Shown: positions 1-64,000 of the stretch, piece after piece | Layout: every line of letters starts with the position of its first letter | Numbering within the stretch: the stretch's first letter is position 1 | Virus record (IMG/VR): IMGVR_UViG_3300007734_000761 | Coordinates: 96,001-160,000 of that record | Direction: 5' to 3' (one strand) | DNA from: a virus | DNA length: 64,000 nt | Notes under the pieces: generated by a model | The model's input: the letters and a program-made list of their open reading frames with translations, nothing else | Told to the model about the DNA's origin: nothing | The model's database searches: none | Position numbers and translations under genes: made by a program

Positions 1-9687: not shown

Positions 9688-12080
9688 TATTTATTTTTTA
9701 ATATTTCAACTTCTGCTTTAAGTTCTTTAATAGCTTGTATCAATAAAGGTACTAATCTATCATAAAGAACTGTTTTATATTCACCCCATTCAGCTATTAC
9801 TTCAGGCATTACAGATTCAATTTCTTGAGCTATAACCCCAACTTCACGTTTACCTACTCTTGATGGAGCCATTTCTTCTGCTTCTGGAGTCCAATTAAAT
9901 CTAACACCTCTAATATGATCCATTAAATCTAAAGCTGAATCAATATTTTCTACATTTGTTTTTAATCTACCATCTGAGAAGAAGGCTATAATATTACCTG
10001 TAGCTCTAATTTCTCCAGCAATACCTGGTGCAGGAGTATTTACTCCTAATGAATTAATTTGAGCATCTGAGTTAGTTGTAAATCCACCTGTTGTTCCTTG
10101 AGCACCTGTAGGGCCAGGACCTCCTGTAGGACCTGTTGGGCCTGGAGAACCAGTAGGACCTGCTGGGCCTTGAGGACCAGTAGCACCTTGAGGACCTGTA
10201 CATCCTGTAGCACCTGGAGCACCTGTGTTACCTTGTGGACCTTGTGGACCTAAAGGACCTGTAGGACCCGTAGCTCCTTGAGCTCCAGTAGCGCCTTGAG
10301 GACCTGTAGGACCTGTTGGACCAGTTGGACCTGTAGCGCCTGCAAATCCTTGAACACCTTGTGGACCTGTTGGACCAGTTGGACCTGTACTTCCTTGAAC
10401 TCCTGGAGCGCCTGTTGGACCTTGAGGACCTGCTGGACCTTGAGGACCAGTTGCACCTGTGGATCCTTGGGCACCTGTAGCGCCTTGTGGACCTGTTGCT
10501 CCGGTTGTACCCTGAGCGCCTGTAGCGCCTTGTGGACCTTGTGGACCTGTTGCACCTTGAGGACCTGTTGCACCAGTTGTACCCTGAGCGCCTGTAGCGC
10601 CTTGAGGACCAGTTGATCCTGTAGCGCCTTGAGCACCAGTTGAACCTTGAGGACCGGTTGCACCCGCAAAACCTTGTACACCTTGTGGGCCAGTAGGACC
10701 TGTTGGACCTGTAGTTCCTTGAACTCCTGGGGCACCTGTGCTACCTTGTGGACCAGTAGGACCCGTAGGACCTGTTGCACCAGTAGTACCTTGAGCGCCT
10801 GTATTACCTTGAGGACCCTGTGGGCCAGTAGCACCTTGTGCACCTGTATTACCTTGAGGACCTTGTGGGCCTGTTGCTCCTGTAGCGCCTTGAGCACCAG
10901 TTGAACCTTGAGGACCTGTTGCACCAGTAGTACCTTGAGCTCCCGTATTTCCTTGTGGACCTTGAGGACCAGTAGGACCTGTAGCACCTACTATACCTTG
11001 AACACCTTGAGGACCTTGTGGACCTGTAGGGCCAGTTGTACCTTGAACTCCTGGAGCACCTGTAGGGCCTTGAGGACCTAAAGGACCTGTTGGGCCTGTA
11101 GTACCTTGTGCACCTGTTGCGCCTTGTGGACCTTGAGGACCTAAAGGACCTGTTGGACCCGTAGCGCCTTGAGCACCTGTAGCACCTTGAGGACCTGTTG
11201 CACCAGCGAAACCTTGTACACCTTGTGGACCTTGAGCTCCTTGAGGACCAGTAGTTCCTTGTATTCCAGGTGCTCCAGTAGTACCAGTTGTACCTTGTGC
11301 TCCTGTATTACCTTGAGGACCTTGAGCACCCGTTGTACCTTGAGCTCCTTGAGGACCTTGTGGACCTAACGGACCTGTTGGACCAGTAGCTCCTTGAGCT
11401 CCTGTATTACCTTGAGGACCTTGAGCTCCAGTAGTACCTTGTGCGCCTGTGTTACCTTGAGGACCAGTTGCTCCTGTAGTACCTTGAGCTCCGGTTGCTC
11501 CAGTAGCACCTACAATACCTTGAACACCTTGAGGACCTTGAGCTCCTACAGCACCTTGAATACCTTGAGGACCTTGAGGACCTAATGGACCAGTAGCTCC
11601 TTGAGCTCCAGTGTTACCTTGTGGACCTTGAGGACCTGTAGTACCTTGAGCGCCTGTATTTCCTTGAGGGCCTTGAGCACCTGTAGCGCCTTGAGCACCA
11701 GTTGAACCTTGAGGACCAGTAGTTCCTTGAGCTCCTGTAGCACCTTGTGGACCAGTTGTACCTTGAGCTCCTGTAGCACCTTGTGGACCAGTAGCACCTT
11801 GAGGGCCAGTTGGACCTGTTGTTCCTTGAGCACCTGTATTACCTTGAGGACCTTGAGGACCTGTTGCACCTTGAGGACCAGTTGCTCCAGTAGGTCCTGT
11901 AGAACCCTGAGCTCCTGTAGCACCTTGAATACTTGCTGCTGGTCCTCCATTTACAGAAATACTTACTCCTTGAGCAACTGCTGGTGTTCCAGTTGTTTGC
12001 ATAGTCAGTGTAACGGTTTGAGTACCATCAACAAACTTTAATATACCTGTAGCGGGTGTTATTTGGACGTTTTTTGCCAT
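9687..12080 (-). CDS. Collagen-like fibre protein with a C-terminal peptidase S74 intramolecular chaperone
   Basis: About 200 Gly-X-Y triplets ([12 protein letters not shown]), then [19 protein letters not shown]...[12 protein letters not shown]...[15 protein letters not shown]. Confidence 0.9.
10084..11935 (-). repeat. Gly-X-Y collagen coding repeat (9-nt period)
   Basis: Recurring gcaccttgaggacc-type units on the + strand. Confidence 0.9.
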
Positions 12081-12086
12081 TTATAT

Positions 12087-12094
12087 ATAAATAT
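12087..12094 (-). promoter_or_regulatory. ATATTTAT putative late promoter (collagen fibre)
   Basis: 6 nt before the ATG at 12080. Confidence 0.65.
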
Positions 12095-15000
12095 TTATTC
12101 TCTAATATATTCTGTTATTAATTTATCTACATCTTTACGTTCACCGTATACTACATAATAACAATCTATATTACCTTCTTCAATTCCTATTGTCACTTTT
12201 TCAGGATTAGCTGATATTACATATAAGTTTTGTGGTTTACCTATTGAGGTTAAAGTTACTGTTATAGAATCTTCATGTACTAAATCAGTCCAATAATATG
12301 GTAATTCAATAGTGTTGTTATTAGTTAATCTACCTCTAACATATACACCAATTTCTGGACCTTCAAGTACTGAGTATCTTAATCTCCAAGGTTCTTTTTT
12401 AGTTGGGTGAATAATGTCAAAGTTTTTAATATTACCATTAATAATATCAAAATTAAGAACTCCACCAACAACAGCTCCACCAGGATTTATTGAACCTGCT
12501 CCTAAATCTAAGTTTCCTCCACCAGTGTCTATAGCACCCCCATTAGTATCAATACTACCACCTGCTAAATTAAGATTAGCACCACTATTTAAATTAAGTG
12601 TTGATCCATCAAATGTTAAATTAGCTTCACCATTAATTGTAGATGTACCTGTAGCGGTTAATACATAATTATCTGTATTATTAGTAATAGTAGTTGTACC
12701 TGATGTACCCGATGAACCACTTGAGCCAGATGTACCTGAACTTCCGCTAGTTCCATTTATACCTGATGTACCTGATGAACCTGAACTTCCACTTGTTCCT
12801 GAAGAACCGCTCGTTCCTGAAGTACCTGAAGCTCCGCTAGCTCCTGAAGTACCTGATGAACCACTTGAACCTGAAGTGCCACTTGAACCTGATGAGCCAC
12901 TTGTTCCTGATGAACCACTAGATCCAGATGTGCCTGAAGAACCGCTAGAACCTGAAGTTCCGCTTGAACCACTAGTACCGCTTGAACCTGAAGAACCGCT
13001 AGAACCTGATGTACCAGATGAACCTGAGCTGCCGCTCGTTCCTGATGAACCACTTGATCCACTTGTTCCTGAAGAACCTGAAGAACCACTTGTGCCTGAA
13101 GAACCTGAGGAACCACTTGTGCCTGAAGTACTATTAACTCCGCTTATACCAGAAGTACCAGATGATCCTGATGTTCCACTTGATCCACTTGAACCACTAG
13201 TTCCAGAAGAACCTGAGCTTCCACTTGTTCCTGATGAACCACTAGAACCTGATGTACCAGAAGAACCGCTTGTTCCACTTGAACCTGAAGAGCCTGATGT
13301 TCCACTTGATCCACTAGAACCTGAAGTGCCTGAACTTCCTGAAGTTCCTGATGATCCACTTGTTCCTGAGCTTCCGCTTGAACCTGAAGTGCCTGAACTA
13401 CCTGATGAACCTGATGTACCGCTTGAACCTGAAGAACCACTAGTACCTGAAGAACCTGATGTGCCAGATGATCCACTTGTTCCTGAGTTACCTGATGAAC
13501 CTGATGTTCCTGAACTTCCACTAGAACCACTAGTACCAGATGAACCTGAAGAACCACTTGTTCCGCTTGATCCTGAAGAACCTGATGTGCCTGATGATCC
13601 ACTTGAGCCAGATGTTCCAGAAGTACCGTTAACTCCACTTATACCTGATGTACCTGAGCTGCCACTTGATCCGCTTGTTCCTGAGGAACCTGAAGAACCG
13701 CTTGTTCCTGAACTTCCACTTGAACCTGATGTTCCACTTGATCCACTTGTTCCTGATGAACCCGAAGTTCCTGATGAACCACTTGATCCACTTGTTCCTG
13801 AAGAACCTGAACTTCCTGAAGTACCGCTTGAACCTGATGTGCCACTTGAGCCAGATGTTCCAGAAGAACCTGATGAACCAGACGTTCCTGAAGAACCGCT
13901 AGAACCTGAAGTACCACTTGAACCAGACGTTCCTGAACTACCTGATGTTCCACTTGTTCCAGATGCACCAGAATTTCCAGAAGAACCACTAGAACCTGAT
14001 GTTCCGCTTGAACCTGAACTACCTGAAGTTCCGCTTGAGCCTGATGTTCCTGAAGAACCGCTAGAACCTGAAGTTCCACTTGAACCTGATGAACCAGATG
14101 TTCCTGAAGAACCAGATGTTCCACTAGAACCTGAACTTCCGCTAGTTCCTGAAGAACCTGAAGAACCAGACGTTCCTGAAGAACCGCTAGAACCTGAAGT
14201 GCCAGAACTTCCACTTGAACCAGATGTTCCTGAACTACCACTAGTACCTGATGTACCGTTTACTCCGCTTATACCTGATGTTCCTGAAGATCCTGAGGAA
14301 CCTGATGTTCCACTAGAACCTGAAGAGCCTGATGTGCCAGAGCTACCTGATGTGCCTGATGAACCTGAAGTGCCACTAGAACCACTTGATCCACTTGTTC
14401 CAGATGAACCTGAACTTCCACTTGTTCCAGATGAACCTGATGAGCCACTAGTTCCTGATGATCCGCTTGTTCCTGATGATCCACTTGTACCTGAACTTCC
14501 ACTAGAACCACTAGTACCAGATGAACCTGAGCTTCCTGAAGTGCCTGAAGAACCTGATGTACCACTTGAGCCGCTAGAACCTGATGTTCCTGATGATCCT
14601 GAAGTACCAGATGAACCTGAAGTTCCACTTGAGCCGCTTGATCCAGATGTACCTGAAGAACCTGAGCTTCCACTTGTTCCTGATGAACCACTAGTTCCAC
14701 TTGAGCCAGAAGTACCAGATGAACCAGAAGTTCCTGAAGTACCATTAACACCACTTATACCTGAAGTGCCAGAACTACCACTAGTTCCACTTGAACCTGA
14801 TGTTCCACTAGAACCAGATGTTCCTGATGAACCACTAGTTCCTGAAGAGCCTGAGCTTCCGCTTGTTCCTGATGAACCACTAGTTCCACTTGAGCCAGAC
14901 GAACCTGAAGTTCCACTTGAGCCAGATGAACCTGAAGTTCCAGATGAACCTGATGTTCCTGAACTTCCTGAAGTGCCTGATGATCCTGAACTTCCGCTAG

Positions 15001-18000
15001 TTCCTGATGAACCACTTGAACCTGATGTGCCACTACTACCTGATGAGCCACTTGTTCCGCTTGAACCTGAAGAACCTGATGTACCACTTGATCCACTTGT
15101 TCCACTTGAACCACTAGTACCGGATGAGCCTGAGCTTCCACTTGTACCAGAACTGCCTGAACTGCCTGAAGTTCCAGAAGATCCACTAGTTCCGCTTGAT
15201 CCTGAAGAACCTGATGTACCTGAAGTGCCATTAACACCACTTATACCTGAAGTACCTGATGATCCTGAAGATCCTGATGTACCCGAACTACCAGACGAAC
15301 CTGAAGTGCCTGAAGAACCTGATGTACCTGAGCTACCGCTAGTTCCTGATGAACCACTTGTTCCACTTGAACCTGAACTTCCTGATGTACCCGATGAACC
15401 ACTTGAGCCAGATGTACCTGAACTTCCGCTAGTTCCACTTGAACCTGAAGTTCCTGATGAACCTGACGAGCCACTAGTTCCAGATGAACCTGATGTTCCA
15501 CTTGAACCACTTGTTCCACTAGAGCCTGATGTTCCTGAAGAACCTGAAGAACCACTTGTTCCAGATGAACCACTTGAACCAGATGTTCCTGAACTACCAC
15601 TAGTACCTGATGTACCATTTACTCCGCTTATACCTGATGTTCCACTTGAACCTGATGAACCTGATGTTCCACTAGAACCAGATGATCCTGATGTACCTGA
15701 ACTACCACTTGAGCCAGATGTTCCAGAAGACCCACTAGAACCTGAAGTTCCACTTGAACCTGATGTGCCTGAACTGCCAGAAGTTCCTGAGCTTCCACTT
15801 GTACCTGAAGTTCCTGAGCTACCGCTTGAACCTGAAGTACCTGAACTACCTGATGTTCCAGATGAACCGCTTGAACCTGAAGTGCCCGATGAACCGCTTG
15901 AACCTGATGTTCCGCTTGAACCTGAAGTGCCTGAGCTGCCACTTGAACCTGAGGTTCCGCTTGAACCTGATGTTCCTGAGGTGCCATTTACACCACTTAT
16001 ACCTGATGTACCAGATGAACCTGAAGTACCTGATGAGCCACTTGAACCACTAGTACCAGAAGAACCTGAACTACCTGATGTTCCTGAACTTCCACTAGTT
16101 CCACTTGAACCTGATGTTCCTGAACTTCCTGAAGTACCTGATGATCCCGAAGAACCACTAGTACCAGAAGAACCTGATGAACCTGATGTGCCAGAGCTAC
16201 CTGATGTGCCTGAACTACCTGAAGTACCACTAGAGCCTGATGTTCCTGAAGAACCTGAAGAACCACTTGTGCCTGATGAACCTGAACTTCCACTTGTACC
16301 AGAAGAACCTGATGAACCAGATGTGCCTGATGAACCTGAACTTCCACTTGTACCAGAAGATCCACTAGATCCTGAGGTGCCAGATGAACCTGAAGTGCCA
16401 GAAGAACCACTAGTACCTGATGTACCATTTACTCCGCTTATACCTGATGTTCCTGATGAACCTGATGTTCCTGATGAACCTGATGTTCCTGATGAACCAG
16501 AGCTACCTGAAGTTCCTGATGAACCTGATGTTCCACTAGAACCACTTGTTCCACTTGATCCTGAACTACCACTAGTACCTGAAGATCCACTTGAGCCACT
16601 AGTACCTGAAGAACCTGAAGTACCTGAAGAACCACTAGTACCTGAACTACCACTTGAGCCAGATGTTCCTGAGCTACCTGATGAACCTGATGTACCTGAA
16701 GATCCACTAGTACCTGAAGAGCCTGAAGTACCTGAAGAACCAGAGCTACCTGAAGTACCTGATGAACCTGATGAACCTGAAGTACCACTTGAACCTGATG
16801 TTCCTGAACTGCCAGAAGTACCTGAGCTTCCACTTGAACCTGAAGTTCCTGAACTGCCAGAAGTACCTGAGCTTCCACTTGAACCTGAAGTTCCTGAACT
16901 GCCAGAAGTACCTGAGCTTCCACTTGAACCTGACGTACCACTTGAGCCAGAAGTTCCAGAAGTTCCATTAACTCCACTTATACCTGAAGTGCCTGAAGAT
17001 CCGGATGTACCTGAACTGCCACTTGAGCCAGATGTACCTGAAGAGCCACTTGAACCTGATGTTCCTGATGAACCTGAAGATCCTGAAGTACCTGATGAAC
17101 CGCTTGTTCCACTAGAACCAGATGATCCTGATGTACCTGAACTGCCAGAAGTACCACTTGAACCTGAAGAACCACTTGTTCCACTTGAACCACTTGAACC
17201 TGAGGTGCCACTTGATCCGCTTGTTCCGCTAGAACCCGATGTTCCTGATGAACCACTTGTTCCTGATGAACCGCTTGAACCTGAAGTACCTGATGTACCA
17301 TTTACTCCGCTTATACCTGAAGTACCTGAAGATCCTGATGTACCTGAAGAACCTGATGTTCCTGAAGATCCACTTGAGCCAGATGTTCCTGATGAACCTG
17401 AGCTGCCTGAGGTTCCTGAAGAACCGCTAGTACCGCTTGAACCTGAACTTCCACTTGTTCCACTTGAACCTGATGAACCGGAAGTACCACTACTACCGCT
17501 TGTACCTGATGAACCTGATGATCCTGAAGTACCAGATGAGCCACTTGTTCCTGAAGAACCAGATGTCCCTGAACTTCCTGAAGAACCTGATGTTCCACTT
17601 GAACCACTTGTTCCTGATGAACCAGAGCTGCCTGATGTTCCTGAAGAACCTGAGGTTCCTGATGAGCCACTTGTTCCTGATGAACCTGAAGATCCTGAAG
17701 TACCTGATGAACCGCTTGTTCCTGATGAACCACTAGTACCTGAAGTACCATCTACTCCACTTATACCTGATGTACCACTAGATCCTGAAGATCCTGAAGT
17801 ACCTGATGAACCACTTGAGCCAGATGTTCCTGATGAACCTGATGAACCGCTAGTACCACTTGAACCTGAAGTACCAGATGAACCTGATGTTCCAGAAGAA
17901 CCACTAGTACCTGATGATCCACTAGATCCTGAAGTACCAGATGAACCTGATGAACCTGAGGTTCCTGAAGAACCGCTAGTTCCACTTGAACCTGAGGTTC

Positions 18001-21000
18001 CACTAGAACCCGATGAACCTGAAGTTCCTGAACTTCCTGATGAACCTGATGTGCCGCTTGAACCGCTAGTACCTGATGAACCTGATGTTCCTGATGAGCC
18101 ACTAGTTCCTGAAGAACCGCTTGAACCTGAGGTGCCACTTGAACCACTAGATCCTGAAGTGCCAGATGAACCTGAAGAGCCTGAAGTACCAGATGAACCT
18201 GACGTTCCAGATGAACCTGAAGTTCCAGATGTACCATTTACACCACTTATACCTGATGTACCACTAGATCCTGAAGATCCTGAAGTACCTGATGAACCTG
18301 AAGAACCTGATGTTCCTGAAGAACCTGAGGTTCCTGAAGAACCGCTTGAGCCAGAGGAACCTGAAGATCCGCTTGTTCCACTTGAACCTGAAGACCCAGA
18401 TGTTCCTGATGAACCTGAACTTCCTGAAGTGCCACTTGAACCAGATGTTCCGGATGAACCACTTGTACCACTTGAACCTGAAGAACCTGAGGTTCCAGAT
18501 GAACCTGATGATCCTGAAGTGCCACTACTTCCACTAGTTCCTGAAGAGCCTGAAGTACCAGATGATCCTGAAGATCCTGAAGTTCCACTTGAACCTGAAG
18601 AACCTGAGGTGCCACTTGAACCTGAAGAACCTGAGGTACCACTTGAACCAGAAGTTCCGCTTGAGCCACTAGTACCTGACGAACCGCTAGTGCCTGATGT
18701 ACCATCCACACCACTTATACCTGAAGTACCTGAGCTACCTGAAGTTCCGGATGAACCACTTGAACCAGAAGTTCCGGATGAACCTGAAGTACCACTAGAG
18801 CCTGATGTTCCTGATGAACCACTTGAACCACTTGTTCCGGATGATCCGGAAGTGCCTGATGAACCACTAGTACCTGACGATCCGCTTGAACCAGACGTTC
18901 CTGATGAACCACTTGAACCAGAAGTTCCTGAAGAACCGCTAGTTCCACTTGATCCTGAAGTGCCACTTGAACCTGAAGATCCTGATGTTCCTGATGAACC
19001 ATTTGTTCCACTAGAACCAGATGATCCTGATGTGCCAGATGAACCTGAACTACCACTTGTTCCACTTGAACCTGAAGAACCTGAAGTTCCAGATGAACCT
19101 GATGAGCCACTGGTTCCTGAAGAACCAGAAGTTCCGCTTGAGCCACTAGTACCTGATGTACCGTCAACTCCACTTATACCTGAAGTACCTGAGCTACCGC
19201 TCGTACCTGATGAACCACTTGAGCCAGATGTACCACTAGATCCTGAAGAACCTGATGTTCCACTAGAACCGCTAGTTCCAGATGAGCCTGATGTACCTGA
19301 ACTTCCACTAGTTCCTGATGAACCACTTGAACCACTTGAACCAGAAGTTCCTGAAGAACCACTTGTTCCACTTGAACCACTTGTTCCTGATGAACCTGAC
19401 GTTCCAGATGAACCAGATGTCCCTGAACTTCCTGAAGAACCTGATGTTCCACTTGAACCTGAAGTACCAGATGAACCTGAACTTCCACTAGTTCCTGAAG
19501 AACCAGAAGATCCTGAAGTACCTGATGAACCTGACGTTCCAGATGAACCTGACGTTCCAGATGAACCTGAGCTACCTGCGGTTCCTGAAGAACCACTTGT
19601 CCCAGATGAACCAGAAGTACCTGACGTACCATCAACTCCACTTATACCTGAAGTGCCGCTTGAACCTGAAGTACCAGATGAACCTGAACTTCCGCTAGTT
19701 CCTGATGAACCACTTGAGCCAGATGTACCAGAAGAACCGCTTGTTCCACTTGAACCTGATGTTCCTGAAGAACCTGATGAACCCGAGGTACCTGAACTGC
19801 CACTAGTACCTGATGAACCTGAAGTGCCAGATGAACCTGATGAACCTGAAGTTCCTGAAGAACCTGAGCTGCCTGATGTGCCAGATGAACCTGAGGTTCC
19901 TGAAGAACCACTAGAACCAGACGTTCCTGAGCTGCCTGATGTACCACTAGAACCGCTAGTGCCTGATGAACCTGAAGATCCTGAAGTGCCTGATGAGCCA
20001 CTTGAACCACTTGTACCACTTGAACCTGAAGATCCTGAAGTACCTGATGAACCAGAGGTGCCACTTGAGCCGCTAGTTCCGGATGAACCAGAAGTACCTG
20101 ACGTGCCATCTACTCCACTTATACCTGAAGTACCTGAGCTGCCTGAACTACCTGATGTGCCTGAACTACCAGAGCTGCCTGATGTGCCTGAACTGCCGCT
20201 TGAACCAGATGTACCTGATGAACCACTAGTACCTGAACTACCTGACGTACCACTTGAGCCAGAAGATCCTGAAGTACCAGAACTACCTGACGAACCACTA
20301 GTCCCACTTGAACCTGAACTTCCACTTGTTCCTGATGAACCTGAACTTCCTGACGTACCACTTGAGCCAGAAGTGCCAGAACTACCTGATGTTCCTGATG
20401 AACCACTTGAGCCAGATGTACCTGATGTGCCATCTACTCCACTTATACCTGAAGTACCACTACTTCCTGAGGAACCAGAAGTACCTGATGAACCACTTGT
20501 TCCTGATGAACCTGAAGTGCCACTTGATCCACTAGAACCTGATGTTCCTGAAGAACCTGACGTACCACTTGAGCCGCTTGAACCACTTGTTCCACTTGAA
20601 CCTGATGAACCTGAAGTACCACTAGAACCAGATGTTCCACTACTACCACTTGTACCATCAATCCCAGAAGTACCTGATGAACCACTTGTGCCTGAACTAC
20701 CTGATGTTCCTGATGTTCCGTTTATACCTGAAATTCCAGAAGTTCCTGAGCTGCCACTTGAACCTGAAGTACCACTAGAACCAGAACTACCTGATGTTCC
20801 TGAACTTCCTGAAGAACCTGAGGTTCCACTACTACCACTTGTACCTGATGATCCTGAACTACCTGATGTTCCTGAACTGCCGCTCGTTCCTGATGAACCT
20901 GATGTACCTGAAGATCCTGAAGTGCCTGATGAGCCTGAAGATCCTGAAGTACCGGAACTACCTGAAGTGCCACTTGAACCTGATGTACCACTTGAACCAC

Positions 21001-22489
21001 TAGTGCCTGAGGATCCTGAAGTACCTGATGAGCCACTAGAACCAGAAGTTCCTGAACTACCTGAAGTTCCTGATGAACCTGATGAACCATCAACTCCACT
21101 TAAACCTGAAGTACCCGAAGTACCAGATGAGCCTGATGAGCCACTAGTACCTGATGATCCACTTGTTCCTGAAGAACCTGAACTACCTGACGTGCCACTT
21201 GAGCCAGATGTTCCCGAACTTCCACTTGAACCACTTGTACCTGATGAACCTGAGCTTCCTGAAGTACCAGACGAACCTGATGTTCCTGAACTTCCGCTAG
21301 TTCCACTTGAACCTGAACTTCCACTAGTTCCTGAAGAACCGCTTGAGCCAGATGTTCCCGAACTTCCACTAGTTCCTGAAGAACCGCTTGAGCCAGATGT
21401 ACCTGATGAACCACTTGTTCCACTACTTCCTGAAGTGCCAGATGAGCCTGAGCTACCTGAAGTACCAGATGAACCACTTGTTCCTGAGCTTCCGCTTGTA
21501 CCGGATGAACCTGATGAACCGCTAGTTCCACTTGAACCTGAACTTCCGCTAGTTCCTGAAGAACCACTTGAGCCAGATGTACCTGACGAACCGCTTGTTC
21601 CTGAAGAACCACTTGTTCCACTTGAACCAGATGAACCAGATGTTCCTGAGCTTCCACTTGTTCCACTTGAACCTGAAGTACCTGAAGAACCACTTGAACC
21701 TGAAGTACCTGAAGAACCACTTGAGCCAGATGTGCCTGATGAACCGCTAGTTCCTGATGAACCAGATGTTCCACTTGTTCCGCTTGAACCTGATGTTCCT
21801 GAAGTGCCAGATGAACCGCTAGTACCTGATGAACCACTAGAACCTGATGTTCCACTTGAACCACTTGTACCTGATGAACCAGATGTGCCTGATGAACCTG
21901 AGCTGCCACTTGTACCAGATGAGCCAGATGTTCCTGATGAACCTGACGTGCCTGAACTACCCGAAGTGCCAGAAGAACCAGATGTACCATTTGTACCTGA
22001 AGTACCGTTTGTGCCAGATGTTCCACTAGTTCCTGAAGTTCCTGAACTACCACTAGTTCCTGAGGTTCCTGAACTGCCACTAGTACCTGATGTTCCACTT
22101 GTGCCAGATGTACTAAAATCAGCTATTGGAGCATATGTAAATTGTCCAGAACTAGTATCATATGTTATAAAATAACCTGATGAAGAGTTTTCACTTACTC
22201 CTAAAACTATAAAAGGATTTGAACCTGAAATTAATAATGATCCAGTAATTACAGCTGAACCTGAAAACGGAAATCCTGCTCCTCCACTACCTGAAGAAGC
22301 TATTCCATAACTAACTAATCCTGTTGCTGGATCATATGTTAAATTATATGAGGCTGAAAGATCATTTTCTACTCCAATAAGTGTTAATGGGTTTGAGCCT
22401 GAAATTATTACACTCTCACTAATGCTACCTGTAATAGATAAATCATTAGATAAATACCACCCTAACTGTTCTGGTCTTACTCTTGCCAT
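12095..22489 (-). CDS. Giant 3464-aa Ser/Gly/Thr-repeat virion fibre protein
   Basis: Short unique N-terminus, about 3100 aa of G-S-S/G-T-S triplets, then a C-terminal fibre-type region (NYVLTATG...GEANLTFDG; KNFDIIHP...LEGPE.GVYVRG...IELP.YW..LV). Confidence 0.85.
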   Translation of the reverse strand: MARVRPEQLGWYLSNDLSITGSISESVIISGSNPLTLIGVENDLSASYNLTYDPATGLVSYGIASSGSGGAGFPFSGSAVITGSLLISGSNPFIVLGVSENSSSGYFITYDTSSGQFTYAPIADFSTSGTSGTSGTSGSSGTSGTSGSSGTSGTSGTSGTNGTSGTNGTSGSSGTSGSSGTSGSSGTSGSSGTSGSSGSSGTSGSSGTSGSSGTSGSSGSSGTSGSSGTSGTSGSSGTSGTSGSSGTSGSSGTSGSSGSSGTSGSSGSSGTSGSSGTSGSSGTSGSSGSSGTSGSSGTSGSSGTSGSSGSSGTSGSSGSSGTSGSSGSSGTSGSSGTSGSSGTSGSSGSSGTSGSSGTSGSSGTSGSSGSSGTSGSSGTSGSSGSSGTSGSSGSSGTSGSSGTSGSSGTSGSSGSSGTSGSSGSSGTSGSSGTSGSSGSSGTSGSSGTSGSSGSSGTSGTSGLSGVDGSSGSSGTSGSSGTSGSSGSSGTSGSSGTSGSSGTSGSSGTSGSSGTSGSSGSSGTSGSSGTSGSSGTSGSSGTSGSSGSSGTSGSSGTSGSSGSSGTSGSSGSSGTSGSSGSSGTSGISGINGTSGTSGSSGTSGSSGTSGIDGTSGSSGTSGSSGTSGSSGSSGTSGSSGSSGTSGSSGTSGSSGSSGTSGSSGTSGSSGTSGSSGSSGTSGISGVDGTSGTSGSSGSSGTSGSSGTSGSSGTSGSSGSSGTSGSSGSSGTSGSSGSSGTSGSSGSSGTSGSSGTSGSSGTSGSSGSSGTSGSSGSSGTSGSSGSSGTSGISGVDGTSGTSGSSGTSGSSGTSGSSGTSGSSGSSGTSGSSGSSGTSGSSGSSGTSGSSGTSGSSGTSGSSGSSGTSGSSGTSGSSGSSGTSGSSGSSGTSGSSGTSGSSGTSGSSGSSGTSGSSGTSGSSGTSGSSGSSGTSGSSGSSGTSGSSGTSGISGVDGTSGTSGSSGTSGSSGTAGSSGSSGTSGSSGTSGSSGTSGSSGSSGTSGSSGSSGTSGSSGTSGSSGSSGTSGSSGTSGSSGTSGSSGTSGSSGTSGSSGSSGSSGTSGSSGTSGSSGTSGSSGTSGSSGSSGTSGSSGSSGTSGSSGTSGISGVDGTSGTSGSSGTSGSSGTSGSSGSSGTSGSSGSSGTSGSSGSSGTSGSSGSSGTNGSSGTSGSSGSSGTSGSSGTSGSSGTSGSSGSSGTSGSSGSSGTSGSSGTSGSSGTSGSSGSSGTSGSSGTSGSSGTSGSSGSSGTSGSSGTSGISGVDGTSGTSGSSGTSGSSGTSGSSGTSGSSGSSGTSGSSGSSGTSGSSGSSGTSGSSGTSGSSGTSGSSGSSGTSGSSGSSGTSGSSGTSGSSGTSGSSGSSGTSGSSGSSGTSGSSGSSGSSGSSGTSGSSGTSGSSGSSGTSGSSGSSGTSGISGVNGTSGTSGSSGTSGSSGTSGSSGSSGTSGSSGSSGTSGSSGSSGTSGSSGTSGSSGTSGSSGTSGSSGSSGTSGSSGSSGTSGSSGTSGSSGTSGSSGSSGTSGSSGSSGTSGSSGTSGSSGTSGSSGTSGSSGSSGTSGSSGSSGTSGSSGSSGTSGISGVDGTSGTSGSSGTSGSSGTSGSSGSSGTSGSSGTSGSSGTSGSSGSSGTSGSSGTSGSSGSSGTSGSSGTSGSSGTSGSSGSSGTSGSSGTSGSSGSSGTSGSSGSSGTSGSSGTSGSSGSSGTSGSSGSSGTSGSSGTSGSSGTSGISGVNGTSGTSGSSGSSGTSGSSGTSGSSGTSGSSGTSGSSGSSGTSGSSGSSGTSGSSGTSGSSGSSGTSGSSGTSGSSGSSGTSGSSGSSGTSGSSGSSGTSGSSGTSGISGVNGTSGTSGSSGTSGSSGSSGTSGSSGTSGSSGSSGTSGSSGTSGSSGSSGTSGSSGTSGSSGTSGSSGSSGTSGSSGSSGTSGSSGTSGSSGTSGSSGSSGTSGSSGSSGTSGSSGTSGSSGTSGSSGSSGTSGSSGSSGTSGSSGTSGSSGTSGSSGSSGTSGSSGTSGSSGTSGISGVNGTSGTSGSSGTSGSSGTSGSSGSSGTSGSSGSSGTSGSSGSSGTSGSSGSSGTSGSSGSSGTSGSSGTSGSSGTSGSSGTSGSSGSSGTSGSSGSSGTSGSSGTSGSSGTSGSSGTSGSSGSSGTSGSSGSSGTSGSSGTSGISGVNGTSGTSGSSGTSGSSGSSGTSGSSGTSGSSGSSGTSGSSGSSGTSGSSGTSGSSGSSGTSGTSGSSGTSGSSGTSGSSGTSGSSGSSGTSGSSGSSGTSGSSGSSGTSGSSGSSGTSGISGVNGTSGTSGSSGTSGSSGSSGTSGSSGSSGTSGSSGTSGSSGTSGSSGTSGSSGSSGTSGSSGTSGSSGTSGSSGSSGTSGSSGSSGTSGSSGTSGSSGTSGSSGTSGSSGSSGTSGSSGSSGTSGISGVNGTSGTSGSSGSSGTSGSSGTSGSSGSSGTSGSSGSSGTSGSSGTSGSSGTSGSSGSSGTSGSSGSSGTSGSSGSSGTSGSSGSSGTSGSSGTSGSSGTSGSSGSSGTSGSSGSSGTSGSSGTSGSSGSSGTSGSSGTSGSSGTSGSSGTSGSSGTSGISGVNGTSGTSGSSGTSGSSGTSGSSGTSGSSGSSGTSGSSGSSGTSGSSGTSGSSGTSGSSGSSGTSGSSGTSGSSGSSGTSGSSGSSGTSGSSGTSGSSGTSGSSGSSGTSGSSGSSGTSGSSGSSGTSGSSGTSGSSGTSGSSGSSGTSGSSGSSGTSGISGVNGTSGTSGSSGTSGSSGSSGTSGSSGSSGTSGSSGSSGTSGSSGSSGTSGSSGTSGSSGSSGTSGSSGSSGTSGSSGTSGSSGSSGTSGSSGSSGNSGASGTSGTSGSSGTSGSSGTSGSSGSSGTSGSSGSSGTSGSSGTSGSSGTSGSSGSSGTSGSSGSSGTSGSSGTSGSSGTSGSSGSSGTSGSSGSSGTSGSSGSSGTSGISGVNGTSGTSGSSGSSGTSGSSGSSGTSGSSGSSGTSGSSGSSGTSGSSGNSGTSGSSGTSGSSGTSGSSGSSGTSGSSGSSGTSGSSGSSGTSGSSGTSGSSGTSGSSGSSGTSGSSGSSGTSGSSGTSGSSGSSGTSGSSGSSGTSGSSGSSGTSGSSGTSGISGVNSTSGTSGSSGSSGTSGSSGSSGTSGSSGSSGTSGSSGSSGTSGSSGSSGSSGTSGSSGTSGSSGSSGTSGSSGSSGTSGSSGSSGTSGSSGSSGTSGASGASGTSGTSGSSGTSGSSGSSGTSGINGTSGSSGTSGSSGSSGTSGTTTITNNTDNYVLTATGTSTINGEANLTFDGSTLNLNSGANLNLAGGSIDTNGGAIDTGGGNLDLGAGSINPGGAVVGGVLNFDIINGNIKNFDIIHPTKKEPWRLRYSVLEGPEIGVYVRGRLTNNNTIELPYYWTDLVHEDSITVTLTSIGKPQNLYVISANPEKVTIGIEEGNIDCYYVVYGERKDVDKLITEYIRE
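12696..22112 (-). repeat. ~9.4-kb degenerate 9-nt coding tandem repeat (GSS/GTS) with periodic GISGV(N/D)G punctuation
   Basis: Directly visible. Spacings between punctuation marks are all multiples of 9 nt. Confidence 0.95.
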
Positions 22490-22490
22490 C

Positions 22491-23720
22491 TTATTGGAAT
22501 TTTCCTATTATTAATACAGAATCTGGGTTAGGGCTTGAAGGTGAATTTAATTCAAATCCTAAACCAGACAATGATGTGTTAAACGTAAATACTATATCAT
22601 TTCCAATTTGTTGTAAATTAAAGAAATTAGGTTCTGTGTTAATTCCGTTTATTAATACAATAAATTGATTTTTTCCTGTTGGTGGTAATGGGTCAGGAGC
22701 AACCATAATTTGTTTACCATATAAAGTAGCTTGATTCGTACTAGTTACAATAGCTAAAGCTGAATTATTTGTATTTAAATATTGTGATACTGCTGCAAAT
22801 GATGCTGGGGTTATTATTGGTGGACTTAGTGGATTCACATTCGTTATTTTTGGTTTTTTTACATTTACTGGAATTATTAAATCATCTACTGCATATTCGT
22901 TAAAAATTACTTGACCTTTACTTACATATGCCATATCATGTGATAAATATGCATTTATAGTGTCGGGTATTAAATAACCATGTAATTTCATTGTGATTTT
23001 ACTAACAACAGTTCTTTCTTCTTCTGCTGAGTATTGAACAGATGTTGGAAAAGACTCTATATTTACTCTAAAATAATAACGATTTTTATCTCCCCAATAA
23101 CTATTTTCAGCATATTGTACAGCTTCAAGTATTCTATTGGATTGTTCTACAAAATCTGCATAAATATTTAATTCATATGTAATAGTAACATAATCTGGGT
23201 GTGCTACCACCATCATTTCTTTTACTGGTTGGCGATTATTTAACACATTAAAATTATCATAAGCATTTTTATTGGTAAATTGTCTTTCAAAAACATGAAC
23301 GTTTTGAGCTAAATTACCATCAAGATTTCTACCTACATTACGATTTTTTGTTACATCTGTTCTGTTAACTACAATAAGAGGAGCAATAATTTTACCACTT
23401 ACATCACGTAAAAATCCTTCTTTTTGCATTGCTACCCATCTTTCAGGATAAGCATATATTACAGGAACATCAATAAGTTCTGTATTACTGTATACTGTAG
23501 GTTTAATGTTATTTTTAATATGTTCTAATACAGCCGTATCAATATCAATTAATTTAACACTAAAATTTTTCTCTCTAGTGCCTTTTTGTGATACTTTTAA
23601 AGCTCTATTAGGTTTACTAACCATAGGCTCTTTACCATAACTAGCAAGTTCATAAGGTACAATTTTATCTTGTACTTCTTGTGCGGGAGTTTTAGGTATA
23701 GGTTTTCTTACTTGAGCCAT
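22491..23720 (-). CDS. Tail terminator/sheath stabiliser-like protein (T4 gp15-like) with a C-terminal extension
   Basis: DIDTAV, VPVIYA.PERW, PDYVTITYEL.IY and EQ.N.I.E motifs; follows the two neck genes. Confidence 0.55.
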   Translation of the reverse strand: MAQVRKPIPKTPAQEVQDKIVPYELASYGKEPMVSKPNRALKVSQKGTREKNFSVKLIDIDTAVLEHIKNNIKPTVYSNTELIDVPVIYAYPERWVAMQKEGFLRDVSGKIIAPLIVVNRTDVTKNRNVGRNLDGNLAQNVHVFERQFTNKNAYDNFNVLNNRQPVKEMMVVAHPDYVTITYELNIYADFVEQSNRILEAVQYAENSYWGDKNRYYFRVNIESFPTSVQYSAEEERTVVSKITMKLHGYLIPDTINAYLSHDMAYVSKGQVIFNEYAVDDLIIPVNVKKPKITNVNPLSPPIITPASFAAVSQYLNTNNSALAIVTSTNQATLYGKQIMVAPDPLPPTGKNQFIVLINGINTEPNFFNLQQIGNDIVFTFNTSLSGLGFELNSPSSPNPDSVLIIGKFQ

Positions 23721-24334
23721 TATTGTATTTTATAAGGTAAAATATTAAGTTTAATAGGTCTAGTCATTATTGTATCTAATTCAAATACTAAACTTTGACC
23801 TCTTTTATTTAAACTACTACTTTCAAAATTAGAAGCACCATAGATATATTGATCATCATTACCGAAATCAATCCAGTTTTCGTTTACATTATAAACTTCA
23901 TAGTATCTTTCTCTATCTAAAATAATGTCTCCTACTTCAGGCATTACTCCAATTTTAAGCATCATTTCATGTACAAACCAGAATTGAGATTTTTGTGTAT
24001 TACTTACACCATAATCTTCTACTATTTGAAGTTCATCACCTCTATCAATATAACATTTAATAAGAACAGGTTGATAGTACCATTTTGAAGTACTTTCACC
24101 ATAGATATTTGTAGATGAATTAGTAGCACTTATTTTATAATAAGGCACTTGCATTGACATTAATCTTTTATAAGCTTCTGTAATAGAAGTTACTTGAAAA
24201 TCAATGTCATTACCTGGAGCAAAGGGCATAGGTCTAGCTAATCCATCTGGTTGAGATGGTAAAGCTTCATAATCACCGGGGGTGGTAACTTTTTGGCCTG
24301 GTACTCTGAAAAATGCTCCTGGTTTGTTAGTCAT
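23720..24334 (-). CDS. Neck/head-completion protein (T4 gp14-like)
   Basis: NIYGES..K.Y..PV.I, PEVGDII...YYEV motifs; gene position. Confidence 0.6.
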   Translation of the reverse strand: MTNKPGAFFRVPGQKVTTPGDYEALPSQPDGLARPMPFAPGNDIDFQVTSITEAYKRLMSMQVPYYKISATNSSTNIYGESTSKWYYQPVLIKCYIDRGDELQIVEDYGVSNTQKSQFWFVHEMMLKIGVMPEVGDIILDRERYYEVYNVNENWIDFGNDDQYIYGASNFESSSLNKRGQSLVFELDTIMTRPIKLNILPYKIQ

Positions 24335-25935
24335 TATAGAATGTAAATAGGTGAAGGTAAAGGTATATTATTCATAATAGCATTGTTAGCATCATCTTCA
24401 GCTTTTTGTCTTTCTAACTGTTTTTGTTTTGAAGTTTCATCTAATAAAACTCTAAGTTCTTCTAATAATGCTGCTTTATCTGCTTGAGATTGACTCATCA
24501 AATCACTACTAGACATAGCTCCTACTTTTGGAACTTCTGCTGCAGGATATTTACCTCTTGAATAACCTAAAATCTCTTTACAAATTGCTAATACATACCT
24601 CATAATCCATGATTTACCTATTGAATTAATTCTAGAATATGTTGGGTTTGCATAAGGTACATTAGATACATCTGTTATGATAGGTTTATCATACGGAGGA
24701 ACGTTACTATTTTGATTTTGGTTTTGTTGTAAAACATCACTTTCTTTAGCAAACTCAAGCCATAATTTATTTCCATTTCCTGGAGGAATAGGGAATATAG
24801 TAAGTATATTATTATTTACACTAAAACTATATCCATTGTATCTTACATCCATCTGCATATTCCATTCTTGTATTCTTTGTATGTCAAAATACACAGGCCA
24901 CTGAATGTATGAATTATATCCATATCCACCATAAAATCCAAACATATCAGCGGTAGCACCTACACCTCCTAAACCAGGGTATGGGCTTGTCATCCATGCT
25001 TGAGCAGGAGGAGCTTGATAAAATACTCTAACTACTACAGGATTATCTTTTAAACTAATAAGACTTTCACTAACAAACAATGTTTTTAAGTCATACGTTT
25101 GTTGACCATCTATTAGGTCAATACTCGCGCTATATACTGGAATATCGCGTATGAAAGCTTGGTCCGCATAATTATTGGCGATTCTTATAGTTCCACCTAA
25201 AGTTCGGTCAATAAGTCGAGTATTCATATTATAATCTGACTTATAAGCTATATATTGTACTACTTGAGTTGTAGGTGTTATACTAGCATTAGGATCTACA
25301 TCTAAAATATAATTATTATTTACATAACTAGCAGATACATAAAAATAATCTGCAGAATTAATAAAAGGAAGAGGATTTTTTACAACAAAATAAACATTTC
25401 CACCTTTCATGTAAGTATATTGGGGTAAAAAATTACCACACTGATTTTCAATGCCAAAAGATTGTACTAAACTGAAGTCAGCTCTAGACATTGATGGAAT
25501 AACACTAGCAGAAACTACATAAAATATACTTCCACTATTAATAGCCCATTGCATTTCTGGGGCCGATGTAAAATCTGAAGCTACAGCTACTTCTGGTGGG
25601 CTAAACGATAAAGAAGCATTAAAGTAACTTACATTATATTCACATAAAAAACTATCTGTGTAACTACCTTCTATTGATAAGTAGTTTTCTCTTACTTTAT
25701 AAAGATAAACTTCATTACCATAAGTAGTTACTGCTTCTTCCATAGCAGCATATATTTGAAAATCTACAAGTTCAACGTCAACTACACCAAAACCTAAACG
25801 TCGGGTTACATAAAAACAAGCACGTTGTGCATCGTTTTGAAACGTTGGATCATTATCATAGTAACCGAAAGGAGTATTACCAGGAACTGGTAATAGATCG
25901 GATGTGGATAGGGCGTAATTGTAATCTTGAGACAT
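24334..25935 (-). CDS. Neck protein (T4 gp13-like) with an internal insertion
   Basis: RRLG..VVDVEL...QI and WIMRYVLAICKEILG..RGKY motifs; C-terminal P.PIY. Confidence 0.7.
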   Translation of the reverse strand: MSQDYNYALSTSDLLPVPGNTPFGYYDNDPTFQNDAQRACFYVTRRLGFGVVDVELVDFQIYAAMEEAVTTYGNEVYLYKVRENYLSIEGSYTDSFLCEYNVSYFNASLSFSPPEVAVASDFTSAPEMQWAINSGSIFYVVSASVIPSMSRADFSLVQSFGIENQCGNFLPQYTYMKGGNVYFVVKNPLPFINSADYFYVSASYVNNNYILDVDPNASITPTTQVVQYIAYKSDYNMNTRLIDRTLGGTIRIANNYADQAFIRDIPVYSASIDLIDGQQTYDLKTLFVSESLISLKDNPVVVRVFYQAPPAQAWMTSPYPGLGGVGATADMFGFYGGYGYNSYIQWPVYFDIQRIQEWNMQMDVRYNGYSFSVNNNILTIFPIPPGNGNKLWLEFAKESDVLQQNQNQNSNVPPYDKPIITDVSNVPYANPTYSRINSIGKSWIMRYVLAICKEILGYSRGKYPAAEVPKVGAMSSSDLMSQSQADKAALLEELRVLLDETSKQKQLERQKAEDDANNAIMNNIPLPSPIYIL

Positions 25936-25943
25936 AGTCGATG

Positions 25944-25951
25944 ATAAATAT
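25944..25951 (-). promoter_or_regulatory. ATATTTAT putative late promoter (neck operon)
   Basis: 8 nt before the ATG at 25935. Confidence 0.65.
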
Positions 25952-26664
25952 TAATCTCTTAATGTTTTATAAATTTCTAAGATTGGTTCTACTATTGGAT
26001 GGCGATGATTTGTTTTAAGATGAAAATGACTAACACCATCAATAGCAGCTACTGCTTTACTTACAAAATATAATCCTGAGTCTTTTTTGAATTTTAAGTC
26101 AATTTGTCCAACATCACCAACAATACACATTTTTGATCCTTCACATAAACGAGTAATAGCAAGTTCCATTTGTGAATCGGTAATGTTTTGAGCTTCATCT
26201 AAAATAATAAAGCTATTACTAAAATTTCGACCTCTCATAAAAGCAAATGGAATAATTTCTATTCTTCCTTCAGCAAACTCTTTATCGATTTTTTCTTTAT
26301 TGTATAATCGATACATGTTATCATAGATAGGGGCAATAAATGGATCTAATTTATCTTTTAATCCACCTGGAAGAAAACCAATGTCTTCTTTAGCTGTTAC
26401 TACAGGTCTAGCTACAATAATCTTTTCTATTTCTTTGTTAAACAATAAATCTAAAGCTGCTTGACAAGCTACTAATGTTTTACCACTACCTGCAGCACCT
26501 GTTAATACTGAAATTGTGTTGTCGTAAATAATTCCTTTTGCTTGTTTTTGTTCTTGATTTAAAGATACATTAAATTTGATTGGATTTTTTGGTTTACGTT
26601 TTTCTTTAAATTTGTCGTGGTGAGTTGCTACTGCATTTACCACACTTTCTACATTATTGTCCAT
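25951..26664 (-). CDS. phoH: PhoH-family ATPase (likely start MDNNVES at 26664)
   Basis: GAAGSGKT, RP.V...GFLPG, AFMRGR, ILDEAQN, TRL, GD..QIDL and RHPIV motifs. Confidence 0.95.
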   Translation of the reverse strand: MDNNVESVVNAVATHHDKFKEKRKPKNPIKFNVSLNQEQKQAKGIIYDNTISVLTGAAGSGKTLVACQAALDLLFNKEIEKIIVARPVVTAKEDIGFLPGGLKDKLDPFIAPIYDNMYRLYNKEKIDKEFAEGRIEIIPFAFMRGRNFSNSFIILDEAQNITDSQMELAITRLCEGSKMCIVGDVGQIDLKFKKDSGLYFVSKAVAAIDGVSHFHLKTNHRHPIVEPILEIYKTLRD

Positions 26665-26678
26665 AACTTTGTGTGGCA

Positions 26679-26686
26679 ATAAATAT
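26679..26686 (-). promoter_or_regulatory. ATATTTAT putative late promoter (phoH)
   Basis: Directly after the capsid terminator, 14 nt before the ATG at 26664. Confidence 0.65.
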
Positions 26687-26687
26687 G

Positions 26688-26714
26688 AAAAAAAGACCCG
26701 CCGAAGCGGGTCTT
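26688..26714 (-). terminator. Rho-independent terminator after the major capsid gene, C(UUCG)G tetraloop
   Basis: Minus strand reads AAGACCCGC-TTCG-GCGGGTC-TTTTTTT. Confidence 0.92.
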
Positions 26715-26737
26715 AATTAATTTAGATCAGACTATGA

Positions 26738-28474
26738 TTAAACTACTTGCAAGTCAGCAACTTCGATCTTACCGTAGTAATCAGGACGGAGCATTTTCTT
26801 AGCGTAGCGAGTCATTACACCTTTACGTGGTGTGAATGTTGTAGGATCATAGATCAATGGAGTCATGATCAATGGAACATAAGGAGCATAAACGGCACCA
26901 GTTTCCAAGAACTGAGTTCCTTTGTAACCCAACAAGATAGTATTCCACTTCATGTAAGGGTTTTTGTACACCTTGTAACGACCATTGATTGAACCGATTT
27001 TCTGAACACCAAATGCATATTTCATTGTTTCTGCATCTGCGTTATCAGCAGCGAATCCAGGGATTGATTCCAAAATAGTAGCAACTGAAGGAGAAATTAC
27101 CATAAAGTTAGCACCACCACGTAATGTTTTCTGGTGGATCAAGTTAGAAACTTTTTGTAATTTAATTCCTAAAGTTTGGAACCAAGACATTTGGTTGTAG
27201 TAAACACCAGCTGTATTGCTTGTGAAAGCAGTACCGTTTGAGTTGATTTGATTACCAACTTGAGCACTCCAGTATTGAGTGTTAGAAGCAGCAGCACCTG
27301 TGATCAACATACCTAAAATTTCAAGGTCAATTTCCATTGAAATTTGCTCAGATAACATTGAAGTCAATTCAGCTTCAGCGTCTAAGTTTTGGTATGCATT
27401 CAAGTCTTGAGCGAATTCAGGAGTCCACTGAGCTTTCAATTTACGAGTTTCAGCAGTAATACTATCAGAAACTAACTTAATGTTTAATTCAGGGAATTCG
27501 ATGTCGCTATATGACTGTACGTTAGGAGATGCTAATGGGTTTCCACCGGCTTCGTAATCACCAACGTTGAATGGGTTCATAGAACCTTGTTTCAAGAAAG
27601 TTACTGTTGTAGCAACGTTAACTGTACTTCCGCTTAACAAACGATTTGCAAGAGCTGCGCTAGAAGCAGATACGTAGAAAGTAGTAGCAGTATTAGTAAT
27701 TGTAGTGTAATCAGCCAAAATACTATTAGCATTAATAGAAGCTGTAGGAGCAACTAAGTAGAAAGCTTGAACACCAAATACGTCTACAGAAGCTGTAGTA
27801 TAACCGCTAGCAATACCTTGAGCAATAGCTTGAGCGTTAATTTGAACGTTAGGAATAACTACTTGATAAATTTGACCAGCATTACAAGAGTTAATGTAAT
27901 TAGAATCGAAATTGATTAAGTAGAAGTTTGAACCAGTTGTAATTTGAGTTACAGCAGAAGCAGATACACCAGAAGCTGAGAATTCGTTACGAGAGTATCC
28001 AAATCTACCAGCACCATAGTAACCACCTTCAGCTAAGTTGTCGAAGTTACTGTTACCAAATCCTGGAGCTGGAGTACCATAAAGTGAATCACCAGAAGTA
28101 AATGGAGTTTTAGTAGTACCATACTGGAAGTCCAAGTAGAAAATAAGACCAGTTGGCATTTGCATTGGCTGAACAGAAACGAATTCTTTAGCCACTACTT
28201 GTCCAAAAATCTTACGTACCATTGGAAGAGCAACACCAGCCCATTGGTAACCTTGACCAGTTGTAAAACCAGAAGTAGCACCAGCAGTAGTGTTTGTTTC
28301 AACGATAAGTTCCTTGGCTTGGTTTTCGAGCAACATCGACATGTTTGTTTTGTCGTATCCGCTCAAACCTTCCAATAAACCAGATTTAGCCCATTTGTTT
28401 GCTAAACGAGTCGCGTCGCCTTGCAAAGACTGCCATGGGTTAGCAGATTCGAGAAGTTGATTAATTGTTGACAT
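26738..28474 (-). CDS. gp23: Major capsid protein (T4 gp23-like)
   Basis: LPMVRKIF, VSVQPM..PTGLIFYLDF, TRKLKAQWTPEFAQDL.AY..LDAEAEL, EIDLEIL, YAPYVPL, FTPRKGVMTRY motifs; codon bias typical of high expression. Confidence 0.97.
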   Translation of the reverse strand: MSTINQLLESANPWQSLQGDATRLANKWAKSGLLEGLSGYDKTNMSMLLENQAKELIVETNTTAGATSGFTTGQGYQWAGVALPMVRKIFGQVVAKEFVSVQPMQMPTGLIFYLDFQYGTTKTPFTSGDSLYGTPAPGFGNSNFDNLAEGGYYGAGRFGYSRNEFSASGVSASAVTQITTGSNFYLINFDSNYINSCNAGQIYQVVIPNVQINAQAIAQGIASGYTTASVDVFGVQAFYLVAPTASINANSILADYTTITNTATTFYVSASSAALANRLLSGSTVNVATTVTFLKQGSMNPFNVGDYEAGGNPLASPNVQSYSDIEFPELNIKLVSDSITAETRKLKAQWTPEFAQDLNAYQNLDAEAELTSMLSEQISMEIDLEILGMLITGAAASNTQYWSAQVGNQINSNGTAFTSNTAGVYYNQMSWFQTLGIKLQKVSNLIHQKTLRGGANFMVISPSVATILESIPGFAADNADAETMKYAFGVQKIGSINGRYKVYKNPYMKWNTILLGYKGTQFLETGAVYAPYVPLIMTPLIYDPTTFTPRKGVMTRYAKKMLRPDYYGKIEVADLQVV

Positions 28475-28493
28475 TTTATTTTAATGTGTTTTT

Positions 28494-29894
28494 TTATTTT
28501 GTAATAATACCAGCTAATTGTTGCATTCTTGTAATTTGATCATCTGTACTGATAATAGGTGACTTAGCTGTTGTACCACCTACGATACTAGAAGCAAATG
28601 ATTTGTGTTCTTTCAAAGTAGTTTTAGAACTTACTTTAGAAGTTTTTACTGTGTTTTTCAATACTTCGTAAATGTTTTTAGCTTCAGTTAAAGTTTGTGC
28701 TTTATCAAAGCTATTAACAACATTTACTTTTTGGTTTTCAGTTAAGTTGCTTGCTTTAAACAATTTATTTACATAAATCAATTTAGCATTTAACAAATTA
28801 ACTTCATTTAATTGGCTACGAAGACTCTTAATTACATTGATTGCTTCTTCTAATTCTTTTTCTTTTTCTTTCTTTTTAGCTTCATCTACTTCTTTAACTT
28901 TTTCGTTGAGCTTCATAGAAAGTTTATTTTTGTAAGCACCATTTAAACCAGATTTCTTGTCACCAGCTGCACCATATGGTGCACCGATTTTGTTTTTAGA
29001 TTTACCTAAACCAAAAGGAGCATTAGCTTTCTTATCGTAAGCTTCGTCTAATTCTTTTTCTTTCTTACCACCTTTGTACTTAGCACGCTCATCAAGCTCT
29101 TCTTTTTCTTTTTTCTTTCTTTCGTAAAGAGCAAATAATTCGTCTAATTCTTCTTCTTTTGACTTTTTCTTTTTAGGTTTTTCTTCAGTCTCTTCTTCGG
29201 TTTCGTCTTCGATGTCTAAGTCGAATTCATCGTCACCTCCAGCGTCCATGTCCGTCATGTCCATGTCTGTCTCTTCGTCTCCAGCAGCACCAGCTTCACC
29301 ACCCATGACAGCTCTAATAGCGTCTTGGATCATGTCGCGAAGTTCGTCTACTGTTACTTCGTCGATGCTCTCACCTCCACTAGCTTTTTCAAACATAGTG
29401 TTTTCTTCGAGTTCTTCTTTACCTTCTTCCATTTCATCATCGCCTTCATAAATTTCATTGGCTTCTTCTTCAAGCTCACGTAAGATTTCTTCAAGATCGT
29501 AATCTTCTTCTAAATCTTCTTCGCTCATTTCAGAATTCATTTCCATCATGTCGTCGTCTTCTTCAGAAAGAGAATTGAAAAGTTCTTCAAGATCGAGTTC
29601 TTCCATGTTGTCATAGTCTTCTTCAAGTTCGTCTTTTCCTTCTTCCATTTCTTCAGTTTCATCTAATGAATCAATGAGATTGTCTTTGTCTACGATGTAC
29701 GTAGCTTTTTCTTTAAGCTCTTCCTCTTTCTTTTCTTCTAATTCGTCAGCTTCCATTACACGTCTTTCAAACATGCTCTGAATGCGAGGCATAAAAGATT
29801 CTTCAAGGGCGGCTTTTGCGTTAGCGACGGCAACTTCACGTAAAGTTTTGGCGTCAGCAATTGCGTCTTTAAATAATTGTTGGTTGTTTGACAT
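28494..29894 (-). CDS. Prohead core/scaffolding protein
   Basis: Very acidic coiled coil between protease and capsid genes; AIADAK.LRE.A.ANAK.ALEE and LNEVNLLNAKL.Y.NKLF; many L-x-E sites; ends RMQQLAGIITK. Confidence 0.85.
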   Translation of the reverse strand: MSNNQQLFKDAIADAKTLREVAVANAKAALEESFMPRIQSMFERRVMEADELEEKKEEELKEKATYIVDKDNLIDSLDETEEMEEGKDELEEDYDNMEELDLEELFNSLSEEDDDMMEMNSEMSEEDLEEDYDLEEILRELEEEANEIYEGDDEMEEGKEELEENTMFEKASGGESIDEVTVDELRDMIQDAIRAVMGGEAGAAGDEETDMDMTDMDAGGDDEFDLDIEDETEEETEEKPKKKKSKEEELDELFALYERKKKEKEELDERAKYKGGKKEKELDEAYDKKANAPFGLGKSKNKIGAPYGAAGDKKSGLNGAYKNKLSMKLNEKVKEVDEAKKKEKEKELEEAINVIKSLRSQLNEVNLLNAKLIYVNKLFKASNLTENQKVNVVNSFDKAQTLTEAKNIYEVLKNTVKTSKVSSKTTLKEHKSFASSIVGGTTAKSPIISTDDQITRMQQLAGIITK

Positions 29895-29908
29895 TTGTTT
29901 TTTTTGTT

Positions 29909-30006
29909 TCGCACTGTCTATTAGAGAGACAATATAAGATTTTTAATTTGTGCGACAGAATATTAAAGATTCTGTATGGATACCCATAAATATATAGGGC
30001 TATCCA
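29909..30006 (-). promoter_or_regulatory. Structured leader of the scaffold/capsid operon, with an ATATTTAT promoter (29986-29993) inside an inverted repeat
   Basis: Hairpins at 29915-29931 and 29955-29975 have near-identical 7-nt loops; outer stem 29909-29914/29950-29955; inverted repeat 29977-29985/29997-30006 flanks the motif. Confidence 0.55.
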
Positions 30007-30033
30007 GAAACATGCAAAACTAGCAAAAAGCTT

Positions 30034-30663
30034 TTATTTTATGCAACAAACTCCCGTTTGATTACAAATAATATCTGTAATCAGTGAGTTAATTTTTGAG
30101 TATTGGTTAGATATTTGTTGAGTGTATTGTTTACCTTCAGCTAAACTTACTGGTTTCATGTAAGCTCCATGTGTACTTGGTGTACTTACAAAATCCCAAC
30201 ATACTAAATCAAAATCATCTTGTACTTCTACAGTATTTTCGCCTAATTGTTTAACACTACCCATTCCTCTTGAACTAATTCCTACAGTAATGTTATTTAA
30301 CAATAAATCTTTTAAAATATTTCCACTAGGTGTATTAAGAATTTCAATACGGCCAAATAAATCATCACCTTCCCATCGTAATTGTTTAATATTGTGACAA
30401 ACATTTTTTAAACTAATAACAGAAGACTCTGGGTGATCTAATTCACCCAAAGCTCTGTTTTGGGCAATCGGGCCTGCAATGTATTTTTCTACTTCTCTAT
30501 GGAGAATTGCTTTAGGATAAACACGACCGTTTTCATTTTTGGCATCTGCACGCTGTACAATACCTTCTACCACTAAATTTTTATTAGGGCTCATTTTAGC
30601 CTCATTAAGAGACTGAGGTGTTGGCTTGAATGCCAAATATTCTATTAAAACTTGTTTAGTCAT
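30034..30663 (-). CDS. gp21: Prohead core protease (T4 gp21-like); likely start MTKQVLIEY at 30663
   Basis: N.NGRVYP, ALGELDHP, TPSGNIL, GISSRGMGSV and DFVSTPSTHGA motifs. Confidence 0.95.
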   Translation of the reverse strand: MTKQVLIEYLAFKPTPQSLNEAKMSPNKNLVVEGIVQRADAKNENGRVYPKAILHREVEKYIAGPIAQNRALGELDHPESSVISLKNVCHNIKQLRWEGDDLFGRIEILNTPSGNILKDLLLNNITVGISSRGMGSVKQLGENTVEVQDDFDLVCWDFVSTPSTHGAYMKPVSLAEGKQYTQQISNQYSKINSLITDIICNQTGVCCIK

Positions 30664-31705
30664 TTGGATCGTTTGGGTTATCAAACTTAGCATTAAAACC
30701 TTGATCTGTTAATTTTTTAAGTGTACTCATATCTCCAGGTTTTACAGATACTATTCCTCTAGCCATTTCATGTACTAAAGTTAAAATTTGATTTTTAGTA
30801 GTAGGAGTTAACTTAATTTTTCTAGAGTCTTTTACGTTTACATCTTCGTTTATGTCTTCTTCAAAACCACTTAATGTTCCTCTATTGTAAAATCCTGGGC
30901 CGGGTTTATCTGCTGTTTCTTGATTACTAATTGTGTAATCCATTCCTTCTTCTACACCCTTACTAAGAAGTCTTTCTAAAGCACTAGCTAAATCTTTTTT
31001 ACCTTCTTCTTTTAACTTAGCTACTAACTGTTTTAATTTTGCTAATTGTTGTGCAGGAATGCCTTTAGACTCACTCATTGGAGCATCATTAATATTTTTA
31101 ATAGCTTTCTTTACTTTATCTTGAATTTCTTCGTCTTTATCGCGTTTTTCAGCGTATTGTCTTAGTAATTTAATGACTTGATTTTTCTTAGCTGTATCTC
31201 CTTTAATAGCATCTCTAACACTTTTAATAAGTTCTCCGTTATTATCCATAGCGGCTAAATAAGATGCTGGATTAAGTGTATAAACATCATATCCTTCATT
31301 TAATTTAGCTGGTTCCATTCCAGAAGACTTATATTTACCTTTAACTTCGTCTTTAAGACCATATGGAGCGTCTTGTTTATCAGCTTTAGGCATTTTACCA
31401 TCTTTTTTTATGGCTTCAGCACTTTTAGCAGTATTTTTTACTCCAGGTTTTTTACCAGATCCATATTCACCCACCATTTTAATGGTTTCGTTTACTAACA
31501 TGTTAGTGTAAAAATTAGGATCTTTTTTAAGATTTTTCAAAACTTTACTTTGGGCTTCTTTGATAGTATCAACGTTAATGGTTTTACCAGAAGTTGTTAA
31601 TTCATAATCCATCCCATTTTCAAATTCGTAAATATTGACTTTGTCTATTTCACGAACTACAGGAGTGATGTATTTATCAAAGTAAGATTTATTAGGATTA
31701 CTCAT
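30656..31705 (-). CDS. Hypothetical head-associated protein with several L/I-x-E sites
   Basis: FENGMDYEL and V.KNL.KDP.FY motifs; in the head module; LVNE, LNE, MSE and INE linkers. Confidence 0.6.
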   Translation of the reverse strand: MSNPNKSYFDKYITPVVREIDKVNIYEFENGMDYELTTSGKTINVDTIKEAQSKVLKNLKKDPNFYTNMLVNETIKMVGEYGSGKKPGVKNTAKSAEAIKKDGKMPKADKQDAPYGLKDEVKGKYKSSGMEPAKLNEGYDVYTLNPASYLAAMDNNGELIKSVRDAIKGDTAKKNQVIKLLRQYAEKRDKDEEIQDKVKKAIKNINDAPMSESKGIPAQQLAKLKQLVAKLKEEGKKDLASALERLLSKGVEEGMDYTISNQETADKPGPGFYNRGTLSGFEEDINEDVNVKDSRKIKLTPTTKNQILTLVHEMARGIVSVKPGDMSTLKKLTDQGFNAKFDNPNDPND

Positions 31706-31709
31706 GGTA

Positions 31710-31717
31710 ATAAATAT
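31710..31717 (-). promoter_or_regulatory. ATATTTAT putative late promoter
   Basis: 4 nt before the ATG at 31705. Confidence 0.65.
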
Positions 31718-31720
31718 GTA

Positions 31721-31867
31721 TTATCCTTGTCCTACGTATCTTTTTACGTAATTTTTACTAGATTTTGATTTACTTGCTTTTGTTTTAGCATGAATACCAG
31801 GGCGTCTACGTTTAGGTTTTACTTGAAAAACTTTAACTGACGATGTTTTTGTCTTTACCTTTGCCAT
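31721..31867 (-). CDS. 48-aa highly basic peptide (not in the ORF track)
   Basis: MAKVKTKTSSVKVFQVKPKRRRPGIHAKTKASKSKSSKNYVKRYVGQG*. It fills the gap, and the Y.GQG ending resembles small basic proteins of T4-like phages. Confidence 0.75.
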   Translation of the reverse strand: MAKVKTKTSSVKVFQVKPKRRRPGIHAKTKASKSKSSKNYVKRYVGQG

Positions 31868-32624
31868 TTTCCTTTATTTGTTTTAAATTTTGATACAACG
31901 TTGCTGTTTCTTTCATTAATTGATTTAAATAAGCTTCAGTACGCTTATTGTAAGAAACATTGTTAGTTTCACTTAACTCAGTTTTTAATTGTTTTGTGTA
32001 ACTAGCGATTTTGTTTACTTCTTGTAAACGTTTTTTAATTTCTCTAATCGCAACGTGCATCTGTGTAGATGGCTTAACTACTTCAGTTTGTTTTTTAAAC
32101 TGACTATAACGTGATTCGTTTAATTCTTGTTTTTTTACTATAGCATCATAATTAGCCATAGTAAGAGTATTTCCTGTACCGCTTAACTTAATAATATTTT
32201 CAGTAACATTATGAAGATCCATGTCTGTTTTAGCATCTTCACGAGCATATTCTAATAAACGAATAAATAAGGGAACATCAGTTTTAATTGTATCTTTAGG
32301 ATTAGTAGCTTCTTTTAAACCACCTTTACCAGCCCAAAGATACTTAGCATCAATCATTTCACTAGGTTTTACTTCTCTATATCCAATACTTGTATATGCA
32401 CTTAAATCTTTAGCACCTGGTGTGAATACAGAAGGAATTCCTTTACCATCTTTAGGTGGTTTTTGAAATACTTTTTGTTTAGTTTCGTTTTTTGGTTTTT
32501 TACCTTGATGTTGATAACCAGTACCTGTTTGAAATCCACTTGTAGCACCAGCTCCAGTAGACATTTCCTTTAAGCGATTTTCAGCAAACTTTTTAATTCT
32601 TTCTTTAAGTCGTTTTTTGTCCAT
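31833..32624 (-). CDS. Hypothetical modular head-associated protein
   Basis: Modules separated by RLKE|MS, LKE|AT and LNE|SR; internal DVPLFIRLLEYAREDA module. Confidence 0.65.
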   Translation of the reverse strand: MDKKRLKERIKKFAENRLKEMSTGAGATSGFQTGTGYQHQGKKPKNETKQKVFQKPPKDGKGIPSVFTPGAKDLSAYTSIGYREVKPSEMIDAKYLWAGKGGLKEATNPKDTIKTDVPLFIRLLEYAREDAKTDMDLHNVTENIIKLSGTGNTLTMANYDAIVKKQELNESRYSQFKKQTEVVKPSTQMHVAIREIKKRLQEVNKIASYTKQLKTELSETNNVSYNKRTEAYLNQLMKETATLYQNLKQIKENGKGKDKNIVS

Positions 32625-33475
32625 TAAATTACTTTTTTAATTTCGCTTAACAACTCATAATATTGTAATAAATTAATTAAATGTTCTTCCTTAGGAGCTT
32701 CATTTTTCTGGATAGGTTTGATCAATTTAATACCTTCGTTTATTTTAATTTTTGTAACAGGTTCTTGAATTTTTTCTACAAAACTACTTAAAGTAAGTTT
32801 CAAATAATTATAATGATCGTTTACTACTTTTTTTAATTTAGCTGAATCATTAATGTTATTGATGTATTCTTTTAATATAACTTTTTGTTGAGGAGTAAAA
32901 TTATTATATTTGTCGTTAAATTTTTCTATTAACATTCTATAAGTTAAAATACGAATATCTTTACTTTCTTGTAAAAATTCTTTTATTTCCTCATTTTCTT
33001 TGTTAATAATTTCTTTTTGAGTCAAATGCTCTAAAAGAGTAATTTTACTATTTACTACTTGTTTAGGATCTGTAAAGTAAGGTAAACGATATGATTCTAA
33101 TAACGTATAAATACTAGCACTAGTTTTATAATTATTTATTTTATTTTTAAAAAAATTATTTAAATCGTAATATTTTTTAATTTCTTTAATTAAATTATAT
33201 TTTTCTTTATTTAACTTTTGTAAATCAAACTTTAAAGCAGATTCAGCTATAGTTTGTAAAATAGTTTCTGCTTTTCCTTCTGTAAATCTTTCTTGTGTAT
33301 TTACTAAGTTATAAAGTCTTTGTTCTTTAGCTAATTCAGTGTTTGAAAAATATTTTTTTAAAATCTTTACTGAAGGAGAATCTCCAGTAGCCAAGACGTC
33401 ATTAGTTACCTGGCGAACTAATAGTTCAAAGATAATTCCAGTATTTTTATACTTTGAATGTTTAATTTGATTCAT
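32624..33475 (-). CDS. Hypothetical protein downstream of portal (likely start MNQIKHSKYKN at 33475)
   Basis: KHSKYKNTG.IFELLVRQ N-terminus; the ATATTTAT motif supports this shorter start. Confidence 0.7.
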   Translation of the reverse strand: MNQIKHSKYKNTGIIFELLVRQVTNDVLATGDSPSVKILKKYFSNTELAKEQRLYNLVNTQERFTEGKAETILQTIAESALKFDLQKLNKEKYNLIKEIKKYYDLNNFFKNKINNYKTSASIYTLLESYRLPYFTDPKQVVNSKITLLEHLTQKEIINKENEEIKEFLQESKDIRILTYRMLIEKFNDKYNNFTPQQKVILKEYINNINDSAKLKKVVNDHYNYLKLTLSSFVEKIQEPVTKIKINEGIKLIKPIQKNEAPKEEHLINLLQYYELLSEIKKVI

Positions 33476-33489
33476 GTGAAGCTCTAATA

Positions 33490-33497
33490 ATAAATAT
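33490..33497 (-). promoter_or_regulatory. ATATTTAT putative late promoter
   Basis: 14 nt before the ATG at 33475. Confidence 0.6.
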
Positions 33498-33506
33498 GTA
33501 CTAAAA

Positions 33507-35441
33507 TTATAAAGGCATAATATTGTCTTCACTCAATATACCATCGTCGTTTTTACTTTCAAACAAATGGATTTTTCTACTTTCAGGTTTAGGCATCATA
33601 TCAAACATAAACTTATTTTTATAGTATTGAGCTTTACTTTCTAAGGCTAAAGGACTACCTCCTTTATGATTTGTTTTACCATACTTATCTTCTCCATCAT
33701 CAGATGATGAATACTCTTTACGACCTAAAGCATCTTTACCAAATGGACTTTGTTGAGTGTCTTTAATACTAGTTTTATCTTGAGGTCTACCAGGTAATCT
33801 TACAATATTAGGTTCGTTTTCATCGTAACCCATAGGAACATCAGTTGGAGCATTCGGTACTTGGGTATATCTTCCTTTACCATAAATTGTAGCTAATTGA
33901 TGTGGTGTTCCATATGCCTGTCCAGTTTCTGCTGGGTCATTTCCTTCTTCTTCTACTTGTTTATATCTAAACTGGCGTTTTTTATCTTCAATAACTAAAT
34001 CTCTATACTCATCAATTTCATCTTCACTAAAGTGGAATACATTATCATAAATCCAATCTGTAGGCATTAATCCTGATTCTTGAATTGATTTAGCTAATTC
34101 AACTTTTTCTTTTAGTAACGCAATTCTTTCTTGATCGTAAATAATTGATGGAGTAGTTAAACTAAGCTCAAAATTTGTCATAGCTTCACCATCATAACCT
34201 TGAGTATATAAATGAACTAATGCAATTTTTGTTAACTCACTTACTAAAATTCTTTGAATTCTTTCAATTGTGCGAGCAAAACGAATGTCTTCAGCTGCTA
34301 ATGTTGCTTTACCAGTTAAGTCTTTTTCATAACCCATAAACGCTTTAGGTACTTTAAGAGCAGCAAATAATTTTTCTCTTAAGTATTCTACGTCTTTAAT
34401 ACCATCGTATTCTAAACCTTTTACAGAGTCAATTTTAGTTGTAGTATCATTACCTCTTACAGGAATATAATAGTCTTCCAACATATTCATTACGTTGTAT
34501 TTTAAATTATATTGACCTGTTTTTTCATCCATAAATGGAGTCTTTTTAAGTTTAGACACCATTTTTTGCATATAATTTTCTACTTCTGCTGGAGGAATAG
34601 AACCAATATTAATGTAAAATAATCGTCTATCTGGAGCTCTGGTGATACGGTGAATTAACATCGCATCTTCCATTAAAATATATTGTTTAAACAATTTACG
34701 AGCTGGTTCTAGGTAGCTTCTACCGTATGGAAGATAATTAAGATCACTTAGTAATCTAAAGTGAGCCATTTCATAGTTTTCAAAATAAAATGCGTCTTCA
34801 TCTTTTTGTCCTCCACCATAGCTTGCCCATCCTCCAGCTGATGTTCCATAACCAGCAGCAGCGGCGGCATCATATCTAAATCTTACATAAGATGGATTTT
34901 TAGGATCCATTCCTTCTTCTCTTAAAATATTAAAAGCAGAGAATGGAATAACTTGATATACTCCAAACTTTTCAGCAATTTCTAACTTAAGAAAAAAATC
35001 ACCGTATTTACACATATTTCTTGTCCATGACCATAAATTAAACTCAATGTTTAATACATCATAAAACAAGTTATATAATATTTTTTGAATATTTTCGTCA
35101 GAACTACGAATATGAAGCATTTCTCCAGATTCATTTCTCAAAGTACATTCATCTGCTATAATATCTAAAGCACTACTTACAATAGCATCTGTATCCATTG
35201 ATTCGTAATCACTGTAAAGTTGAGGACGAAGAGATGGATAGTTAATAGCCATCTGTCCAGCATATGCTGATATTCCTGATGTTGTATAAACTCTACTAAA
35301 TCTATCTACAACAGAATTTGTTGCCAATACCCCTGTTGTTTGAATATTGTTTGTATCTAGTATTTTTAGTTCATCTCCCCCTACATTTCTAATAATTACA
35401 TCAGAACTAAAGAGTCGTTTTAAGTTGTCAAATATAGCCAT
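33507..35441 (-). CDS. gp20: Portal vertex protein (T4 gp20-like)
   Basis: ALDIIADE, LMEDAMLIHRITRAPDRR.FYI.IG, EDYYIP.RG, DVEY...KLF.ALKVP and EDIRFAR.I.R motifs. Confidence 0.95.
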   Translation of the reverse strand: MAIFDNLKRLFSSDVIIRNVGGDELKILDTNNIQTTGVLATNSVVDRFSRVYTTSGISAYAGQMAINYPSLRPQLYSDYESMDTDAIVSSALDIIADECTLRNESGEMLHIRSSDENIQKILYNLFYDVLNIEFNLWSWTRNMCKYGDFFLKLEIAEKFGVYQVIPFSAFNILREEGMDPKNPSYVRFRYDAAAAAGYGTSAGGWASYGGGQKDEDAFYFENYEMAHFRLLSDLNYLPYGRSYLEPARKLFKQYILMEDAMLIHRITRAPDRRLFYINIGSIPPAEVENYMQKMVSKLKKTPFMDEKTGQYNLKYNVMNMLEDYYIPVRGNDTTTKIDSVKGLEYDGIKDVEYLREKLFAALKVPKAFMGYEKDLTGKATLAAEDIRFARTIERIQRILVSELTKIALVHLYTQGYDGEAMTNFELSLTTPSIIYDQERIALLKEKVELAKSIQESGLMPTDWIYDNVFHFSEDEIDEYRDLVIEDKKRQFRYKQVEEEGNDPAETGQAYGTPHQLATIYGKGRYTQVPNAPTDVPMGYDENEPNIVRLPGRPQDKTSIKDTQQSPFGKDALGRKEYSSSDDGEDKYGKTNHKGGSPLALESKAQYYKNKFMFDMMPKPESRKIHLFESKNDDGILSEDNIMPL

Positions 35442-35455
35442 TCTTATATATGATA

Positions 35456-35463
35456 ATAAATAT
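35456..35463 (-). promoter_or_regulatory. ATATTTAT putative late promoter (portal)
   Basis: 14 nt before the ATG at 35441. Confidence 0.65.
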
Positions 35464-35465
35464 TA

Positions 35466-37094
35466 TTAAATTAGCCAAGTTAAATCCATCATTTGTCCGT
35501 TACCAATATCCATACTCCATTGATTGGGAACTCCATTTCCTCCGCCTATTCCTCGGTAACTTCCACCTTGATAAACACCAGGTCCTACAGATGTTGTTGA
35601 TTTTCCAAAATTTTCTAAACTTGCTATAGTTAATTGATCTCCTGTTTGTTTGTATTTAAGACTTGTGTCTCTTAAAAACATACAAATACCTAAAGCCATT
35701 ACTAAGTCATCATGATAACCATCTTGTGCTTGAGCTTTACCATGTTTCCAAATAAATGTTCTTAATTCTTCTAAAGTACGTTTACTTTGAATAGTTACAC
35801 TTTTTTCATGTAAATAACTAATCATTTTTCCAATAACTAATGGACGAGTACGTAAAGTTGTACTAAAACCCGGTACCATTCCTTGTCCTGAGTCAAATTT
35901 ATTTAAGTACATTTCTACATTAGTAAGAGCTGCATCTTGTCTTGGACTATAGTACATGTTTGGGTAACCTCTTTCAATTGCTGTTTGAACTACGTCCCAT
36001 CCTACGTTAGCATTTTCAATAACTAATAAAGCATTGTTGTATTCACTAGCTATACCAACTAAAAAATGACCATAATCACGAGTTCCTATTTGTCCTTTAT
36101 ATTCTGCTACTTGAGTATTAGTTTCTATGTCAAAAACATGAAAAGCGCTGTAATCTTTTCCATCTCCTCGAGCACAGTCAGCAACGACAGCATACATTTT
36201 TGAATAATCAGGTCTTTCAAATACCCAAAGATTACCATCTAAACCTCTACGCTCTAAAGGTTCTTTTGCTTGTATTAAATACCAGTTTAAAATAGCAGGA
36301 TCAATAGCTGTGTCACCAGATGTTGTAAAATCACAATCACATTCTTGTGCTGCCATTCTAGGTCCTAAATCTACATCTTGTTGGTCTCTCCAGCTTTGAT
36401 CTCGCTCAGGGTGAACATCCCATGGTAATCTTATTGGTAAAAAACTATTTTGACCTTCTTCTGCTTTCACCCAAGTTCTGTGGAACCAGTTTCCTGTGCC
36501 GTATGGTGTAGACATAGCGATACATCCACCACCCGTCGCCAAGGTTTGTTGGGCAGATACGAATACTTCTTCAATATTATCGATAAATGCAGCCTCGTCA
36601 ATAAGTAATAATGATACGGCTTCACTTCGCGCACTATCACCCGCAGCAGATACAGCTTTCATTTGACTACCGTTTGATAATCGTATACTAAGCTTATTAT
36701 TTTCTAAAGATTTAATTTTCATCCAACTAGGTAAATTATCATATCCAAATTTTACCTTAGTTACCATATTTTTTGCTGTTTCTGTTTTAGTAGCAATACA
36801 TAACACGTTTTTATCAGTATGATAAAGCATAAGCCATAAAGCATATGCTGAGCTTAATGTACTGATGCCTAATTGTCTTGATTTATTTACTATATTAAAT
36901 TTATTTTTTAAAAATAATCGTAATACGCTTTCTTGAAACGGGTATAAATTAAAATGAACTCTACCTTTAGTAGGGTGCTGAATCATGTAGTATTTTTTAC
37001 AAAAATAAACAGGATCTTGCTTACATTTAAGAAGTTCTTGTTGAATTGCTTCTTTTATAGAAAGCTGTTTTGGGATATCATTCAATTCGCTCAT
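35466..37094 (-). CDS. gp17: Terminase large subunit (T4 gp17-like)
   Basis: LYPFQ, KSRQLGIST (Walker A), LLIDEAAF (Walker B), STPYG, D.ARGDG.DYS and HDDLVMAL motifs. Confidence 0.96.
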   Translation of the reverse strand: MSELNDIPKQLSIKEAIQQELLKCKQDPVYFCKKYYMIQHPTKGRVHFNLYPFQESVLRLFLKNKFNIVNKSRQLGISTLSSAYALWLMLYHTDKNVLCIATKTETAKNMVTKVKFGYDNLPSWMKIKSLENNKLSIRLSNGSQMKAVSAAGDSARSEAVSLLLIDEAAFIDNIEEVFVSAQQTLATGGGCIAMSTPYGTGNWFHRTWVKAEEGQNSFLPIRLPWDVHPERDQSWRDQQDVDLGPRMAAQECDCDFTTSGDTAIDPAILNWYLIQAKEPLERRGLDGNLWVFERPDYSKMYAVVADCARGDGKDYSAFHVFDIETNTQVAEYKGQIGTRDYGHFLVGIASEYNNALLVIENANVGWDVVQTAIERGYPNMYYSPRQDAALTNVEMYLNKFDSGQGMVPGFSTTLRTRPLVIGKMISYLHEKSVTIQSKRTLEELRTFIWKHGKAQAQDGYHDDLVMALGICMFLRDTSLKYKQTGDQLTIASLENFGKSTTSVGPGVYQGGSYRGIGGGNGVPNQWSMDIGNGQMMDLTWLI

Positions 37095-37504
37095 AACAAT
37101 ACTATTAAAAATATACTAATCGCTGCTACTATACCAGTAATTACATAAGATTTACTTAATTTAGTTTGTAAATCACTTATTTGATTTTCTTTTTCTTTTA
37201 TTACTCCTTTATAACTAGTAACTACACTATCATGTCTAGTTTCATTTTTCTTATATAAAGCTATCTGAATATCACCAATTTTTATTGTAGAGTCTTGTGA
37301 TTTAATTATTTTATTTTGTGATTTAATAGTATCCCTACAAACAATAAGTTGTTTTTGTAAATAGTCTCGTTCTACTTTTACCTCTAATGCTTTTCTTAAA
37401 GCAGAAACTGGTACTACTACACTAGTATCACTTAAAAGTTTTTGTGAACTTACTGGCAATGTCAGCATTAGACATACCATTAAGACGCTTACGTTCTTCT
37501 TCAT
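37091..37504 (-). CDS. Secreted/membrane coiled-coil protein, possible spanin component
   Basis: N-terminal signal peptide (..LPVSS|Q), coiled coil, C-terminal TM helix; overlaps the upstream gene. Confidence 0.45.
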   Translation of the reverse strand: MKKNVSVLMVCLMLTLPVSSQKLLSDTSVVVPVSALRKALEVKVERDYLQKQLIVCRDTIKSQNKIIKSQDSTIKIGDIQIALYKKNETRHDSVVTSYKGVIKEKENQISDLQTKLSKSYVITGIVAAISIFLIVLL

Positions 37505-37769
37505 ATTGTTCTTTAAATTCTGCGGCTCTTTTAGCTGCTGCTTCTAAATCTTTTTTATCTTTTGCAATTTGAGCAGCTAAAATATTTTTTACTGAGTCTA
37601 GGCTAGCTATTTTTTGTTTATCTTTAGCTATTTCTTTATTCAAGCTATCTATGGTATTATAATATTGTTGTTCTTTATTATTAGAATAACGTGGGGTTGG
37701 TTTATGAAACCAAAAATATAACACAACTATTATAACAACTAAAATCAAAACACTTGATATATTTTTCAT
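37428..37769 (-). CDS. N-terminally anchored coiled-coil protein, possible i-spanin
   Basis: TM helix VLILVVIIVVLYFWF followed by a coiled coil. Confidence 0.45.
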   Translation of the reverse strand: MKNISSVLILVVIIVVLYFWFHKPTPRYSNNKEQQYYNTIDSLNKEIAKDKQKIASLDSVKNILAAQIAKDKKDLEAAAKRAAEFKEQYEEERKRLNGMSNADIASKFTKTFK

Positions 37770-37770
37770 A

Positions 37771-38256
37771 TTATAATCCTAAATCAGACATTGTCTTAAG
37801 ATCATCATTAACGTCAAAATCTTCTTCTTCTAATGATGTTCTCCACATGTCAAATTCACTTCTCATAGATTCTTCAGGACTTTTAAATCTTGACATAACA
37901 TCATTATCAGCAAATACGCCTGACGTTCCTTTACCATCATCAAATAAATGATATGTCATTCCTTTAATATCTTTAGCAATACCTTTATATTTCATGTATG
38001 TTCTTCCTGGTTCTCCTGAACCTGGCATTCCACCTATATAAACATATTCTTTACCTATTGTTAAATTTTTAGGATCTACTTCATTTAAAGTTTCTTCTTT
38101 AAGTTTAACATCAGTGTCTTTTAGTTTCATTTCACCAAAAGCATGTTTTTTAAAAGGTACGGCTTCTTGTACATCTTCTACCTCATTTATTGGTAAAGGT
38201 TTAAAAGCTTGTACCATTCTTCTAAATAAATCGTTTGAAAAGTCTATATTGTCCAT
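37771..38256 (-). CDS. Hypothetical protein with I/L-x-E sites
   Basis: PINE, LKEE and LNE sites; preceded by ATATTTAT at 38271-38278. Confidence 0.6.
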   Translation of the reverse strand: MDNIDFSNDLFRRMVQAFKPLPINEVEDVQEAVPFKKHAFGEMKLKDTDVKLKEETLNEVDPKNLTIGKEYVYIGGMPGSGEPGRTYMKYKGIAKDIKGMTYHLFDDGKGTSGVFADNDVMSRFKSPEESMRSEFDMWRTSLEEEDFDVNDDLKTMSDLGL

Positions 38257-38258
38257 AT

Positions 38259-38789
38259 TTACATTTTAGTATAAATATGTTCAAATATAGCTTTCACACG
38301 TTCTTCTGTAGAACCACTTACTACTAGTAAATTTTTAGGTGGATATGTTTCTAAAAGATTTTGAATTTGATAATCAATTTGATCTCTATATTCTCTATTA
38401 GTTTCACGAACTCCGTTATCTTCTATTTCTACTCCATCAGGTTTTACATAAATTACTAAATCATACTCATTTCTAAGATTCATTGCGGCATGTTCAAAGT
38501 CATATTTTTGACTATTATTAATACTTTTAGATAAAGCTGTAAAACTACAAACATCCCATATAGTTCTATCTGTAATGATATTATCAAACATTAACTCAGT
38601 ACTTCTTTCTGCTAAGAATATAAATTGACCTTTTAAAGTACTATCAGTATTAAGAGGAATACCTAAACCCATTAAATATTTACTTCGTTCAGTAGCAGTT
38701 TCGTAATTTTTAAAAAAATCATGTGCTCTTAAAGCATTTACTAATGTAGTTTTACCTACACTCATTGTACCTGTTAAACCTATTTTCAT
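38259..38789 (-). CDS. P-loop kinase/ATPase (AAA_28/NadR-like)
   Basis: IGLTGTMSVGKTTL, ITDRT..D, IEDNGVRE and GSTEER motifs. Confidence 0.85.
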   Translation of the reverse strand: MKIGLTGTMSVGKTTLVNALRAHDFFKNYETATERSKYLMGLGIPLNTDSTLKGQFIFLAERSTELMFDNIITDRTIWDVCSFTALSKSINNSQKYDFEHAAMNLRNEYDLVIYVKPDGVEIEDNGVRETNREYRDQIDYQIQNLLETYPPKNLLVVSGSTEERVKAIFEHIYTKM

Positions 38790-38790
38790 A

Positions 38791-39033
38791 TTACTTCATT
38801 GATTGTTCGTAACGTGGATCTTTTGATGGAGGAATACCGTTAAAATCTCTTTTAGCTTCTTCCCACTGTTCTTTAGTTTTTTGTTCTCCAAAAATATAGT
38901 ATTCTGGTTTTTGTTTTTGGTCTTTTGAATGAATTAATGCGGGACCATCCCAATTGTGTAGTACTCTACGTTCATCATTGTTGAAGTAATAAATAGTTTT
39001 ACCATCAACGGTTTTCATTTTAATTGTTTGCAT
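38791..39033 (-). CDS. Hypothetical protein
   Basis: LHNWDGPA...EYYIFG motif common in phage proteins. Confidence 0.65.
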   Translation of the reverse strand: MQTIKMKTVDGKTIYYFNNDERRVLHNWDGPALIHSKDQKQKPEYYIFGEQKTKEQWEEAKRDFNGIPPSKDPRYEQSMK

Positions 39034-39050
39034 AACTTATTGTATATAGT

Positions 39051-40400
39051 TTAAATAAAAAGTGTTAAATCTCCATCATACCACACGTCTTCTAGATGGT
39101 ATTTATCATTAAGTAAAGACTCAGCAACATATATCCCATGAGCTCCACTTACTGTAATTCCTCTTGCACTTAGTGCATCTCCTACAAAATAAACATTTGG
39201 ATATTTAGTAAGACTTAAATTTTTGTAATTAACTAATGGTTCGGGTGAAAGATATTTTACTTCAGGTACATAAACTCCCCAATCATCACCAAAATCAAAT
39301 ACTTTATTCATATCATCAATAAAGTTTTTAATGTAAGTCCAATATTCACCCATAGCTTCTTCAATTTGAGATGTTTCTGCAACAGGATGACTGCTAACCA
39401 TTTCACCTTCTGATGTAATACCTGCTACTCTTGATGGGCTATAGTACAATCCCGTTCCATCTTTTTGTAATTTAGACACAACATTACGACTCCATTCAAA
39501 TGGATTTTCAATGCCTTTGATTTCCATAATAATGCCAAAATTAGTCATATCATTTCTGTATTCTTCGCCTTTCTTTGCATGGCCATTATAAGTAACATCA
39601 CCATAAGTTTCTTCTACTGCAACATAAGCAGCATTATTGTTAGTACAAAATGAACGTAAACTAACATCATCAAATTTTTGGTACAATTTAAAATCATAAC
39701 TTACATCAATTAATTTCTGAAAGTAATGTTGTGGTGCTTCAAATCGAACTCCAATTTGAACTGATTTAGGTTCATCTGGTAATTGATATTGATTAGCTAA
39801 TTGTTGAGCAAAATCAATTCCTGACTTGCCTACTGCAAATATAAGTTCTTCATAATCTATTTCTAGATTTAACTCACTGTTTAAAATATCACAAACTATA
39901 AGTTCTTGAGTAAAATCAATACTAGTTACTTTAGTTTCCCAATAAAAGTTTACACCTTTATTAACTAAATATTGATACCAGTTTTTAGCAATTTCATGAA
40001 GATAATTACTTCCAATGTGATATACAGGAAACATTCTTAAACCAAAATATGGTTTAATAAATTCAGGTTCTTCTTGAGGATTTGACAAGTAAATTTCTGA
40101 TTCTTTAGGATGAAAACGTCTAAAGTTTTCTATTACTTGATCCATTAATTCCATTGCTTTTTTCTCACCACAGTATTTTGATAATTGACCACCAATTGCT
40201 GTGTGGTAAGTTAATTTACCATCACTCCATCCTCCTGCTCCTAACATTCCTTCCATTACTTCTTCAGGAAGTCTGTTATGGGGATCTTTACCCATATCAA
40301 TAATAGTAATATCTTTTCCAGGATAACCATTATCTACTAATTTAGTTGCTGCATTGATGCCTGCAACACCTGCTCCTACAATAACTATTTTCATGCTCAT
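39051..40400 (-). CDS. FAD-dependent oxidoreductase (COG2509-like NAD(FAD)-utilising dehydrogenase)
   Basis: IVIVGAGVAG, GAGGWSDGKL, GVRFE, RSFCTN, NGHA, TNFGI and YFVGD..ARGI..SG..G motifs. Confidence 0.88.
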   Translation of the reverse strand: MSMKIVIVGAGVAGINAATKLVDNGYPGKDITIIDMGKDPHNRLPEEVMEGMLGAGGWSDGKLTYHTAIGGQLSKYCGEKKAMELMDQVIENFRRFHPKESEIYLSNPQEEPEFIKPYFGLRMFPVYHIGSNYLHEIAKNWYQYLVNKGVNFYWETKVTSIDFTQELIVCDILNSELNLEIDYEELIFAVGKSGIDFAQQLANQYQLPDEPKSVQIGVRFEAPQHYFQKLIDVSYDFKLYQKFDDVSLRSFCTNNNAAYVAVEETYGDVTYNGHAKKGEEYRNDMTNFGIIMEIKGIENPFEWSRNVVSKLQKDGTGLYYSPSRVAGITSEGEMVSSHPVAETSQIEEAMGEYWTYIKNFIDDMNKVFDFGDDWGVYVPEVKYLSPEPLVNYKNLSLTKYPNVYFVGDALSARGITVSGAHGIYVAESLLNDKYHLEDVWYDGDLTLFI

Positions 40401-40409
40401 AACTAAAAT

Positions 40410-40438
40410 ATTATAATAAATTATTCATATTAAACCAA
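40410..40438 (-). promoter_or_regulatory. TTGGTT-N17-TATAAT promoter
   Basis: -35 at 40438-40433, 17-nt spacer, TATAAT at 40415-40410. Confidence 0.7.
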
Positions 40439-40693
40439 ATAAATTTTTAATTTAAGTTTACCATTTCCTTTAATAGCTCTATGCCATTTGTGTTTAGGAA
40501 TGTAAATTGGTTTATTTAATGAAGTTGGTAATTCGTTGTCTAATTGAATTTTCCAATTTGTTTCACCAATTATTTCAATTGTTCTGTCTTCATTATCACG
40601 ATGCCACATCAATTCTATAGGATCAATGTTTTCATCAAATTCCCTAATAATATATTTGTCAGTAATTTCTAAATCTTTATACGGCTTTATCAT
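40430..40693 (-). CDS. Small cupin-like protein
   Basis: WHRD.EDR...W..QLD...IP...WHR.IKG pattern. Confidence 0.65.
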   Translation of the reverse strand: MIKPYKDLEITDKYIIREFDENIDPIELMWHRDNEDRTIEIIGETNWKIQLDNELPTSLNKPIYIPKHKWHRAIKGNGKLKLKIYLV

Positions 40694-41102
40694 CTGTAAG
40701 AGGACCGCCTACAACCCAAGCATTACAAGTTCGAGCTGCAGCACATTTAAACTTTAAAAACCTACAGTATCCTAATTGACCTGCTTTAATAACATCAAAT
40801 GGATCTTCTGTACCTTCATCACTACCTATTCCTTTAGCTATGCAATCTAATGTTTTTGTTGTAATATCAAATGCAGCACAGTTACCACAACGAGAAGATT
40901 TAGCTTCTTCTATAGAATCAAGTTTCCACATGTCTACTTTATCCTGCCAAAATTTATCGTTTGGTTCATTTGGGTTTAGAGGACCATATCCATACTCATT
41001 AATTGCTTTTTGTCTGTTTTGAAGATTTAATTCAATATTTTGAGTGGGGGCAGGACATTTACTTATTTCTGCTTCGTTTAATATATTAATTAGTTTTATC
41101 AT
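40677..41102 (-). CDS. Tagged (MIKLINILNE) Cys-rich putative internal head protein
   Basis: N-terminal tag; CP.PTQ, YGP.NP, CGNCAAF and GYC..LKFKCAA.RTC.AW. Confidence 0.7.
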   Translation of the reverse strand: MIKLINILNEAEISKCPAPTQNIELNLQNRQKAINEYGYGPLNPNEPNDKFWQDKVDMWKLDSIEEAKSSRCGNCAAFDITTKTLDCIAKGIGSDEGTEDPFDVIKAGQLGYCRFLKFKCAAARTCNAWVVGGPLTDDKAV

Positions 41103-41419
41103 TTTTTATCTTTAATTAACAATTCACCTAAAACTTCTAAACGACCAACTTCTCTTTGAAATTCAATTTGAGACATGTCTAAAGAGATTTTTTTATAAGT
41201 TTCCTCGTATTCTTTTTTTGCTTTTTCTAAATCTAATTTACCTTCACTTGCCTTTTTGTAATAGGGTAATTTAACTTTAAAGTGGTGCCAAGTTAAAAGC
41301 GCTAAACCTCCTTTTTTGTGAGCATTATCAGCAATTTTTTTAGCTCCACTCATACGAGTTTGACTAAAATCTTCAAATTGGTTTTTTGCTTCTACTAGTA
41401 TGTCTTTAAATTTAATCAT
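41099..41419 (-). CDS. Tagged (MIKFKDILVE) putative internal head protein
   Basis: N-terminal tag; ATGA overlap with neighbours. Confidence 0.7.
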   Translation of the reverse strand: MIKFKDILVEAKNQFEDFSQTRMSGAKKIADNAHKKGGLALLTWHHFKVKLPYYKKASEGKLDLEKAKKEYEETYKKISLDMSQIEFQREVGRLEVLGELLIKDKK

Positions 41420-41775
41420 TTTTTTAATCGTTGAGTTTTTCTTTTAGATGCTTCTTTTCTGGCAGTGATGTATGTTAGTCCTTTTTTTAAACGAGCTTTT
41501 ACTTCAGGATTTTTGGCTTTACTATATGCTGCTCTTACACGTTGATGAATTAAGTTAATAATCTGTGATTGGCGAGCATGGCTTTTTGCTTTAAAAGATG
41601 ATTTAGACAATGTATTTTTAATGTCTTGAACAGTTTTAAATTTAACACCTACAGTATCTGTTGGATCTTCATCTGTGTATAAACGGCGACTTGATCCTTT
41701 TGGCTTTTTACCTGTGCCTACTTTAGGATCAGCCTCATTTAAAGATTCTTTTAGAAGATCTACTAGTTTAATCAT
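41416..41775 (-). CDS. Tagged (MIKLVDLLKE) basic putative internal head protein
   Basis: Tag followed by DPKVGTGKKPKGS.RRLYTDEDP.DT. Confidence 0.7.
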   Translation of the reverse strand: MIKLVDLLKESLNEADPKVGTGKKPKGSSRRLYTDEDPTDTVGVKFKTVQDIKNTLSKSSFKAKSHARQSQIINLIHQRVRAAYSKAKNPEVKARLKKGLTYITARKEASKRKTQRLKK

Positions 41776-42500
41776 TTTGTTTTACCCCATGTTTTACCTT
41801 TACCTGGTCTTTTACATTGAGAAGGTGTAGGTCTACATGATGGATATTTTGATCTTACCTCACCTTTTTTACGGCCACAAGGTTTACATTTTCCATCACG
41901 ACAAGTATTACAATCTACCCATCCTCCTGTTTTACCTGGTGCTCCTTTACGTTTAAACCAAGTTCTTAATGTTTCTTTTTTAGCTTCATCTAATTCAGAT
42001 TTTCTATTATTAATATAAGTTTCAATATCTTCGGCTTTATAGCCTAATAGTTGACCTATTCTTCTAGCATCTTCATCAGTAGCTTTATATGACAAATAAC
42101 CATTGTATTTTTCTGCTATGTCTTTTAACTCATTAGCTTCATTTTCTGCTCCTTTTACATAAAAAACATAAGCTCTATGGGGATTTGAAGGAACTTTAAT
42201 AGTACCTAAATCAAACTTTTTTACAATATCCCAAAAATTTTTTTCAGGAAAATCCATGCCATCTAAAACCATAAAACCTAATTTTCGTTTTCCATCTAAA
42301 ACAGTTTTTATAGAACCTTTATCCTCGTATGCTTCTTCAGCACTAATTTCTTCTTTTAGTCCCTTCCAAATATTTCCTTTACGACATCTAACAATAGCAC
42401 CAGACTTATATGCTGAAGGTTTACTGTAACGACGATCTGCTATGCGTTTACAGCGATCTTCAGTAAGTACTTCAAGTAATATGTTAGTAAGTTTAATCAT
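41772..42500 (-). CDS. Tagged (MIKLTNILLE) three-module putative internal head protein
   Basis: Modules (PSAY.SGA.V.CRK; central domain; LR.WF...GWVDC...CGR...YP.CRP) separated by LKEE and LDE. Confidence 0.7.
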   Translation of the reverse strand: MIKLTNILLEVLTEDRCKRIADRRYSKPSAYKSGAIVRCRKGNIWKGLKEEISAEEAYEDKGSIKTVLDGKRKLGFMVLDGMDFPEKNFWDIVKKFDLGTIKVPSNPHRAYVFYVKGAENEANELKDIAEKYNGYLSYKATDEDARRIGQLLGYKAEDIETYINNRKSELDEAKKETLRTWFKRKGAPGKTGGWVDCNTCRDGKCKPCGRKKGEVRSKYPSCRPTPSQCKRPGKGKTWGKTK

Positions 42501-43375
42501 ACAGAAATTGAAGTTGATATGTCACCTGTAGGTATTAACTTACCACCCATATTTTCTATTTTTTGTTTCATTTCTTCAAAGTTTTTTGGTATTACACTTA
42601 CTTTAAAACTTTTTGGGTTTTCTTGAACAAATTTAAAAAAATCATTTAATGTAGGAAATAAACCTGTTATATTAGGACGATTTTTATAATCATATTTTTT
42701 TAGTTCAACAGCTTCTCCGGGTATTTTTAAGTACTGTTTTTTTTCTAAAAATGGTTTTAAAAATCCATATTTAGTTGCTCTAAATACTGTTATTTTTTTT
42801 AATTTACCATTAAAATAAAAAATTCCTAATTCCTTTTTTATTCCATTTTCTACACTTCCATATTGTACTGCTAGTCTTCTTTGTGCTTCTCTAGGTAATT
42901 CTATAGTAAAATTTTCTGTTACCGAAAAATCTATTTTATTTACGTTTTTATCTATTTTTATTTTTCTTAAGGCTTTAGATAAATCAATGCCTTGAGTCAA
43001 ATCAGAAGTAGGAGCTGATGAAACTGTAAACTCATCATCTATGTCTACTCCTAAGTCTTTTGCTTTAATAGCTGCACCTTCTACAGGCATTATAATGCCA
43101 TTCTGCAATAAAGCTTTTATAAACGTACTAGCGTTACCTGTTCCTTTAATGTTGAATACTTTTTTAACATCATCTACATTGAAATGATTTATGTCTTCTA
43201 AAGATTCCATTTTCAAAACAATGTCTTGAAATCTAGGTCCTGAGCCTCTAACATTAGATATTTTACTTTCCCAGTCATCTGTTAAAGTGTAGAACTTCTT
43301 TATCTGTGGCATTTCAGCCAAATGTCTTTTTACAGCTTCTACTAGTATTGCTTTTATTAAATTTCTTTTTTCCAT
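42497..43375 (-). CDS. Hypothetical protein with an N-terminal LIKAILVE/LAE tag variant
   Basis: ORF translationally coupled within the tagged array. Confidence 0.6.
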   Translation of the reverse strand: MEKRNLIKAILVEAVKRHLAEMPQIKKFYTLTDDWESKISNVRGSGPRFQDIVLKMESLEDINHFNVDDVKKVFNIKGTGNASTFIKALLQNGIIMPVEGAAIKAKDLGVDIDDEFTVSSAPTSDLTQGIDLSKALRKIKIDKNVNKIDFSVTENFTIELPREAQRRLAVQYGSVENGIKKELGIFYFNGKLKKITVFRATKYGFLKPFLEKKQYLKIPGEAVELKKYDYKNRPNITGLFPTLNDFFKFVQENPKSFKVSVIPKNFEEMKQKIENMGGKLIPTGDISTSISV

Positions 43376-43376
43376 A

Positions 43377-44009
43377 TTACCAAAATCCTGAGTATGATGA
43401 TTTTAATCCTAATAATTTAGCGTAGCGAGGTAAACGACAACTCCAGTAACTTGCTTTTGTTCTGTCTTTTTTATTAGGACAATCGTGACGTTTTGAAAAA
43501 GCAGCTCTTGCTTTAGAGTTATTAATTTTAGCTGACAAACCAGTAGTGTCACCAAATGATACTTTTTTAACTCCACCACCTGGTTTTCTTACATAAACAT
43601 AGAATTTTTTAGATCCACCACGTTTTGGTTTACCAATTGGAGGTATTTTTTTCTTTTTATCTGCTTCTTCTAAGTCTACTTCTTCTAATAGTAAGTCTAT
43701 TGGAACTAATTTACCATTGTAAAAATCAAACGTACCAATTTCTGTTTCTTCTAAAAGTTGCTTGTCAGCTCCATCGAAAGTTATTTGTTTATTTTCATGT
43801 AACCATCTAGCTTCTTGCCATAAGTCAAGAAAAGATTCACTGCCATATCTAAATGTATTTTCAGTAATAGGAAGTTTTTGATAAACATGATATAACATGT
43901 TAGGACTAATTTTTTCTGGGTTAGTCGATTCTGTTAGTAAAGGAGCTTTAGGTCTGGCGCAAGTTGGACATCCTGATCCTTCTAACAATATGTCTTTTAA
44001 CTTAATCAT
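43377..44009 (-). CDS. Tagged (MIKLKDILLE) two-module putative internal head protein
   Basis: FRYGS..F..L..EAR module, then KKFYVYV...VSFG...F..RH.C..K....YWSC module after LEE. Confidence 0.7.
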   Translation of the reverse strand: MIKLKDILLEGSGCPTCARPKAPLLTESTNPEKISPNMLYHVYQKLPITENTFRYGSESFLDLWQEARWLHENKQITFDGADKQLLEETEIGTFDFYNGKLVPIDLLLEEVDLEEADKKKKIPPIGKPKRGGSKKFYVYVRKPGGGVKKVSFGDTTGLSAKINNSKARAAFSKRHDCPNKKDRTKASYWSCRLPRYAKLLGLKSSYSGFW

Positions 44010-45760
44010 TTTGGTCTGTTCGTTGATTTTACTTTTAAACTAGGAAGTATACCTCCTGCTGAATTTCTTATATCTATTTGATAAATAGTTTCACCTCCTT
44101 CAGGACTGTTAGTAGTAACTCTTACTTCACATGACTTACTTGATATTGATGGATATTTTACTTTTACTTTAGTTACTTCTCCAATAAGTTCATCAATATC
44201 TTCCTTTTTATTTATATCTTTTATATAAAGTTCGCCTGGTTTGATTTGTCTTACATAATAATACCCATAACCATAACTAGATCTTAAGAAAATAATGATT
44301 TTTTGTCCATCATAATCAGTAATATCTTCCCACTGTGCCGGTACTCCTTCTTGTTTAACGTAATTTTCTAAACCCTCTGCTATTTTTTCAGGATTAACAC
44401 CAGTAATTTCAATTATTTTCTTAGTTAAACTATCATCCTTCATAAAACTATCTTCATCAAAATAAATATTTTTATCTGGGCTTTGTTTGATGAATTTTAA
44501 CGTTCCTCCATTATAAATGTAATCACCTTTTGGATCTTTTAATGAAATTTTATAATCTTGACCGTTAGCTTTAATAATAATATCAGCTATTTTTGTGCCT
44601 ATATCTTCAGGTTCTTCTAAACTTGGTTGACGTTTAGTATCTATTTTACCTGTACCTTCTATATCGTCTGCTTTTATAGTTTGAGGATTAATTTCAAGAT
44701 AATCAAAAAGTTGTTTTACTTCTTCATCTTCTATATCTTTTAATTCTTTACCTGCACTCTGTTTTAACTTATCTACAAATTCTTTTTCATAAGCTTCTCC
44801 TTTATTAGCCCCTGATGCTAATATTACACCAACAGGTCCAAACTCAGTTTCAAAACTATACATAGGAAATCTATTGCTACCATAAGGTTTAACATTTATA
44901 CCTGTTTTAGGAGGAATTATTGTAATGTTAGCGTCTGGATATAAAGTTTGTAGTAAAGCTTCGAATTGTTCGCTAGGTATTTTATTTGGGTTTGCTACTC
45001 TTGAACTTTTGTTCATGGGTTTAAATCCAAATTCTTTATTTTCTTCAGAATTTAAAATTCTTTGAACTACTTTACCACTATTTTGACCTATAGAACCTTC
45101 CAAAAGTAAAACTTGTCTTAATGCTATGCGAAACGCCGTTGGGTACTTTTTACCTATTTCTAAAAGCGTCTTTTTTTTTGACTCTACTAGAGGTGTAGTA
45201 GTAGTTTCTTCTGCTGTAGGTAAACTTTCATTTCCTGTTGGTGGAGCTCCCTCTCCTCCTCCTCCTGCGAATGGGTTAGATCCTTCAGAAGGTAATGGTG
45301 TTTCTGTAGATTCATTGGCCATTGCTTCTTCACTTGGTTCAAGTCCTAACGGAGCTCCCATCATTAATAAGCGAGCTATAGCATCAATTGCTCTTCCTCG
45401 TTCTCCTACATTTAATAAGTAGTATTTTTTACCAGCTATTTTAGCAATCCAAGTTCTTCCCATGTAAATCATGTAAAAAAACTGGTTGTTATGTAAAATT
45501 ACTTTAAAAGTTGTAGGTATAGGAGCAATAACGTAAATACCTGTTATATAATCTAAAAAATCATTACTAAGTAATGTTTGGAGAGATTCTTTTAATGTAG
45601 GGTAACTATAGAGTATATAACCTATTGGATCTTCTTCAAATGTAGGAACTTTCTTAGTATCTTTGTTGAACTTTTCAATGTAAGCCTTATCCGTTTCCTT
45701 AGATGTACGGAATTTTTGGTATTCTTCGTCGAATATTTTTTGAAAAGTTTTAATATTCAT
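44006..45760 (-). CDS. Modular protein with a C-terminal PD-(D/E)xK restriction-endonuclease-like domain
   Basis: N-terminal domain (PIPTTFKV.LHN.Q.F), Pro/Glu linker, LVE/LLE sites, then NKG..YE...KIADIII......ISLK. Confidence 0.55.
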   Translation of the reverse strand: MNIKTFQKIFDEEYQKFRTSKETDKAYIEKFNKDTKKVPTFEEDPIGYILYSYPTLKESLQTLLSNDFLDYITGIYVIAPIPTTFKVILHNNQFFYMIYMGRTWIAKIAGKKYYLLNVGERGRAIDAIARLLMMGAPLGLEPSEEAMANESTETPLPSEGSNPFAGGGGEGAPPTGNESLPTAEETTTTPLVESKKKTLLEIGKKYPTAFRIALRQVLLLEGSIGQNSGKVVQRILNSEENKEFGFKPMNKSSRVANPNKIPSEQFEALLQTLYPDANITIIPPKTGINVKPYGSNRFPMYSFETEFGPVGVILASGANKGEAYEKEFVDKLKQSAGKELKDIEDEEVKQLFDYLEINPQTIKADDIEGTGKIDTKRQPSLEEPEDIGTKIADIIIKANGQDYKISLKDPKGDYIYNGGTLKFIKQSPDKNIYFDEDSFMKDDSLTKKIIEITGVNPEKIAEGLENYVKQEGVPAQWEDITDYDGQKIIIFLRSSYGYGYYYVRQIKPGELYIKDINKKEDIDELIGEVTKVKVKYPSISSKSCEVRVTTNSPEGGETIYQIDIRNSAGGILPSLKVKSTNRPK

Positions 45761-46386
45761 TACTTACGACGTAATTTTGCTTTTTCTATTCTTTCACCTT
45801 TAGCAACACCGGCACCAAAAGTATTTTTTTCACCTTTTTTACCAAAACGTTTTGCGTCTCTAGCACGTTTATAATCAGTATCGCCTCTTCCTTCATAGAA
45901 TTGAGCACCTAAAATAACATCTGAGTCAGAAGAACGCATAGATGGCATATCATCCATTTCTTCACTTTCTTCTCCAGCTAAATAATTATAAACTGAGTTT
46001 AGATAGTCCTCTGCTATAGTAAGTTTTGACTGTACCCATGCATCTAACTGTTCTCCATCGTCAATCATATTACACAACTTATCAGTTAAACTTTTAATAG
46101 AACGAAGCTGACCATGAGCCATATCTGATTCATCATCTGGCTGCTTCCAATCATCTTCTTCTAAATCCTCAGCATCAAAAGACATATTTGGTCCTGTTGG
46201 ATTTGGAACTAATGGTTGTTCTTTCATATTTTTAGCAGCACGTAATGCTTTAAAATCAGCACCTGTAATTTTATCTTTAGGTTCAGCTGCAGATGCTATT
46301 TTCATTTGTTTATCAGACAATTCATTAAGCTCTTTTAAAGCTTGCTGCATGCGCCATTCGTGGATGTCAAAATTATTGTTAGTCAT
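45760..46386 (-). CDS. Hypothetical modular head-associated protein
   Basis: N-terminal FDIHEW..LKE|LNE; KITGADFKALR module; MA.GQL....LDAWVQSKLT.AEDYL module. Confidence 0.65.
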   Translation of the reverse strand: MTNNNFDIHEWRMQQALKELNELSDKQMKIASAAEPKDKITGADFKALRAAKNMKEQPLVPNPTGPNMSFDAEDLEEDDWKQPDDESDMAHGQLRSIKSLTDKLCNMIDDGEQLDAWVQSKLTIAEDYLNSVYNYLAGEESEEMDDMPSMRSSDSDVILGAQFYEGRGDTDYKRARDAKRFGKKGEKNTFGAGVAKGERIEKAKLRRK

Positions 46387-46726
46387 TTTTATATTCTGTT
46401 ACTTCGGCGCCTAATACATTAGGCATTTTTTTACGGATATTTTCTAAAATCTTTTTAAGTCTTTCAGAAGTTACTTTACCTTCTTTAGCACTTACCTTTA
46501 TTCCTGTTGAGTCTTTAATCTCAAATTTAAAAGGTGGTTCAGACATTTTTGATTCTTTAGCTAATTTAGAATAGTTACTAGGATTGCTTAACCATTTCAT
46601 AGCACTATTTCTTAAACCTTCTGATTTAAATACAAAACCTGGTGTTAGTACCTCTACTACTTCCTTTTCTTCAGAAATAATACCAGCTAACGCCTGCATT
46701 CTTTTTATTTCAACTGCTGATTGCAT
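46379..46726 (-). CDS. Hypothetical protein with an N-terminal RMQALAGII motif
   Basis: Motif matches the scaffold C-terminus RMQQLAGII. Confidence 0.65.
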   Translation of the reverse strand: MQSAVEIKRMQALAGIISEEKEVVEVLTPGFVFKSEGLRNSAMKWLSNPSNYSKLAKESKMSEPPFKFEIKDSTGIKVSAKEGKVTSERLKKILENIRKKMPNVLGAEVTEYKND

Positions 46727-46727
46727 A

Positions 46728-47072
46728 TTATTTTTCTAACTTTGCCATTTCAGCATAAAGTCTTTTCATTTCGTTATGCATCTTTTCTATTTCACTCATT
46801 GAATTTTCATATCCTTCGTGTGTCATAGTTTCATACATACCTTTTACATTATTATGCATTTCACCCATTTCAGCCATTAATTCTTCTTTTTTCTTTCCTA
46901 CATTAAAGGCTTCAACGATTTCTTTTAATTCGTCTTTAGCAGCTTTAGGATCGTTGGCATAAAGAGCTTTTAAATATTGTTTTACATCTCCTTTAGTGCA
47001 ACCAACTTTTGCACCCATTTTTCCGTCTTTAGTTTTTTTATAGACACATTTTCCTTTGGCTTTGTATGGCAT
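46728..47072 (-). CDS. Hypothetical protein
   Basis: MPYK.KGKCVYKK...KVGC...YL.ALYAN, then LKE; ATATTTAT upstream at 47093-47100. Confidence 0.65.
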   Translation of the reverse strand: MPYKAKGKCVYKKTKDGKMGAKVGCTKGDVKQYLKALYANDPKAAKDELKEIVEAFNVGKKKEELMAEMGEMHNNVKGMYETMTHEGYENSMSEIEKMHNEMKRLYAEMAKLEK

Positions 47073-47087
47073 AATTATAATATTAGT

Positions 47088-47678
47088 TTATGATAAATAT
47101 GTATCAATCTTAGCTCTTTGGTCAGCAATCCATTGTTTAGTTTCTTTTATTTGTTCTGGAGTTAAACCTCTACCATCCCAACTTTCTACTTCTCCAGTTT
47201 CACTCATAACTTTTTCAAAACCATTAGAAACAAAATCATCAAATTCTTTTTCGGTTTGATCTAAAATGTGTAAATGATTTTTAAAATACATATTCTTCGC
47301 GTATTCATCAAAGATACCGGCCAGTTTCATGTTAGTTTCTTCTTTAGTCACGCACTTTGGACATTTATGCGCAAGCTTATAAATATGTTTTACATACTCA
47401 CTTTGTCTAGCTAAAGGTTCACTACATTGAGGACAAGTAAGAGGCATAATATTTGTGTCTTTAAACTTAGCTAACTTACTTACAGTACGTTTTACACCAT
47501 TTTTAATAGTCCACGTTTTACCATTTTCATCCCAAACGTCTCCTTCTTGTCTTTTTACTTGAGATTCATAACCTGCCTGAATTGTAGTTCTATCTCCAGT
47601 TTTTTTCGTAATAATATTACGCATTCGCTGAACTTCACGTTCAGTAAACTGTCTATTTAGTAAAGTTTCTTTACTCAT
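47088..47678 (-). CDS. Hypothetical protein with two CxxC pairs (zinc ribbon)
   Basis: EGDVW.E.GKTWTIKNG, CPQC and CPKC motifs. Confidence 0.7.
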   Translation of the reverse strand: MSKETLLNRQFTEREVQRMRNIITKKTGDRTTIQAGYESQVKRQEGDVWDENGKTWTIKNGVKRTVSKLAKFKDTNIMPLTCPQCSEPLARQSEYVKHIYKLAHKCPKCVTKEETNMKLAGIFDEYAKNMYFKNHLHILDQTEKEFDDFVSNGFEKVMSETGEVESWDGRGLTPEQIKETKQWIADQRAKIDTYLS

Positions 47679-49977
47679 ATTTAAATTTATATAACTTTTT
47701 TATTGATTCTCTTGAGTCTTCTGGATTGTTTTTTATTCCTGTTCCACCAGCTTGAATAAACTGACTAACGTTTGAACCCACATCATCAATCAACATATAA
47801 CCTGGTTTTGCTTCTGTGTGTTTGTCTTTAGCTTGTTTGTATACTCTTCTGTCTTGAGGAATATTTAAATGTTTGTCTACCCATTCATTTTTTCCCTTTT
47901 TAGCATCTCCGTTTGGATCTAAACCTGGTGATGATAATATCCATACTTCTATACCTTTTTCATCAGCTATTTTCATAACGGCCTTATAAAGTTCTTCTCC
48001 ACCTGGATTCCAAGGCATTGTTGACCAAAACTTTACTTTGCCTTTATTAATTATATCCCAAGCTTTATTAGCACCATATTTTCCAATGTATGATTTAAAA
48101 TCTAAATTTTCTTTGTTGTATTTTTTAAATTGATCATCAAAACCAGCTAATACTCCATCTAAATCAAAGTAGATTCTTGTAATAGGAGGATTTGTTTCTT
48201 TAGATTCATTTAACATTCCAATATTATAAATGCTAGGATTTTGTTTTCCATAGTCTCTCATTAATATACCGGCAATAGCATTGGCATCATTTTCATGTTC
48301 ACTACCAGTTTCGCCTGAATCTGGTTGTAATAAGCCCATTTCGTTTTGTTTAGCATGAACTAACTCATGAGCTAACGTGCGAAGAACATCAACTATATTT
48401 CTGTTACTAGGATTGACAAATATATGATGTTTTGATGGAACATATGCTCCAAAACTTGGTTGATCTTCACCATATTCATATCTAATTTCAAACGAAGGAG
48501 GATTATGAATTTGAAGTTCGTTGCAAGCATAAGTCATGAATTTTTCAAAAAGTGAATTTTTATCAACAGACTCATTTAAAGATAAAGTTTTATCTATAAA
48601 AGAATTTTTTAGATTATTAAGTTTTTCTAAATAACCTGTGTTTCTTAAATTTTTAAATGCTAAGTTTTCTAATGAATATTCACCATCTTCATCTAATCCT
48701 GTTTGTCTAAAGTTTTTAAGACGTTCTTTAATTTTATTTGTAAGTTCTATCGCTTTTTCAGGATTATTTTTACCTATTTTTTCTAATTTATCTATTTGTT
48801 GTTTAAATAACTTTGCTTTCTTTTCAATTTCTTCGTCAGGAATATTTATTTCTACAAAAGACGGTTTACGTAACCATTTATCATTCATTAAGCTGTATTC
48901 ACCTCTATATTCAGGATGGTCTTTATTATCTTGAATGTAAACTTCAATATTTTGTTTGCCTAATTTTAAATCATGAACCCTATTCCAGTTAACCTTTGCT
49001 TCATCAAAGTATTTTTTTAACAATTCAGGATTTTCAAATTTGTCAAAATCAACAACAATGTGTAAATCTATGTCAGATGTTGGAGTATAATTATAATTTA
49101 CACTACTTCCTGTTAAAAGAATATCTTCAAACGGTTCAGGTATTTCTAATCCTTCCCAAAAATAATTAGCTACTTTTAATAATAACTCTTTTACTTTTGG
49201 GTCTACTTTATCATCAGTATCAAAAATTAAAGGATTTAATTTATTTTGACTCTTATATTCTAACCAAACCCACTGAGGTTGTTTTTTAGGGTTTGGTTGA
49301 GTTCCTTCTTGTAAACTAGCTGGTTCAGGAAAATTAATTCCTAAAACTCTCTGAATGTCATCTAAGTATCCTTTTTGTATTACTGCTTCAGGAAATAAAC
49401 TTTTAAAGTAGTTATATGTAGTATTATAATCGTTTAATGCTTTTTTATCTCCAGGATTATTTTTTACTTGAAGATATCTTTGTCTTAATTCAGCTATTGT
49501 AGCTCTAAAGTCAGTTCCACTAACTCTATCACCATCACTATCTACAAATTGATCATCTACAATTTCTTCTTGAACTCTATCACCAAAAGCCTCTTTTAAA
49601 CCTTTAAAATATTCTAAATCATCTGCTTCTTTACCAGCAGCAGCAACATAAGCTTCTCTATTTAAGTCATCTCCAAACCATCTATAAAGATCTCTAATAG
49701 GAGATTTAGTCTTAGCAATTTCAACTTTAATTTTTGGATTTGGTTGGGCTTTTAAATAAATGTCCCAAATTGCTTTACTTTGTTCTGCTGTAATTCCACC
49801 TCTTTTACCGTGACCTATTAATACATTTACTTGAGTAATATAAGGTTTTGCTGCTAATTGTTGAGCAGCGGCAAGATGACCTTTATGTGGTGGTTTAAAA
49901 CCTCCAGGATACCAACAAATTTCAGGTTTTTTGGCTACTTCTTCTCCTATTAATTTTCCTATTTCTGCTACGTTCAT
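47671..49977 (-). CDS. Four-domain polyprotein: HIGH cytidylyltransferase-like, Pol-beta nucleotidyltransferase, HExxH metallopeptidase-like and HAD 5'(3')-nucleotidase-like
   Basis: YPGGFKPPHKGH; LLTGSSVNYNY...SDIDLHIVVD; RTLAHELVH.KQ...E..ANA.AG; IYFDLDGVLA.F...ILSS...K..W...LIDD. Linkers are LQE, LNE and LNE. Confidence 0.8.
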   Translation of the reverse strand: MNVAEIGKLIGEEVAKKPEICWYPGGFKPPHKGHLAAAQQLAAKPYITQVNVLIGHGKRGGITAEQSKAIWDIYLKAQPNPKIKVEIAKTKSPIRDLYRWFGDDLNREAYVAAAGKEADDLEYFKGLKEAFGDRVQEEIVDDQFVDSDGDRVSGTDFRATIAELRQRYLQVKNNPGDKKALNDYNTTYNYFKSLFPEAVIQKGYLDDIQRVLGINFPEPASLQEGTQPNPKKQPQWVWLEYKSQNKLNPLIFDTDDKVDPKVKELLLKVANYFWEGLEIPEPFEDILLTGSSVNYNYTPTSDIDLHIVVDFDKFENPELLKKYFDEAKVNWNRVHDLKLGKQNIEVYIQDNKDHPEYRGEYSLMNDKWLRKPSFVEINIPDEEIEKKAKLFKQQIDKLEKIGKNNPEKAIELTNKIKERLKNFRQTGLDEDGEYSLENLAFKNLRNTGYLEKLNNLKNSFIDKTLSLNESVDKNSLFEKFMTYACNELQIHNPPSFEIRYEYGEDQPSFGAYVPSKHHIFVNPSNRNIVDVLRTLAHELVHAKQNEMGLLQPDSGETGSEHENDANAIAGILMRDYGKQNPSIYNIGMLNESKETNPPITRIYFDLDGVLAGFDDQFKKYNKENLDFKSYIGKYGANKAWDIINKGKVKFWSTMPWNPGGEELYKAVMKIADEKGIEVWILSSPGLDPNGDAKKGKNEWVDKHLNIPQDRRVYKQAKDKHTEAKPGYMLIDDVGSNVSQFIQAGGTGIKNNPEDSRESIKKLYKFKYE

Positions 49978-50816
49978 GGTTTAGCAAATGTTTTTACTGC
50001 TCCTACTGCTTCTCTATAATTTAGAGGTTTAATAATTTTTAAAAACTTTTCAACAGTTTTAAATTGATCCTTAATATTTTTAACAGCATCACTAAATTTC
50101 TTCTCTGCTGCTTTTTTCTTTTCTTCTTTTGCCTTTAAAGTTTCAGGATCTGGTAAGTCTTTTGATGTTTTTACATCAGAAGGTTGGGGTTTACTGAAAC
50201 TAGATCTGTATTTTTCTGGATCTGTTTGTATTAACTGTTTAAAGTAATCTTCTAATTCACCTGACTTTAGTACTTTTTCAAATTTATTAACATTTGCTTT
50301 TTCAGCAGGTGATAATTCTGTTTGAACAACTAAATACTCAATACCAGGAATGCTTTTATAGCTACTTATTTGGTTATATACTTTAGCCCAATTATTTAAC
50401 ACAACTTCTTTAGGTAATTTTCTACTTCTATTAAAATTTCTTAAAAAGCTAACAATAGGACTTCCGTAAAGTGTAATAACCATTACTTTATAACCATTTT
50501 GTTGTGCGTTACTCACAATTTCTGCTGTTTCTTTAAAATTTTGTCCTGTAGTATCATAAATAAAATTTTGTTTTTTACTAATAGCATCAGGAATAGCCTT
50601 AGTTCTTATAATAATATTATTTTTACTTATGTTAGGTCTATCAGGATCATCTTCTGGATTAAAAGTATCAGGATTGAATACTCTAAAATCTGAAGGTATA
50701 TTTCTTACTAAATCATTTATTAAAGTTGATTTACCCATTCCTGCTGCTCCTGATAGAATTATTGCTTTTGGTTGTGTGCCAAAAACTTCTAATAACAAAG
50801 ACTGCAGATTAATCAT
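49974..50816 (-). CDS. Tagged (MINLQSLLLE) zeta-toxin/AAA_33-like P-loop kinase
   Basis: PKAIILSGAAGMGKST, FNPD, FIYDTTG, GYKV and RN..R.R.LP motifs. Confidence 0.7.
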   Translation of the reverse strand: MINLQSLLLEVFGTQPKAIILSGAAGMGKSTLINDLVRNIPSDFRVFNPDTFNPEDDPDRPNISKNNIIIRTKAIPDAISKKQNFIYDTTGQNFKETAEIVSNAQQNGYKVMVITLYGSPIVSFLRNFNRSRKLPKEVVLNNWAKVYNQISSYKSIPGIEYLVVQTELSPAEKANVNKFEKVLKSGELEDYFKQLIQTDPEKYRSSFSKPQPSDVKTSKDLPDPETLKAKEEKKKAAEKKFSDAVKNIKDQFKTVEKFLKIIKPLNYREAVGAVKTFAKP

Positions 50817-50820
50817 ACAT

Positions 50821-50828
50821 ATAAATAT
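50821..50828 (-). promoter_or_regulatory. ATATTTAT putative late promoter (start of the tagged array)
   Basis: 4 nt before the ATG at 50816. Confidence 0.65.
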
Positions 50829-50829
50829 G

Positions 50830-51612
50830 TTACATTTCTAGTTTTACTGATGTAGGTAATTTTTCAAATAAAGGTTTTTGATCTGGGTTTTCTAATATAT
50901 AAATGTCGTAAATATTTTTAAACATAGTAAAGTAGTCTTCTAATGGTTTTTCAGGTTGAACAATTTCCCAACCATTGCCTTGCAATTTACCTTCTTTACC
51001 TTTTCGCTTACTACTTTTTAACCATAAAATCCCACTTTCTTCAATTTTTACATCGCTGTGTTCATTCCAAGCATTAGCATAAGCTGATAACTGGAGATTG
51101 TGACTAGTATGTAAACTATTACTTGTTTTAGTATCTAATAACCAAACTTTATCGTTCATTTTTACTACTAAGTCACAAGTTCCAGCATATTTGTGTTCAT
51201 GACTCAATAAATGTATTTCACTAGCTATTAATTCTGGTTTGCAAGTATTCCAAAAATCACTAAATTTCAAAATCATTTTCCAAACTTCTAAACTATAATT
51301 AGCTCGTTTGTTTTCATCTACCCAAACAATTTCTTCACCTTTTAAAAATCTTTCAATAGCATCATGAACTTGAGTTCCTTCTTCACTAGCTCTTCTAACA
51401 ATAATATCACTGTTATGACCTACATCTTTCAACCAACTTTCAAAAAATTTATTTTTAGGATAAAAACCTAAAACTGTAGTTACAGAAGGATAATAGTCTC
51501 CATTTTCTGTTTTGTAAAATCGAGAATCTAAAAAGTTAATTTGTTCTCCTTCGTGTTCAACAATCCTTTTTAAATAAGGATGTTTCTCAATGTTGTGGCC
51601 TTTTTCTATCAT
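50830..51612 (-). CDS. PD-(D/E)xK exonuclease (Cas4/RecB-like phage exonuclease)
   Basis: YPSVTTVL, GT.VH..IE, SE..L, YAGTCD, LDTKTS and QLSAYA motifs. Confidence 0.85.
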   Translation of the reverse strand: MIEKGHNIEKHPYLKRIVEHEGEQINFLDSRFYKTENGDYYPSVTTVLGFYPKNKFFESWLKDVGHNSDIIVRRASEEGTQVHDAIERFLKGEEIVWVDENKRANYSLEVWKMILKFSDFWNTCKPELIASEIHLLSHEHKYAGTCDLVVKMNDKVWLLDTKTSNSLHTSHNLQLSAYANAWNEHSDVKIEESGILWLKSSKRKGKEGKLQGNGWEIVQPEKPLEDYFTMFKNIYDIYILENPDQKPLFEKLPTSVKLEM

Positions 51613-52535
51613 ATATTCATTTTAAGTAACATAATGTCACTAAAAGTTAGTGGATTAGCATTATGTAATTTTTTTGTAAAAGTTTCAAAACCCATTTCAC
51701 TTGGATCTTTATCATCCATATCAACCCAATATACTTCTTTACCGTAATTCGTTAAGGTAAGCGCGTGATCTAACGCGTCTTTTTTAGCATCGCGATCTAA
51801 TGCGATATAAATAGTTTTTACCGAAGATTCAACGAGTTTCTTCATAAGAGCATTAGAAATACTTTTACCAAAGAGAGGAATAGCGTTACGGCGCACAGAA
51901 ATAGCATCAAATGCTCCTTCAACAAGAATAATCGGCATCTCCCAAGATATGAGTGCCTCAAAACCAATAATCTCATTTTTGTTACATTTGGGTGTATCAT
52001 ACTTTCTACTAGCATTCGGATCCATAGTTCGAGCCACGAAATAGTTGATACTATAATTGTTATCATAAGAGGGAATAATGATGCTATTAGCATAAGGTCC
52101 AGTAGATGCATATCCTATGTTGTATTTTATAAGTTCAGTTTCAGTAATGCCTCGTTTTTTTAAATAAACTTTAGCTCTTCTTGCTTCTAAACTTGTGTCT
52201 GCTATTAAGTGTTTAAAATCTTTAGGTAATTGAACTTCTGTGTGTTCTACTTTTAAGTCTTCTTTAGGACTAACACCTAAAATACTTCTTAATTCAAGAG
52301 TTTTTTCTCTAGGTGTTTTTATTTTTTTAAATAAAGTCGGAAGTTTAAGTCCTTTAACGTTACAAACCCAACAGTGATAAGGATTTTCACCTTTTAAATT
52401 AGTTTGTAGTTTTACTTCTAATTTAGGTTTATGATGGTTACAAAAAGGACAATTAAAGGCATAATTACCACTACTAGACTTTTTGCCTTTACCTAATACG
52501 CTTTCAAGACAGTTTAATAATAGTATGTTATCCAT
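51609..52535 (-). CDS. DNA primase (zinc finger plus TOPRIM); likely start MDNILLL at 52535
   Basis: CPFC..H...HCWVC, YL.KRGI, IIIPSY, LVEGAFDA, IALD.DA and KDP motifs. Confidence 0.9.
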   Translation of the reverse strand: MDNILLLNCLESVLGKGKKSSSGNYAFNCPFCNHHKPKLEVKLQTNLKGENPYHCWVCNVKGLKLPTLFKKIKTPREKTLELRSILGVSPKEDLKVEHTEVQLPKDFKHLIADTSLEARRAKVYLKKRGITETELIKYNIGYASTGPYANSIIIPSYDNNYSINYFVARTMDPNASRKYDTPKCNKNEIIGFEALISWEMPIILVEGAFDAISVRRNAIPLFGKSISNALMKKLVESSVKTIYIALDRDAKKDALDHALTLTNYGKEVYWVDMDDKDPSEMGFETFTKKLHNANPLTFSDIMLLKMNI

Positions 52536-52542
52536 TATTAAT

Positions 52543-52571
52543 ACTATAATAAAAAAGGCTTGGAAAACCAA
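52543..52571 (-). promoter_or_regulatory. TTGGTT-N17-TATAGT promoter for primase
   Basis: -35 at 52571-52566, 17-nt spacer, -10 at 52548-52543, 7 nt before the ATG at 52535. Confidence 0.6.
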
Positions 52572-52574
52572 GCC
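52551..52574 (-). terminator. Rho-independent terminator overlapping the primase promoter
   Basis: Minus strand reads GGCTTGG-TTTT-CCAAGCC-TTTTTT. Confidence 0.85.
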
Positions 52575-52604
52575 CTTAATCTTATTTATTTTAATATTTA
52601 ATGT

Positions 52605-53090
52605 TTATAAATCAATTATATGAATTAAACCACTTTTTGGATAAGTATGTTCTTTACCATCATTTTTTTTCATTATAATATTATCTCCATCAATTTTGGT
52701 AATTCTACCTACTTGTTGTCTAACACTATTCATATCTTTATATGACATTTTAGGTAAAACATTTAAACCTACTTTTAAATCTGCCATTTGGTTTGATTTT
52801 GGTTGGTCCATTCCAAAGGGTTTTGTTACATCTTTAAGATAAAAGAATGGTATTTTTTCTTCTTTTAATCCTATTTTTTTATCTCCAAAAGCATCATTAA
52901 TTGCATCCCAATCATCATGACTTACAGAAATTTTCTTTTTAGAACCATCTTCAAACTCAACATTATATGATTTGTCACCATTTTGTGTAGCATTTTTAAT
53001 TGTTTTTCCTTCACATTTAACTTCACTTAGTTGAGATTGTGGAGTTAATTTGTTTTCAATTAAAAACTTTTTTAAGTCAAAATTATCCAT
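52605..53090 (-). CDS. Tagged (MDNFDLKKFLIE) putative internal head protein
   Basis: Tag variant with LSE and LKEE linkers; ATATTTAT at 53095-53102. Confidence 0.65.
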   Translation of the reverse strand: MDNFDLKKFLIENKLTPQSQLSEVKCEGKTIKNATQNGDKSYNVEFEDGSKKKISVSHDDWDAINDAFGDKKIGLKEEKIPFFYLKDVTKPFGMDQPKSNQMADLKVGLNVLPKMSYKDMNSVRQQVGRITKIDGDNIIMKKNDGKEHTYPKSGLIHIIDL

Positions 53091-53101
53091 AGTAATAAAT
53101 A

Positions 53102-53566
53102 TTATTCAAAGTCTCTTCGGTAGAATTTTCCTAAAATGTTATCGCAATAACATAGATTATCTTGTAAACAGCCGTTTTCCATTTGGGCTTTTACTTCATA
53201 ATATGTTAAAAGTTTTTTATTAGAAACAATGTAAAGTATTTCTCTAGAAAATTCAGTGTCTAATTTACCTTTTTTAAATTCTAAAAAATCTTTACTTGAA
53301 CCCCAATATTCTAACCAGTCACTTTCTTTTTGAACTACTTTTGTAGTTGATCTTCTACCAGGGCCAGTTTGTTCTAATATTTCTTTTTTAGTAAGTTTTT
53401 TCTTTATGTTGTGGAAAAGAACTTTTTTACCAACATAATATCGTTTTGTTTCTTTATGGATTATTTTATAAATAAACCCATAAGTGTTTTCAGGAAAATC
53501 TGAAAGTTCGTTGAAATATTTAATATCTCCTTTTTTAAAAGTAAACCACATGCTATGAGCGTTCAT
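53102..53566 (-). CDS. GIY-YIG family protein (Seg-like endonuclease fold)
   Basis: YGFIYKI...YYVGKK, W..YWGSS, F.REIL and YYE motifs. Confidence 0.7.
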   Translation of the reverse strand: MNAHSMWFTFKKGDIKYFNELSDFPENTYGFIYKIIHKETKRYYVGKKVLFHNIKKKLTKKEILEQTGPGRRSTTKVVQKESDWLEYWGSSKDFLEFKKGKLDTEFSREILYIVSNKKLLTYYEVKAQMENGCLQDNLCYCDNILGKFYRRDFE

Positions 53567-53567
53567 T

Positions 53568-54524
53568 TTACCAATCTAATTTTACCAAAAATGTCAAGTC
53601 TGTTGCGTTTGAAAGCGGAACAGGTTGTGACATTTTTGCTACGGCCAATAATTGATTTGAGTCATTGTAAAAACCTAATGATCCTACGTAAGGACTGAAA
53701 TAACTAGCTGTTGCAAAATCTTTTAATTGATTGTCTGGGTATGTATAGTAAGTGCCTGAGTAATTGTAAGGTATTGTACTAGAAGTAATCCACACAGATG
53801 CTGATTCATAAATAAATCCGAAAGATCCGGTTGTTAATGTTGGATTATAACTTGTATTGAATTCATAATCTTTTACTCTACAAACCATATTTTGTTCGTA
53901 AAGTATATAGCTATTTTGAAATTGTATATTATTAAAAGAAGCTGACATTTTAGTCAATACTCCTAATCCTTGTTCGTAGAATATATTTCCTACACAACTA
54001 CTTTGTGAAACTATTATTCCTACTGAGCCAGTAAAACTAGATCCTGACCATCTTAAATTATATTCTCCATCATCATAAATAAATCCTCCACCACTTACTG
54101 CTGCTTGAAAAGTTGTAGGAATTATTTTATTAGAATATAATGTATTAGGAATATTAATTGTTTGAATACTACTTGTGTAAAAATTCTTTTCTATTGAATA
54201 TAAATTTCCTAATCTTAAAGCACCACTAACTGCATAATCTGTTGAAGTTAAATTTACTGTGTAATTTACAGTTTGATAATATGAAGATGTAGATAAAGAA
54301 TTTACTGGGTAATATTCAGGGTAGTAATTAACTAATACTGATTTATAAATTAAATTACTATAATTATAATCTAATTTATTTATAGAACTAGTATAACTTC
54401 CTGTTTGAAAAAAGATACCGTATTCTGTAAAATCAGATGCAGTGACAGACCATAACTTATTAGCTTCATAAGGTATAGTAAAGACGTCACTTACATTTAA
54501 TCTTTTTAATACGGTATCAGACAT
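53568..54524 (-). CDS. Virion structural protein (baseplate/tail), paralog of the adjacent gene
   Basis: VGNIFYEQG, EFN.SYNPT and GFYNDSNQLLAVAKMSQP motifs. Confidence 0.65.
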   Translation of the reverse strand: MSDTVLKRLNVSDVFTIPYEANKLWSVTASDFTEYGIFFQTGSYTSSINKLDYNYSNLIYKSVLVNYYPEYYPVNSLSTSSYYQTVNYTVNLTSTDYAVSGALRLGNLYSIEKNFYTSSIQTINIPNTLYSNKIIPTTFQAAVSGGGFIYDDGEYNLRWSGSSFTGSVGIIVSQSSCVGNIFYEQGLGVLTKMSASFNNIQFQNSYILYEQNMVCRVKDYEFNTSYNPTLTTGSFGFIYESASVWITSSTIPYNYSGTYYTYPDNQLKDFATASYFSPYVGSLGFYNDSNQLLAVAKMSQPVPLSNATDLTFLVKLDW

Positions 54525-55549
54525 TAATAATCAAGTTTTACTCTAACTAAAGTTTCTTTAGTAAAGTCTTTTTGTAAAGGTTTACTTAATTTAGCAACTG
54601 CTAATAACTCATTACTGTCATTGTATAAGCCAATAGCAGTAATATAAGTTACAGGACTATAAATTAATTGATTGTAAATTAAGTTTCCATCACTATCAAT
54701 AATAGTAGGATTTGCTGTATAGTTGTATTCAGCATTTTTAGCTCTACAGAAAATAAAATTACTACTTAATACTTCAGCAGCTTGTAAACTAAAAGCTCCA
54801 CTACTACTAATTAACTGGTAAACAGTTCTGTTATTTGGATTATAAAAAGGACTTGGAGGAGTTGTACTAGCAGGAGTTCTATTCCACCCAATTTCCAATC
54901 CAGCACTACCTGTAGGACACTGTAAAGCCATTGGATTTAACATAATAAGACCCATATCTGGGAATACATAACCATAACTTCCTGATACTGTTCCAGCTGA
55001 GCTAAATACACTTCCTTGACTACCACTTACTAAAGTATAATATTGAGTATTATTAATAAAAGTAGCAGTAGATTGAATTTGACTATTATCTGTTAAAGTA
55101 ATTTGATTTGAACCTGTTTTTAAAGTTAATGTTAAACTTCCTGGATTAAAACTTTGTTTATATCTTCCTCGTGCTACTGTTATTACAATAATATCGTCTG
55201 AGCCTGATACTGTATCAAACATAAACTTGCTGTTTTCATCTCCTAAAATTAAAGCTCTATATTGTCCATATATGTCTTTAGTAGGTGTATAAGTAGGAGC
55301 AGCAGCATTAAAGTAATAACTTCCAGATCCTAAAATATTACCATAAGCAATAGCAAATTGATTTTCTGCTGTATTTAAAGTAGATGCTGTTTGATATACA
55401 TTTAAGTAAAAAGCTCCAGTTGAACCCGTTGATTGAGCTGAACTTGTAAAAAATTGGGTTAGAGTATATTGATTGTTGGTCCAAGCAGCTGAAACTACTA
55501 CTTCGCTACTTACTACTTGATCGTCTAACGTTAATACAGAATATGACAT
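54524..55549 (-). CDS. Virion structural protein (baseplate/tail)
   Basis: F.RAKNAEYNY..NPT and YITAIGLYND.NELLAVAKLSKPL.KDF..E.L.RVKLDY motifs. Confidence 0.7.
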   Translation of the reverse strand: MSYSVLTLDDQVVSSEVVVSAAWTNNQYTLTQFFTSSAQSTGSTGAFYLNVYQTASTLNTAENQFAIAYGNILGSGSYYFNAAAPTYTPTKDIYGQYRALILGDENSKFMFDTVSGSDDIIVITVARGRYKQSFNPGSLTLTLKTGSNQITLTDNSQIQSTATFINNTQYYTLVSGSQGSVFSSAGTVSGSYGYVFPDMGLIMLNPMALQCPTGSAGLEIGWNRTPASTTPPSPFYNPNNRTVYQLISSSGAFSLQAAEVLSSNFIFCRAKNAEYNYTANPTIIDSDGNLIYNQLIYSPVTYITAIGLYNDSNELLAVAKLSKPLQKDFTKETLVRVKLDY

Positions 55550-55551
55550 TA

Positions 55552-56217
55552 TTATTGTTTTTTATTAACTGTGAATGGAATACTAACTCTTGCTCCTGAA
55601 TTTCTACCAACAAAAGTAATTGTTGTAGTTACAATAGTTGTTCCTGAAGGGAAAATATCGTTTAAACTAGTAGCTGTTAATGTAAATGAAGTTCCAATTT
55701 GTGAAATACTTAAAGGAGCACCAGATGTTGTTGGGGTTGGTGTTAAACTTGGTAAGGCTGTTGTATTAACTCCAGTACCTGTAAAACTTCCTACTAAGTT
55801 TTGGTTTGAGATTGTTGCTAAATAACCTAAAGGTTCAACACTTTCAATAGTACCTAAATAGTTTAATGTAGTAGGATTAATGACAATTGTAGCTCCTTGT
55901 TGTAAACTAATACTTGCTCTACCTCCAATATTCAATACCGGTAATTTAGCAGTACCACGAGGTAAAGTTACTAATTGATATTTCATATCTTGAGTATTAT
56001 CTACAAAAGCCTGTAATAAAGGCATAGCTTCAATAGCTTCTCCATAATATGCTGATCCAGAAGGATGATTTGGATTATAAAGTGTATAATCAATTTCATC
56101 ATCTGATAATGAAAATTGAGTAATTCTGAATGAACCATCATTGCGAGCTAAAAGCTCTCTGCCTTTTGTTGTTAGAACCGCATCTACGGTTACATATTCA
56201 TTATTTAAGTATGCCAT
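55552..56217 (-). CDS. Virion structural protein (baseplate-associated)
   Basis: MAYL.N...VDAVLT.KGRELLA....F.IT.F.L.DDEIDY.LY pattern. Confidence 0.7.
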   Translation of the reverse strand: MAYLNNEYVTVDAVLTTKGRELLARNDGSFRITQFSLSDDEIDYTLYNPNHPSGSAYYGEAIEAMPLLQAFVDNTQDMKYQLVTLPRGTAKLPVLNIGGRASISLQQGATIVINPTTLNYLGTIESVEPLGYLATISNQNLVGSFTGTGVNTTALPSLTPTPTTSGAPLSISQIGTSFTLTATSLNDIFPSGTTIVTTTITFVGRNSGARVSIPFTVNKKQ

Positions 56218-56227
56218 ATTGTGTTAT

Positions 56228-56235
56228 ATAAATAT
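56228..56235 (-). promoter_or_regulatory. ATATTTAT putative late promoter
   Basis: 10 nt before the ATG at 56217. Confidence 0.6.
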
Positions 56236-59200
56236 TATGGGATTAAAAGTTTTGATGATAGACTTGATATTATGTTTGGTAAATTATTTTTTAGTGTAGA
56301 GCTCATGTATTTAGGTAATATAAATGATGGTGCTAAACCTGGTTGAGATTTAACGGGGTTATTATTTAATATAATATAACCTGGGTCAGAAACCAAACGT
56401 CTTATAGCAAAATAATCTAAATTTTGTCCTTGTGGAGTTCTATCTAAATATAAGAATAAAGGTGAAGCATAAGATATACTTGTAGCTCCGCTAAAATTAT
56501 ATGTAACACTCGCTGATACAAATGTATAACTATTTAATGTATCAGCGTTATATGGATCTCCTACATAACCTGCTTTAAGAATTAAAACATCAGCTGAGTT
56601 TGAGGCTGTTATTCCAGCAAAAGTACTAGAATAAAGTGCTGCAGATTTACTAACATTAAAAACAGCAGAAGCAGAAAATGCAAATCCTGTTGGTGTTTTA
56701 GTAGTAAATGATGAAGTTACTATATAAATGTTAGTTAATGTATTACCTCCAAGAGGAGCAGAAGAAGTGAAATTAAAAGTAACTCCATTAACACCAAAAG
56801 AACCTATACCAGTTGAAGTAGCACTAGCAGAAGCATATGTTAGGCTTCCACTTACTGATCCTGTTGTTATTAACTGGTTTATAGAATTTATTGATGAAGA
56901 TAAAATTGTATAAACTTGATTTTCATTTCCACCAAATCTTATTTGATCATAAGATTCTATAGTAAAAGGTAAAGGATTATTAAATCCACTTCCTGTTCCG
57001 TTTGTTACAACAGGAATCTGAGCATAACCAGGTCCGTAGTAATAACTTAATGCTGTTGAAGCTGTTAAAACTGTTCCTTCAAAACTACTTGTAAAATAAT
57101 AACTACTTGTTACTACTGGTGCTGTATTTGATGCTCCTGCAGTTATTATAAAATAAGTATCTGTAGGAGATGTTCCATTTACTATATGTAAATTATTTCT
57201 TTTACCTGGAGTGTCATTACACTCGTATGTTACATAAAATTGGTCTCCTTGTAAATATGTAGTTGTTGTTTTTAATTGAACTAAAGCATATTGATTTCCA
57301 CCTATATTTGTTGTATCTGATGATAATATAGTTCCATTTTTGTATAATTTAGTAGTTATTCCTGTTATTTGTCCTGCATTATCATTATAATAATATACAG
57401 ATCCAGTAAGTTGTACTTGATTATTGAAATTTCCAGGAGCTGTATAAGTATATGGAGACCATCCTCCAGCATCATCTTTAATAATTGTAGTATATTTTAT
57501 TCCTTCAAAATTTACAGGAACATAATCTCCATTAGGAACGTTTTTAATATATGTTTCTATATTTGTTAAAAACCCATCAATACTAGCGAAAGACATTGTA
57601 GGACGGAATCCGGGTTGTAAATAAGAAGTATTCCATGATCCCGTATCTGAATATATTACGGTTTCAAGTCGTTTTAATGGTTGATAAACAGTTGTATCAA
57701 AATCTTGGTTAATACTTCCACTACCATTATATATAGCAACAGCTACTGGTGAATTACTTCCAAAATTTTGGTCTGTATTATACCAATAAGAAGAACTTTG
57801 TTCTGGTTTGAATATACTTCCTGTATTATCTATTAAATATTTTACGTGATATTCAGTACTACCGTATCTATTAGCTAAAGTATTTTGAGCAGTATCTACG
57901 AAAAGAATATATTCTTGAGTTTGTTCAACGTTTGGAAGAGAATTATTTCCTAAAAATGTTGTATCATAAGTAATAATACTAGAAGTAGTAGAAAAAGTTT
58001 GGTTAAAATCTAAAGCCGTTGTTGAACTACCTATTTCTCTACTTTTAACATATCCAGCATCACTTAAATTAGTATCTTGCCATTCAATAGAAGATGAAAA
58101 TTGAGTAAATACTCTATTATCTACTTGTCTTATAAAACCATTAAAATCTACTTGAAAATTATTTGCTGGTGCTGAAGTAGCGCAAAATCCTAAAGTATCA
58201 TATCCTAAAGAATTTTCTATAGCTTCTACATAAATAAAGTTAGGACCATAATTTGGAAAAGGAGTTGAATTAATAACATCACATAATACTGGTGTTCCAC
58301 TACAATTTACATAATTAAAGTAAATAGGATTATTAGCTTGAGAGGGTGTTCCACCTTGAGTTCCTAAATTCCATACTTTATATCTAACACAATTACCTAA
58401 AGCATTTGTATTAATAGATTGTGATGTTGGTAATTTTTTAAATTTAAATTGAGATTGAGTGTTTGGAACAACATTATTATCTAAAGCATCCCATCCTTCA
58501 TATTGTTCTACAAAAGCTTGTCCTTCATTAAATCTTCCTAAGTCTTGTAAATAAAAATTTGTACTACCTATTGTAGTTACTTTGTCTTTACATGCTGTTA
58601 ATTGTACTACTCTTTGTGTAATTCCAGAGTCTACTTTAGTTTCTCCATTACAGTCAACCCAAACAATTTGTCCATCTGTAGTAACTTGATATTGATGACA
58701 ATCACAAATAGCTCTAGTAAATGGGTTATTTTGGTCATAGGCACTCCAAATTTCAATAAAACTTCCACTTAATTCACCATCAAAAAACGCTTCATTTATA
58801 GCTGAATTTCTCGAACAGCAATAATCTCCTGAATTAGATCCTACAATAGCTACTGTTTCTGTTTGACCATCATAAGAAGCTGTGTTAATTGTAGGTTCAT
58901 ATCTTCTTGTTTTACTTCTTTCAAGAATATGGGGTTTAATTACAACACCAGAAGCATTATTTGCTCTACCAGGGATATAAGTTTCTAAATATCTAAATAA
59001 AGATTTATGATAAGTTTCAATTAATTGAATAAAATCTTTATAATTGTAAGGACTAATATATTTTTCAAAGTAATCCTCTTGTAGTGTTTCTAAACCAGGA
59101 TAATAATTTAAATCACTGTATCTTGGGTCCCCTATTATTTGATCTAAATTATATGTAGTACCTAATTGAGCTATAATATCATTATTTATTTGATCTTGTG

Positions 59201-61826
59201 GACTAAAACCAACTTGAGTTAAATGAATGTCATTAGTTCTACTACTTGTAGGATTATTATAAACTACTGATTTAAGAGGTTGTAATCTATTAGTTGCTAG
59301 TGTTTGACTTTCTATTCTTATTTTATCTGTATTTGGAACTGAATATCCACCTACTGCTGGTTGAGTATAATACTGTTCTGTAAAGTAAACATAATCACTT
59401 GGTTGCCAAGTTCCATTAAAATATAAAAAATAATTAGGAGTTAAATTTGGTTGACTTCCTGTTACAACACCAAAATTAGTATATAAATCATTTCCTAAAG
59501 GAAATCTAAATATTAAATTATCATAAGCATCATTTGTAGTATTACCTACGTAAGATTCGGGGTTAAGAGTATGAGAATTTAGGACAGATTCACTTAAAGA
59601 TATTGCCCATCCTCTTAATTCTTGTAATTGAGAATAACAATTACCTAATGATAAACTTGAAGGAAGAGTAGTAGAAAACAATGGATTTACGTTTCCTAAT
59701 TCAATTCTAGTAGTAATATCATCATAAACAGGAATAGAATATGATGTAGAAACATTATATCCTATTTCACCATTTAATTCGTTTTTTACATATAGTTTAG
59801 ATCCAGTTCCTTCATTTTGCCAAACTACATTCCACCAATTATATTCTTTATTACTACCTGTTACAAATGCTGGTATAGAAACACTTTGAGTTTGATTTGT
59901 TGTATTAGTCCAAAGAACTACATTAGCATAATCATAACCATTTACACTAGTTGGTTGTAAATAAATTACCCAATTAGCTGTTGAAGGATTAAAATGATCT
60001 GATCCTATTAATAAAGTTTGATTATTTGATGTATTTAAATCAGTTGGTTTAAATCTAAATTCTATATTTTGTATACCATAAGAACTTGTAGTTAAATTAT
60101 CTACAAAACTATATTTAAATGGTTGGAATTGTAGTGCTGAGGTAAATCTAGAATAATTATATTCTACTGTATTGCTTGTTTTATCTATACCACCAAATTC
60201 CATAGGGAATAAAATAGTATCGGGAATACCATAAAGTGTATTTAAATAATTAACAAATCTGTCTGTTCCTTTACTTTTTAATAGTGTAGGTAAGTTGGCA
60301 TATATTCTTTTAAATATACTTTTTGCTTCATCTTGACCTGATAAAGTATATTGTGATGCTGTAATCCCTGTTTGCCAACTTTGTGTTACAAAAGTTTGTG
60401 TTCCTGATTGATTAGATCCATATAGCCAATCGTATATATTATCTTGATCTCCATCTGTATATAATGCAATTCCTAAACTTTGTAATGCATCTCCTACTAT
60501 ATCTTTACTAATACCCTGATTTAAACCATTTTCAGCTTTCCATAAATCAGTCATTGCTTTAATATAGATCCAAATGTCATCAAACATCTGTCCCATAGAA
60601 TAAACAAAAGGAGCTACTTTATTAAAAGTAGGACTTTCTTGTAAATAAGTAGGTAATCCATATATTAAATTATTATTATTAAATTCATCATAATAACTAG
60701 CTGATGTGTAATTTAAATTATACCATGCAATTCCTTGAGAACTTGTTACTGAATAATTTATATATGGTTTATTTCCTGGGTATTTAGGCCAAGATTTACT
60801 TCCAGATTCAAAATATAAAAAGTTTTCATAAGCATCAAAACCTTTAATAACACTGTCTAATTGTTGTTGATAAACAATAGCATCAGGACTAGTAGCAAAA
60901 CTAACTATATTAGCATTATATGCTTCAATTTGGGTTAATTTATATTGAAATGTTTCAAGTTGTTGAGTTGCTGATCCAAAATGTATAAAATTTTCATAAT
61001 CGTTGTAATCAACATTTATAGTAGGATTACTACTACTAATAAAAGTAAGTAAGTTTTGAAACTCAGAACTAGTATAATTTAAAATTTGATCATAATTATA
61101 ATAATTGCTTGAACCAATTCTAAAACTATCTACATCTAAACTAAAATTAGCTTCTCTAAGTGAAGGTAAATTATTTTGTGATGTGATTATATCACTAGTA
61201 AGAACGGCTTGATATTCTTGAGTATTTACTATTTTTTCTACAACATTTAACGGAGAATTAACAACAAATGTTTCTGGAAGTGGGTTTTGTAATTTAATTA
61301 TTACAGTAACATTTTCATTAATATCTTTTTCTGCTGCCATAGATAAGGCAGGATATATTATATTATTACCAAAATCTAAATAATATTCAATAAAATAATT
61401 TCTATTTTGAATAAGATCAATATATGCTATAGCGTTACTAAAGAAAATATTTTGATCTGTAGTAGTAGCAATTTTAATCTCTTTTCTATCACTAGATATG
61501 GATTTAATAAATAAATCTAAATTTGGATTTTGGGTAAGTAATGGTCTAAGAAAATTATAAACCATTCTATATGTACCTAATCTGAAGCCTAATCGCTCAA
61601 TATCTTCAGCTGGATCGAAATTTATTTCTTTGTTTTCAGTTACACTATAAAAATCAAAAGTAGGATCATTTCCTACTAAAGTATTTATATTATTGTAAAT
61701 AAACAATTGTACAAAATCTTCAGAAAGACCAAAAAATCTAGTCATCTCCTTAGAAGCTACAAGATTTTGCTCTTGCGGAGTTAAAATACTAGGGTTGTCA
61801 TATAAAGGGTTTATAACAATTGACAT
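56235..61826 (-). CDS. Large baseplate wedge-like structural protein (1863 aa)
   Basis: FIHFGSA, MGQ.FD.IW.YI, KRIY.NLP.LLKSKGT, YGIP and IKPHILERSK motifs; LamG-like central region; lies in the baseplate cluster. Confidence 0.65.
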   Translation of the reverse strand: MSIVINPLYDNPSILTPQEQNLVASKEMTRFFGLSEDFVQLFIYNNINTLVGNDPTFDFYSVTENKEINFDPAEDIERLGFRLGTYRMVYNFLRPLLTQNPNLDLFIKSISSDRKEIKIATTTDQNIFFSNAIAYIDLIQNRNYFIEYYLDFGNNIIYPALSMAAEKDINENVTVIIKLQNPLPETFVVNSPLNVVEKIVNTQEYQAVLTSDIITSQNNLPSLREANFSLDVDSFRIGSSNYYNYDQILNYTSSEFQNLLTFISSSNPTINVDYNDYENFIHFGSATQQLETFQYKLTQIEAYNANIVSFATSPDAIVYQQQLDSVIKGFDAYENFLYFESGSKSWPKYPGNKPYINYSVTSSQGIAWYNLNYTSASYYDEFNNNNLIYGLPTYLQESPTFNKVAPFVYSMGQMFDDIWIYIKAMTDLWKAENGLNQGISKDIVGDALQSLGIALYTDGDQDNIYDWLYGSNQSGTQTFVTQSWQTGITASQYTLSGQDEAKSIFKRIYANLPTLLKSKGTDRFVNYLNTLYGIPDTILFPMEFGGIDKTSNTVEYNYSRFTSALQFQPFKYSFVDNLTTSSYGIQNIEFRFKPTDLNTSNNQTLLIGSDHFNPSTANWVIYLQPTSVNGYDYANVVLWTNTTNQTQSVSIPAFVTGSNKEYNWWNVVWQNEGTGSKLYVKNELNGEIGYNVSTSYSIPVYDDITTRIELGNVNPLFSTTLPSSLSLGNCYSQLQELRGWAISLSESVLNSHTLNPESYVGNTTNDAYDNLIFRFPLGNDLYTNFGVVTGSQPNLTPNYFLYFNGTWQPSDYVYFTEQYYTQPAVGGYSVPNTDKIRIESQTLATNRLQPLKSVVYNNPTSSRTNDIHLTQVGFSPQDQINNDIIAQLGTTYNLDQIIGDPRYSDLNYYPGLETLQEDYFEKYISPYNYKDFIQLIETYHKSLFRYLETYIPGRANNASGVVIKPHILERSKTRRYEPTINTASYDGQTETVAIVGSNSGDYCCSRNSAINEAFFDGELSGSFIEIWSAYDQNNPFTRAICDCHQYQVTTDGQIVWVDCNGETKVDSGITQRVVQLTACKDKVTTIGSTNFYLQDLGRFNEGQAFVEQYEGWDALDNNVVPNTQSQFKFKKLPTSQSINTNALGNCVRYKVWNLGTQGGTPSQANNPIYFNYVNCSGTPVLCDVINSTPFPNYGPNFIYVEAIENSLGYDTLGFCATSAPANNFQVDFNGFIRQVDNRVFTQFSSSIEWQDTNLSDAGYVKSREIGSSTTALDFNQTFSTTSSIITYDTTFLGNNSLPNVEQTQEYILFVDTAQNTLANRYGSTEYHVKYLIDNTGSIFKPEQSSSYWYNTDQNFGSNSPVAVAIYNGSGSINQDFDTTVYQPLKRLETVIYSDTGSWNTSYLQPGFRPTMSFASIDGFLTNIETYIKNVPNGDYVPVNFEGIKYTTIIKDDAGGWSPYTYTAPGNFNNQVQLTGSVYYYNDNAGQITGITTKLYKNGTILSSDTTNIGGNQYALVQLKTTTTYLQGDQFYVTYECNDTPGKRNNLHIVNGTSPTDTYFIITAGASNTAPVVTSSYYFTSSFEGTVLTASTALSYYYGPGYAQIPVVTNGTGSGFNNPLPFTIESYDQIRFGGNENQVYTILSSSINSINQLITTGSVSGSLTYASASATSTGIGSFGVNGVTFNFTSSAPLGGNTLTNIYIVTSSFTTKTPTGFAFSASAVFNVSKSAALYSSTFAGITASNSADVLILKAGYVGDPYNADTLNSYTFVSASVTYNFSGATSISYASPLFLYLDRTPQGQNLDYFAIRRLVSDPGYIILNNNPVKSQPGLAPSFILPKYMSSTLKNNLPNIISSLSSKLLIP

Positions 61827-62155
61827 TATATATTTGTATTAAATTCGTTTATTTGTTCTTGTAATAGTTTATTTTGTTCTTGTAAAAAATTTAACTGTTC
61901 TAATAGTAAATTTAGATCTAAACCTAAATATTCACTACTTCTCTCTACAAGAGTAGTATGAGAATTACTACCAGTTAAAGGAATTTCATAAAATAAAATA
62001 TCATAATTTTCAAAAAATCCATCTACGGTAGGTATAGCTTCAACAGTTTGTTCAATAGGAGAAGGAGTAACAAAATTACTAAATTGTGTATCAGTAACTA
62101 TATTAATATCTTTACTATAGACTAATTTTTGAGTTGGAATTGTTATTTTACTCAT
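61826..62155 (-). CDS. Hypothetical protein with a C-terminal coiled coil
   Basis: FF..Y..LFYEIP..G.NSH..L...S..Y pattern. Confidence 0.65.
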   Translation of the reverse strand: MSKITIPTQKLVYSKDINIVTDTQFSNFVTPSPIEQTVEAIPTVDGFFENYDILFYEIPLTGSNSHTTLVERSSEYLGLDLNLLLEQLNFLQEQNKLLQEQINEFNTNI

Positions 62156-63294
62156 GGGAATATAGTTTGAGAAACTTTAAACTTCATATCACTATCATCT
62201 TTTATATAAGTACTTCCATCAATATTTACTTTAATTTGTATTGTGTAAAATCTTTCTGGTTCTAGTGTACTCATATCTACGTTAAAATATGAACCAGTTC
62301 CATTAGCACTTATTAATGTACCTGGGTCATTGAAAGGTATTATAGTTTCGTTAGTATCTACGTCAATAATTTGATAAAAACTTTGTGAAGGTAAAGTCTT
62401 ATTAAATTCATATAGTGAAGAAGTTACAAACTGTCTTTGAGGATATTTGTCTCTTGATGCTACTGTAAATCTAACGTTACTTTCAGCATAATAAATTCCA
62501 TCATTATTTCCAATAGATACGTCAAAAACTTGATTTGTTTGAAGTTTAGTTATATCAGGATTAAAGACTTGATTTTTCCAATAAAAGAATAAAGAAGGAG
62601 GATAAATAGTATTTGTATCTCTACTAAAATAATCTAAAATATATTGATAATTCGGATTATTTTCTACAGATTCACTAACTCTTAAAATAAAACCATTATT
62701 AGGTATTAAAGAAGATGACCATTGATTTATAATAGAAGTTACATTTATATATAAATCTTGTGGAGTATATTGCGATATTGTTGTAGTTGCATAACTACTA
62801 GTATACCAAGCTCCTCCTCCTACTGATCCTGATAGATATGATCCTGTTATAGGTACTCCTGTTACATATCCACTTAAAGCATAATCATTTACATAATAAA
62901 GTGAAGAAGTATTATTTATTATCCAAAAACTACCAGTTTTAGGTCCTAACCAACTAGCTCCATTTACTGTAGTAGGTGAATTTGCTAATCGACCTGTTCC
63001 TTGATCCCATTCTTGAGAAACTGGATTAACTACTATTGGAACTACTGTAGGTAAACTTTCTACTTGTGAGGCATATATTCTTAAATAAGCTTCCCAACTA
63101 CCTGATGATGTTGATGTTTCACTAATCTTACTTAAAGTATTCATTATTTCAGTTTGATCAAACTGAATAAGTATTCTAGAAGCATTATATGGGTCAGGTT
63201 TAGTAAATTCTAATATAGGATCTAAACCAGTATTAGTTTCTGGGTATAGTGAATATAATGTTGCGTCTTTAGAAGGAAATAATTGAGAAAACAT
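62152..63294 (-). CDS. Virion protein with a DNRLRE-like domain
   Basis: KDATLY....NTG.D.ILE, SRILIQFD, W..G.G, N.GFIL and FSRDTNTIYPP.L motifs. Confidence 0.6.
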   Translation of the reverse strand: MFSQLFPSKDATLYSLYPETNTGLDPILEFTKPDPYNASRILIQFDQTEIMNTLSKISETSTSSGSWEAYLRIYASQVESLPTVVPIVVNPVSQEWDQGTGRLANSPTTVNGASWLGPKTGSFWIINNTSSLYYVNDYALSGYVTGVPITGSYLSGSVGGGAWYTSSYATTTISQYTPQDLYINVTSIINQWSSSLIPNNGFILRVSESVENNPNYQYILDYFSRDTNTIYPPSLFFYWKNQVFNPDITKLQTNQVFDVSIGNNDGIYYAESNVRFTVASRDKYPQRQFVTSSLYEFNKTLPSQSFYQIIDVDTNETIIPFNDPGTLISANGTGSYFNVDMSTLEPERFYTIQIKVNIDGSTYIKDDSDMKFKVSQTIFP

Positions 63295-63299
63295 ATATT

Positions 63300-63307
63300 A
63301 TAAATAT
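63300..63307 (-). promoter_or_regulatory. ATATTTAT putative late promoter
   Basis: 5 nt before the ATG at 63294. Confidence 0.6.
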
Positions 63308-63999
63308 TAAGCCCCAACAACTCGTCCTAAAATATCACTATCGGGGTATCTAATTTCAAAAATCATAGGATCTAAACTAGGGTAAATAATACCTCCTAAA
63401 GTAGCTCCTTGTAAATCATATGTATAAGGACTATAAATTCCACCAGCTTTATTAGTAAATTCTATATTTTTTACAGCAGCTACACCATTTACATTAGCGC
63501 AACTAATACAGTTTTCTACCTGACTTAGTATAATAGGTTGATTTATAGACCATTTATTTGTATCAAAAAATACTTTTAAAGCTTCAATACAACCAATTAA
63601 AACTTGTTGTGCATTAAAACCTTGTAATACTTGTATTTCAAAATTAATTCCTACATTAACATAAAAAGCATCTTTAATTGTAACAGCATCTGTTAACATT
63701 TTATATTGACTCAAATATGTTTTTAAATTTTGTTTTACTGCCAAATTAGCTGTGGTTAATTTACCATCTGTATTTGTACTTAAAACATAAGCACTTAAAG
63801 CTAATGGATTCATATTAACTAAGCTTTGAGTGTTATCTCTATCAGCATTTAAATTTAAATCTTGAACAACATATGCTTTACTTATGTAACCAAATTCACT
63901 AGGCATACTAAGAATTCTTACTAAATAATCGCTTTTAGTAACATTTCTTAATTGAGTAGGAAAATTAGCTAAAGCATTTAATCTTATTTCTTCAACTGA
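63307..63999 (-). CDS. Baseplate wedge protein (T4 gp6-like), C-terminal part; the frame stays open to the window edge
   Basis: Upstream of the tracked Met the frame reads ...RNVTKSDYLVRILSMPSEFG (R.VT..DY motif); ends YPSLDP.IFEIRYP..DI.GRV. Confidence 0.8.
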   Translation of the reverse strand, partial: SVEEIRLNALANFPTQLRNVTKSDYLVRILSMPSEFGYISKAYVVQDLNLNADRDNTQSLVNMNPLALSAYVLSTNTDGKLTTANLAVKQNLKTYLSQYKMLTDAVTIKDAFYVNVGINFEIQVLQGFNAQQVLIGCIEALKVFFDTNKWSINQPIILSQVENCISCANVNGVAAVKNIEFTNKAGGIYSPYTYDLQGATLGGIIYPSLDPMIFEIRYPDSDILGRVVGA

Positions 64000-64000
64000 G

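What the first reader, a model, noticed from the sequence alone, without database searches (positions are those of the whole stretch)
12696..22112. Proline-free collagen-like register kept over ~1040 triplets; potential ~0.9-micron fibre
Every third residue is Gly, with X/Y almost only Ser/Thr. The one clear break I saw is GVNSTS near 13130. If extended as a triple helix or polyglycine-II/PPII chain (~0.29 nm per residue), the region would be about 0.9 um long, far longer than a capsid. It could instead fold into a compact PPII bundle like snow-flea antifreeze protein. Its place right after the neck genes suggests a whisker or collar appendage.
Basis: partly seen in the sequence, partly recalled or inferred. 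Interest (0 to 1): 0.8.

Follow-up and report, generated by a model that had tools for sequence, protein, structure and literature searches.

The report
Giant proline-free collagen-like phage fibre
A 176-kb uncultured water phage, related to a Flavobacterium phage, encodes a real 3,464-residue fibre protein whose shaft is 1,046 Gly-Ser/Thr-Ser triplets with no proline and almost no charge. It is probably a three-chain, sugar-coated, collagen-type thread up to about 0.9 micrometre long, which would break the known rules for collagen stability.

Summary
A minus-strand ORF at 12095-22489 (3,464 aa) holds 1,046 in-register Gly-X-Y triplets (12692-22105) with one Gly-to-Ser slip at 13130-13132, no proline and only 8 Asp.

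It is not an assembly artefact:
- the longest exact DNA repeat in the tract is 89 nt;
- synonymous sites are scrambled;
- three other metagenomic contigs carry 3.1-3.5-kaa versions.

The gene starts 1 nt after the stop codon of a T4 gp15-like tail-terminator gene. That slot (terminator, then fibre genes, then sheath) is hypervariable.

The protein has three parts:
- a swappable N-terminal anchor;
- the shaft, punctuated by 19 GISGV(N/D) motifs;
- a C-terminal beta-sandwich knob from a very large unannotated family. The knob is modelled as a homotrimer and resembles phage receptor-binding tips and H-type lectins.

A close relative fuses the same shaft to a Pro-collagen segment and an S74 trimer-chaperone domain. 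About 8.4 kb downstream lies a GT4 fused to a true TibC/Aah-type serine O-heptosyltransferase, with methyltransferases.

Best reading: a parallel homotrimeric, probably O-glycosylated, collagen-like virion fibre. Triple-helix formation, glycosylation and virion location are untested. This scan has met the same class before in at least 34 other genomes. I found no published description.

The parts
12095..22489 (-). Giant fibre gene, 3,464 aa, 284 kDa unmodified, 5.9% of the 176,311-bp genome
22106..22489 (-). N-terminal anchor, aa 1-128. It has two ~55-aa modules, each ending in a ..TYD..(S/T)G...Y motif. Relatives carry the same anchor on many different distal parts.
12692..22105 (-). Proline-free Gly-X-Y shaft of 1,046 triplets. 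Pfam Collagen (PF01391) scores 243 bits on a 501-aa piece, against a cut-off of 27.2.
13133..21106 (-). Array of 19 hydrophobic punctuation motifs G(I/L)SG(V/I)(N/D), spaced 96-210 aa apart. GVD lies in the N-terminal half and GVN in the C-terminal half. The motif is also present in L004 and L007.
13130..13132 (-). The only register fault: a Gly codon replaced by Ser (AGT), a one-base change with no frame shift
12437..12691 (-). Gly/Asn/Thr-rich linker, aa 3267-3351, between shaft and knob. It lies in the modelled trimer interface.
12098..12436 (-). C-terminal beta-sandwich knob, about aa 3352-3464. It matches phrog_17490 and 3,845 clusters in the 1.84-billion-protein library, and has no Pfam family.
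22491..23720 (-). Tail terminator (T4 gp15-like), 409 aa, with a C-terminal extension absent from ~290-aa homologues. Its stop lies 1 nt before the giant gene's ATG.
23720..25935 (-). Two neck-region genes. The 533-aa product has a weak head-tail adaptor match and is 31% identical to the 'head completion' protein of phage immuto. The 204-aa product is unassigned.
9687..12080 (-). Second fibre, 797 aa, with 205 ordinary collagen triplets (X = Pro 79, Ala 71; Y = Thr 96, Gln 88) and a Peptidase_S74 chaperone domain
8794..9687 (-). Laminin_G_3 / concanavalin-like protein, 297 aa, 33% identical to an annotated structural protein of immuto
8167..8754 (-). 2OG-Fe(II) oxygenase of the PKHD/PiuC type, 195 aa
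3677..8170 (-). Sugar-modification block: a 327-aa protein (glycoside-hydrolase-130-like, a lead only), a 406-aa protein (weak GT/methyltransferase matches), an FkbM methyltransferase (245 aa), a Methyltransf_24 / rhamnosyl-O-methyltransferase-like protein (194 aa), and a 324-aa protein of unknown kind
1392..3668 (-). GT4 glycosyltransferase fused to a TibC/Aah-type protein-serine O-heptosyltransferase. Residues 422-748 match PDB 4RAP at E 5e-37. TIGR04414 scores 214 bits against a cut-off of 200. All four iron-finger Cys are kept.
2..1333 (-). N-terminal part of the tail sheath gene (731 aa in full). Tube and baseplate hub genes follow outside the window.

Best explanation
The gene encodes a late-expressed virion fibre made of three identical parallel chains. 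A small N-terminal anchor fixes it to the particle, most likely near the neck or tail terminator, whose gene it directly follows. The 3,138-residue Gly-Ser/Thr-Ser shaft forms a collagen-type triple helix with Gly packed on the axis. A C-terminal lectin-like beta-sandwich knob holds the three chains together, sets their register and binds a surface ligand, probably a glycan. The shaft has neither proline nor charge pairs. I infer that it is stabilised by its Ser/Thr hydroxyls and, probably, by O-linked sugars added in the cytoplasm by the TibC-type serine glycosyltransferase encoded nearby, then extended and methylated by the adjacent GT4 and methyltransferases. The irregularly spaced GISGV(N/D) motifs would help to lock the chains in register. 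The thread (897 nm contour, a few hundred nm effective reach) would enlarge the phage's capture radius for hosts or particles in dilute water.

Shown: gene, register, selection on the register, conservation in relatives, genomic context, family membership of the glycosyltransferase.
Modelled only: the trimer.
Inferred: triple helix, glycosylation, attachment site, function.
For: 1. The gene is real and under selection. Gly fills 1,045 of 1,046 positions while codons are scrambled, and the longest exact DNA repeat is 89 nt. Thr at X follows a strict local rule: Thr-Thr neighbours number 34 against 179 expected, and Ser-Ser-Ser runs 4 against 167 expected.

2. It recurs in independent assemblies.
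- L004: 3,246 aa from the start Met (open frame 3,251 aa) with 1,007 triplets.
- L007: at least 3,521 aa with 1,109 unbroken triplets.
- L006: 3,122 aa with 782 triplets of GIQ/GTQ/GSQ type.
- L030: 1,593 aa with 426 triplets.
The X/Y chemistry changes between these while the Gly period stays.

3. Evidence for a trimer.
- Three copies of aa 3225-3464 were modelled as a complex. The median score was 0.88 and the best of 3 controls 0.00. That mark was reached by 20 of 30 proteins solved as pairs of one chain and by 1 of 23 solved as single chains. The runs agree in at least 86% of contacts and the partner's pLDDT is at least 82.
- Confident contacts include construct residues 16, 19, 22, 25 and 28, which are Gly positions of the shaft.
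- L004 carries the same shaft fused to a Pro-collagen segment and Peptidase_S74 at 58 bits.
- Shorter GTS/GSS fibres P0214 and P0216 also end in S74.

4. The knob looks like a fibre tip. The AlphaFold2 model has pLDDT 83.5. The best structural matches are the Pam1 tailspike receptor-binding domain (Z 7.9, rmsd 2.0, 66 residues aligned), the discoidin I H-type lectin (Z 6.5), the R2 pyocin fibre foot (Z 6.4) and the AP22 gp53 fibre (Z 6.3). The domain always sits at the extreme C-terminus of fibre-like proteins of 126 to about 4,500 aa.

5. Structural context. The gene lies between the gp15-like terminator and the sheath. In 19 related loci this slot holds from zero to several fibre genes. Near-identical backbones (95-99% aa identity) carry different cassettes.

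6. Link to glycosylation. The BAHT domain passes the NCBIfam equivalog cut-off and keeps all four iron-finger Cys. TibC modifies Ser and not Thr (PMC4358343), and Y is Ser in 97.5% of triplets here. The enzyme also occurs in the contigs of L004 and L006. Of 37 viral loci of at least 12 kb that carry this enzyme, 17 have a collagen-like ORF upstream on the same strand, and 7 of those are proline-free GSS/GTS shafts (an eighth lies on an 8.2-kb locus). None of 5 comparable loci fetched through the terminator gene has one.
Against: - No experiment shows a triple helix. No known collagen lacks both imino acids and charge networks; a review gives X = 19% Pro across bacterial collagens (PMC8968730).
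- The trimer is a model only. Phage fibre tips and collagens are well represented among solved structures, so the pass may reflect memory.
- The structural matches of the knob are middling (Z below 8).
- The Gln/Ile-type relatives show that Ser, and so Ser glycosylation, is not required for this architecture.
- The phage has no GmhA-like heptose-pathway gene, so the sugar donor is unknown.
- The glycosyltransferase could act on the neighbouring Pro-collagen fibre or on host targets.
- The attachment site is inferred from gene order only. In S-SSM7 the knob family sits near baseplate genes, and the N-terminus of L006 weakly matches a capsid cement protein.
Confidence: 0.55

Rival explanations
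1. The shaft is a disordered, mucin-like tether. The three chains are joined only at the knob, and perhaps at the anchor. Between them the Ser/Thr-rich shaft is an unstructured, heavily O-glycosylated bottle-brush that acts as a flexible leash or steric coat rather than a triple helix.
For: There is no Pro and no charge, so a helix has no known source of stability. The Ser/Thr content is extreme and a serine O-glycosyltransferase with methyltransferases lies nearby. The order of the GSSGTS and GSSGSSGTS units is nearly random, with no sharp long-range period.
Against: A disordered linker does not need Gly at every third residue. Yet 1,045 of 1,046 positions hold Gly despite saturated synonymous change. 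The Gly period also survives a complete change of X/Y chemistry in L006 and L030. In L004 the shaft runs without a break into a conventional Pro-collagen and an S74 chaperone. The model places shaft Gly residues at the trimer axis.
Confidence: 0.2
2. The chain folds into a compact or chain-folded polyproline-II / polyglycine-II bundle, as in snow-flea antifreeze protein or the PGII sandwich of T-even gp38 adhesins. This would give a much shorter and thicker body.
For: The tract has a Gly-X-X period with small side chains. Glycine-rich PGII structures occur in phage fibre tips; this is my own knowledge and the literature search gave only indirect hits.
Against: No turn-forming or capping motifs occur at a 10-15-residue period. 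Blocks of 96-210 residues are uniform. Gly is only one third of residues, with no GG pairs, and the whole protein has one Cys. Parallel trimer modules sit at the ends of this protein and its relatives, which fits a parallel rather than an antiparallel arrangement.
Confidence: 0.1
3. The protein is real but is not part of the virion. It could be released at lysis or displayed on the infected cell, for example as an aggregation matrix, a decoy or a surface coat.
For: No proteomic evidence exists for this phage. The pelagimyophage literature reads glycosyltransferases in such islands as modifiers of the host surface (PMC7029224).
Against: The gene is translationally coupled to the tail terminator gene, inside the head-neck-tail late block. 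The N-anchor and C-knob families belong to fibre-like proteins; the knob-bearing gene of phage immuto is annotated as tail fibre-like and its neighbours as structural proteins. No signal peptide or membrane segment is visible at the N-terminus.
Confidence: 0.07
4. The tract is an assembly artefact, or a decaying repeat that no longer functions.
For: The record is metagenome-assembled. Many public contigs break at the start of the repeat (P0230-P0235; L036, L038 and L040).
Against: The longest exact repeat is 89 nt and the codons are scrambled. The frame stays open for 10.4 kb with intact terminal domains. Three other contigs from at least two other samples carry versions of 3.1-3.5 kaa.
Confidence: 0.03

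Closest known systems
Collagen-like tail-fibre proteins of phages and prophages (Smith et al. 1998 'Bacteriophage collagen'; E. coli O157 prophage collagens, PMC3368898; P-SSM2 orf028, PMC1079782)
   Same: A Gly-X-Y shaft inside a phage fibre, flanked by non-collagen trimer modules. S74 chaperone domains occur in relatives. Pfam PF01391 scores far above its cut-off.
   Different: Those shafts have tens to a few hundred triplets and contain proline. This one has 1,046 triplets, no Pro and 8 charged residues. Its contour length of ~0.9 um is several times that of any phage fibre I know of.
BclA, the collagen-like exosporium filament of Bacillus anthracis and B. cereus
   Same: A hydroxyl-rich Gly-X-Y filament with a C-terminal beta-sandwich trimer knob. 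BclA is O-glycosylated, and methylated sugars are part of its glycan (glycosylation is described in PMC8968730; the methylated sugars are my own knowledge). Here methyltransferases of the FkbM and rhamnosyl-O-methyltransferase kinds lie nearby.
   Different: BclA repeats are mostly GPT, so they contain Pro, and the filament is about 60 nm long. The knob here matches phage receptor-binding tips and H-type lectins, not C1q/TNF. Glycosylation is not shown here.
TibC-TibA and Aah-AIDA-I (bacterial autotransporter heptosyltransferases, BAHT)
   Same: The neighbouring enzyme meets TIGR04414 and keeps the iron finger. TibC hyper-glycosylates Ser, not Thr, in a long repetitive adhesin in the cytoplasm (PMC4358343).
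   Different: The presumed substrate would be a collagen-like thread, not a beta-helix autotransporter. The enzyme is fused to a GT4 domain and encoded by a phage. The phage genome has no heptose pathway.
T4 fibritin (wac) whiskers
   Same: A trimeric fibre gene placed among the neck genes, with a small C-terminal trimerising domain.
   Different: Fibritin is a ~50-nm alpha-helical coiled coil with a foldon. Nothing here is a coiled coil, and attachment to the neck is not shown.
Cuticle collagens of vent worms and annelids, with glycosylated Thr at Y
   Same: Very long triple helices in which a glycosylated hydroxy-amino acid at Y replaces hydroxyproline (my own knowledge; the same lead appears in note e1-5724630).
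   Different: Those collagens still have Pro at X, and they are animal extracellular matrix.

Membership tests
Collagen triple-helix repeat proteins (Pfam PF01391; bacterial and phage collagen-like proteins) | Gly at every third residue over long uninterrupted runs | tested here: met
   1,045 of 1,046 positions hold Gly; the longest unbroken run is 997 triplets
Collagen triple-helix repeat proteins (Pfam PF01391; bacterial and phage collagen-like proteins) | Profile score above Pfam's gathering threshold | tested here: met
   243 and 231 bits on two ~500-aa pieces, against a cut-off of 27.2
Collagen triple-helix repeat proteins (Pfam PF01391; bacterial and phage collagen-like proteins) | A known stabilising chemistry: imino acids at X/Y (about 19-31% Pro at X in bacteria) or dense charge and hydration networks | tested here: not met
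   0 Pro, 0 Lys/Arg/Glu and 8 Asp in 3,138 residues. Reference values come from PMC8968730.
Collagen triple-helix repeat proteins (Pfam PF01391; bacterial and phage collagen-like proteins) | An adjacent trimerisation or registration domain | tested here: inconclusive
   The knob is modelled as a homotrimer: score 0.88 against a best control of 0.00. The mark was reached by 20 of 30 proteins solved as pairs of one chain and 1 of 23 solved as single chains; contact agreement at least 86%; pLDDT at least 82. This is a model only. Relative L004 has S74.
Collagen triple-helix repeat proteins (Pfam PF01391; bacterial and phage collagen-like proteins) | A physical triple helix (CD, melting, protease resistance, EM) | not testable with these tools
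   Needs recombinant protein or virions
S74-chaperoned trimeric fibres (Peptidase_S74, PF13884) | A C-terminal intramolecular chaperone domain | tested here: not met
   The C-terminus of the giant protein has no Pfam hit. The domain is present in the next gene and in the fused L004 homologue.
Snow-flea antifreeze / polyglycine-II bundle proteins | Short PPII segments of about 10 residues joined by turns, Gly well above one third of residues, and disulfide or capping residues | tested here: not met
   Blocks of 96-210 residues are uniform, Gly is exactly one third, no GG pairs occur, and the protein has one Cys
BclA-type glycosylated collagen filaments | O-glycosylated hydroxy-amino acids in the repeat | not testable with these tools
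   Only co-location with glycosyl- and methyltransferases can be shown
BclA-type glycosylated collagen filaments | A C1q/TNF-like C-terminal trimer domain | tested here: inconclusive
   The knob is a beta-sandwich whose best matches are phage receptor-binding tips and H-type lectins at Z 5-8. C1q/TNF folds are not among the listed rows.
Bacterial autotransporter heptosyltransferases (TIGR04414), for the neighbouring enzyme at 1392-3668 | Equivalog profile score above the curated cut-off, and four iron-finger Cys | tested here: met
   214.2 bits against a cut-off of 200. The equivalents of Cys-339, 342, 358 and 370 all align with 4RAP.
Bacterial autotransporter heptosyltransferases (TIGR04414), for the neighbouring enzyme at 1392-3668 | Uses ADP-heptose on Ser of a cognate repetitive adhesin | not tested
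   Neither donor nor acceptor is known. The phage has no SIS_2 (GmhA-type) gene.
T4 fibritin-type whiskers | A coiled-coil shaft with a foldon, attached to the gp13/gp14 neck | tested here: not met
   The shaft is Gly-X-Y, not heptads. Only the position next to neck genes is shared.

The most novel reading that the evidence does not exclude
The shaft is a true collagen triple helix about 0.9 um long that holds together with no proline, no hydroxyproline and no charge pairs. It would be stabilised by Ser/Thr hydroxyls and by dense O-glycosylation from a phage-borne TibC-type enzyme, and used by the phage as a neck-anchored 'fishing line' tipped with a lectin. That would be a third, undescribed way to stabilise collagen, the first BAHT substrate that is not an autotransporter, and the longest virion appendage known.
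Probability: 0.3. Interest if true: 0.85.

Novelty: new variant of a known kind. Interest (0 to 1): 0.72.

Why it matters
For collagen biophysics, this would be a natural, strongly selected 1,000-triplet Gly-X-Y sequence with none of the accepted stabilisers. It makes a direct test possible of whether hydroxyl/hydration networks or O-glycans alone can hold a triple helix together. It also offers a simple, proline-free, hydroxylase-independent design for recombinant collagen-like materials.

For phage biology, a thread several times longer than the whole virion would change the physics of host encounter in dilute water. It sits in a hypervariable cassette between the tail terminator and the sheath, and near-identical phages swap that cassette.

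For glycobiology, TibC/Aah-type serine glycosyltransferases turn out to be common in aquatic phages. At least 141 viral stretches encode a relative of the enzyme, and in 17 of the 37 loci of 12 kb or more it lies just downstream of a collagen-like fibre gene.

Tried and rejected
- Pfam found nothing for the N-anchor or the knob. PHROGs gave only families of unknown function.
- The PDB sequence search with the knob gave nothing meaningful. Foldseek against the PDB gave only weak rows, E 0.02 or worse. VIA-align gave middling Z of 5-8.
- The homologue search with the shaft and with the knob at 'near' lengths did not return the IMG/VR relatives. The 56 giant knob-bearing proteins are not Gly-X-Y. 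No other protein had more than 235 such triplets, but only 8,000 candidates were scored, so this is not exhaustive.
- The record behind L007 is not held, so the full length of that protein is unknown.
- Heptose pathway: no SIS_2 gene, and only a sub-threshold cytidylyltransferase-like stretch.
- Pfam did not recognise the 409-aa protein or its 12 homologues. Its AlphaFold2 model is poor overall (pLDDT 52), but its core matched gp15.
- The three unassigned genes of the sugar block have no PDB sequence match.
- Thr at the X position shows no sharp long-range period.
- I did not run the sigma-70 promoter scan, because the likely host group uses other promoters. The ATATTTAT motif is only mildly enriched (20 matches against 11.8 expected).
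- Four literature searches for proline-free or giant phage collagens found no description. The library lacks most subscription journals.
Full report
**What is there.** The window is part of a single 176,311-bp viral record, at bases 96001-160000. IMG/VR classes the record as linear and CheckV estimates it 100% complete. On the minus strand an ORF runs from 22489 to 12095 and encodes 3,464 residues. From aa 129 to aa 3266 (window 12692-22105) every third residue is Gly. That makes 1,046 triplets, with one Gly-to-Ser substitution (AGT) at aa 3120, window 13130-13132.

Triplet counts are GSS 568, GTS 427, GIS 18, GVN 11 and GVD 7, with a few others. X is Ser or Thr (568 and 433). Y is Ser in 1,020 triplets. 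The tract has no Pro, Lys, Arg or Glu, and only 8 Asp. The 3,099-aa ORF on the plus strand is the antisense shadow of the repeat.

**Not an artefact, and under selection.** At the DNA level the repeat is degenerate. Tandem Repeats Finder reports mostly 60-85% matches. The longest exact repeat in 9,414 nt is 89 nt. The 373 identical GSSGTS hexapeptides are written in 222 DNA versions, with third-position identity of 0.43. Codon usage alone would give about 0.40. So synonymous sites are close to random while Gly is conserved 1,045 times out of 1,046.

Thr at X obeys a strict local rule. It recurs every 2 or 3 triplets (191 and 202 cases). Thr-Thr neighbours number 34 against 179 expected, and Ser-Ser-Ser runs 4 against 167 expected. 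There is no sharp long-range period.

**Architecture.**
- *N-terminal anchor (aa 1-128).* It has two ~55-aa modules. It recurs on very different proteins: complete forms of 185-192 aa, proteins of about 430-1,070 aa with only 18-56 GTS/GSS triplets, and forms with F5/8 type C (discoidin-type) or S74 domains.
- *Shaft.* It is cut into blocks of 96-210 aa by 19 hydrophobic motifs G(I/L)SG(V/I)(N/D). GVD lies towards the N-terminus and GVN towards the C-terminus. The same motif punctuates the relatives L004 and L007, with spacings that cluster near 48, 100, 150 and 210 aa.
- *Linker and knob.* After a Gly/Asn-rich linker comes a ~115-aa C-terminal domain. It matches phrog_17490 (unknown function) and no Pfam family. 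It belongs to a very large family: 3,845 clusters at E up to 1e-3 among 1.84 billion representatives. The domain always sits at the extreme C-terminus, on proteins of 126 to about 4,500 aa. Among isolates it occurs in cyanomyoviruses and in the 'tail fibre-like' gene of Flavobacterium phage immuto.
- *Knob structure.* The AlphaFold2 model (pLDDT 83.5) is a beta-sandwich. The best structural neighbours are the Pam1 tailspike receptor-binding domain (Z 7.9, rmsd 2.0, 66 residues), the discoidin I H-type lectin (6.5), the R2 pyocin fibre foot (6.4) and the AP22 gp53 fibre (6.3). These Z values are middling, but the list is dominated by trimeric fibre tips and lectins.

**Trimer.** Three copies of aa 3225-3464 were modelled with an alignment of 35 rows. 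The complex scored 0.88 (median of 0.79, 0.88 and 0.92), against a best control of 0.00. In calibration that mark was reached by 20 of 30 proteins solved as pairs of one chain and by 1 of 23 solved as single chains. The runs agree in at least 86% of contacts and the partner's pLDDT is at least 82. The confident interface covers the linker and the conserved LEGPE core. It also includes construct residues 16, 19, 22, 25 and 28, which are Gly positions of the shaft. This supports a parallel homotrimer but does not show one. Similar fibre tips and collagens have been solved, so the pass may come from memory.

**Relatives.**
- *L004.* This contig is 89-99% identical in MCP, PhoH and the neck proteins. 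It carries a 3,246-aa homologue (from the start Met; the open frame is 3,251 aa) with the same anchor. Its 785 proline-free GSS/GTS triplets run, after 2-residue interruptions, into 222 Pro-containing triplets and a Peptidase_S74 chaperone domain at 58 bits.
- *L003.* This contig is from the same sample and is equally close. It has the anchor on a 191-aa protein, followed by other fibre genes.
- *L007.* It has at least 1,109 unbroken triplets and the same knob at 64% identity. Its 5' end lies beyond the fetched stretch.
- *L006 and L030.* This more distant phage has a 3,122-aa protein with 782 proline-free triplets of GIQ/GTQ/GSQ/GTI type and the same knob at 71% identity. Directly after its terminator gene it also has a 1,593-aa protein with the same anchor module and 426 such triplets.

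The Gly period and great length therefore persist while the X/Y chemistry is replaced. That argues for a structural need for Gly rather than a composition effect. S74 domains on the same kind of shaft (L004, P0214, P0216) tie it to the class of parallel trimeric fibres.

**Context.** All genes in this region lie on the minus strand. In transcription order they are:
1. large terminase, portal, prohead protease, major capsid protein and PhoH;
2. a 533-aa protein (weak adaptor match), a 204-aa protein and a 409-aa protein;
3. the giant gene;
4. a 797-aa Pro-containing collagen with S74;
5. a Laminin_G_3 protein;
6. a 2OG-Fe(II) oxygenase;
7. several sugar-related genes;
8. a GT4-BAHT fusion;
9. 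tail sheath, tube and baseplate hub.

The 409-aa protein is a tail terminator. Its model is poor overall (pLDDT 52), but its core matches T4 gp15 (4HUD, E 1.8e-7) and the T4 portal-neck-tail complex (9MKB, E 7.6e-8). A language-model search pointed the same way. The giant gene's ATG lies one base after that gene's stop codon.

In 19 related viral loci the order terminator, then zero to several fibre genes, then sheath and tube is kept. Some small relatives go straight from terminator to sheath. This is a host-recognition-type variable cassette, like the island described in pelagi- and cyanomyophages (PMC7029224). Attachment at the neck is therefore plausible, but it rests on gene order alone.

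**Glycosylation lead.** Note e1-5724641 pointed to residues 422-748 of the 758-aa protein at 1392-3668. I tested this. They match TibC (4RAP) at E 5e-37, with all four iron-finger cysteines aligned. The protein passes the NCBIfam equivalog TIGR04414 at 214.2 bits against a cut-off of 200. TibC adds heptose to Ser but not Thr of a repetitive adhesin (PMC4358343). Here Y is Ser in 97.5% of triplets.

The enzyme is also present on the contigs of L004 (86% identity) and L006 (36%). It is rare in cultured phages, with matches in 4 records, but common in IMG/VR, where at least 141 stretches encode a relative. Of 37 such loci of at least 12 kb, 17 have a collagen-like ORF upstream on the same strand. 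Seven of those 17 are proline-free GSS/GTS shafts of 52-392 triplets; an eighth such shaft lies on an 8.2-kb locus. None of the 5 terminator-selected loci of similar size has one, though that control is small.

FkbM, Methyltransf_24 (rhamnosyl-O-methyltransferase-like) and GT4 domains lie beside it. The phage has no GmhA-type gene, so the donor sugar is unknown. The Gln/Ile-type relatives show that Ser glycosylation cannot be a universal requirement of this architecture.

**Verdict.** The most likely reading (about 0.55) is a parallel homotrimeric collagen-type virion fibre, probably O-glycosylated, with an exchangeable anchor and a lectin-like tip. Its contour is about 0.9 um, and its worm-like-chain reach is roughly 0.16-0.4 um for persistence lengths of 15-100 nm.

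The rivals are:
- a disordered glycosylated tether (0.2);
- a PPII/polyglycine-II bundle (0.1);
- a protein that is not part of the virion (0.07);
- an assembly artefact (0.03).

Collagen-like phage fibres have been known since 1998 (cited in PMC1079782; PMC3368898). The new points are the absence of proline and charge, the roughly 1,000-triplet length and the BAHT neighbour. This scan has reported the same class in at least 34 other genomes. I found no published description.

Noticed in passing
window 1392-3668 (-): A phage-encoded fusion of a GT4 glycosyltransferase with a true TibC/Aah-type serine O-heptosyltransferase. Relatives are frequent in IMG/VR (at least 141 stretches encode one) but were found in only 4 records of the phage genome collection: Microcystis phage Mel-JY01, where it is fused to an FkbM methyltransferase, and three records of uncultured megaphages.
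   Followed up: yes
window 9687-12080 (-) and 8167-8754 (-): A 797-aa fibre with 205 ordinary collagen triplets (X = Pro or Ala, Y = Thr or Gln) and an S74 chaperone domain lies two genes upstream of a PKHD/PiuC-type 2OG-Fe(II) oxygenase. The oxygenase is a possible prolyl hydroxylase for this fibre and is conserved at 55% identity in L006.
   Followed up: partly
L003 and L004 (IMG/VR sample 3300042894) compared with window 12095-25935: Phages from one sample are 89-99% identical in MCP, PhoH and the neck proteins but carry three different fibre cassettes behind the same N-anchor: a 191-aa stub, a 3,251-aa frame fused to collagen and S74, and the 3,464-aa form with the knob. This is modular swapping at one slot.
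   Followed up: yes
window 12098-12436 (-) and proteins P0061-P0208: The C-terminal knob is a very large unannotated domain family: 3,845 clusters, no Pfam entry, with invariant K..F.I.HP...L....LEGPE..VY.RG and ERKD motifs. It sits at the very end of fibre-like proteins of all sizes, including giants of 4,300-4,500 aa that have no Gly-X-Y shaft.
   Followed up: partly
L006:1238-2947 (+): The 570-aa N-terminal region of the 3,122-aa Gln/Ile-type giant scores marginally for Phage_cement_2 (24.4 bits against a cut-off of 24). That hints that this variant may be anchored on the capsid rather than at the neck.
   Followed up: no
window 22491-23720 (-) compared with L041-L050: The gp15-like tail terminator is 402-413 aa in the large phages but about 290 aa in smaller relatives. 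The extra ~120 C-terminal residues could be a docking platform for the fibre anchor.
   Followed up: no
window minus strand at 1355, 12087, 25944, 26679, 29986, 31710, 35456 and others: The motif ATATTTAT lies a few bases upstream of many late-gene start codons (sheath, collagen-S74 fibre, the 533-aa neck gene, PhoH, portal) but not upstream of the giant gene. The giant gene is instead coupled to the terminator gene. Enrichment overall is modest: 20 matches against 11.8 expected.
   Followed up: partly
P0230-P0235; L036, L038, L040: Many public contigs and predicted proteins stop right at the start of the repeat or inside the terminator gene. Short-read assemblies therefore often break here, and the family is under-represented in protein databases.
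   Followed up: no
window 7187-8170 (-): A 327-aa protein with no family or PDB sequence match. A language-model search places it near viral clusters in which about a third of members carry glycoside hydrolase family 130 (PF04041). This is a lead only.
   Followed up: partly
window 12876-22175 (+): A 3,099-aa open frame (PEEPLVPDEP...) lies antisense to the repeat, and many 100-330-aa shadow ORFs occur in the third minus-strand frame. Gene callers could annotate these by mistake.
   Followed up: yes

Follow-up and report, generated by a model that had tools for sequence, protein, structure and literature searches.

The array of neighboring genes considered here encodes proteins that look unrelated to one another but begin with much the same ten residues, and the question is what this common N-terminus marks them for. 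The array lies in the window, the whole stretch of 64,000 nucleotides that was analyzed, which is part of the complete 176-kb genome (206 genes) of an uncultured T4-like water phage. A preliminary description of the window took the shared N-terminus for a signal that loads proteins into the phage head, comparable to the capsid targeting sequence of T4. The sections below consider the tag itself, the proteins that carry it, its fate in related phages, and the head genes that would have to read it.

A common N-terminal tag

The strict tag pattern, M-x-x-[LF]-x-x-[IL]-L-x-E with Glu at position 10, is found in 10 of the 206 genes, six of which belong to the array. Four others lie elsewhere in the genome (MIKLKSLLLE, MTTLKQLLLE, MISLTNILNE and MITLSSLLPE). 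The tagged genes of the array are as follows (window coordinates); the eight N-termini quoted in the preliminary description (the six Glu10 tags, MEKRNLIKAILVE and MDNFDLKKFLIE) are all present and all on the minus strand.

40677-41102, minus strand: 141-aa protein with 7 Cys, tag MIKLINILNE (Glu10); virus-only family
41099-41419, minus strand: 106-aa basic helical protein, tag MIKFKDILVE (from sequence and AF2 model)
41416-41775, minus strand: 119-aa very basic protein, mature pI 10.6, tag MIKLVDLLKE
41772-42500, minus strand: 242-aa basic protein with 8 Cys, tag MIKLTNILLE; weak DUF5872-like N-terminal region
42497-43375, minus strand: 292-aa protein, shifted tag MEKRNLIKAILVE (Glu13)
43377-44009, minus strand: 210-aa basic protein, tag MIKLKDILLE; C-terminal part matching phrog_7595
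44006-45760, minus strand: 584-aa protein, Glu12 variant tag MNIKTFQKIFDE
46379-46726, minus strand: 115-aa protein, third kind of tag, ...RMQALAGIISE
47671-49977, minus strand: 768-aa multidomain enzyme-like protein, Glu12 variant tag MNVAEIGKLIGE
49974-50816, minus strand: 280-aa P-loop kinase (Zeta_toxin/AAA_33 family), tag MINLQSLLLE
52605-53090, minus strand: 161-aa protein, tag B MDNFDLKKFLIE (Glu12)

The enrichment of the motif at N-termini is stronger than first described. At residue 4, 0.03 genes would be expected from the internal frequency, as against the 10 observed, and the strict pattern is absent from the interior of the six-frame ORFs of the genome. A conservative column shuffle of positions 4, 7, 8, and 10 raises the expectation to 1.5, and the highest count of tagged genes in 20,000 runs was 7. 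Relaxing the motif to a core of hydrophobic-x-x-hydrophobic-hydrophobic-x-E, with its start anywhere in residues 2-8, yields 18 matches vs 2.35 expected (p = 8e-11). The leader ends in [IL]-L-x-E with Glu at position 10 in 10 proteins, and 7 more have their Glu at 9, 12, or 13. The Glu12 and Glu13 tags are less sharply defined, and chance matches may be among them.

Within the tag, positions 4, 8, and 10 hardly vary and position 7 only a little more, whereas 5, 6, and 9 are variable. The Leu codons differ (TTA/CTA/CTT/CTG/TTG) while the residues stay fixed, and the DNA upstream differs as well; the tag is kept at the protein level, not at the DNA level. When the 17 core-motif proteins were compared by BLAST with residues 1-14 removed, just three short, weak matches were obtained, none of them between two Glu10-tagged bodies. 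The tagged bodies are thus not paralogs, in agreement with the earlier claim that the tag sits on unrelated proteins.

The coupling of these genes was also described correctly: coordinates give 4-nt overlaps at six junctions of the array, and the overlap is ATGA wherever the start context was read. The claim that tagged genes stand behind ATATTTAT promoters holds in part. The motif occurs 58 times on the coding strand vs 7 on the other, and it lies just upstream of the kinase gene, which is the first gene after it, and of the tag-B gene. It also precedes the portal and putative tail and fibre genes, and it heads operons rather than each tagged gene. It is a general promoter-like motif common to structural genes, not specific to tagged ones.

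The tagged proteins

The Cys-rich and basic peptides announced in the preliminary description are indeed there: besides the proteins with 7 and 8 Cys, there are basic ones, the mature pI being 9.4-10.6 for 7 of the 10 proteins with a Glu10 tag. T4 internal proteins are likewise basic (PMC8442874). In scans of Pfam, PHROGs, and NCBIfam, no tagged protein matched a T4 internal-protein or Alt family. The AF2 model of the 106-aa protein is confident (pLDDT 93.5) and has no fold match in the PDB; its tag begins a helix spanning residues 4-36, and the N-terminus of its homolog in Flavobacterium phage immuto is MRLLELLRE. As modeled, the tag of this protein would be continuous with the first long helix rather than a separate appendage, an observation that counts against the capsid-targeting reading.

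Several larger proteins resemble enzymes or are modular, and the enzyme-like tagged proteins include nucleotide and NAD types. The 768-aa protein contains a GGFKPPHKGH nucleotidyltransferase-type motif together with NTP_transf_2, HExxH, and NT5C-like 5'-nucleotidase regions, and its NT5C part is a separate gene in relatives, with a tag of its own (MIKLTDILKE). The 841-aa immuto gp079 contains a module homologous to the N-terminal one of the 584-aa protein. In a 1,537-aa polyprotein from the genome studied here, the modules meet at N-L-x-E sequences, and YILRE stands ahead of the first module. A tagged sigma-70 family protein is most similar to SigK and SigE, which are synthesized as pro-sigma factors and activated by a protease. 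The kinase, the NT5C-like nucleotidase, the nucleotidyltransferase-like protein, and the sigma-70 protein might act in the cytoplasm, which speaks against capsid cargo.

The kinase was recognized as such in the preliminary description; family and fold matches (zeta/PezT/Pnkp-like) bear this out. Its tag is retained in 101 of 101 homologs whose N-terminus is at residue 1, down to about 33% identity. Glu10 is invariant in all 101; I2, L4, L8, and E10 are as invariable as the Walker A residues, L7 is slightly more variable, positions 5, 6, and 9 are unconstrained, and variation is greatest in the linker at 11-15. In two homologs tag B (MDNFDL...LLE) takes the place of tag A, joined exactly at the Glu, and with either tag exactly four residues separate this Glu from the conserved PKAIIM. 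More distant kinases lack the tag and start directly at strand 1. In the kinase model the tag is a low-confidence helix (4-13) before a strand at 17-23, which would place it outside the fold.

Exchange of tagged proteins among relatives

That the cargo set is swappable, as had been proposed, is evident from relatives that are 91-98% identical, in which bodies are exchanged and the DNA breakpoints fall at the end of the 30-nt tag or within it. For example, the 141-aa protein keeps its tag in homologs from two relatives (G001 and L070), and close relatives have in its place an unrelated 80-aa protein with the tag MLKL[QT]NILTE. At the 119-aa gene, DNA homology with relatives stops at window position 41746, the last base of codon 10, and L013 has there an unrelated 285-aa protein tagged MIKLVDILKE. 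In L012 and L014, tag B of the 161-aa protein heads a 129-aa protein instead. Because breakpoints lie within the tag DNA, the tag sequence acts also as a recombination substrate.

Relatives carry the tag as well. Across 77 IMG/VR loci (viral metagenome contigs), the core motif stands at residue 4 in 135 genes vs 3.5 expected, and these genes fall into 20 body families, one of which is a false positive (glutaredoxin-like). At least seven genes are tagged in a complete relative that encodes an S77 protease of its own, and tagged genes are present in both immuto and Microcystis phage Mel-JY01. A literature search found no virion proteome for this phage group, no N-terminal data for this phage or for its cultured relative immuto, and no description of such a tag system for the group.

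Whole-gene replacement of this kind is known from T4-type hyperplastic regions, where ORFans change places through recombination at short motifs on their flanks, the promoter-early stem-loops (PeSLs; PMC2839356). Both cases involve near-identical phages, fixed positions, and a short conserved recombination arm. However, a PeSL is a non-coding cassette of promoter and terminator, whereas one arm here is the tag coding sequence, and each swap would therefore give an in-frame tagged protein.

Head-core genes and the T4 template

The following head genes lie in the window:

26738-28474, minus strand: gp23-type major capsid protein, tag-like N-terminus MSTINQLLE
28494-29894, minus strand: 466-aa acidic scaffold in the gp22 position, C-terminus RMQQLAGIITK
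30034-30693, minus strand: prohead serine protease, T4 gp21 homolog (Peptidase_S77; PF03420, E = 5.7e-31; phrog_207)

The gp21 homolog that the preliminary description had reported is thus confirmed. The protease is 33% identical to T4 gp21 over 168 residues, retains the catalytic His and Ser motifs (GEL[DN]HP and SSRG[ML]GS), and is presumably the enzyme that removes the tags. The scaffold contains 26 [LI]-x-E sites vs 5.4 expected (T4 gp22 has 16), and the tag of the 115-aa array protein copies its C-terminal motif. The propeptide of the capsid protein, which is collinear with the delta piece of T4 gp23, has sites at LLE9, LLE35, LLE50, and IVE59. The phage carries the full T4-type set of head-core genes.

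The T4 genome (NC_000866) supplies the template: IPII and IPIII begin with MKTYQEFIAE, gp24 with MAKINELLRE, and Alt with MELITELFDE. A scan of that genome with the tag pattern returned IPII, IPIII, gp24, and Alt, the small ORF gp61.1, and nothing else. IPII, IPIII, gp24, and Alt are packaged T4 proteins processed by gp21. The capsid targeting sequence of IPI, IPII/IPIII, and Alt, and the gp24 propeptide, are removed by gp21 (Mullaney and Black, 1996; PMC9026906; PMC3012670; PMC5694885), with residues 4 and 7 serving targeting and residues 8 and 10 processing (PMC9026906). The likeness drawn at the outset therefore extends to function-bearing positions, since 4, 7, 8, and 10 are also those conserved here.

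The two systems have the 10-residue template in common (Met1, hydrophobic residues at 4, 7, and 8, Glu10). Both also have a gp21-family protease, a scaffold in which (L/I)-x-E sites abound, head genes in the order portal, core proteins, protease, scaffold, capsid protein, and a tag common to unrelated, mostly basic proteins whose genes differ among close relatives. Unlike T4, this phage has about twice as many Glu10-tagged genes (10 vs 5) and further tag classes, and its hosts are probably Bacteroidota, judging from the nearest cultured phage. The resemblance to T4 appears to concern the tag and its mechanism rather than the cargo.

The giant phages phiKZ, 201phi2-1, and SPN3US also make head proteins with propeptides, which gp21-related proteases cleave at (S/A/G)-x-E or A-x-E (PMC5694885; PMC7411985). 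They resemble the present phage, as predicted here, in having many head-internal or ejection proteins cleaved after Glu by a gp21-family enzyme, and their paralogs have conserved N-termini to which a role like that of a capsid targeting sequence is attributed. In contrast, their propeptides are mostly longer than 100 residues with a small P3 residue, whereas those described here have 10-13 residues and, like those of T4, Leu or Ile at P3.

A probable capsid-targeting propeptide system and its alternatives

Taken together, the tag and its genes probably form a capsid-targeting propeptide system of the T4 type, whose cargo set is enlarged and swaps quickly. The layout is that of the T4 head-loading signal, so the mechanism would be the known one; what seems new is the phage group and the cargo, which includes enzymes. 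From these parallels we infer docking, cleavage, packaging and retention, ejection, and the role of the cargo, any function in anti-defence or host takeover included. The tag would fold as a short amphipathic helix ahead of the folded body and dock the protein on the scaffolding core of the assembling prohead, which would include the acidic gp22-like protein (28494-29894). The gp21-type serine protease (30034-30693) would then cleave after Glu at the (I/L)-x-E site, and the mature protein would remain in the head and exit with the DNA at infection. The cargo set would comprise the array at 40677-50816 and at least four genes outside it. Further leaders that end in hydrophobic-hydrophobic-x-Glu (MDNFDLKKFL[IV]E, the Glu12/13 forms, and RMQxLAGIIxE) may serve as alternative tags, and new cargo would be created by recombination at the tag.

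The strongest alternative, although unlikely, accepts that the tag targets the prohead core or the protease but holds that the cargo consists of assembly or core parts, or of proteins switched by the protease, instead of injected effectors. Such proteins might be degraded and expelled like T4 gp67, gp68, and gp22, or be turned on or off in the manner of pro-enzymes or pro-sigma factors. In T4, an N-terminal hydrophobic-hydrophobic-x-E is common to all core proteins and not just to internal proteins (gp21 LLIE, gp22 LIAE, gp67 LIE); the closeness of the tagged sigma-70 protein to SigK and SigE, the usefulness that nucleotide-type enzymes would have in the cytoplasm, and the appearance of immuto gp079 and the polyprotein as substrates cut in pieces point the same way. 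However, internal sites are scarce in the folded enzyme bodies compared with the 26 of the scaffold, the Glu10 cargo is for the most part basic, as are the T4 internal proteins that are retained, and quick cassette turnover in near-identical phages suits adaptive cargo better than essential assembly parts.

It is more improbable still that the tag is recognized by a partner outside the capsid, such as a modifying enzyme, the phage's own GroEL/GroES, or a multi-enzyme complex. The genome does seem, from N-termini and the immuto annotation, to encode a chaperonin pair. Yet the tag fits the T4 template at each position and without exception ends in the protease P3-P1 motif, and related N-termini occur on the capsid protein and the scaffold. 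A radical-SAM/SPASM maturase was considered as a tag reader and rejected, the genome having no SPASM match; its sole Radical_SAM match is weak and lies in a 7-deazaguanine gene cluster far from the array.

Finally, least probable of all is a functionless peptide that reflects a nucleic-acid signal (for translation initiation, a downstream box, or recombination) or an AT-rich/ATGA by-product: the ATGA overlap does force A as the first base of codon 2 and so favors Ile, Lys, Asn, or Thr, and swap breakpoints do occur within tag DNA, but synonymous codons vary freely over fixed residues, Glu10 persists in all tag-bearing kinase homologs, down to 33% identity, while positions 5, 6, and 9 are free, tags A and B interchange at a protein boundary, and tagged genes occur both inside overlaps and behind promoter-like motifs.

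Possible implications for T4-like phages

The capsid-targeting reading can be carried further, to a view that is tentative and perhaps doubtful as a whole: an abundant uncultured aquatic group of T4-like phages, with immuto and Mel-JY01 as kin, would run an address-label system in which several interchangeable short tags load a large and quickly recombining set of co-injected cargo into the capsid. This cargo may include the P-loop kinase, the 5'-nucleotidase, the nucleotidyltransferase-like protein, and perhaps a sigma factor, and one of the labels may be a copy of the scaffold's own C-terminal motif, RMQxLAGII. If this is true, sequence alone would suffice to tell which proteins such phages inject, and any captured gene would become cargo by recombining at the tag.

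Tag Occurrence in the Genome and Its Relatives

A strict tag, M-x-x-[LF]-x-x-[IL]-L-x-E (tag A), begins 10 of the 206 genes called in the whole genome, which is a single contig of 176,311 bp with 32% G+C, nearly all genes on the minus strand, and 100% completeness according to IMG/VR, a collection of viral contigs from metagenomes. The window spans bases 96,001-160,000 of this contig. Six tagged genes lie in the array at 40677-53090 (minus strand), where the N-termini quoted in the preliminary description were all recovered, and four lie outside it (MIKLKSLLLE, MTTLKQLLLE, MISLTNILNE, and MITLSSLLPE). Across all six-frame ORFs of the genome, no internal occurrence of the strict pattern was found, and the internal frequency predicts 0.03 tagged starts. 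A conservative shuffle, in which the residues at positions 4, 7, 8, and 10 were permuted among genes with the tagged genes kept in, predicts 1.5, with a maximum of 7 in 20,000 trials. With 10 starts against 0.03 to 1.5 expected, the motif is enriched, and the shared tag is a real observation. When the pattern is relaxed to a core of hydrophobic-x-x-hydrophobic-hydrophobic-x-Glu with its start anywhere from residue 2 to residue 8, there are 18 hits against 2.35 expected in 17 proteins, which brings in those that start MDNFDLKKFL[IV]E (tag B, with Glu12) and three large array proteins with Glu at position 12 or 13.

The enrichment extends to relatives. A locus search with the 768-aa array protein returned only three near-identical contigs, whereas one with the alignment of homologs of the array's kinase returned 80 loci. 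The analysis of relatives covered 77 IMG/VR loci surrounding kinase homologs, with 1,460 genes in 1.1 Mb; in 135 of these genes the core motif begins at residue 4, compared with 3.5 expected. The tagged bodies form 20 families, among which a glutaredoxin-like family is a false positive and another is an NT5C-type nucleotidase, here a domain of the 768-aa protein. At least seven Glu10 tags occur in one complete relative of 160.8 kb that encodes an S77 protease of its own; other leaders there include RMQ/KMQ-LAG forms and Glu12 forms of the MKLSQLKQIIKEE type. Glu10 tags are also present in Flavobacterium phage vB_FspM_immuto (immuto; host, Flavobacterium sp. LMO8) and Microcystis phage Mel-JY01, the closest cultured phages by capsid protein (49% and 45% identity, respectively). 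Among cultured phages, tblastn with tag B matched immuto phages only. In phage RM378, which has a T4-type head, tag A is not enriched, its one match being about chance level. Three adjacent paralogs in Mel-JY01 (record 60276-62718) start MIKLKSLLQE, MIKLKSLLKE, and MIKLMSLVTE, each followed by an ISDRVWH segment.

The Tag Is a Peptide Module

The conservation of the tag acts on the peptide and not on the DNA. A DNA-level repeat is ruled out by tag Leu codons that vary among TTA, CTA, CTT, CTG, and TTG and by unrelated sequences upstream of the tagged genes. Paralogy as the origin of the common start is ruled out by BLAST among the 17 proteins with residues 1-14 removed, which showed almost no similarity: the only matches, three in number, are short and weak, and no pair of Glu10-tagged proteins is among them; the earlier view of the cargo as unrelated proteins is borne out. 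A leader for a radical-SAM/SPASM maturase was rejected, as the partner enzyme was not found in the genome.

The tag also behaves as a module: tags replace one another and cassettes are exchanged at the tag. Three contigs in IMG/VR, 91-98% identical to this phage in the flanking genes, have other bodies behind the same tag at matching map positions. In place of the 141-aa Cys-rich protein stands an unrelated 80-aa protein starting MLKL[QT]NILTE, and in place of the 119-aa basic protein a 285-aa protein starting MIKLVDILKE; the body of the tag B protein differs as well. In the 119-aa gene, DNA homology to these relatives ends with the final base of codon 10 (41746); in the 141-aa gene, it ends 12-21 nt into the tag. 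The proposed swappability of the cargo is supported, with breakpoints at or inside the tag, which offer a simple way for new cargo to arise. These contigs hold additional genes within the array (L013:8537-9223; L012 and L014:12908-13417) that are absent at those positions here, one of which resembles a GIY-YIG-type homing endonuclease gene of this phage (genome positions 49755-50354).

The P-loop kinase (49974-50816) was correctly listed among the tagged proteins, and its AlphaFold model has a zeta/PezT/Pnkp-like fold in which the tag is modeled at low confidence as a helix (residues 4-13) ahead of the strand at 17-23. A search of 5.8 billion proteins gave 101 homologs whose N-terminus is at residue 1, and every one of them, at identities as low as 33%, keeps the tag. 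Of the remaining 19, some are fragments, some have a miscalled start with the tag lying deeper in the sequence, and some carry tag B. Ile2, Leu4, Leu8, and Glu10 show as little variation as the residues of Walker A, and Leu/Ile7 shows slightly more; positions 5, 6, and 9 are free to change, and variability peaks in the linker (residues 11-15). Two homologs instead start MD[NT]FDLR...LLE, with exactly four residues between Glu and the conserved PKAIIM, equal to the gap behind tag A. More distant untagged kinases start directly at the first strand. For other cargo, a fold search of the PDB with the model of the 106-aa protein gave no match at E <= 0.001, and a similarity search of the ESM Atlas with the 141-aa and 210-aa proteins returned only unnamed, virus-only clusters.

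Head Proteins and Putative Processing Sites

A T4-type head module is encoded within the window:

35466-37094, large terminase
33507-35441, gp20-type portal (PF07230)
30034-30693, gp21-type prohead protease (Peptidase_S77, E = 5.7e-31)
28494-29894, acidic 466-aa protein at the gp22 position (scaffold)
26738-28474, gp23-type major capsid protein (PF07068)

The protease, already recognized in the preliminary description as a gp21 homolog, shares 33% identity with T4 gp21, including the GEL[DN]HP and SSRG[ML]GS motifs. The scaffold, which has thousands of homologs in metagenomes, is 18.7% Glu and contains 26 [LI]-x-E sites against 5.4 expected; for comparison, T4 gp22 has 16 such sites in 269 residues and 17.5% Glu. 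The capsid protein begins MSTINQLLE, with further sites at LLE35, LLE50, and IVE59, in a stretch collinear with the 65-residue propeptide of T4 gp23; TNTTAGATSG, immediately after IVE59, aligns with T4 TNIAAGQTSG. Elsewhere in the genome, every module joint of a 1,537-aa polyprotein has N-L-x-E followed by an acidic EDEFNVDAP-type segment, and YILRE precedes its first module. The immuto protein gp079 (841 aa; record 114006-116531) comprises modules homologous to the 161-, 208-, and 584-aa proteins, which are separate genes here, and is likely a polyprotein counterpart of the separate tagged genes because L-x-E sites lie close to its module borders. Together, the protease, scaffold, capsid protein, 1,537-aa polyprotein, and gp079 are consistent with a T4-type system. 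In a 263-aa head-core protein (31833-32624), LKE20 is followed by MSTGAGATSGFQTGTGYQ, nearly identical to TNTTAGATSGFTTGQGYQ after IVE59 of the capsid protein.

The scaffold ends in RMQQLAGIITK, a motif kept in 120 homologs (RWQKLAGIIK in immuto; RMQRLAGLRK in G001, a relative phage genome). The same RMQxLAGII motif plus Glu heads other proteins, such as the 115-aa protein at 46379-46726 (...RMQALAGIISE), so this third tag type may copy the scaffold's own putative capsid-binding end. Complex prediction for the scaffold with the 106-aa tagged protein scored 0.00, giving no verdict either way.

Expression Context

Counted over the whole genome, the short motif ATATTTAT has 58 copies on the coding strand against 7 on the opposite one. 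For 45 copies, a start codon follows within 40 nt (at a distance of 0-23 nt), for example upstream of 50816, 53090, and 35441. The motif resembles a phage promoter element, and its position so near the start codon would mean that the leaders are very short. The assignment of these putative promoters to the tagged genes holds for the first genes of tagged operons, but other genes are preceded by the motif too, including those for the portal, a head-core protein, and putative tail and fiber proteins. This distribution fits co-expression of tagged operons with structural genes; late timing is unproven by the motif because it also precedes other genes. Upstream of a tagged 246-aa protein gene outside the window, a stretch at genome positions ~42896-42940 ends in a tRNA 3'-half-like sequence (GGTTCAAACCC...) and may contain a tRNA gene.

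Comparison With T4 and Alternative Roles

The preliminary description drew on the T4 precedent of a 10-aa, Glu-ended capsid-targeting sequence. The T4 record (NC_000866) contains the same template, with Met1, hydrophobic residues at 4, 7, and 8, and Glu10:

IPII and IPIII, MKTYQEFIAE
gp24, MAKINELLRE
Alt, MELITELFDE

A pattern scan of the whole T4 genome returned only these four known gp21 substrates and the small ORF gp61.1, indicating that the pattern is specific in the one phage for which the answer is known. The sole match outside known head proteins, gp61.1 (18966-19130), is hypothetical and 54 aa long; its start, MKTFKEFIKE, conforms to the Glu10 template and is identical to IPI over the first seven residues. 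In T4, Asp at residue 10 prevents processing but leaves targeting intact. In T4, the ten-residue sequence suffices to load foreign proteins into heads; targeting depends on residues 4 and 7 and processing on residues 8 and 10 (PMC9026906; PMC8442874), exactly the near-invariant tag positions in this phage. T-even internal proteins are diverse, with only the ten-residue sequence in common (PMC3012670). Compared with T4, the cargo set here is larger and richer in enzymes, tags replace one another, and cassettes are exchanged at the tag.

Alternatively, the protease may regulate or degrade some tagged proteins instead of their being retained in the head. Some tagged cargo looks metabolic, and a tagged 243-aa protein encoded outside the window (genome 14193-14924; MTTLKQLLLE) belongs to the sigma-70 family, with SigK/SigE most similar (1e-11). 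SigK and SigE are made as pro-sigma factors and activated by a protease. The interpretation that best fits the tag set is a T4-type capsid-targeting propeptide system belonging to a distant branch of T4-like phages, most of them uncultured. The mechanism is already known from T4; for the tagged proteins, we infer docking, cutting, retention, ejection, and cargo function.

A literature search returned no virion proteome for this phage group, and among the papers listed, none linked the term "capsid targeting sequence" to cyanophages, Flavobacterium, or metagenomes. What the T4 targeting sequence binds could become clearer from the second and third tag types and from the resemblance of one tag to the scaffold C-terminus, and the tag could serve to pack foreign proteins into capsids of Bacteroidota phages, as done with T4. 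Provided that they act as in T4, the tags would make it possible to list the proteins that the phage brings into the cell from ten N-terminal residues alone, and the tagged proteins would be prime candidates for anti-defense and takeover functions. Such cargo prediction would extend to a large group of phages from fresh and marine waters, most of them uncultured.

Follow-up and report, generated by a model that had tools for sequence, protein, structure and literature searches.

Encapsulin cargo-loading peptides are short, sit at either end of the cargo and dock unrelated proteins inside a shell of the HK97 fold, and in herpesviruses the scaffold and the protease share a C-terminal capsid-binding tail that is released by cleavage at the maturation site. 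In bacteriophage T4, internal proteins are loaded via a 10-residue N-terminal leader which is removed by the protease, and Alt is trimmed at both ends; the T4 protease gp21 cuts after L/I-x-E and requires just that (PMC9026906). The T4 capsid targeting sequences (CTS) have an affinity for the scaffold core rather than for the shell, and gp22 and the internal proteins co-purify (PMC9026906). At the C-terminus of the phage 80alpha scaffold, 16 residues fold into an amphipathic helix of 11 residues and a hook of 5 that contains RIIK (PMC5644958); with this tail the scaffold binds the capsid protein, at its N-arm and at a hydrophobic cleft (PMC5644958; PDB 6B0X, 6B23). CpmB, a protein of the satellite SaPI1, bears the same tail as the 80alpha scaffold and binds alike (PMC5644958), while the scaffold C-termini of phi29 and P22 also bind coat protein (as cited in PMC5644958).

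To this background we compared a locus in a 64,000-nucleotide stretch of viral DNA (henceforth the window), which corresponds to bases 96001-160000 of a 176,311-bp T4-like phage genome with 32% G+C. The minus strand holds nearly all genes of this phage, among them a head gene module with the following features (coordinates are those of the window):

Portal gene of the head module (PF07230, E 6.5e-69)
30034..30693, minus strand: prohead maturation protease of the T4 gp21 family (Pfam Peptidase_S77, PF03420, E 5.7e-31; PHROG 207, E 4.7e-57)
28494..29894, minus strand: putative head scaffold gene, 466 aa, acidic, assigned by gene order
26738..28474, minus strand: major capsid protein, candidate docking partner (Pfam Gp23, PF07068, E 1.3e-76)
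about 26690-26730, minus strand: G+C-rich hairpin followed by a T run (GACCCGCTTCGGCGGGTCTTTTTTT), directly 3' of the capsid gene, between it and a PhoH-like gene

Judged by its capsid protein, the nearest isolate of this phage is Flavobacterium phage immuto (49% identity), followed by Microcystis phage Mel-JY01 (45%), a 484-kb uncultured phage (44%) and Rhodothermus phage RM378 (39%), with T4 and the cyanophages much more distant than any of these. The 466-aa protein is encoded between the genes of the S77 protease and of the Gp23-family capsid protein, and this position, together with its acidic composition, points to a scaffold; the gene order protease-scaffold-capsid is repeated in about 70 related loci. 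Pfam returned no PF25623 match in the 466-aa protein (T4 gp22 itself scores E 6.8e-89), and homology between the two was rejected (BLASTP of the pair, E 36). The N-terminus of the scaffold (..QQLFKDAIADAK..) resembles that of the immuto protein (..DLLKQAIAEAK..) and faintly that of T4 gp22 (MLKEQLIAEAQK), the proteins being unalignable elsewhere (comparison of window 28494-29894, L123:2998-4239 and L125:8118-8927); the I-A-E site in these N-termini may be an old shared feature. The hairpin and T run that follow the capsid gene look, from the letters, like an intrinsic terminator.

An earlier note on the window had claimed that the C-terminal motif of the scaffold, RMQxLAGII, is reused at the N-terminus of a second protein. 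The ends and coordinates it gave were exact: the scaffold ORF (28494-29894, minus strand) ends DDQITRMQQLAGIITK, ORF 46379-46726 (minus strand; henceforth ORF115) begins MQSAVEIKRMQALAGIISEE, and positions 46670-46726 encode residues 1-19 of the latter. The two peptides are indeed identical at 8 of 9 positions over RMQxLAGII, after which ORF115 continues with I-S-E, the I-x-E site that had also been claimed. We then ran the regular expression [RKQ][MLIV][QKRE].[LIMAV]AG[ILV] over the six-frame translation of the whole genome and found five matches, all on the coding strand, all in real ORFs and all at protein ends. The reuse is thus wider than the earlier note had it, which overlooked three further copies in the genome. 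The proteins that carry the five copies are as follows:

28497..28544, minus strand: C-terminal 16 residues of the scaffold, regarded as the original of the tag (DDQITRMQQLAGIITK; 42 bits)
46670..46726, minus strand: N-terminal tag of ORF115, residues 1-19 (MQSAVEIKRMQALAGIISE; 25 bits)
genome 82462-84195 (L001:6462-8195), outside the window, minus strand: 577-aa protein with the motif at both ends (starts MSTLPNNETQRMQVLAGL, ends EEIQRLQKLAGIIE)
genome 168019-169308 (L002:8019-9308), outside the window, minus strand: 429-aa protein with the motif at its extreme C-terminus (ends LLERLQRLAGL)

This number of copies far exceeds what composition would produce. Specifically, R-[ML]-Q-x-L-A-G-[IL] has five copies in the genome against 0.08 expected per proteome, and five were not reached in any of 300 shuffles. 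All five fall within the terminal 8.5% of positions (P ~4e-6), and in a position matrix they score from 42 down to 11.7 bits, with the next best site of the proteome at 1.7 bits. Synonymous sites differ among the copies, meaning that selection acts on the peptide; for the same reason a recent DNA duplication was rejected as the origin of the match.

Two of the proteins have further features of their own. The 577-aa protein contains a hydrophobic, membrane-like segment (..WKRIVTGALALIIAANSLYGPIVTAF..) and its N-terminal copy is without an adjacent cut site; possible roles of the protein are those of a packaged ejection protein and of a cross-linker in the core. The 429-aa protein adjoins a 1,537-aa protein and bears a leader, MIKLKSLLLEE, at the N-terminal end in addition to its C-terminal scaffold-type motif.

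Two weaker echoes named in the earlier note fared less well, as the motif matrix scored neither. QRMRNII (in ORF 47088-47678) aligns with VNRARNLV of the immuto homologue and is thus ordinary conserved sequence. RMQQAL, from the ORF next to ORF115, is no intact copy, and may be a relic, i.e., a decayed tag:

45760..46386, minus strand: 208-aa neighbour ORF, N-terminal HEWRMQQALKELNE, possibly a decayed tag

Residues 84-147 of this 208-aa protein are homologous (E 3e-7) to an N-tagged protein of a relative (L008:3167-3574).

The scan of relatives that the earlier note had proposed was carried out on two samples. For the first, a DNA pattern for RMQxLAGII was searched in IMG/VR, which gave at least 125 matches; this sample was chosen by the motif, though not by reading frame or position, and the conservation figures below come from the second sample instead. 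Among the matches listed, 125 out of 125 were in frame and all but one or two stood at the end of an ORF (one further listed match counts as terminal on condition that translation starts at an internal Met). Some 80 of the matches listed end ORFs, mostly of 300-470 aa; where the flank suffices, these long ORFs have a homologue of the capsid gene directly downstream and one of the protease gene on the other side. About 43 of those listed fall within ~20 residues of the start of small ORFs, with two or three on several contigs. The second sample was drawn via the capsid gene alone, independently of the motif, and consisted of 76 directly upstream ORFs, every one of which (76/76) ends in R-[MWF]-x-x-[LI]-A-[GN/F] plus one to six residues. 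The tail is kept down to 39% capsid-protein identity, as illustrated by the following scaffold ends:

immuto: ..SRWQKLAGIIK
Mel-JY01: ..ERMKKLAGIVK
RM378: ..ERIKRLAGL
484-kb uncultured phage: variant ..SRMQKLADIS

The motif is absent from the ends of gp22 of T4 and of cyanophage S-RIM8, which have different termini. In five near-complete related genomes (83-100% by CheckV), motif hits were terminal in 7 out of 7 cases and a reversed-pattern control gave none; position 2 of the motif showed no co-variation between scaffold (W) and tags (M/L) in these five genomes.

The shortness of the motif is the one point that speaks for a resemblance by chance or history with no present function. We consider that reading scarcely credible, given five copies where 0.08 are expected, the terminal position of nearly all of the at least 125 listed matches and of all seven hits in near-complete genomes, conservation to 39% capsid-protein identity, and the synonymous differences among copies. 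The motif is almost certainly a selected, shared terminal module.

The sequence around the motif carries a second regularity. In 70 of the 76 sampled scaffolds, [ILVM]-x-E stands 5-8 residues before the motif Arg (five others have Asp instead), and a cut at this site would leave 15-17 residues as the terminal peptide in 63 of these 70 scaffolds. The scaffold of the present genome is without such an upstream site and has Ser where relatives have Glu. By analogy with T4 gp21 (PMC9026906), the S77 protease of this phage would share the L/I-x-E specificity, and it is presumed to cut the (I/L)-x-E sites beside the tags. Given that the motif nearly always adjoins hydrophobic-x-Glu and that the phage encodes an S77 protease, the prohead protease itself could alternatively recognise or dock on the motif, which would then flag proteins to be processed, or bring the enzyme to them, without serving as a loading signal. 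This appears very improbable: L/I-x-E suffices for T4 gp21 (PMC9026906), the capsid protein has a conserved L-L-E site without the motif, many proteins of the genome carry a cut-site leader without it, and there is no nearby cut site at this scaffold or at the N-terminus of the 577-aa protein.

We also examined the predicted shape of the module. In an AlphaFold model of the 60 C-terminal scaffold residues, residues 46-54 of this fragment (DQITRMQQL) form a helix that is followed by a non-helical AGIITK, with the highest pLDDT (84) in the last ten residues. The model of ORF115 (mean pLDDT 66) likewise shows a helix (residues 4-13), then a non-helical A-G-I-I-x tail and a flexible linker of low confidence (residues 17-25), which holds the I-S-E site and precedes a small alpha/beta domain; the tag of this protein thus consists of a short helix, A-G-I-I and a protease-type site. 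As read from the sequence, M, L, A and I, often with F/I three residues before the Arg, would share one face of the helix. A profile of the scaffold tail searched against solved structures found no phage scaffold (best match an unrelated protein, E 0.35), and a profile of the leader found no meaningful match there. The parallel with 80alpha thus concerns shape alone, the two tails having no homology in sequence.

ORF115 itself can be divided into the tag listed above and a presumed cargo:

46379..46669, minus strand: body of ORF115, residues 20-115 plus stop, small alpha/beta domain, presumed cargo

Compared with the PDB by Foldseek, the ORF115 model matched nothing beyond generic ferredoxin-like folds (E 0.1 or worse), and for the four motif-bearing proteins and their neighbours nothing rose above curated thresholds in Pfam or PHROGs. 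Orthologues of ORF115 (66-94% identity) came from metagenomes only; among 16 of them E19 of the cut site is invariant, and R9, M10, L13, A14 and G15 are at least 90% conserved. Some orthologues (P0156-P0159) carry an extra module of ~90 residues before the tag, which makes the tag internal; on the reading of these sequences it would become C-terminal on the first module after cleavage.

ORF115 lies within a run of genes, ~13 kb long, which bear another, T4-like leader, MIKLxxILxE. This second leader (M-I-K-L-x-x-I-L-x-E) begins at least 14 proteins of the genome. The capsid protein begins MSTINQLLE|S, with L7 and E9 invariant and L8 nearly invariant among 45 homologues, and the second leader therefore resembles the propeptide of the capsid protein itself. 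Upstream of ORF115, ORF 46728-47072 is translationally coupled to it and is preceded by a promoter-like element:

window 40677-53090 and genome-wide: M-I-K-L-x-x-I-L-x-E leaders (e.g., 40677, 41099, 41416, 41772, 43377, 49974)
47093..47100, minus strand: ATATTTAT, promoter-like element, just upstream of ORF 46728-47072
window 1355, 12087, 25944, 26679, 29986, 31710, 35456, 47093, 50821, 53095, 56228 and 63300, minus strand: ATATTTAT sites

The element occurs 20 times in the window against 11.8 expected, with 18 of the 20 copies on the coding strand, mostly from a few to ~25 nt before gene starts (those of the sheath and portal genes included); the copy before the scaffold gene is ~90 nt upstream. 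Its placement makes ATATTTAT a candidate late promoter element, and the T4 late promoter TATAAATA showed no enrichment in the window.

To see how far the tag extends beyond this genome, a 32-position profile of the N-terminal leader was compared with 1.84 billion representative proteins. It found 2,595 protein clusters at E <=0.001, of which 64 were at <=1e-10. In the best 150 of the 2,595 clusters the leader was N-terminal in 147, present in two copies in 11 and at both ends in 3, and 155 of the 161 leader copies in these clusters were followed by hydrophobic-x-Glu, mostly I-T-E. The proteins behind the leader are diverse: 107 tagged bodies formed 68 groups without a BLAST link, and in a 51-sequence alignment of tagged proteins the leader was the only common part. 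Pfam gave no matches on these 51, and on 116 tagged proteins it gave just eight families with one member each (RecA, NT5C, KaiC-type ATPase, HD, nSTAND3, AHD, PBECR4 and a HAD-type hydrolase).

Other arrangements of the tag are conserved as well. In the 577-aa family, the N-terminal copy is kept to ~40% identity and the C-terminal copy is kept in forms of ~580 aa; larger relatives of 870-1005 aa are double-ended too, and the motif also stands at both ends of P0012, P0013 and P0014. The 429-aa family keeps ..ER[LFYW]x[RK][LMI]AGL at its extreme end. Phage immuto has two N-tagged genes, immuto35A_42 and immuto35A_187, starting MKKQILSEQF[KR]RMQ[FK]LAGIITE, one of them in the gene neighbourhood of ORF115, and tblastn of the leader against phage isolates found immuto phages only. 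In another relative, a protein encoded just upstream of the protease (L064:3313-4866, minus strand) bears an N-terminal tag (MKKPINEVERLKLIAGLINE) and shares a domain with window ORF 30656-31705 (minus strand, 349 aa), which is without a tag and is likewise just upstream of the protease; in T4 this position is held by the prohead core genes gp67/gp68. A literature search found no paper containing the motif and no virion proteome of immuto or of any phage of the lineage.

As the tagged proteins are without assigned function and the 577-aa family has a membrane-like segment, one could suppose that the motif binds a partner other than the capsid (for instance a membrane component, a chaperone of the host or some other phage protein) which the scaffold shares. 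Such a partner is very improbable in our view, as it would leave both the prohead-protease sites and the head-gene neighbourhoods unexplained, and the one protein that always bears the motif, at its extreme end and in 76 out of 76 cases, is the scaffold.

The size and predicted shape of the peptide, both of which recall 80alpha, the consensus end ..I-I-K and the presence of sites that suit the phage's own protease lead us instead to a portable prohead-docking peptide. We propose that the last ~15 residues of the scaffold, with the clade consensus ..x-x-R-M-Q-K-L-A-G-I-I-(K), would form an amphipathic helix and a hydrophobic hook, i.e., a docking peptide complete in itself that attaches to the inside of the prohead during assembly, and that the lineage would have added copies of it to the termini of many proteins unrelated to one another. 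Where the tag is N-terminal it stands directly before hydrophobic-x-Glu, so that a T4-type prohead protease would free the cargo once it is inside; ORF115 would be such a cargo. In most scaffolds, the site 5-8 residues before the motif would let the same protease detach the body from an anchor of 15-17 residues. The peptide would most likely dock on the major capsid protein, on its inner face, as the tails of the 80alpha scaffold and of CpmB do. The same peptide would thus be an anchor on the scaffold and an address label on cargo, severed by proteolysis.

Very likely, in our view, the motif directs proteins to the prohead, whatever its partner there. If it does, the case for the capsid protein as that partner is about evenly balanced, the scaffold core is a doubtful candidate, and the portal or the protease would take what is left. 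The proposal as a whole, namely a portable, protease-severed docking tag derived from the scaffold tail and most likely docking on the inner face of the capsid protein, is in our judgement probably correct. Of the earlier note's idea that a second zip code docks cargo by mimicking the scaffold, the reuse of a terminal tag on unrelated proteins with an adjacent cut site has stood, and a predicted helix-hook shape has been added; docking itself is the proposed part.

The scaffold core deserves separate consideration as a partner. In that case the peptide would be the same address label, and tagged proteins would co-assemble with the core before the shell, like the T4 internal proteins, through pairing of the short helix with scaffold tails or with another part of the core. 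The T4 capsid targeting sequences bind the core and T4 internal proteins co-purify with gp22 (PMC9026906), the double-ended proteins (the 577-aa family and P0012, P0013, P0014) would suit a cross-linking of like helices, and the 429-aa protein joins the tag with the other T4-like leader. Against this, a helix of ~9-11 residues would be short for self-sufficient helix-helix assembly, the scaffold C-termini that have been studied bind coat protein (80alpha; phi29 and P22 as cited in PMC5644958), and a conserved cut site that leaves a tail of 15-17 residues fits release from a fixed anchor. On balance we regard the core as an unlikely partner.

Returning to docking on the capsid protein, a more far-reaching version would liken the system to encapsulins. 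Here the helix-and-hook tag would dock at the scaffold's site inside the shell, on the HK97-fold capsid protein, from either end of the cargo or from between modules, the head protease would act as a release switch, and the cargo would be a large, fast-changing set of injected proteins. We put this forward tentatively, as a possibility that we would not yet bet on. If it is true, the tag would read the packaged proteome of thousands of uncultured phages from metagenomes.

Should the motif be a loading signal, a single motif would identify the capsid-packaged and probably injected proteins of a widespread, almost wholly uncultured aquatic lineage, covering more than 2,500 protein clusters now without annotation. 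It would tie together the anchoring of scaffold to shell, T4-style leaders and the cargo-loading peptides of HK97-fold shells, and would be a case of a cargo tag visibly derived from a scaffold anchor. A tag of 15-20 residues that works at either end would also offer a handle for loading foreign proteins into phage heads. In immuto, an isolate, the scaffold tail occurs along with two tagged genes, which makes the idea directly testable.

Capsid targeting leaders and scaffold-tail mimicry are already known; what would be new is a cargo tag that is visibly the scaffold's own tail, its use at either end or inside a protein, and the scale. Compared with the T4 CTS (IPI, IPII, IPIII and Alt), the likeness lies in a short portable leader on unrelated, fast-evolving small proteins, which ends in an L/I-x-E site in a phage that encodes a gp21-family protease; the 577-aa family may in addition have propeptides at both ends, as Alt does. 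By contrast, the leader here is ~20 residues long and copies the scaffold's own C-terminal tail, the tag is also found C-terminal, double-ended and internal, and it marks thousands of protein clusters as opposed to a handful of proteins in T4. Moreover, T4 gp22 is without the motif, whereas this phage adds a second, more T4-like leader (MIKLxxILxE).

With 80alpha and CpmB the system shares the occurrence of one terminal peptide in both the scaffold and another protein, and, according to the models, ~16 extreme C-terminal scaffold residues with a predicted helix and hydrophobic hook and the consensus end ..I-I-K, although the spacing of helix and hook is not the same. Binding to the capsid protein is demonstrated for the 80alpha tail and proposed for the RMQxLAG tail. 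The 80alpha mimic, moreover, is a parasite's scaffold which redirects capsid size, whereas here the tag sits on varied proteins of the phage itself, mostly at the N-terminus and with a cut site after it. The herpesvirus scaffold offers the likeness of a protease site shortly upstream that severs the body from an anchored tail, but it belongs to an unrelated lineage, in which the sharing arises from nested in-frame genes and extends to one extra protein, with no portable tag. Encapsulin cargo-loading peptides, finally, differ in having another consensus, no proteolytic release and a non-viral shell.

Follow-up and report, generated by a model that had tools for sequence, protein, structure and literature searches.

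A four-domain protein of a marine T4-superfamily phage with a candidate prohead protease site at every domain joint

Introduction

Among the closest described systems is the capsid cargo of bacteriophage T4, in which the prohead protease gp21 cleaves after L/I-x-E, and the rule for the T4 CTS is that positions 4 and 7 target the protein while positions 8 and 10 direct its processing (PMC9026906). An Asp in the P1 position prevents processing in T4 (PMC9026906). The cargo proteins IPI-III and Alt, of which Alt is an ADP-ribosyltransferase, each consist of one protein that is processed at the ends; their leader has 10 residues and their genes lie outside the head module. Many proteins inside the heads of the phages phiKZ, 201phi2-1 and SPN3US are processed by a gp21-related protease (gp175/gp245), which cuts behind the Glu of a three-residue motif, S/A/G-x-E, sometimes at several sites in one protein; this cleavage removes propeptides from head proteins including those of the inner body, and chains of recognisable enzymes are unmentioned in the available text of that paper (PMC9026906). 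A further group is constituted by the polyvalent proteins (Iyer, Burroughs, Anand, de Souza, Aravind 2017, PMC5512222), phage polypeptides that combine several unrelated effector domains, from two to 15, including Pol-beta nucleotidyltransferases and zincin metallopeptidases (MPTases). Their predicted fate is delivery along with the DNA and liberation of the individual units, and the analogy to RNA-virus polyproteins has already been drawn for them; their release is ascribed to an embedded peptidase, with no junction motif defined in the available text, and an association of their genes with packaging or late genes is expected (PMC5512222). In addition, two proteins of the T4-like Synechococcus cyanophage S-CREM2, ORF154 (a cytidylyltransferase) and ORF156, were detected by mass spectrometry in purified virions (PMC10665884 Table 3), although the particles were CsCl-purified and the method may detect contaminants. 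Leaders and a protease motif are unmentioned, and no function is given for ORF156, in the available text of that paper (PMC10665884).

This paper describes a 768-residue protein, here called P0001, from a window of 64,000 nucleotides (the whole stretch of DNA analysed) of a marine T4-superfamily phage whose nearest relative in culture is Flavobacterium phage immuto. The likeness to T4 IPI-III and Alt includes an S77 protease, candidate L/I-x-E cuts, a short N-terminal leader that ends in the motif, putative cargo of an enzymatic kind and a gene outside the head module. However, while the T4 cargo consists of single proteins, P0001 joins four unrelated modules (up to about nine in relatives), which are shuffled between relatives, with a candidate site at each joint, and its leader has 12 residues, or 13-15 in the wider family. 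The motif is L/I-x-E, in contrast to that of phiKZ, 201phi2-1 and SPN3US. With the polyvalent proteins P0001 has in common the several unrelated domains, of which both four and nine fall within the range given above, the Pol-beta nucleotidyltransferase, a zincin with its catalytic residues intact and the predicted delivery and release. Unlike them, it has a defined [L/I]-x-E joint fitting the specificity of a trans-acting prohead protease. As to genomic association, its neighbours are a primase and an exonuclease, yet the promoter-like motif ATATTTAT is common to its operon and the structural genes. Moreover, HxGH nucleotidyltransferases and NT5C were not found among the domains in the available text of PMC5512222 (“NMNAT” occurs 0 times and “nucleotidase” once). 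S-CREM2 ORF154 and ORF156 are homologues of the first two domains and are encoded by adjacent genes with N-terminal L-x-E leaders, but they are separate genes, whereas P0001 is a fusion.

The Four Domains

The open reading frame of P0001 (47671..49977 including the stop codon, (-) strand) contains no internal stops. It has 282 homologues, and the reading frame is intact in more than 100 of them. From the N- to the C-terminus the protein comprises an HxGH nucleotidyltransferase, a Pol-beta nucleotidyltransferase, an HExxH zincin and an NT5C/HAD domain; this order, claimed in an earlier note made from the letters of the DNA, was borne out by the Pfam, NCBIfam, PHROG and Foldseek comparisons given below. 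The comparisons establish the identities of the domains at the level of the fold. Megablast of the gene DNA against a phage collection gave no match, and phmmer searches of the PDB, run with the sequence of each domain singly, yielded nothing usable for any of the four (E at least 0.08). The AlphaFold model has seven segments at pLDDT<50 and a pTM of 0.35, which indicates beads on a string.

Domain 1 (residues 13-224, 49306..49941 (-); nucleotidyltransferase region proper, residues 19-215) has a NadD/NMNAT/PPAT-like fold according to both profile and Foldseek searches. The features that mark NadD, NadM and NMNAT are present, that is, the (H/T)xGH motif (PPHKGH, residues 29-34), the second motif of the ISxTxxR type (VSGTDFR, residues 152-158) and the Rossmann-like fold. 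Foldseek matched it to NadD (5deo, E 8.5e-5) and an archaeal NMNAT (4yp6, TMt 0.63), and the family profile matched PDB 1f9a (5.4e-6). Membership was not reached at the family level, since the NCBIfam NadD models gave 11-12 bits against cutoffs of 187-214, and PF01467 gave 14.2, under its cutoff of 21. Because of these scores, and because PPAT scores about equally with NadD, no pyridine-nucleotide specificity can be assigned. Domain 1 is treated here as a putative separate viral family, GGFKPPHKGH, which is widespread (855 representatives, mostly within proteins of 500-1500 aa).

Domain 2 (residues 225-469, 48571..49305 (-); region proper, residues 239-467) is a Pol-beta-type nucleotidyltransferase (GSS...DID) with a helical C-terminal half. 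It matches PF01909 (22.5 bits, cutoff 21) and phrog_36119 (7e-43), and its invariant TGSS...SDIDLH (residues 289-306) fits hG[GS] and DxD on the minimal nucleotidyltransferase fold. Assignment as a CD-NTase, an aminoglycoside nucleotidyltransferase or MNT was dropped, as Foldseek against the PDB gave nothing below E 1e-3 and the matches to CD-NTases, ANT/AadA and MNT were weak (E at least 4e-3).

Domain 3 (residues 470-591, 48205..48570 (-); region proper, residues 474-585) is a minimal gluzincin-like metallopeptidase, an IrrE/SprT-like HExxH zincin, matched by phrog_87 (2.4e-5) and by Foldseek to abylysin and selecase (probability 1.0), to SprT and, in BFVD, to IrrE-N-like proteins (8e-11); every Pfam match was under the gathering score. 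The catalytic set H537-E538-x-x-H541 (HELVH) and E562 is invariant.

Domain 4 (residues 592-768, 47674..48204 (-); region proper, residues 595-768) resembles the 5'(3')-deoxyribonucleotidases of the HAD superfamily (phrog_2643, 6e-20; Foldseek cdN/mdN 2jao, 4.5e-5; 3bwv, TMt 0.66), and D605-x-D607 of motif I (FDLDGV, 603-608) and D731-D732 of motif IV (IDD, 730-732) are invariant. Against PF06941 it scored 18.3, below the Pfam threshold of 24.8. An RNA-repair reading, in which a kinase and a HAD phosphatase act as in T4 Pnkp, was rejected, for the HAD domain resembles deoxyribonucleotidases, not Pnkp; it is also weakened by the upstream kinase, which fits Zeta-toxin/AAA_33 better than polynucleotide kinase. 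The role in NAD or nucleotide-signal conflict or RNA repair that the earlier note proposed is a guess from fold-level resemblance.

L-x-E Sites at the Junctions

Each of the three junctions carries an L-x-E motif. Junction 1 (L222-Q223-E224, S-L-Q-E|G; 49306..49314 (-)) is at the start of a disordered linker of residues 224-247, junction 2 (L467-N468-E469, S-L-N-E|S; 48571..48579 (-)) is within a linker of residues 464-471, and junction 3 (L589-N590-E591, M-L-N-E|S; 48205..48213 (-)) is within a linker of residues 588-596, both also disordered. The hexapeptides ASLQEG (residues 220-225, 49303-49320), LSLNES (465-470, 48568-48585) and GMLNES (587-592, 48202-48219) were found where the earlier note had put them as protease sites at all three boundaries. 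Of the findings that it named as refuting its reading, sites inside folded domains and sites not conserved, neither was made: the sites lie outside the folds and relatives conserve them. E224, E469 and E591 occupy the three inter-domain segments among the seven at pLDDT<50. P0001 contains six L-x-E and 10 [LI]-x-E in total, and the joint chance that the three junction sites fall in inter-domain disorder is estimated at about 1e-3; [LI]-x-E is nevertheless a low-information motif with 658 copies across the proteome of this phage. Furthermore, in 25 homologues, down to 57% identity, conservation is complete or reaches 90% or more at S221-L222-Q223-E224, S466-L467-x-E469 and L589-x-E591, and only L and E are fixed at the junctions, P2 and P1' being variable.

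The same genome encodes a second modular protein, of 1537 aa, with L-x-E at its joints and no HExxH, which favours a protease acting in trans.

Exchange of Cassettes in Relatives

Relatives of P0001 are as long as 1319 aa, with about nine modules. At the joints, no fewer than 13 unrelated types of cassette, each ending in [L/I/M]-x-E, are gained, lost or relocated among them, and one cassette is found at differing places along the chain. [LIM]-x-E is carried at both ends in 89 of the 96 insertion contexts between relatives, so that domains are indeed shuffled exactly at the motif, a point which the earlier note had asked to have checked. The insertion contexts come from a clean-insertion analysis, which was used in place of a breakpoint test on BLAST HSP ends; the latter was too noisy (186/403 observed against 115 expected), with HSPs fragmenting within domains. 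BLASTP of the extra cassettes against the proteome of this genome gave no match, and they are thus absent here as separate genes.

Junction 3 is the main swap point. At junctions 1 and 2 the core domains are never swapped, the exceptions there being an insert of DUF5661, which lies between domains 1 and 2 and has its own K-I-E-E joint, and one other insert; the zincin belongs to the constant core in all relatives. Certain relatives stop exactly at junction 3 or have a stop codon replacing its Glu, an indication that domains 1 to 3 work together as a unit.

Joints with unrelated flanks, such as SLQE|G, SLNE|SVD, KIEE|S, LDE|AKE, ITE|ERP and LLE|EKQ, have in common only [L/I]-x-E, and consequently shared DNA cannot account for the motif there. 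At some junctions, near-identical DNA of up to 30 nt is found, and the conservation of the motif in the variable region may therefore partly reflect recombination linkers; the top direct repeat in the gene of one relative is a 30-nt junction sequence in three copies of 80-97% identity.

Prohead Protease, Leaders and Genomic Context

The proposed processing enzyme is a T4 gp21-type (S77) prohead serine protease (30034..30693 (-); PF03420 Peptidase_S77, 5.7e-31, 108 bits, cutoff 27), which aligns with T4 gp21 via ALGEL(N/D)HP and G(V/I)SSRG(L/M)GS. It has candidate sites of its own, S-L-N-E|A-K (residues 28-31) and a C-terminal L-A-E|G, and the capsid protein of this phage has I-V-E|T adjoining the region of the T4 gp23 cleavage L-T-E65|A.

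In this genome 13 other proteins begin with a 10-residue T4-CTS-like leader, MIKLxxILxE, in which [LI]-x-E ends exactly at residue 10, and these leaders hence fit the T4 CTS rule. P0001 itself has a 12-residue candidate capsid-targeting/cleavage leader, MNVAEIGKLIGE (49942..49977 (-)), whose I10-G11-E12 is invariant. This leader (..EIGKLIGE) is unlike the MIKLxxILxE consensus of the genome and is modelled as an additional helix before the first beta strand; it could instead belong, as a helix, to the structure of the domain-1 family. In that family, 82 of the 91 N-terminal copies have a leader of 13-15 residues ending in the motif (background 24%, p 1.6e-40), a p-value which, like others from such sets, overstates independence because the homologues are phylogenetically related. 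Stand-alone nucleotidyltransferase homologues begin with MIKLRDLVE, MRKFSQLLE or MISFKQFITE, and the stand-alone NT5C of immuto has L-L-E 14 residues ahead of its DxD, compared with 13 for E591 of P0001. This NT5C protein is gp087, with the leader ..DLLLE|E, and immuto gp088, of 907 aa, has the domain order NTase-HxGH-zincin-zincin.

The S-CREM2 virion proteins are related to the first two domains. ORF156 is 38.5% identical to residues 239-467 of P0001 (E 3e-44), and ORF154 is an HxGH nucleotidyltransferase with the leader MKNFSSFLTE|A, which hhalign aligned with the domain-1 profile (probability 94.8%, E 4.9e-8). The deeper family profile was required for this, because a shallow whole-protein alignment against S-CREM2 gp154 by hhalign aligned the HxGH motif alone.

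The P0001 gene adjoins a primase and a PD-(D/E)xK exonuclease outside the head module. Translationally coupled upstream of it is a Zeta-toxin/AAA_33-like P-loop kinase (49974..50816 (-)) with the 10-residue leader MINLQSLLLE, which is probably co-cargo; the neighbourhood of primase, exonuclease and kinase is syntenic with phage immuto. The promoter-like motif ATATTTAT (50821..50828 (-)) lies 12 nt upstream of the kinase start, and it also stands, on the coding strand, ahead of genes for the portal, the prohead and the tail. No enrichment was seen for the T4 late-promoter consensus TATAAATA (14 found against 12.5 expected).

Discussion

Since every joint has a protease motif, P0001 is probably packaged in the head, split into its parts and delivered to the host alongside the DNA. 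The explanation we hold, with somewhat better than even confidence, is that of a polyprotein which is carried in the capsid and processed by the prohead protease. P0001 would be transcribed together with the upstream kinase from a ATATTTAT-type motif, as the structural genes are, and taken into the prohead core, where the S77 protease would cut after the Glu of [L/I]-x-E at E12, E224, E469 and E591. The predicted products, besides a short leader, are four enzymes, namely the NMNAT/NadD-like adenylyltransferase (~24 kDa), the Pol-beta nucleotidyltransferase (~29 kDa), the zincin (~14 kDa) and the deoxyribonucleotidase-like phosphatase (~20 kDa). Ejected together with the DNA, they would be active from the first moments of infection. 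These steps, from packaging through cleavage to ejection, are inferred here, as are the substrates. Weighing against this explanation are the commonness of [LI]-x-E, the atypical leader, the distance of the gene from the head module, the intact catalytic residues of the zincin, the near-identical DNA at some junctions and the chance of contaminants among the S-CREM2 virion proteins. The proposal of the earlier note that a gp21-type protease frees four enzymes in the head has gained several independent, indirect lines of evidence in the S77 gene, the linkers, their conservation, the cassettes, the leaders and S-CREM2, whereas its choice of processing enzyme has a competitor in the embedded zincin.

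If the zincin of domain 3 is the processor, P0001 is a self-processing polyvalent protein whose joints are cut in the head or after injection with the prohead protease uninvolved, exactly the role proposed for MPTase domains (PMC5512222). The invariance of H537, E538, H541 and E562, the likeness of the fold to the abylysin/selecase minimal gluzincins and to IrrE/SprT-like peptidases, and the place of the zincin in the constant core are in line with this. By the example of thermolysin-like enzymes, however, a gluzincin would be expected to be steered mainly by a hydrophobic P1', while P1' is variable at the joints of P0001. In addition, proteases of the S77 family are documented as specific for cutting behind the Glu of [L/I]-x-E (PMC9026906), zincin-free proteins here (the 13 with leaders and the modular one of 1537 aa) have the same motif, and leaders are present on stand-alone homologues encoded by separate genes in other T4-like phages, so self-processing appears unlikely. 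The protein might also be neither cut nor packaged but a cytoplasmic multifunctional enzyme, fused for co-expression in nucleotide/NAD metabolism, with the joints as linkers or recombination joints. The neighbouring genes with their synteny in immuto, the thrice-repeated 30-nt sequence, which fits homologous recombination at linkers, and the commonness of the tripeptide all speak for such an enzyme. But conservation within a protein is normally lowest in its linkers, and here L and E are invariant in them while neighbouring residues vary; joints with unrelated flanks share just [L/I]-x-E, the operon has the promoter-like motif of structural genes, and homologues of two domains are virion-associated in S-CREM2 (PMC10665884). 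An uncut enzyme is accordingly judged improbable.

Very doubtful, in our estimation, is partial processing, in which the leader only or some of the joints are cut and the head holds a two- or three-domain enzyme. T4 Alt is trimmed at its ends only and remains large (PMC9026906), some relatives terminate at junction 3, suggesting a three-domain unit, and the core domains are not exchanged at junctions 1 and 2, the two inserts aside; S-L-x-E, however, shows the same invariance at these two junctions as the motif does at junction 3, and each of the two sits in a disordered linker.

Beyond cleavage of P0001 by the prohead protease, oceanic T4-superfamily phages may use an “address plus cut” grammar, a leader plus [L/I]-x-E at each module boundary, read by the S77 protease, by which one gene would give a changeable cocktail of injected enzymes. 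P0001 would be one allele of a cassette-shuffling locus and the GGFKPPHKGH family an unrecognised class of capsid-delivered enzymes; the odds of this wider proposal seem to us about even. If P0001 is cut as proposed, double-stranded DNA phages would be handling capsid cargo in the way that RNA viruses handle polyproteins, and one late gene would supply several enzymes in a fixed ratio, all of them in the cell ahead of any phage gene expression. Injected cargo would then be predictable from sequence as the combination of an S77 protease, a leader and L-x-E joints, which would yield many candidate host-takeover or anti-defence enzymes, among them NMNAT-like, Pol-beta nucleotidyltransferase, zincin, nucleotidase, ParB-like and Zn-ribbon modules. 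The exchange of cassettes at the joints shows a route for the rapid evolution of such cocktails.

Domain architecture of the polyprotein

The polyprotein P0001 (768 aa) is encoded by an uninterrupted ORF on the minus strand (47671-49977), and the source virus record, of 176,311 bp, is rated complete in IMG/VR; the window covers its bases 96001-160000. Profile and fold searches bore out the four domains in the order that the earlier note had read from the sequence. Domain 1 (residues ~19-215) is an HxGH nucleotidyltransferase with the motif in the form PPHKGH. Its sequence matches are weak (PF01467, 14 bits; NadD and PPAT models, 11-15 bits) and every family-level sequence threshold was missed; the nearest structures to its AlphaFold model by Foldseek are NadD/NMNAT enzymes (5deo, E 8.5e-5; 4yp6, TMt 0.63), and the domain is NadD/NMNAT/PPAT-like. 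Domain 2 (residues 239-467) is a Pol-beta nucleotidyltransferase (PF01909, 22.5 bits against a cutoff of 21; phrog_36119, 7e-43) and domain 3 (residues 474-585) is a small HExxH zincin (phrog_87, 2.4e-5), which matched abylysin 4jiu and selecase 4qhj among PDB folds (Foldseek probability 1.0, TMt ~0.6) and IrrE-N-like proteins of 122-177 aa among the viral folds of BFVD (44-45% identity, E 8e-11). Domain 4 (residues 595-768) is an NT5C-type HAD phosphatase (phrog_2643, 6e-20); its model matched mouse and human 5'(3')-deoxyribonucleotidases (Foldseek, 4.5e-5), and it resembles dNMP phosphatases. All 25 homologues compared keep the catalytic signatures unchanged, that is, H34 of HxGH, G290-S291-S292, D302 and D304 in domains 1 and 2, H537-E538-H541-E562 in domain 3, and D605, D607 and D731-D732 in domain 4.

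Another large ORF of the genome (3464 aa, 12095-22489, minus strand) has a local GC content of 42-54% as against ~30% for the genome. The opposite strand holds an open frame of nearly the same length, suggesting that the gene is highly repetitive and of biased composition.

Motifs at the domain junctions

P0001 contains six L-x-E and ten [LI]-x-E motifs, and S-L-Q-E224|G, S-L-N-E469|S and M-L-N-E591|S are found at junctions 1, 2 and 3, respectively. With AlphaFold2 the mean pLDDT was 77.5 and the pTM 0.35, the latter a sign of independent domains. Seven segments fall below a pLDDT of 50; the three that separate domains (224-247, 464-471 and 588-596) hold one junction motif each. The earlier claim of an L-x-E site at each domain boundary was thus upheld when the boundaries were defined by structure prediction, the sites lying in disordered inter-domain segments with conserved L and E. 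The other three L-x-E are located in helices (127 and 476) and in a loop, where the motif is unconserved (428). Across aligned homologues with identities as low as 57%, S221-L222-Q223-E224 and S466-L467-x-E469 never change and conservation of L589-x-E591 is 92% or more, while P2 of junction 2 (N/V/T) and P1' of all three joints vary freely. An L-x-E recognition site is expected to show this pattern, which is uncommon among disordered linkers. Chance does not account for the junction motifs, which are real.

The prohead protease and the head module

The S77 prohead protease, of the T4 gp21 type (30034-30693, minus strand; Peptidase_S77, 5.7e-31), aligns with T4 gp21 through ALGEL(N/D)HP and G(V/I)SSRG(L/M)GS. 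Besides the protease, the T4-like head module comprises a portal, a scaffold-like acidic protein with many L-x-E and a capsid protein of the Gp23 family (1.3e-76), whose I-V-E|TNTTAGATSG aligns beside L-T-E65|AEIGG..AAGQTSG of T4 gp23. The protease itself contains S-L-N-E|A-K at residues 28-31, in the style of the polyprotein joints, and L-A-E|G close to the C-terminus, at the place of I-T-E|S in T4 gp21. According to the account in PMC9026906, T4 gp21 cleaves after Glu in L/I-x-E, and in the 10-residue capsid-targeting sequence of T4 internal proteins positions 4 and 7 serve targeting and positions 8 and 10 processing.

In the whole genome, a promoter-like octamer, ATATTTAT, is found at 58 sites of the coding (minus) strand and at 7 of the other; 44 of the 58 are at most 45 nt ahead of a start codon, often just 5-20 nt from ATG. 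It precedes the portal gene, a prohead gene, the gene for a 1537-aa modular protein and the kinase gene heading the kinase-polyprotein operon, as well as putative tail genes, so read from size and position. This placement would fit co-expression of the operon with virion genes.

Leaders in place of joints

As in the T4 capsid-targeting sequence, [LI]-x-E ends exactly at residue 10 in 13 proteins of the genome, mostly as MIKLxxILxE. A run of small, otherwise unrelated proteins of this kind (MIKLINILNE, MIKFKDILVE, MIKLVDLLKE, MIKLTNILLE and MIKLKDILLE, for example) lies at 40677-44009, plus 49974-50816. The product of the latter gene (minus strand), a P-loop kinase of Zeta-toxin/AAA_33-like type (PF06414, 4.7e-12), has MINLQSLLLE as its leader; the gene is upstream of P0001 and translationally coupled to it, and the pairing is kept in the relatives L007, L008 and L011. 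Unlike MIKLxxILxE, the leader of P0001 is an invariant (M)..EIGKxIGE12, modelled by AlphaFold2 as an additional helix that precedes the first beta strand.

Flavobacterium phage immuto, the closest cultured relative, has the same gene order (primase, exonuclease, polyprotein). Its syntenic gp088 (907 aa, annotated NMNAT; L001:3119-5842) contains, in this order, a Pol-beta-like domain, an HxGH nucleotidyltransferase and two HExxH modules, an order different from that of P0001, with L-A-E 13 residues ahead of the first strand of the HxGH domain. NT5C of immuto is encoded on its own, by a gene whose product starts MKKVMGNLADLLLE|E, with a Glu-to-DxD spacing of 14 residues against 13 for E591 in P0001. 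Stand-alone Pol-beta homologues start with MIKLRDLVE, MRKFSQLLE (Caulobacter phage Cr30), MNLKTLVE (Maribacter phage Molly) or MISFKQFITE, and leaderless ones occur in other lineages. An exhaustive search of 1.84 billion representatives gave 855 relatives of domain 1 (E ≤0.001), the best 150 being mostly proteins of 500-1500 aa. [L/I/M]-x-E stands 12-30 residues ahead of HxGH in 82 of the 91 N-terminal copies that leave space for a leader, against a 24% background (p 1.6e-40), its Glu mostly at residue 13-15, and at the same place in 18 of 24 internal copies (p 2e-7); both p values ignore sequence relatedness. About 20 copies begin directly at the first strand, and therefore the leader is dispensable for the fold. 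Leader and joint thus appear, from these comparisons, to be interchangeable across phages.

Shuffling of cassettes among relatives

Among 5.8 billion proteins searched, P0001 has 282 homologues, and all of these have domains 1-3 in common. Their chains part ways after "...IG(M/V)L(N/K/Q)E", at junction 3, and continue with NT5C directly or with 1-5 more cassettes and then NT5C, or the protein ends (..IGTLN*, ..IGILNK*). Among the cassettes are a Zn-ribbon, two ParB-like DGxHR modules and a second zincin, along with several unknown modules. In addition, a DUF5661 module, bringing its own K-I-E-E joint, can stand between domains 1 and 2, and a cassette ..NSPKFQG...YGADL(K/N)E follows the zincin in some relatives and ahead of the Pol-beta domain in another. 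Shuffling with L-x-E at the joints, which the earlier note had asked about, was indeed seen: of 96 contexts of clean insertions between pairs of relatives, 89 have [L/I/M]-x-E at both ends, no more than 12 residues away, the remainder being alignment-extension artefacts. By our count at least 13 unrelated cassette types terminate in the motif, and joints with unrelated flanks (SLQE|G, SLNE|SVD, KIEE|S, LDE|AKE, ITE|ERP, LLE|EKQ, LQE|QVT) have the tripeptide pattern alone in common.

In the gene of P0066, a 1319-aa relative, a 30-nt sequence, TTAAATGAA(T/G)CTAAACAATCTAATTTTAATA, recurs at three cassette boundaries (L011:5609-6448) with 80-97% identity and is the strongest direct DNA repeat of the gene. 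It is likely a substrate for recombinational gain and loss of cassettes, and therefore recombination at shared linkers contributes to the shuffling. In two independent metagenome contigs (L007:5765-5770, and L008) a TAA stop replaces the Glu codon of junction 3 (..IGVLK*QVTKTSIICDKCGW); the Zn-ribbon cassette runs on in frame and both contigs end ~50 nt later.

Proposed processing of the polyprotein

For virions of the T4-like cyanophage S-CREM2, a cultured relative with a gp21-type protease, the proteome in Table 3 of PMC10665884 lists three adjacent gene products, ORF154 ("cytidylyltransferase"), ORF155 and ORF156, with 3, 5 and 6 peptides, respectively. ORF156 is 38.5% identical to residues 239-467 of P0001 (E 3e-44). 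ORF154 starts MKNFSSFLTE|A and contains GRYNPPHKGH; hhalign matched it to the profile of the domain-1 family over 160 columns (probability 94.8%, E 4.9e-8). In S-CREM2, therefore, homologues of domains 1 and 2 encoded by separate genes are associated with the virion.

We consider it fairly probable that P0001 enters the prohead core, where the S77 protease would cut it at E12, E224, E469 and E591, and that the four enzymes would be ejected together with the DNA. Self-processing by the embedded zincin, a mechanism proposed for polyvalent proteins in PMC5512222, seems unlikely, as the same motif is found on zincin-free proteins of the genome, including the 1537-aa protein (74057-78670 in window-relative coordinates, outside the window; minus strand), which has ~15 modules but no HExxH, each module starting after (L/M)-x-E with a common acidic tag of the type xEDEFNVDAPxEW. 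P0001 might instead be an uncut cytoplasmic fusion with recombination linkers as joints, but the residue-specific conservation at the joints and the virion data of S-CREM2 argue against this, and we hold it to be improbable. Partial processing of P0001 is likewise of low probability.

The capsid-targeting sequence and gp21 processing of T4 and the concept of polyvalent proteins are already known, as is the extensive processing that head proteins of phiKZ-like phages undergo. In literature searches no description was found of the combination seen here. What appears new in it, as judged from sequence, is the concatenation of recognisable enzymes with a predicted prohead-protease site at every joint, together with cassettes shuffled between relatives and stand-alone forms bearing leaders in place of joints. 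That the enzymes of P0001 serve NAD restoration or nucleotide-signal conflict is a reasonable guess, no more.
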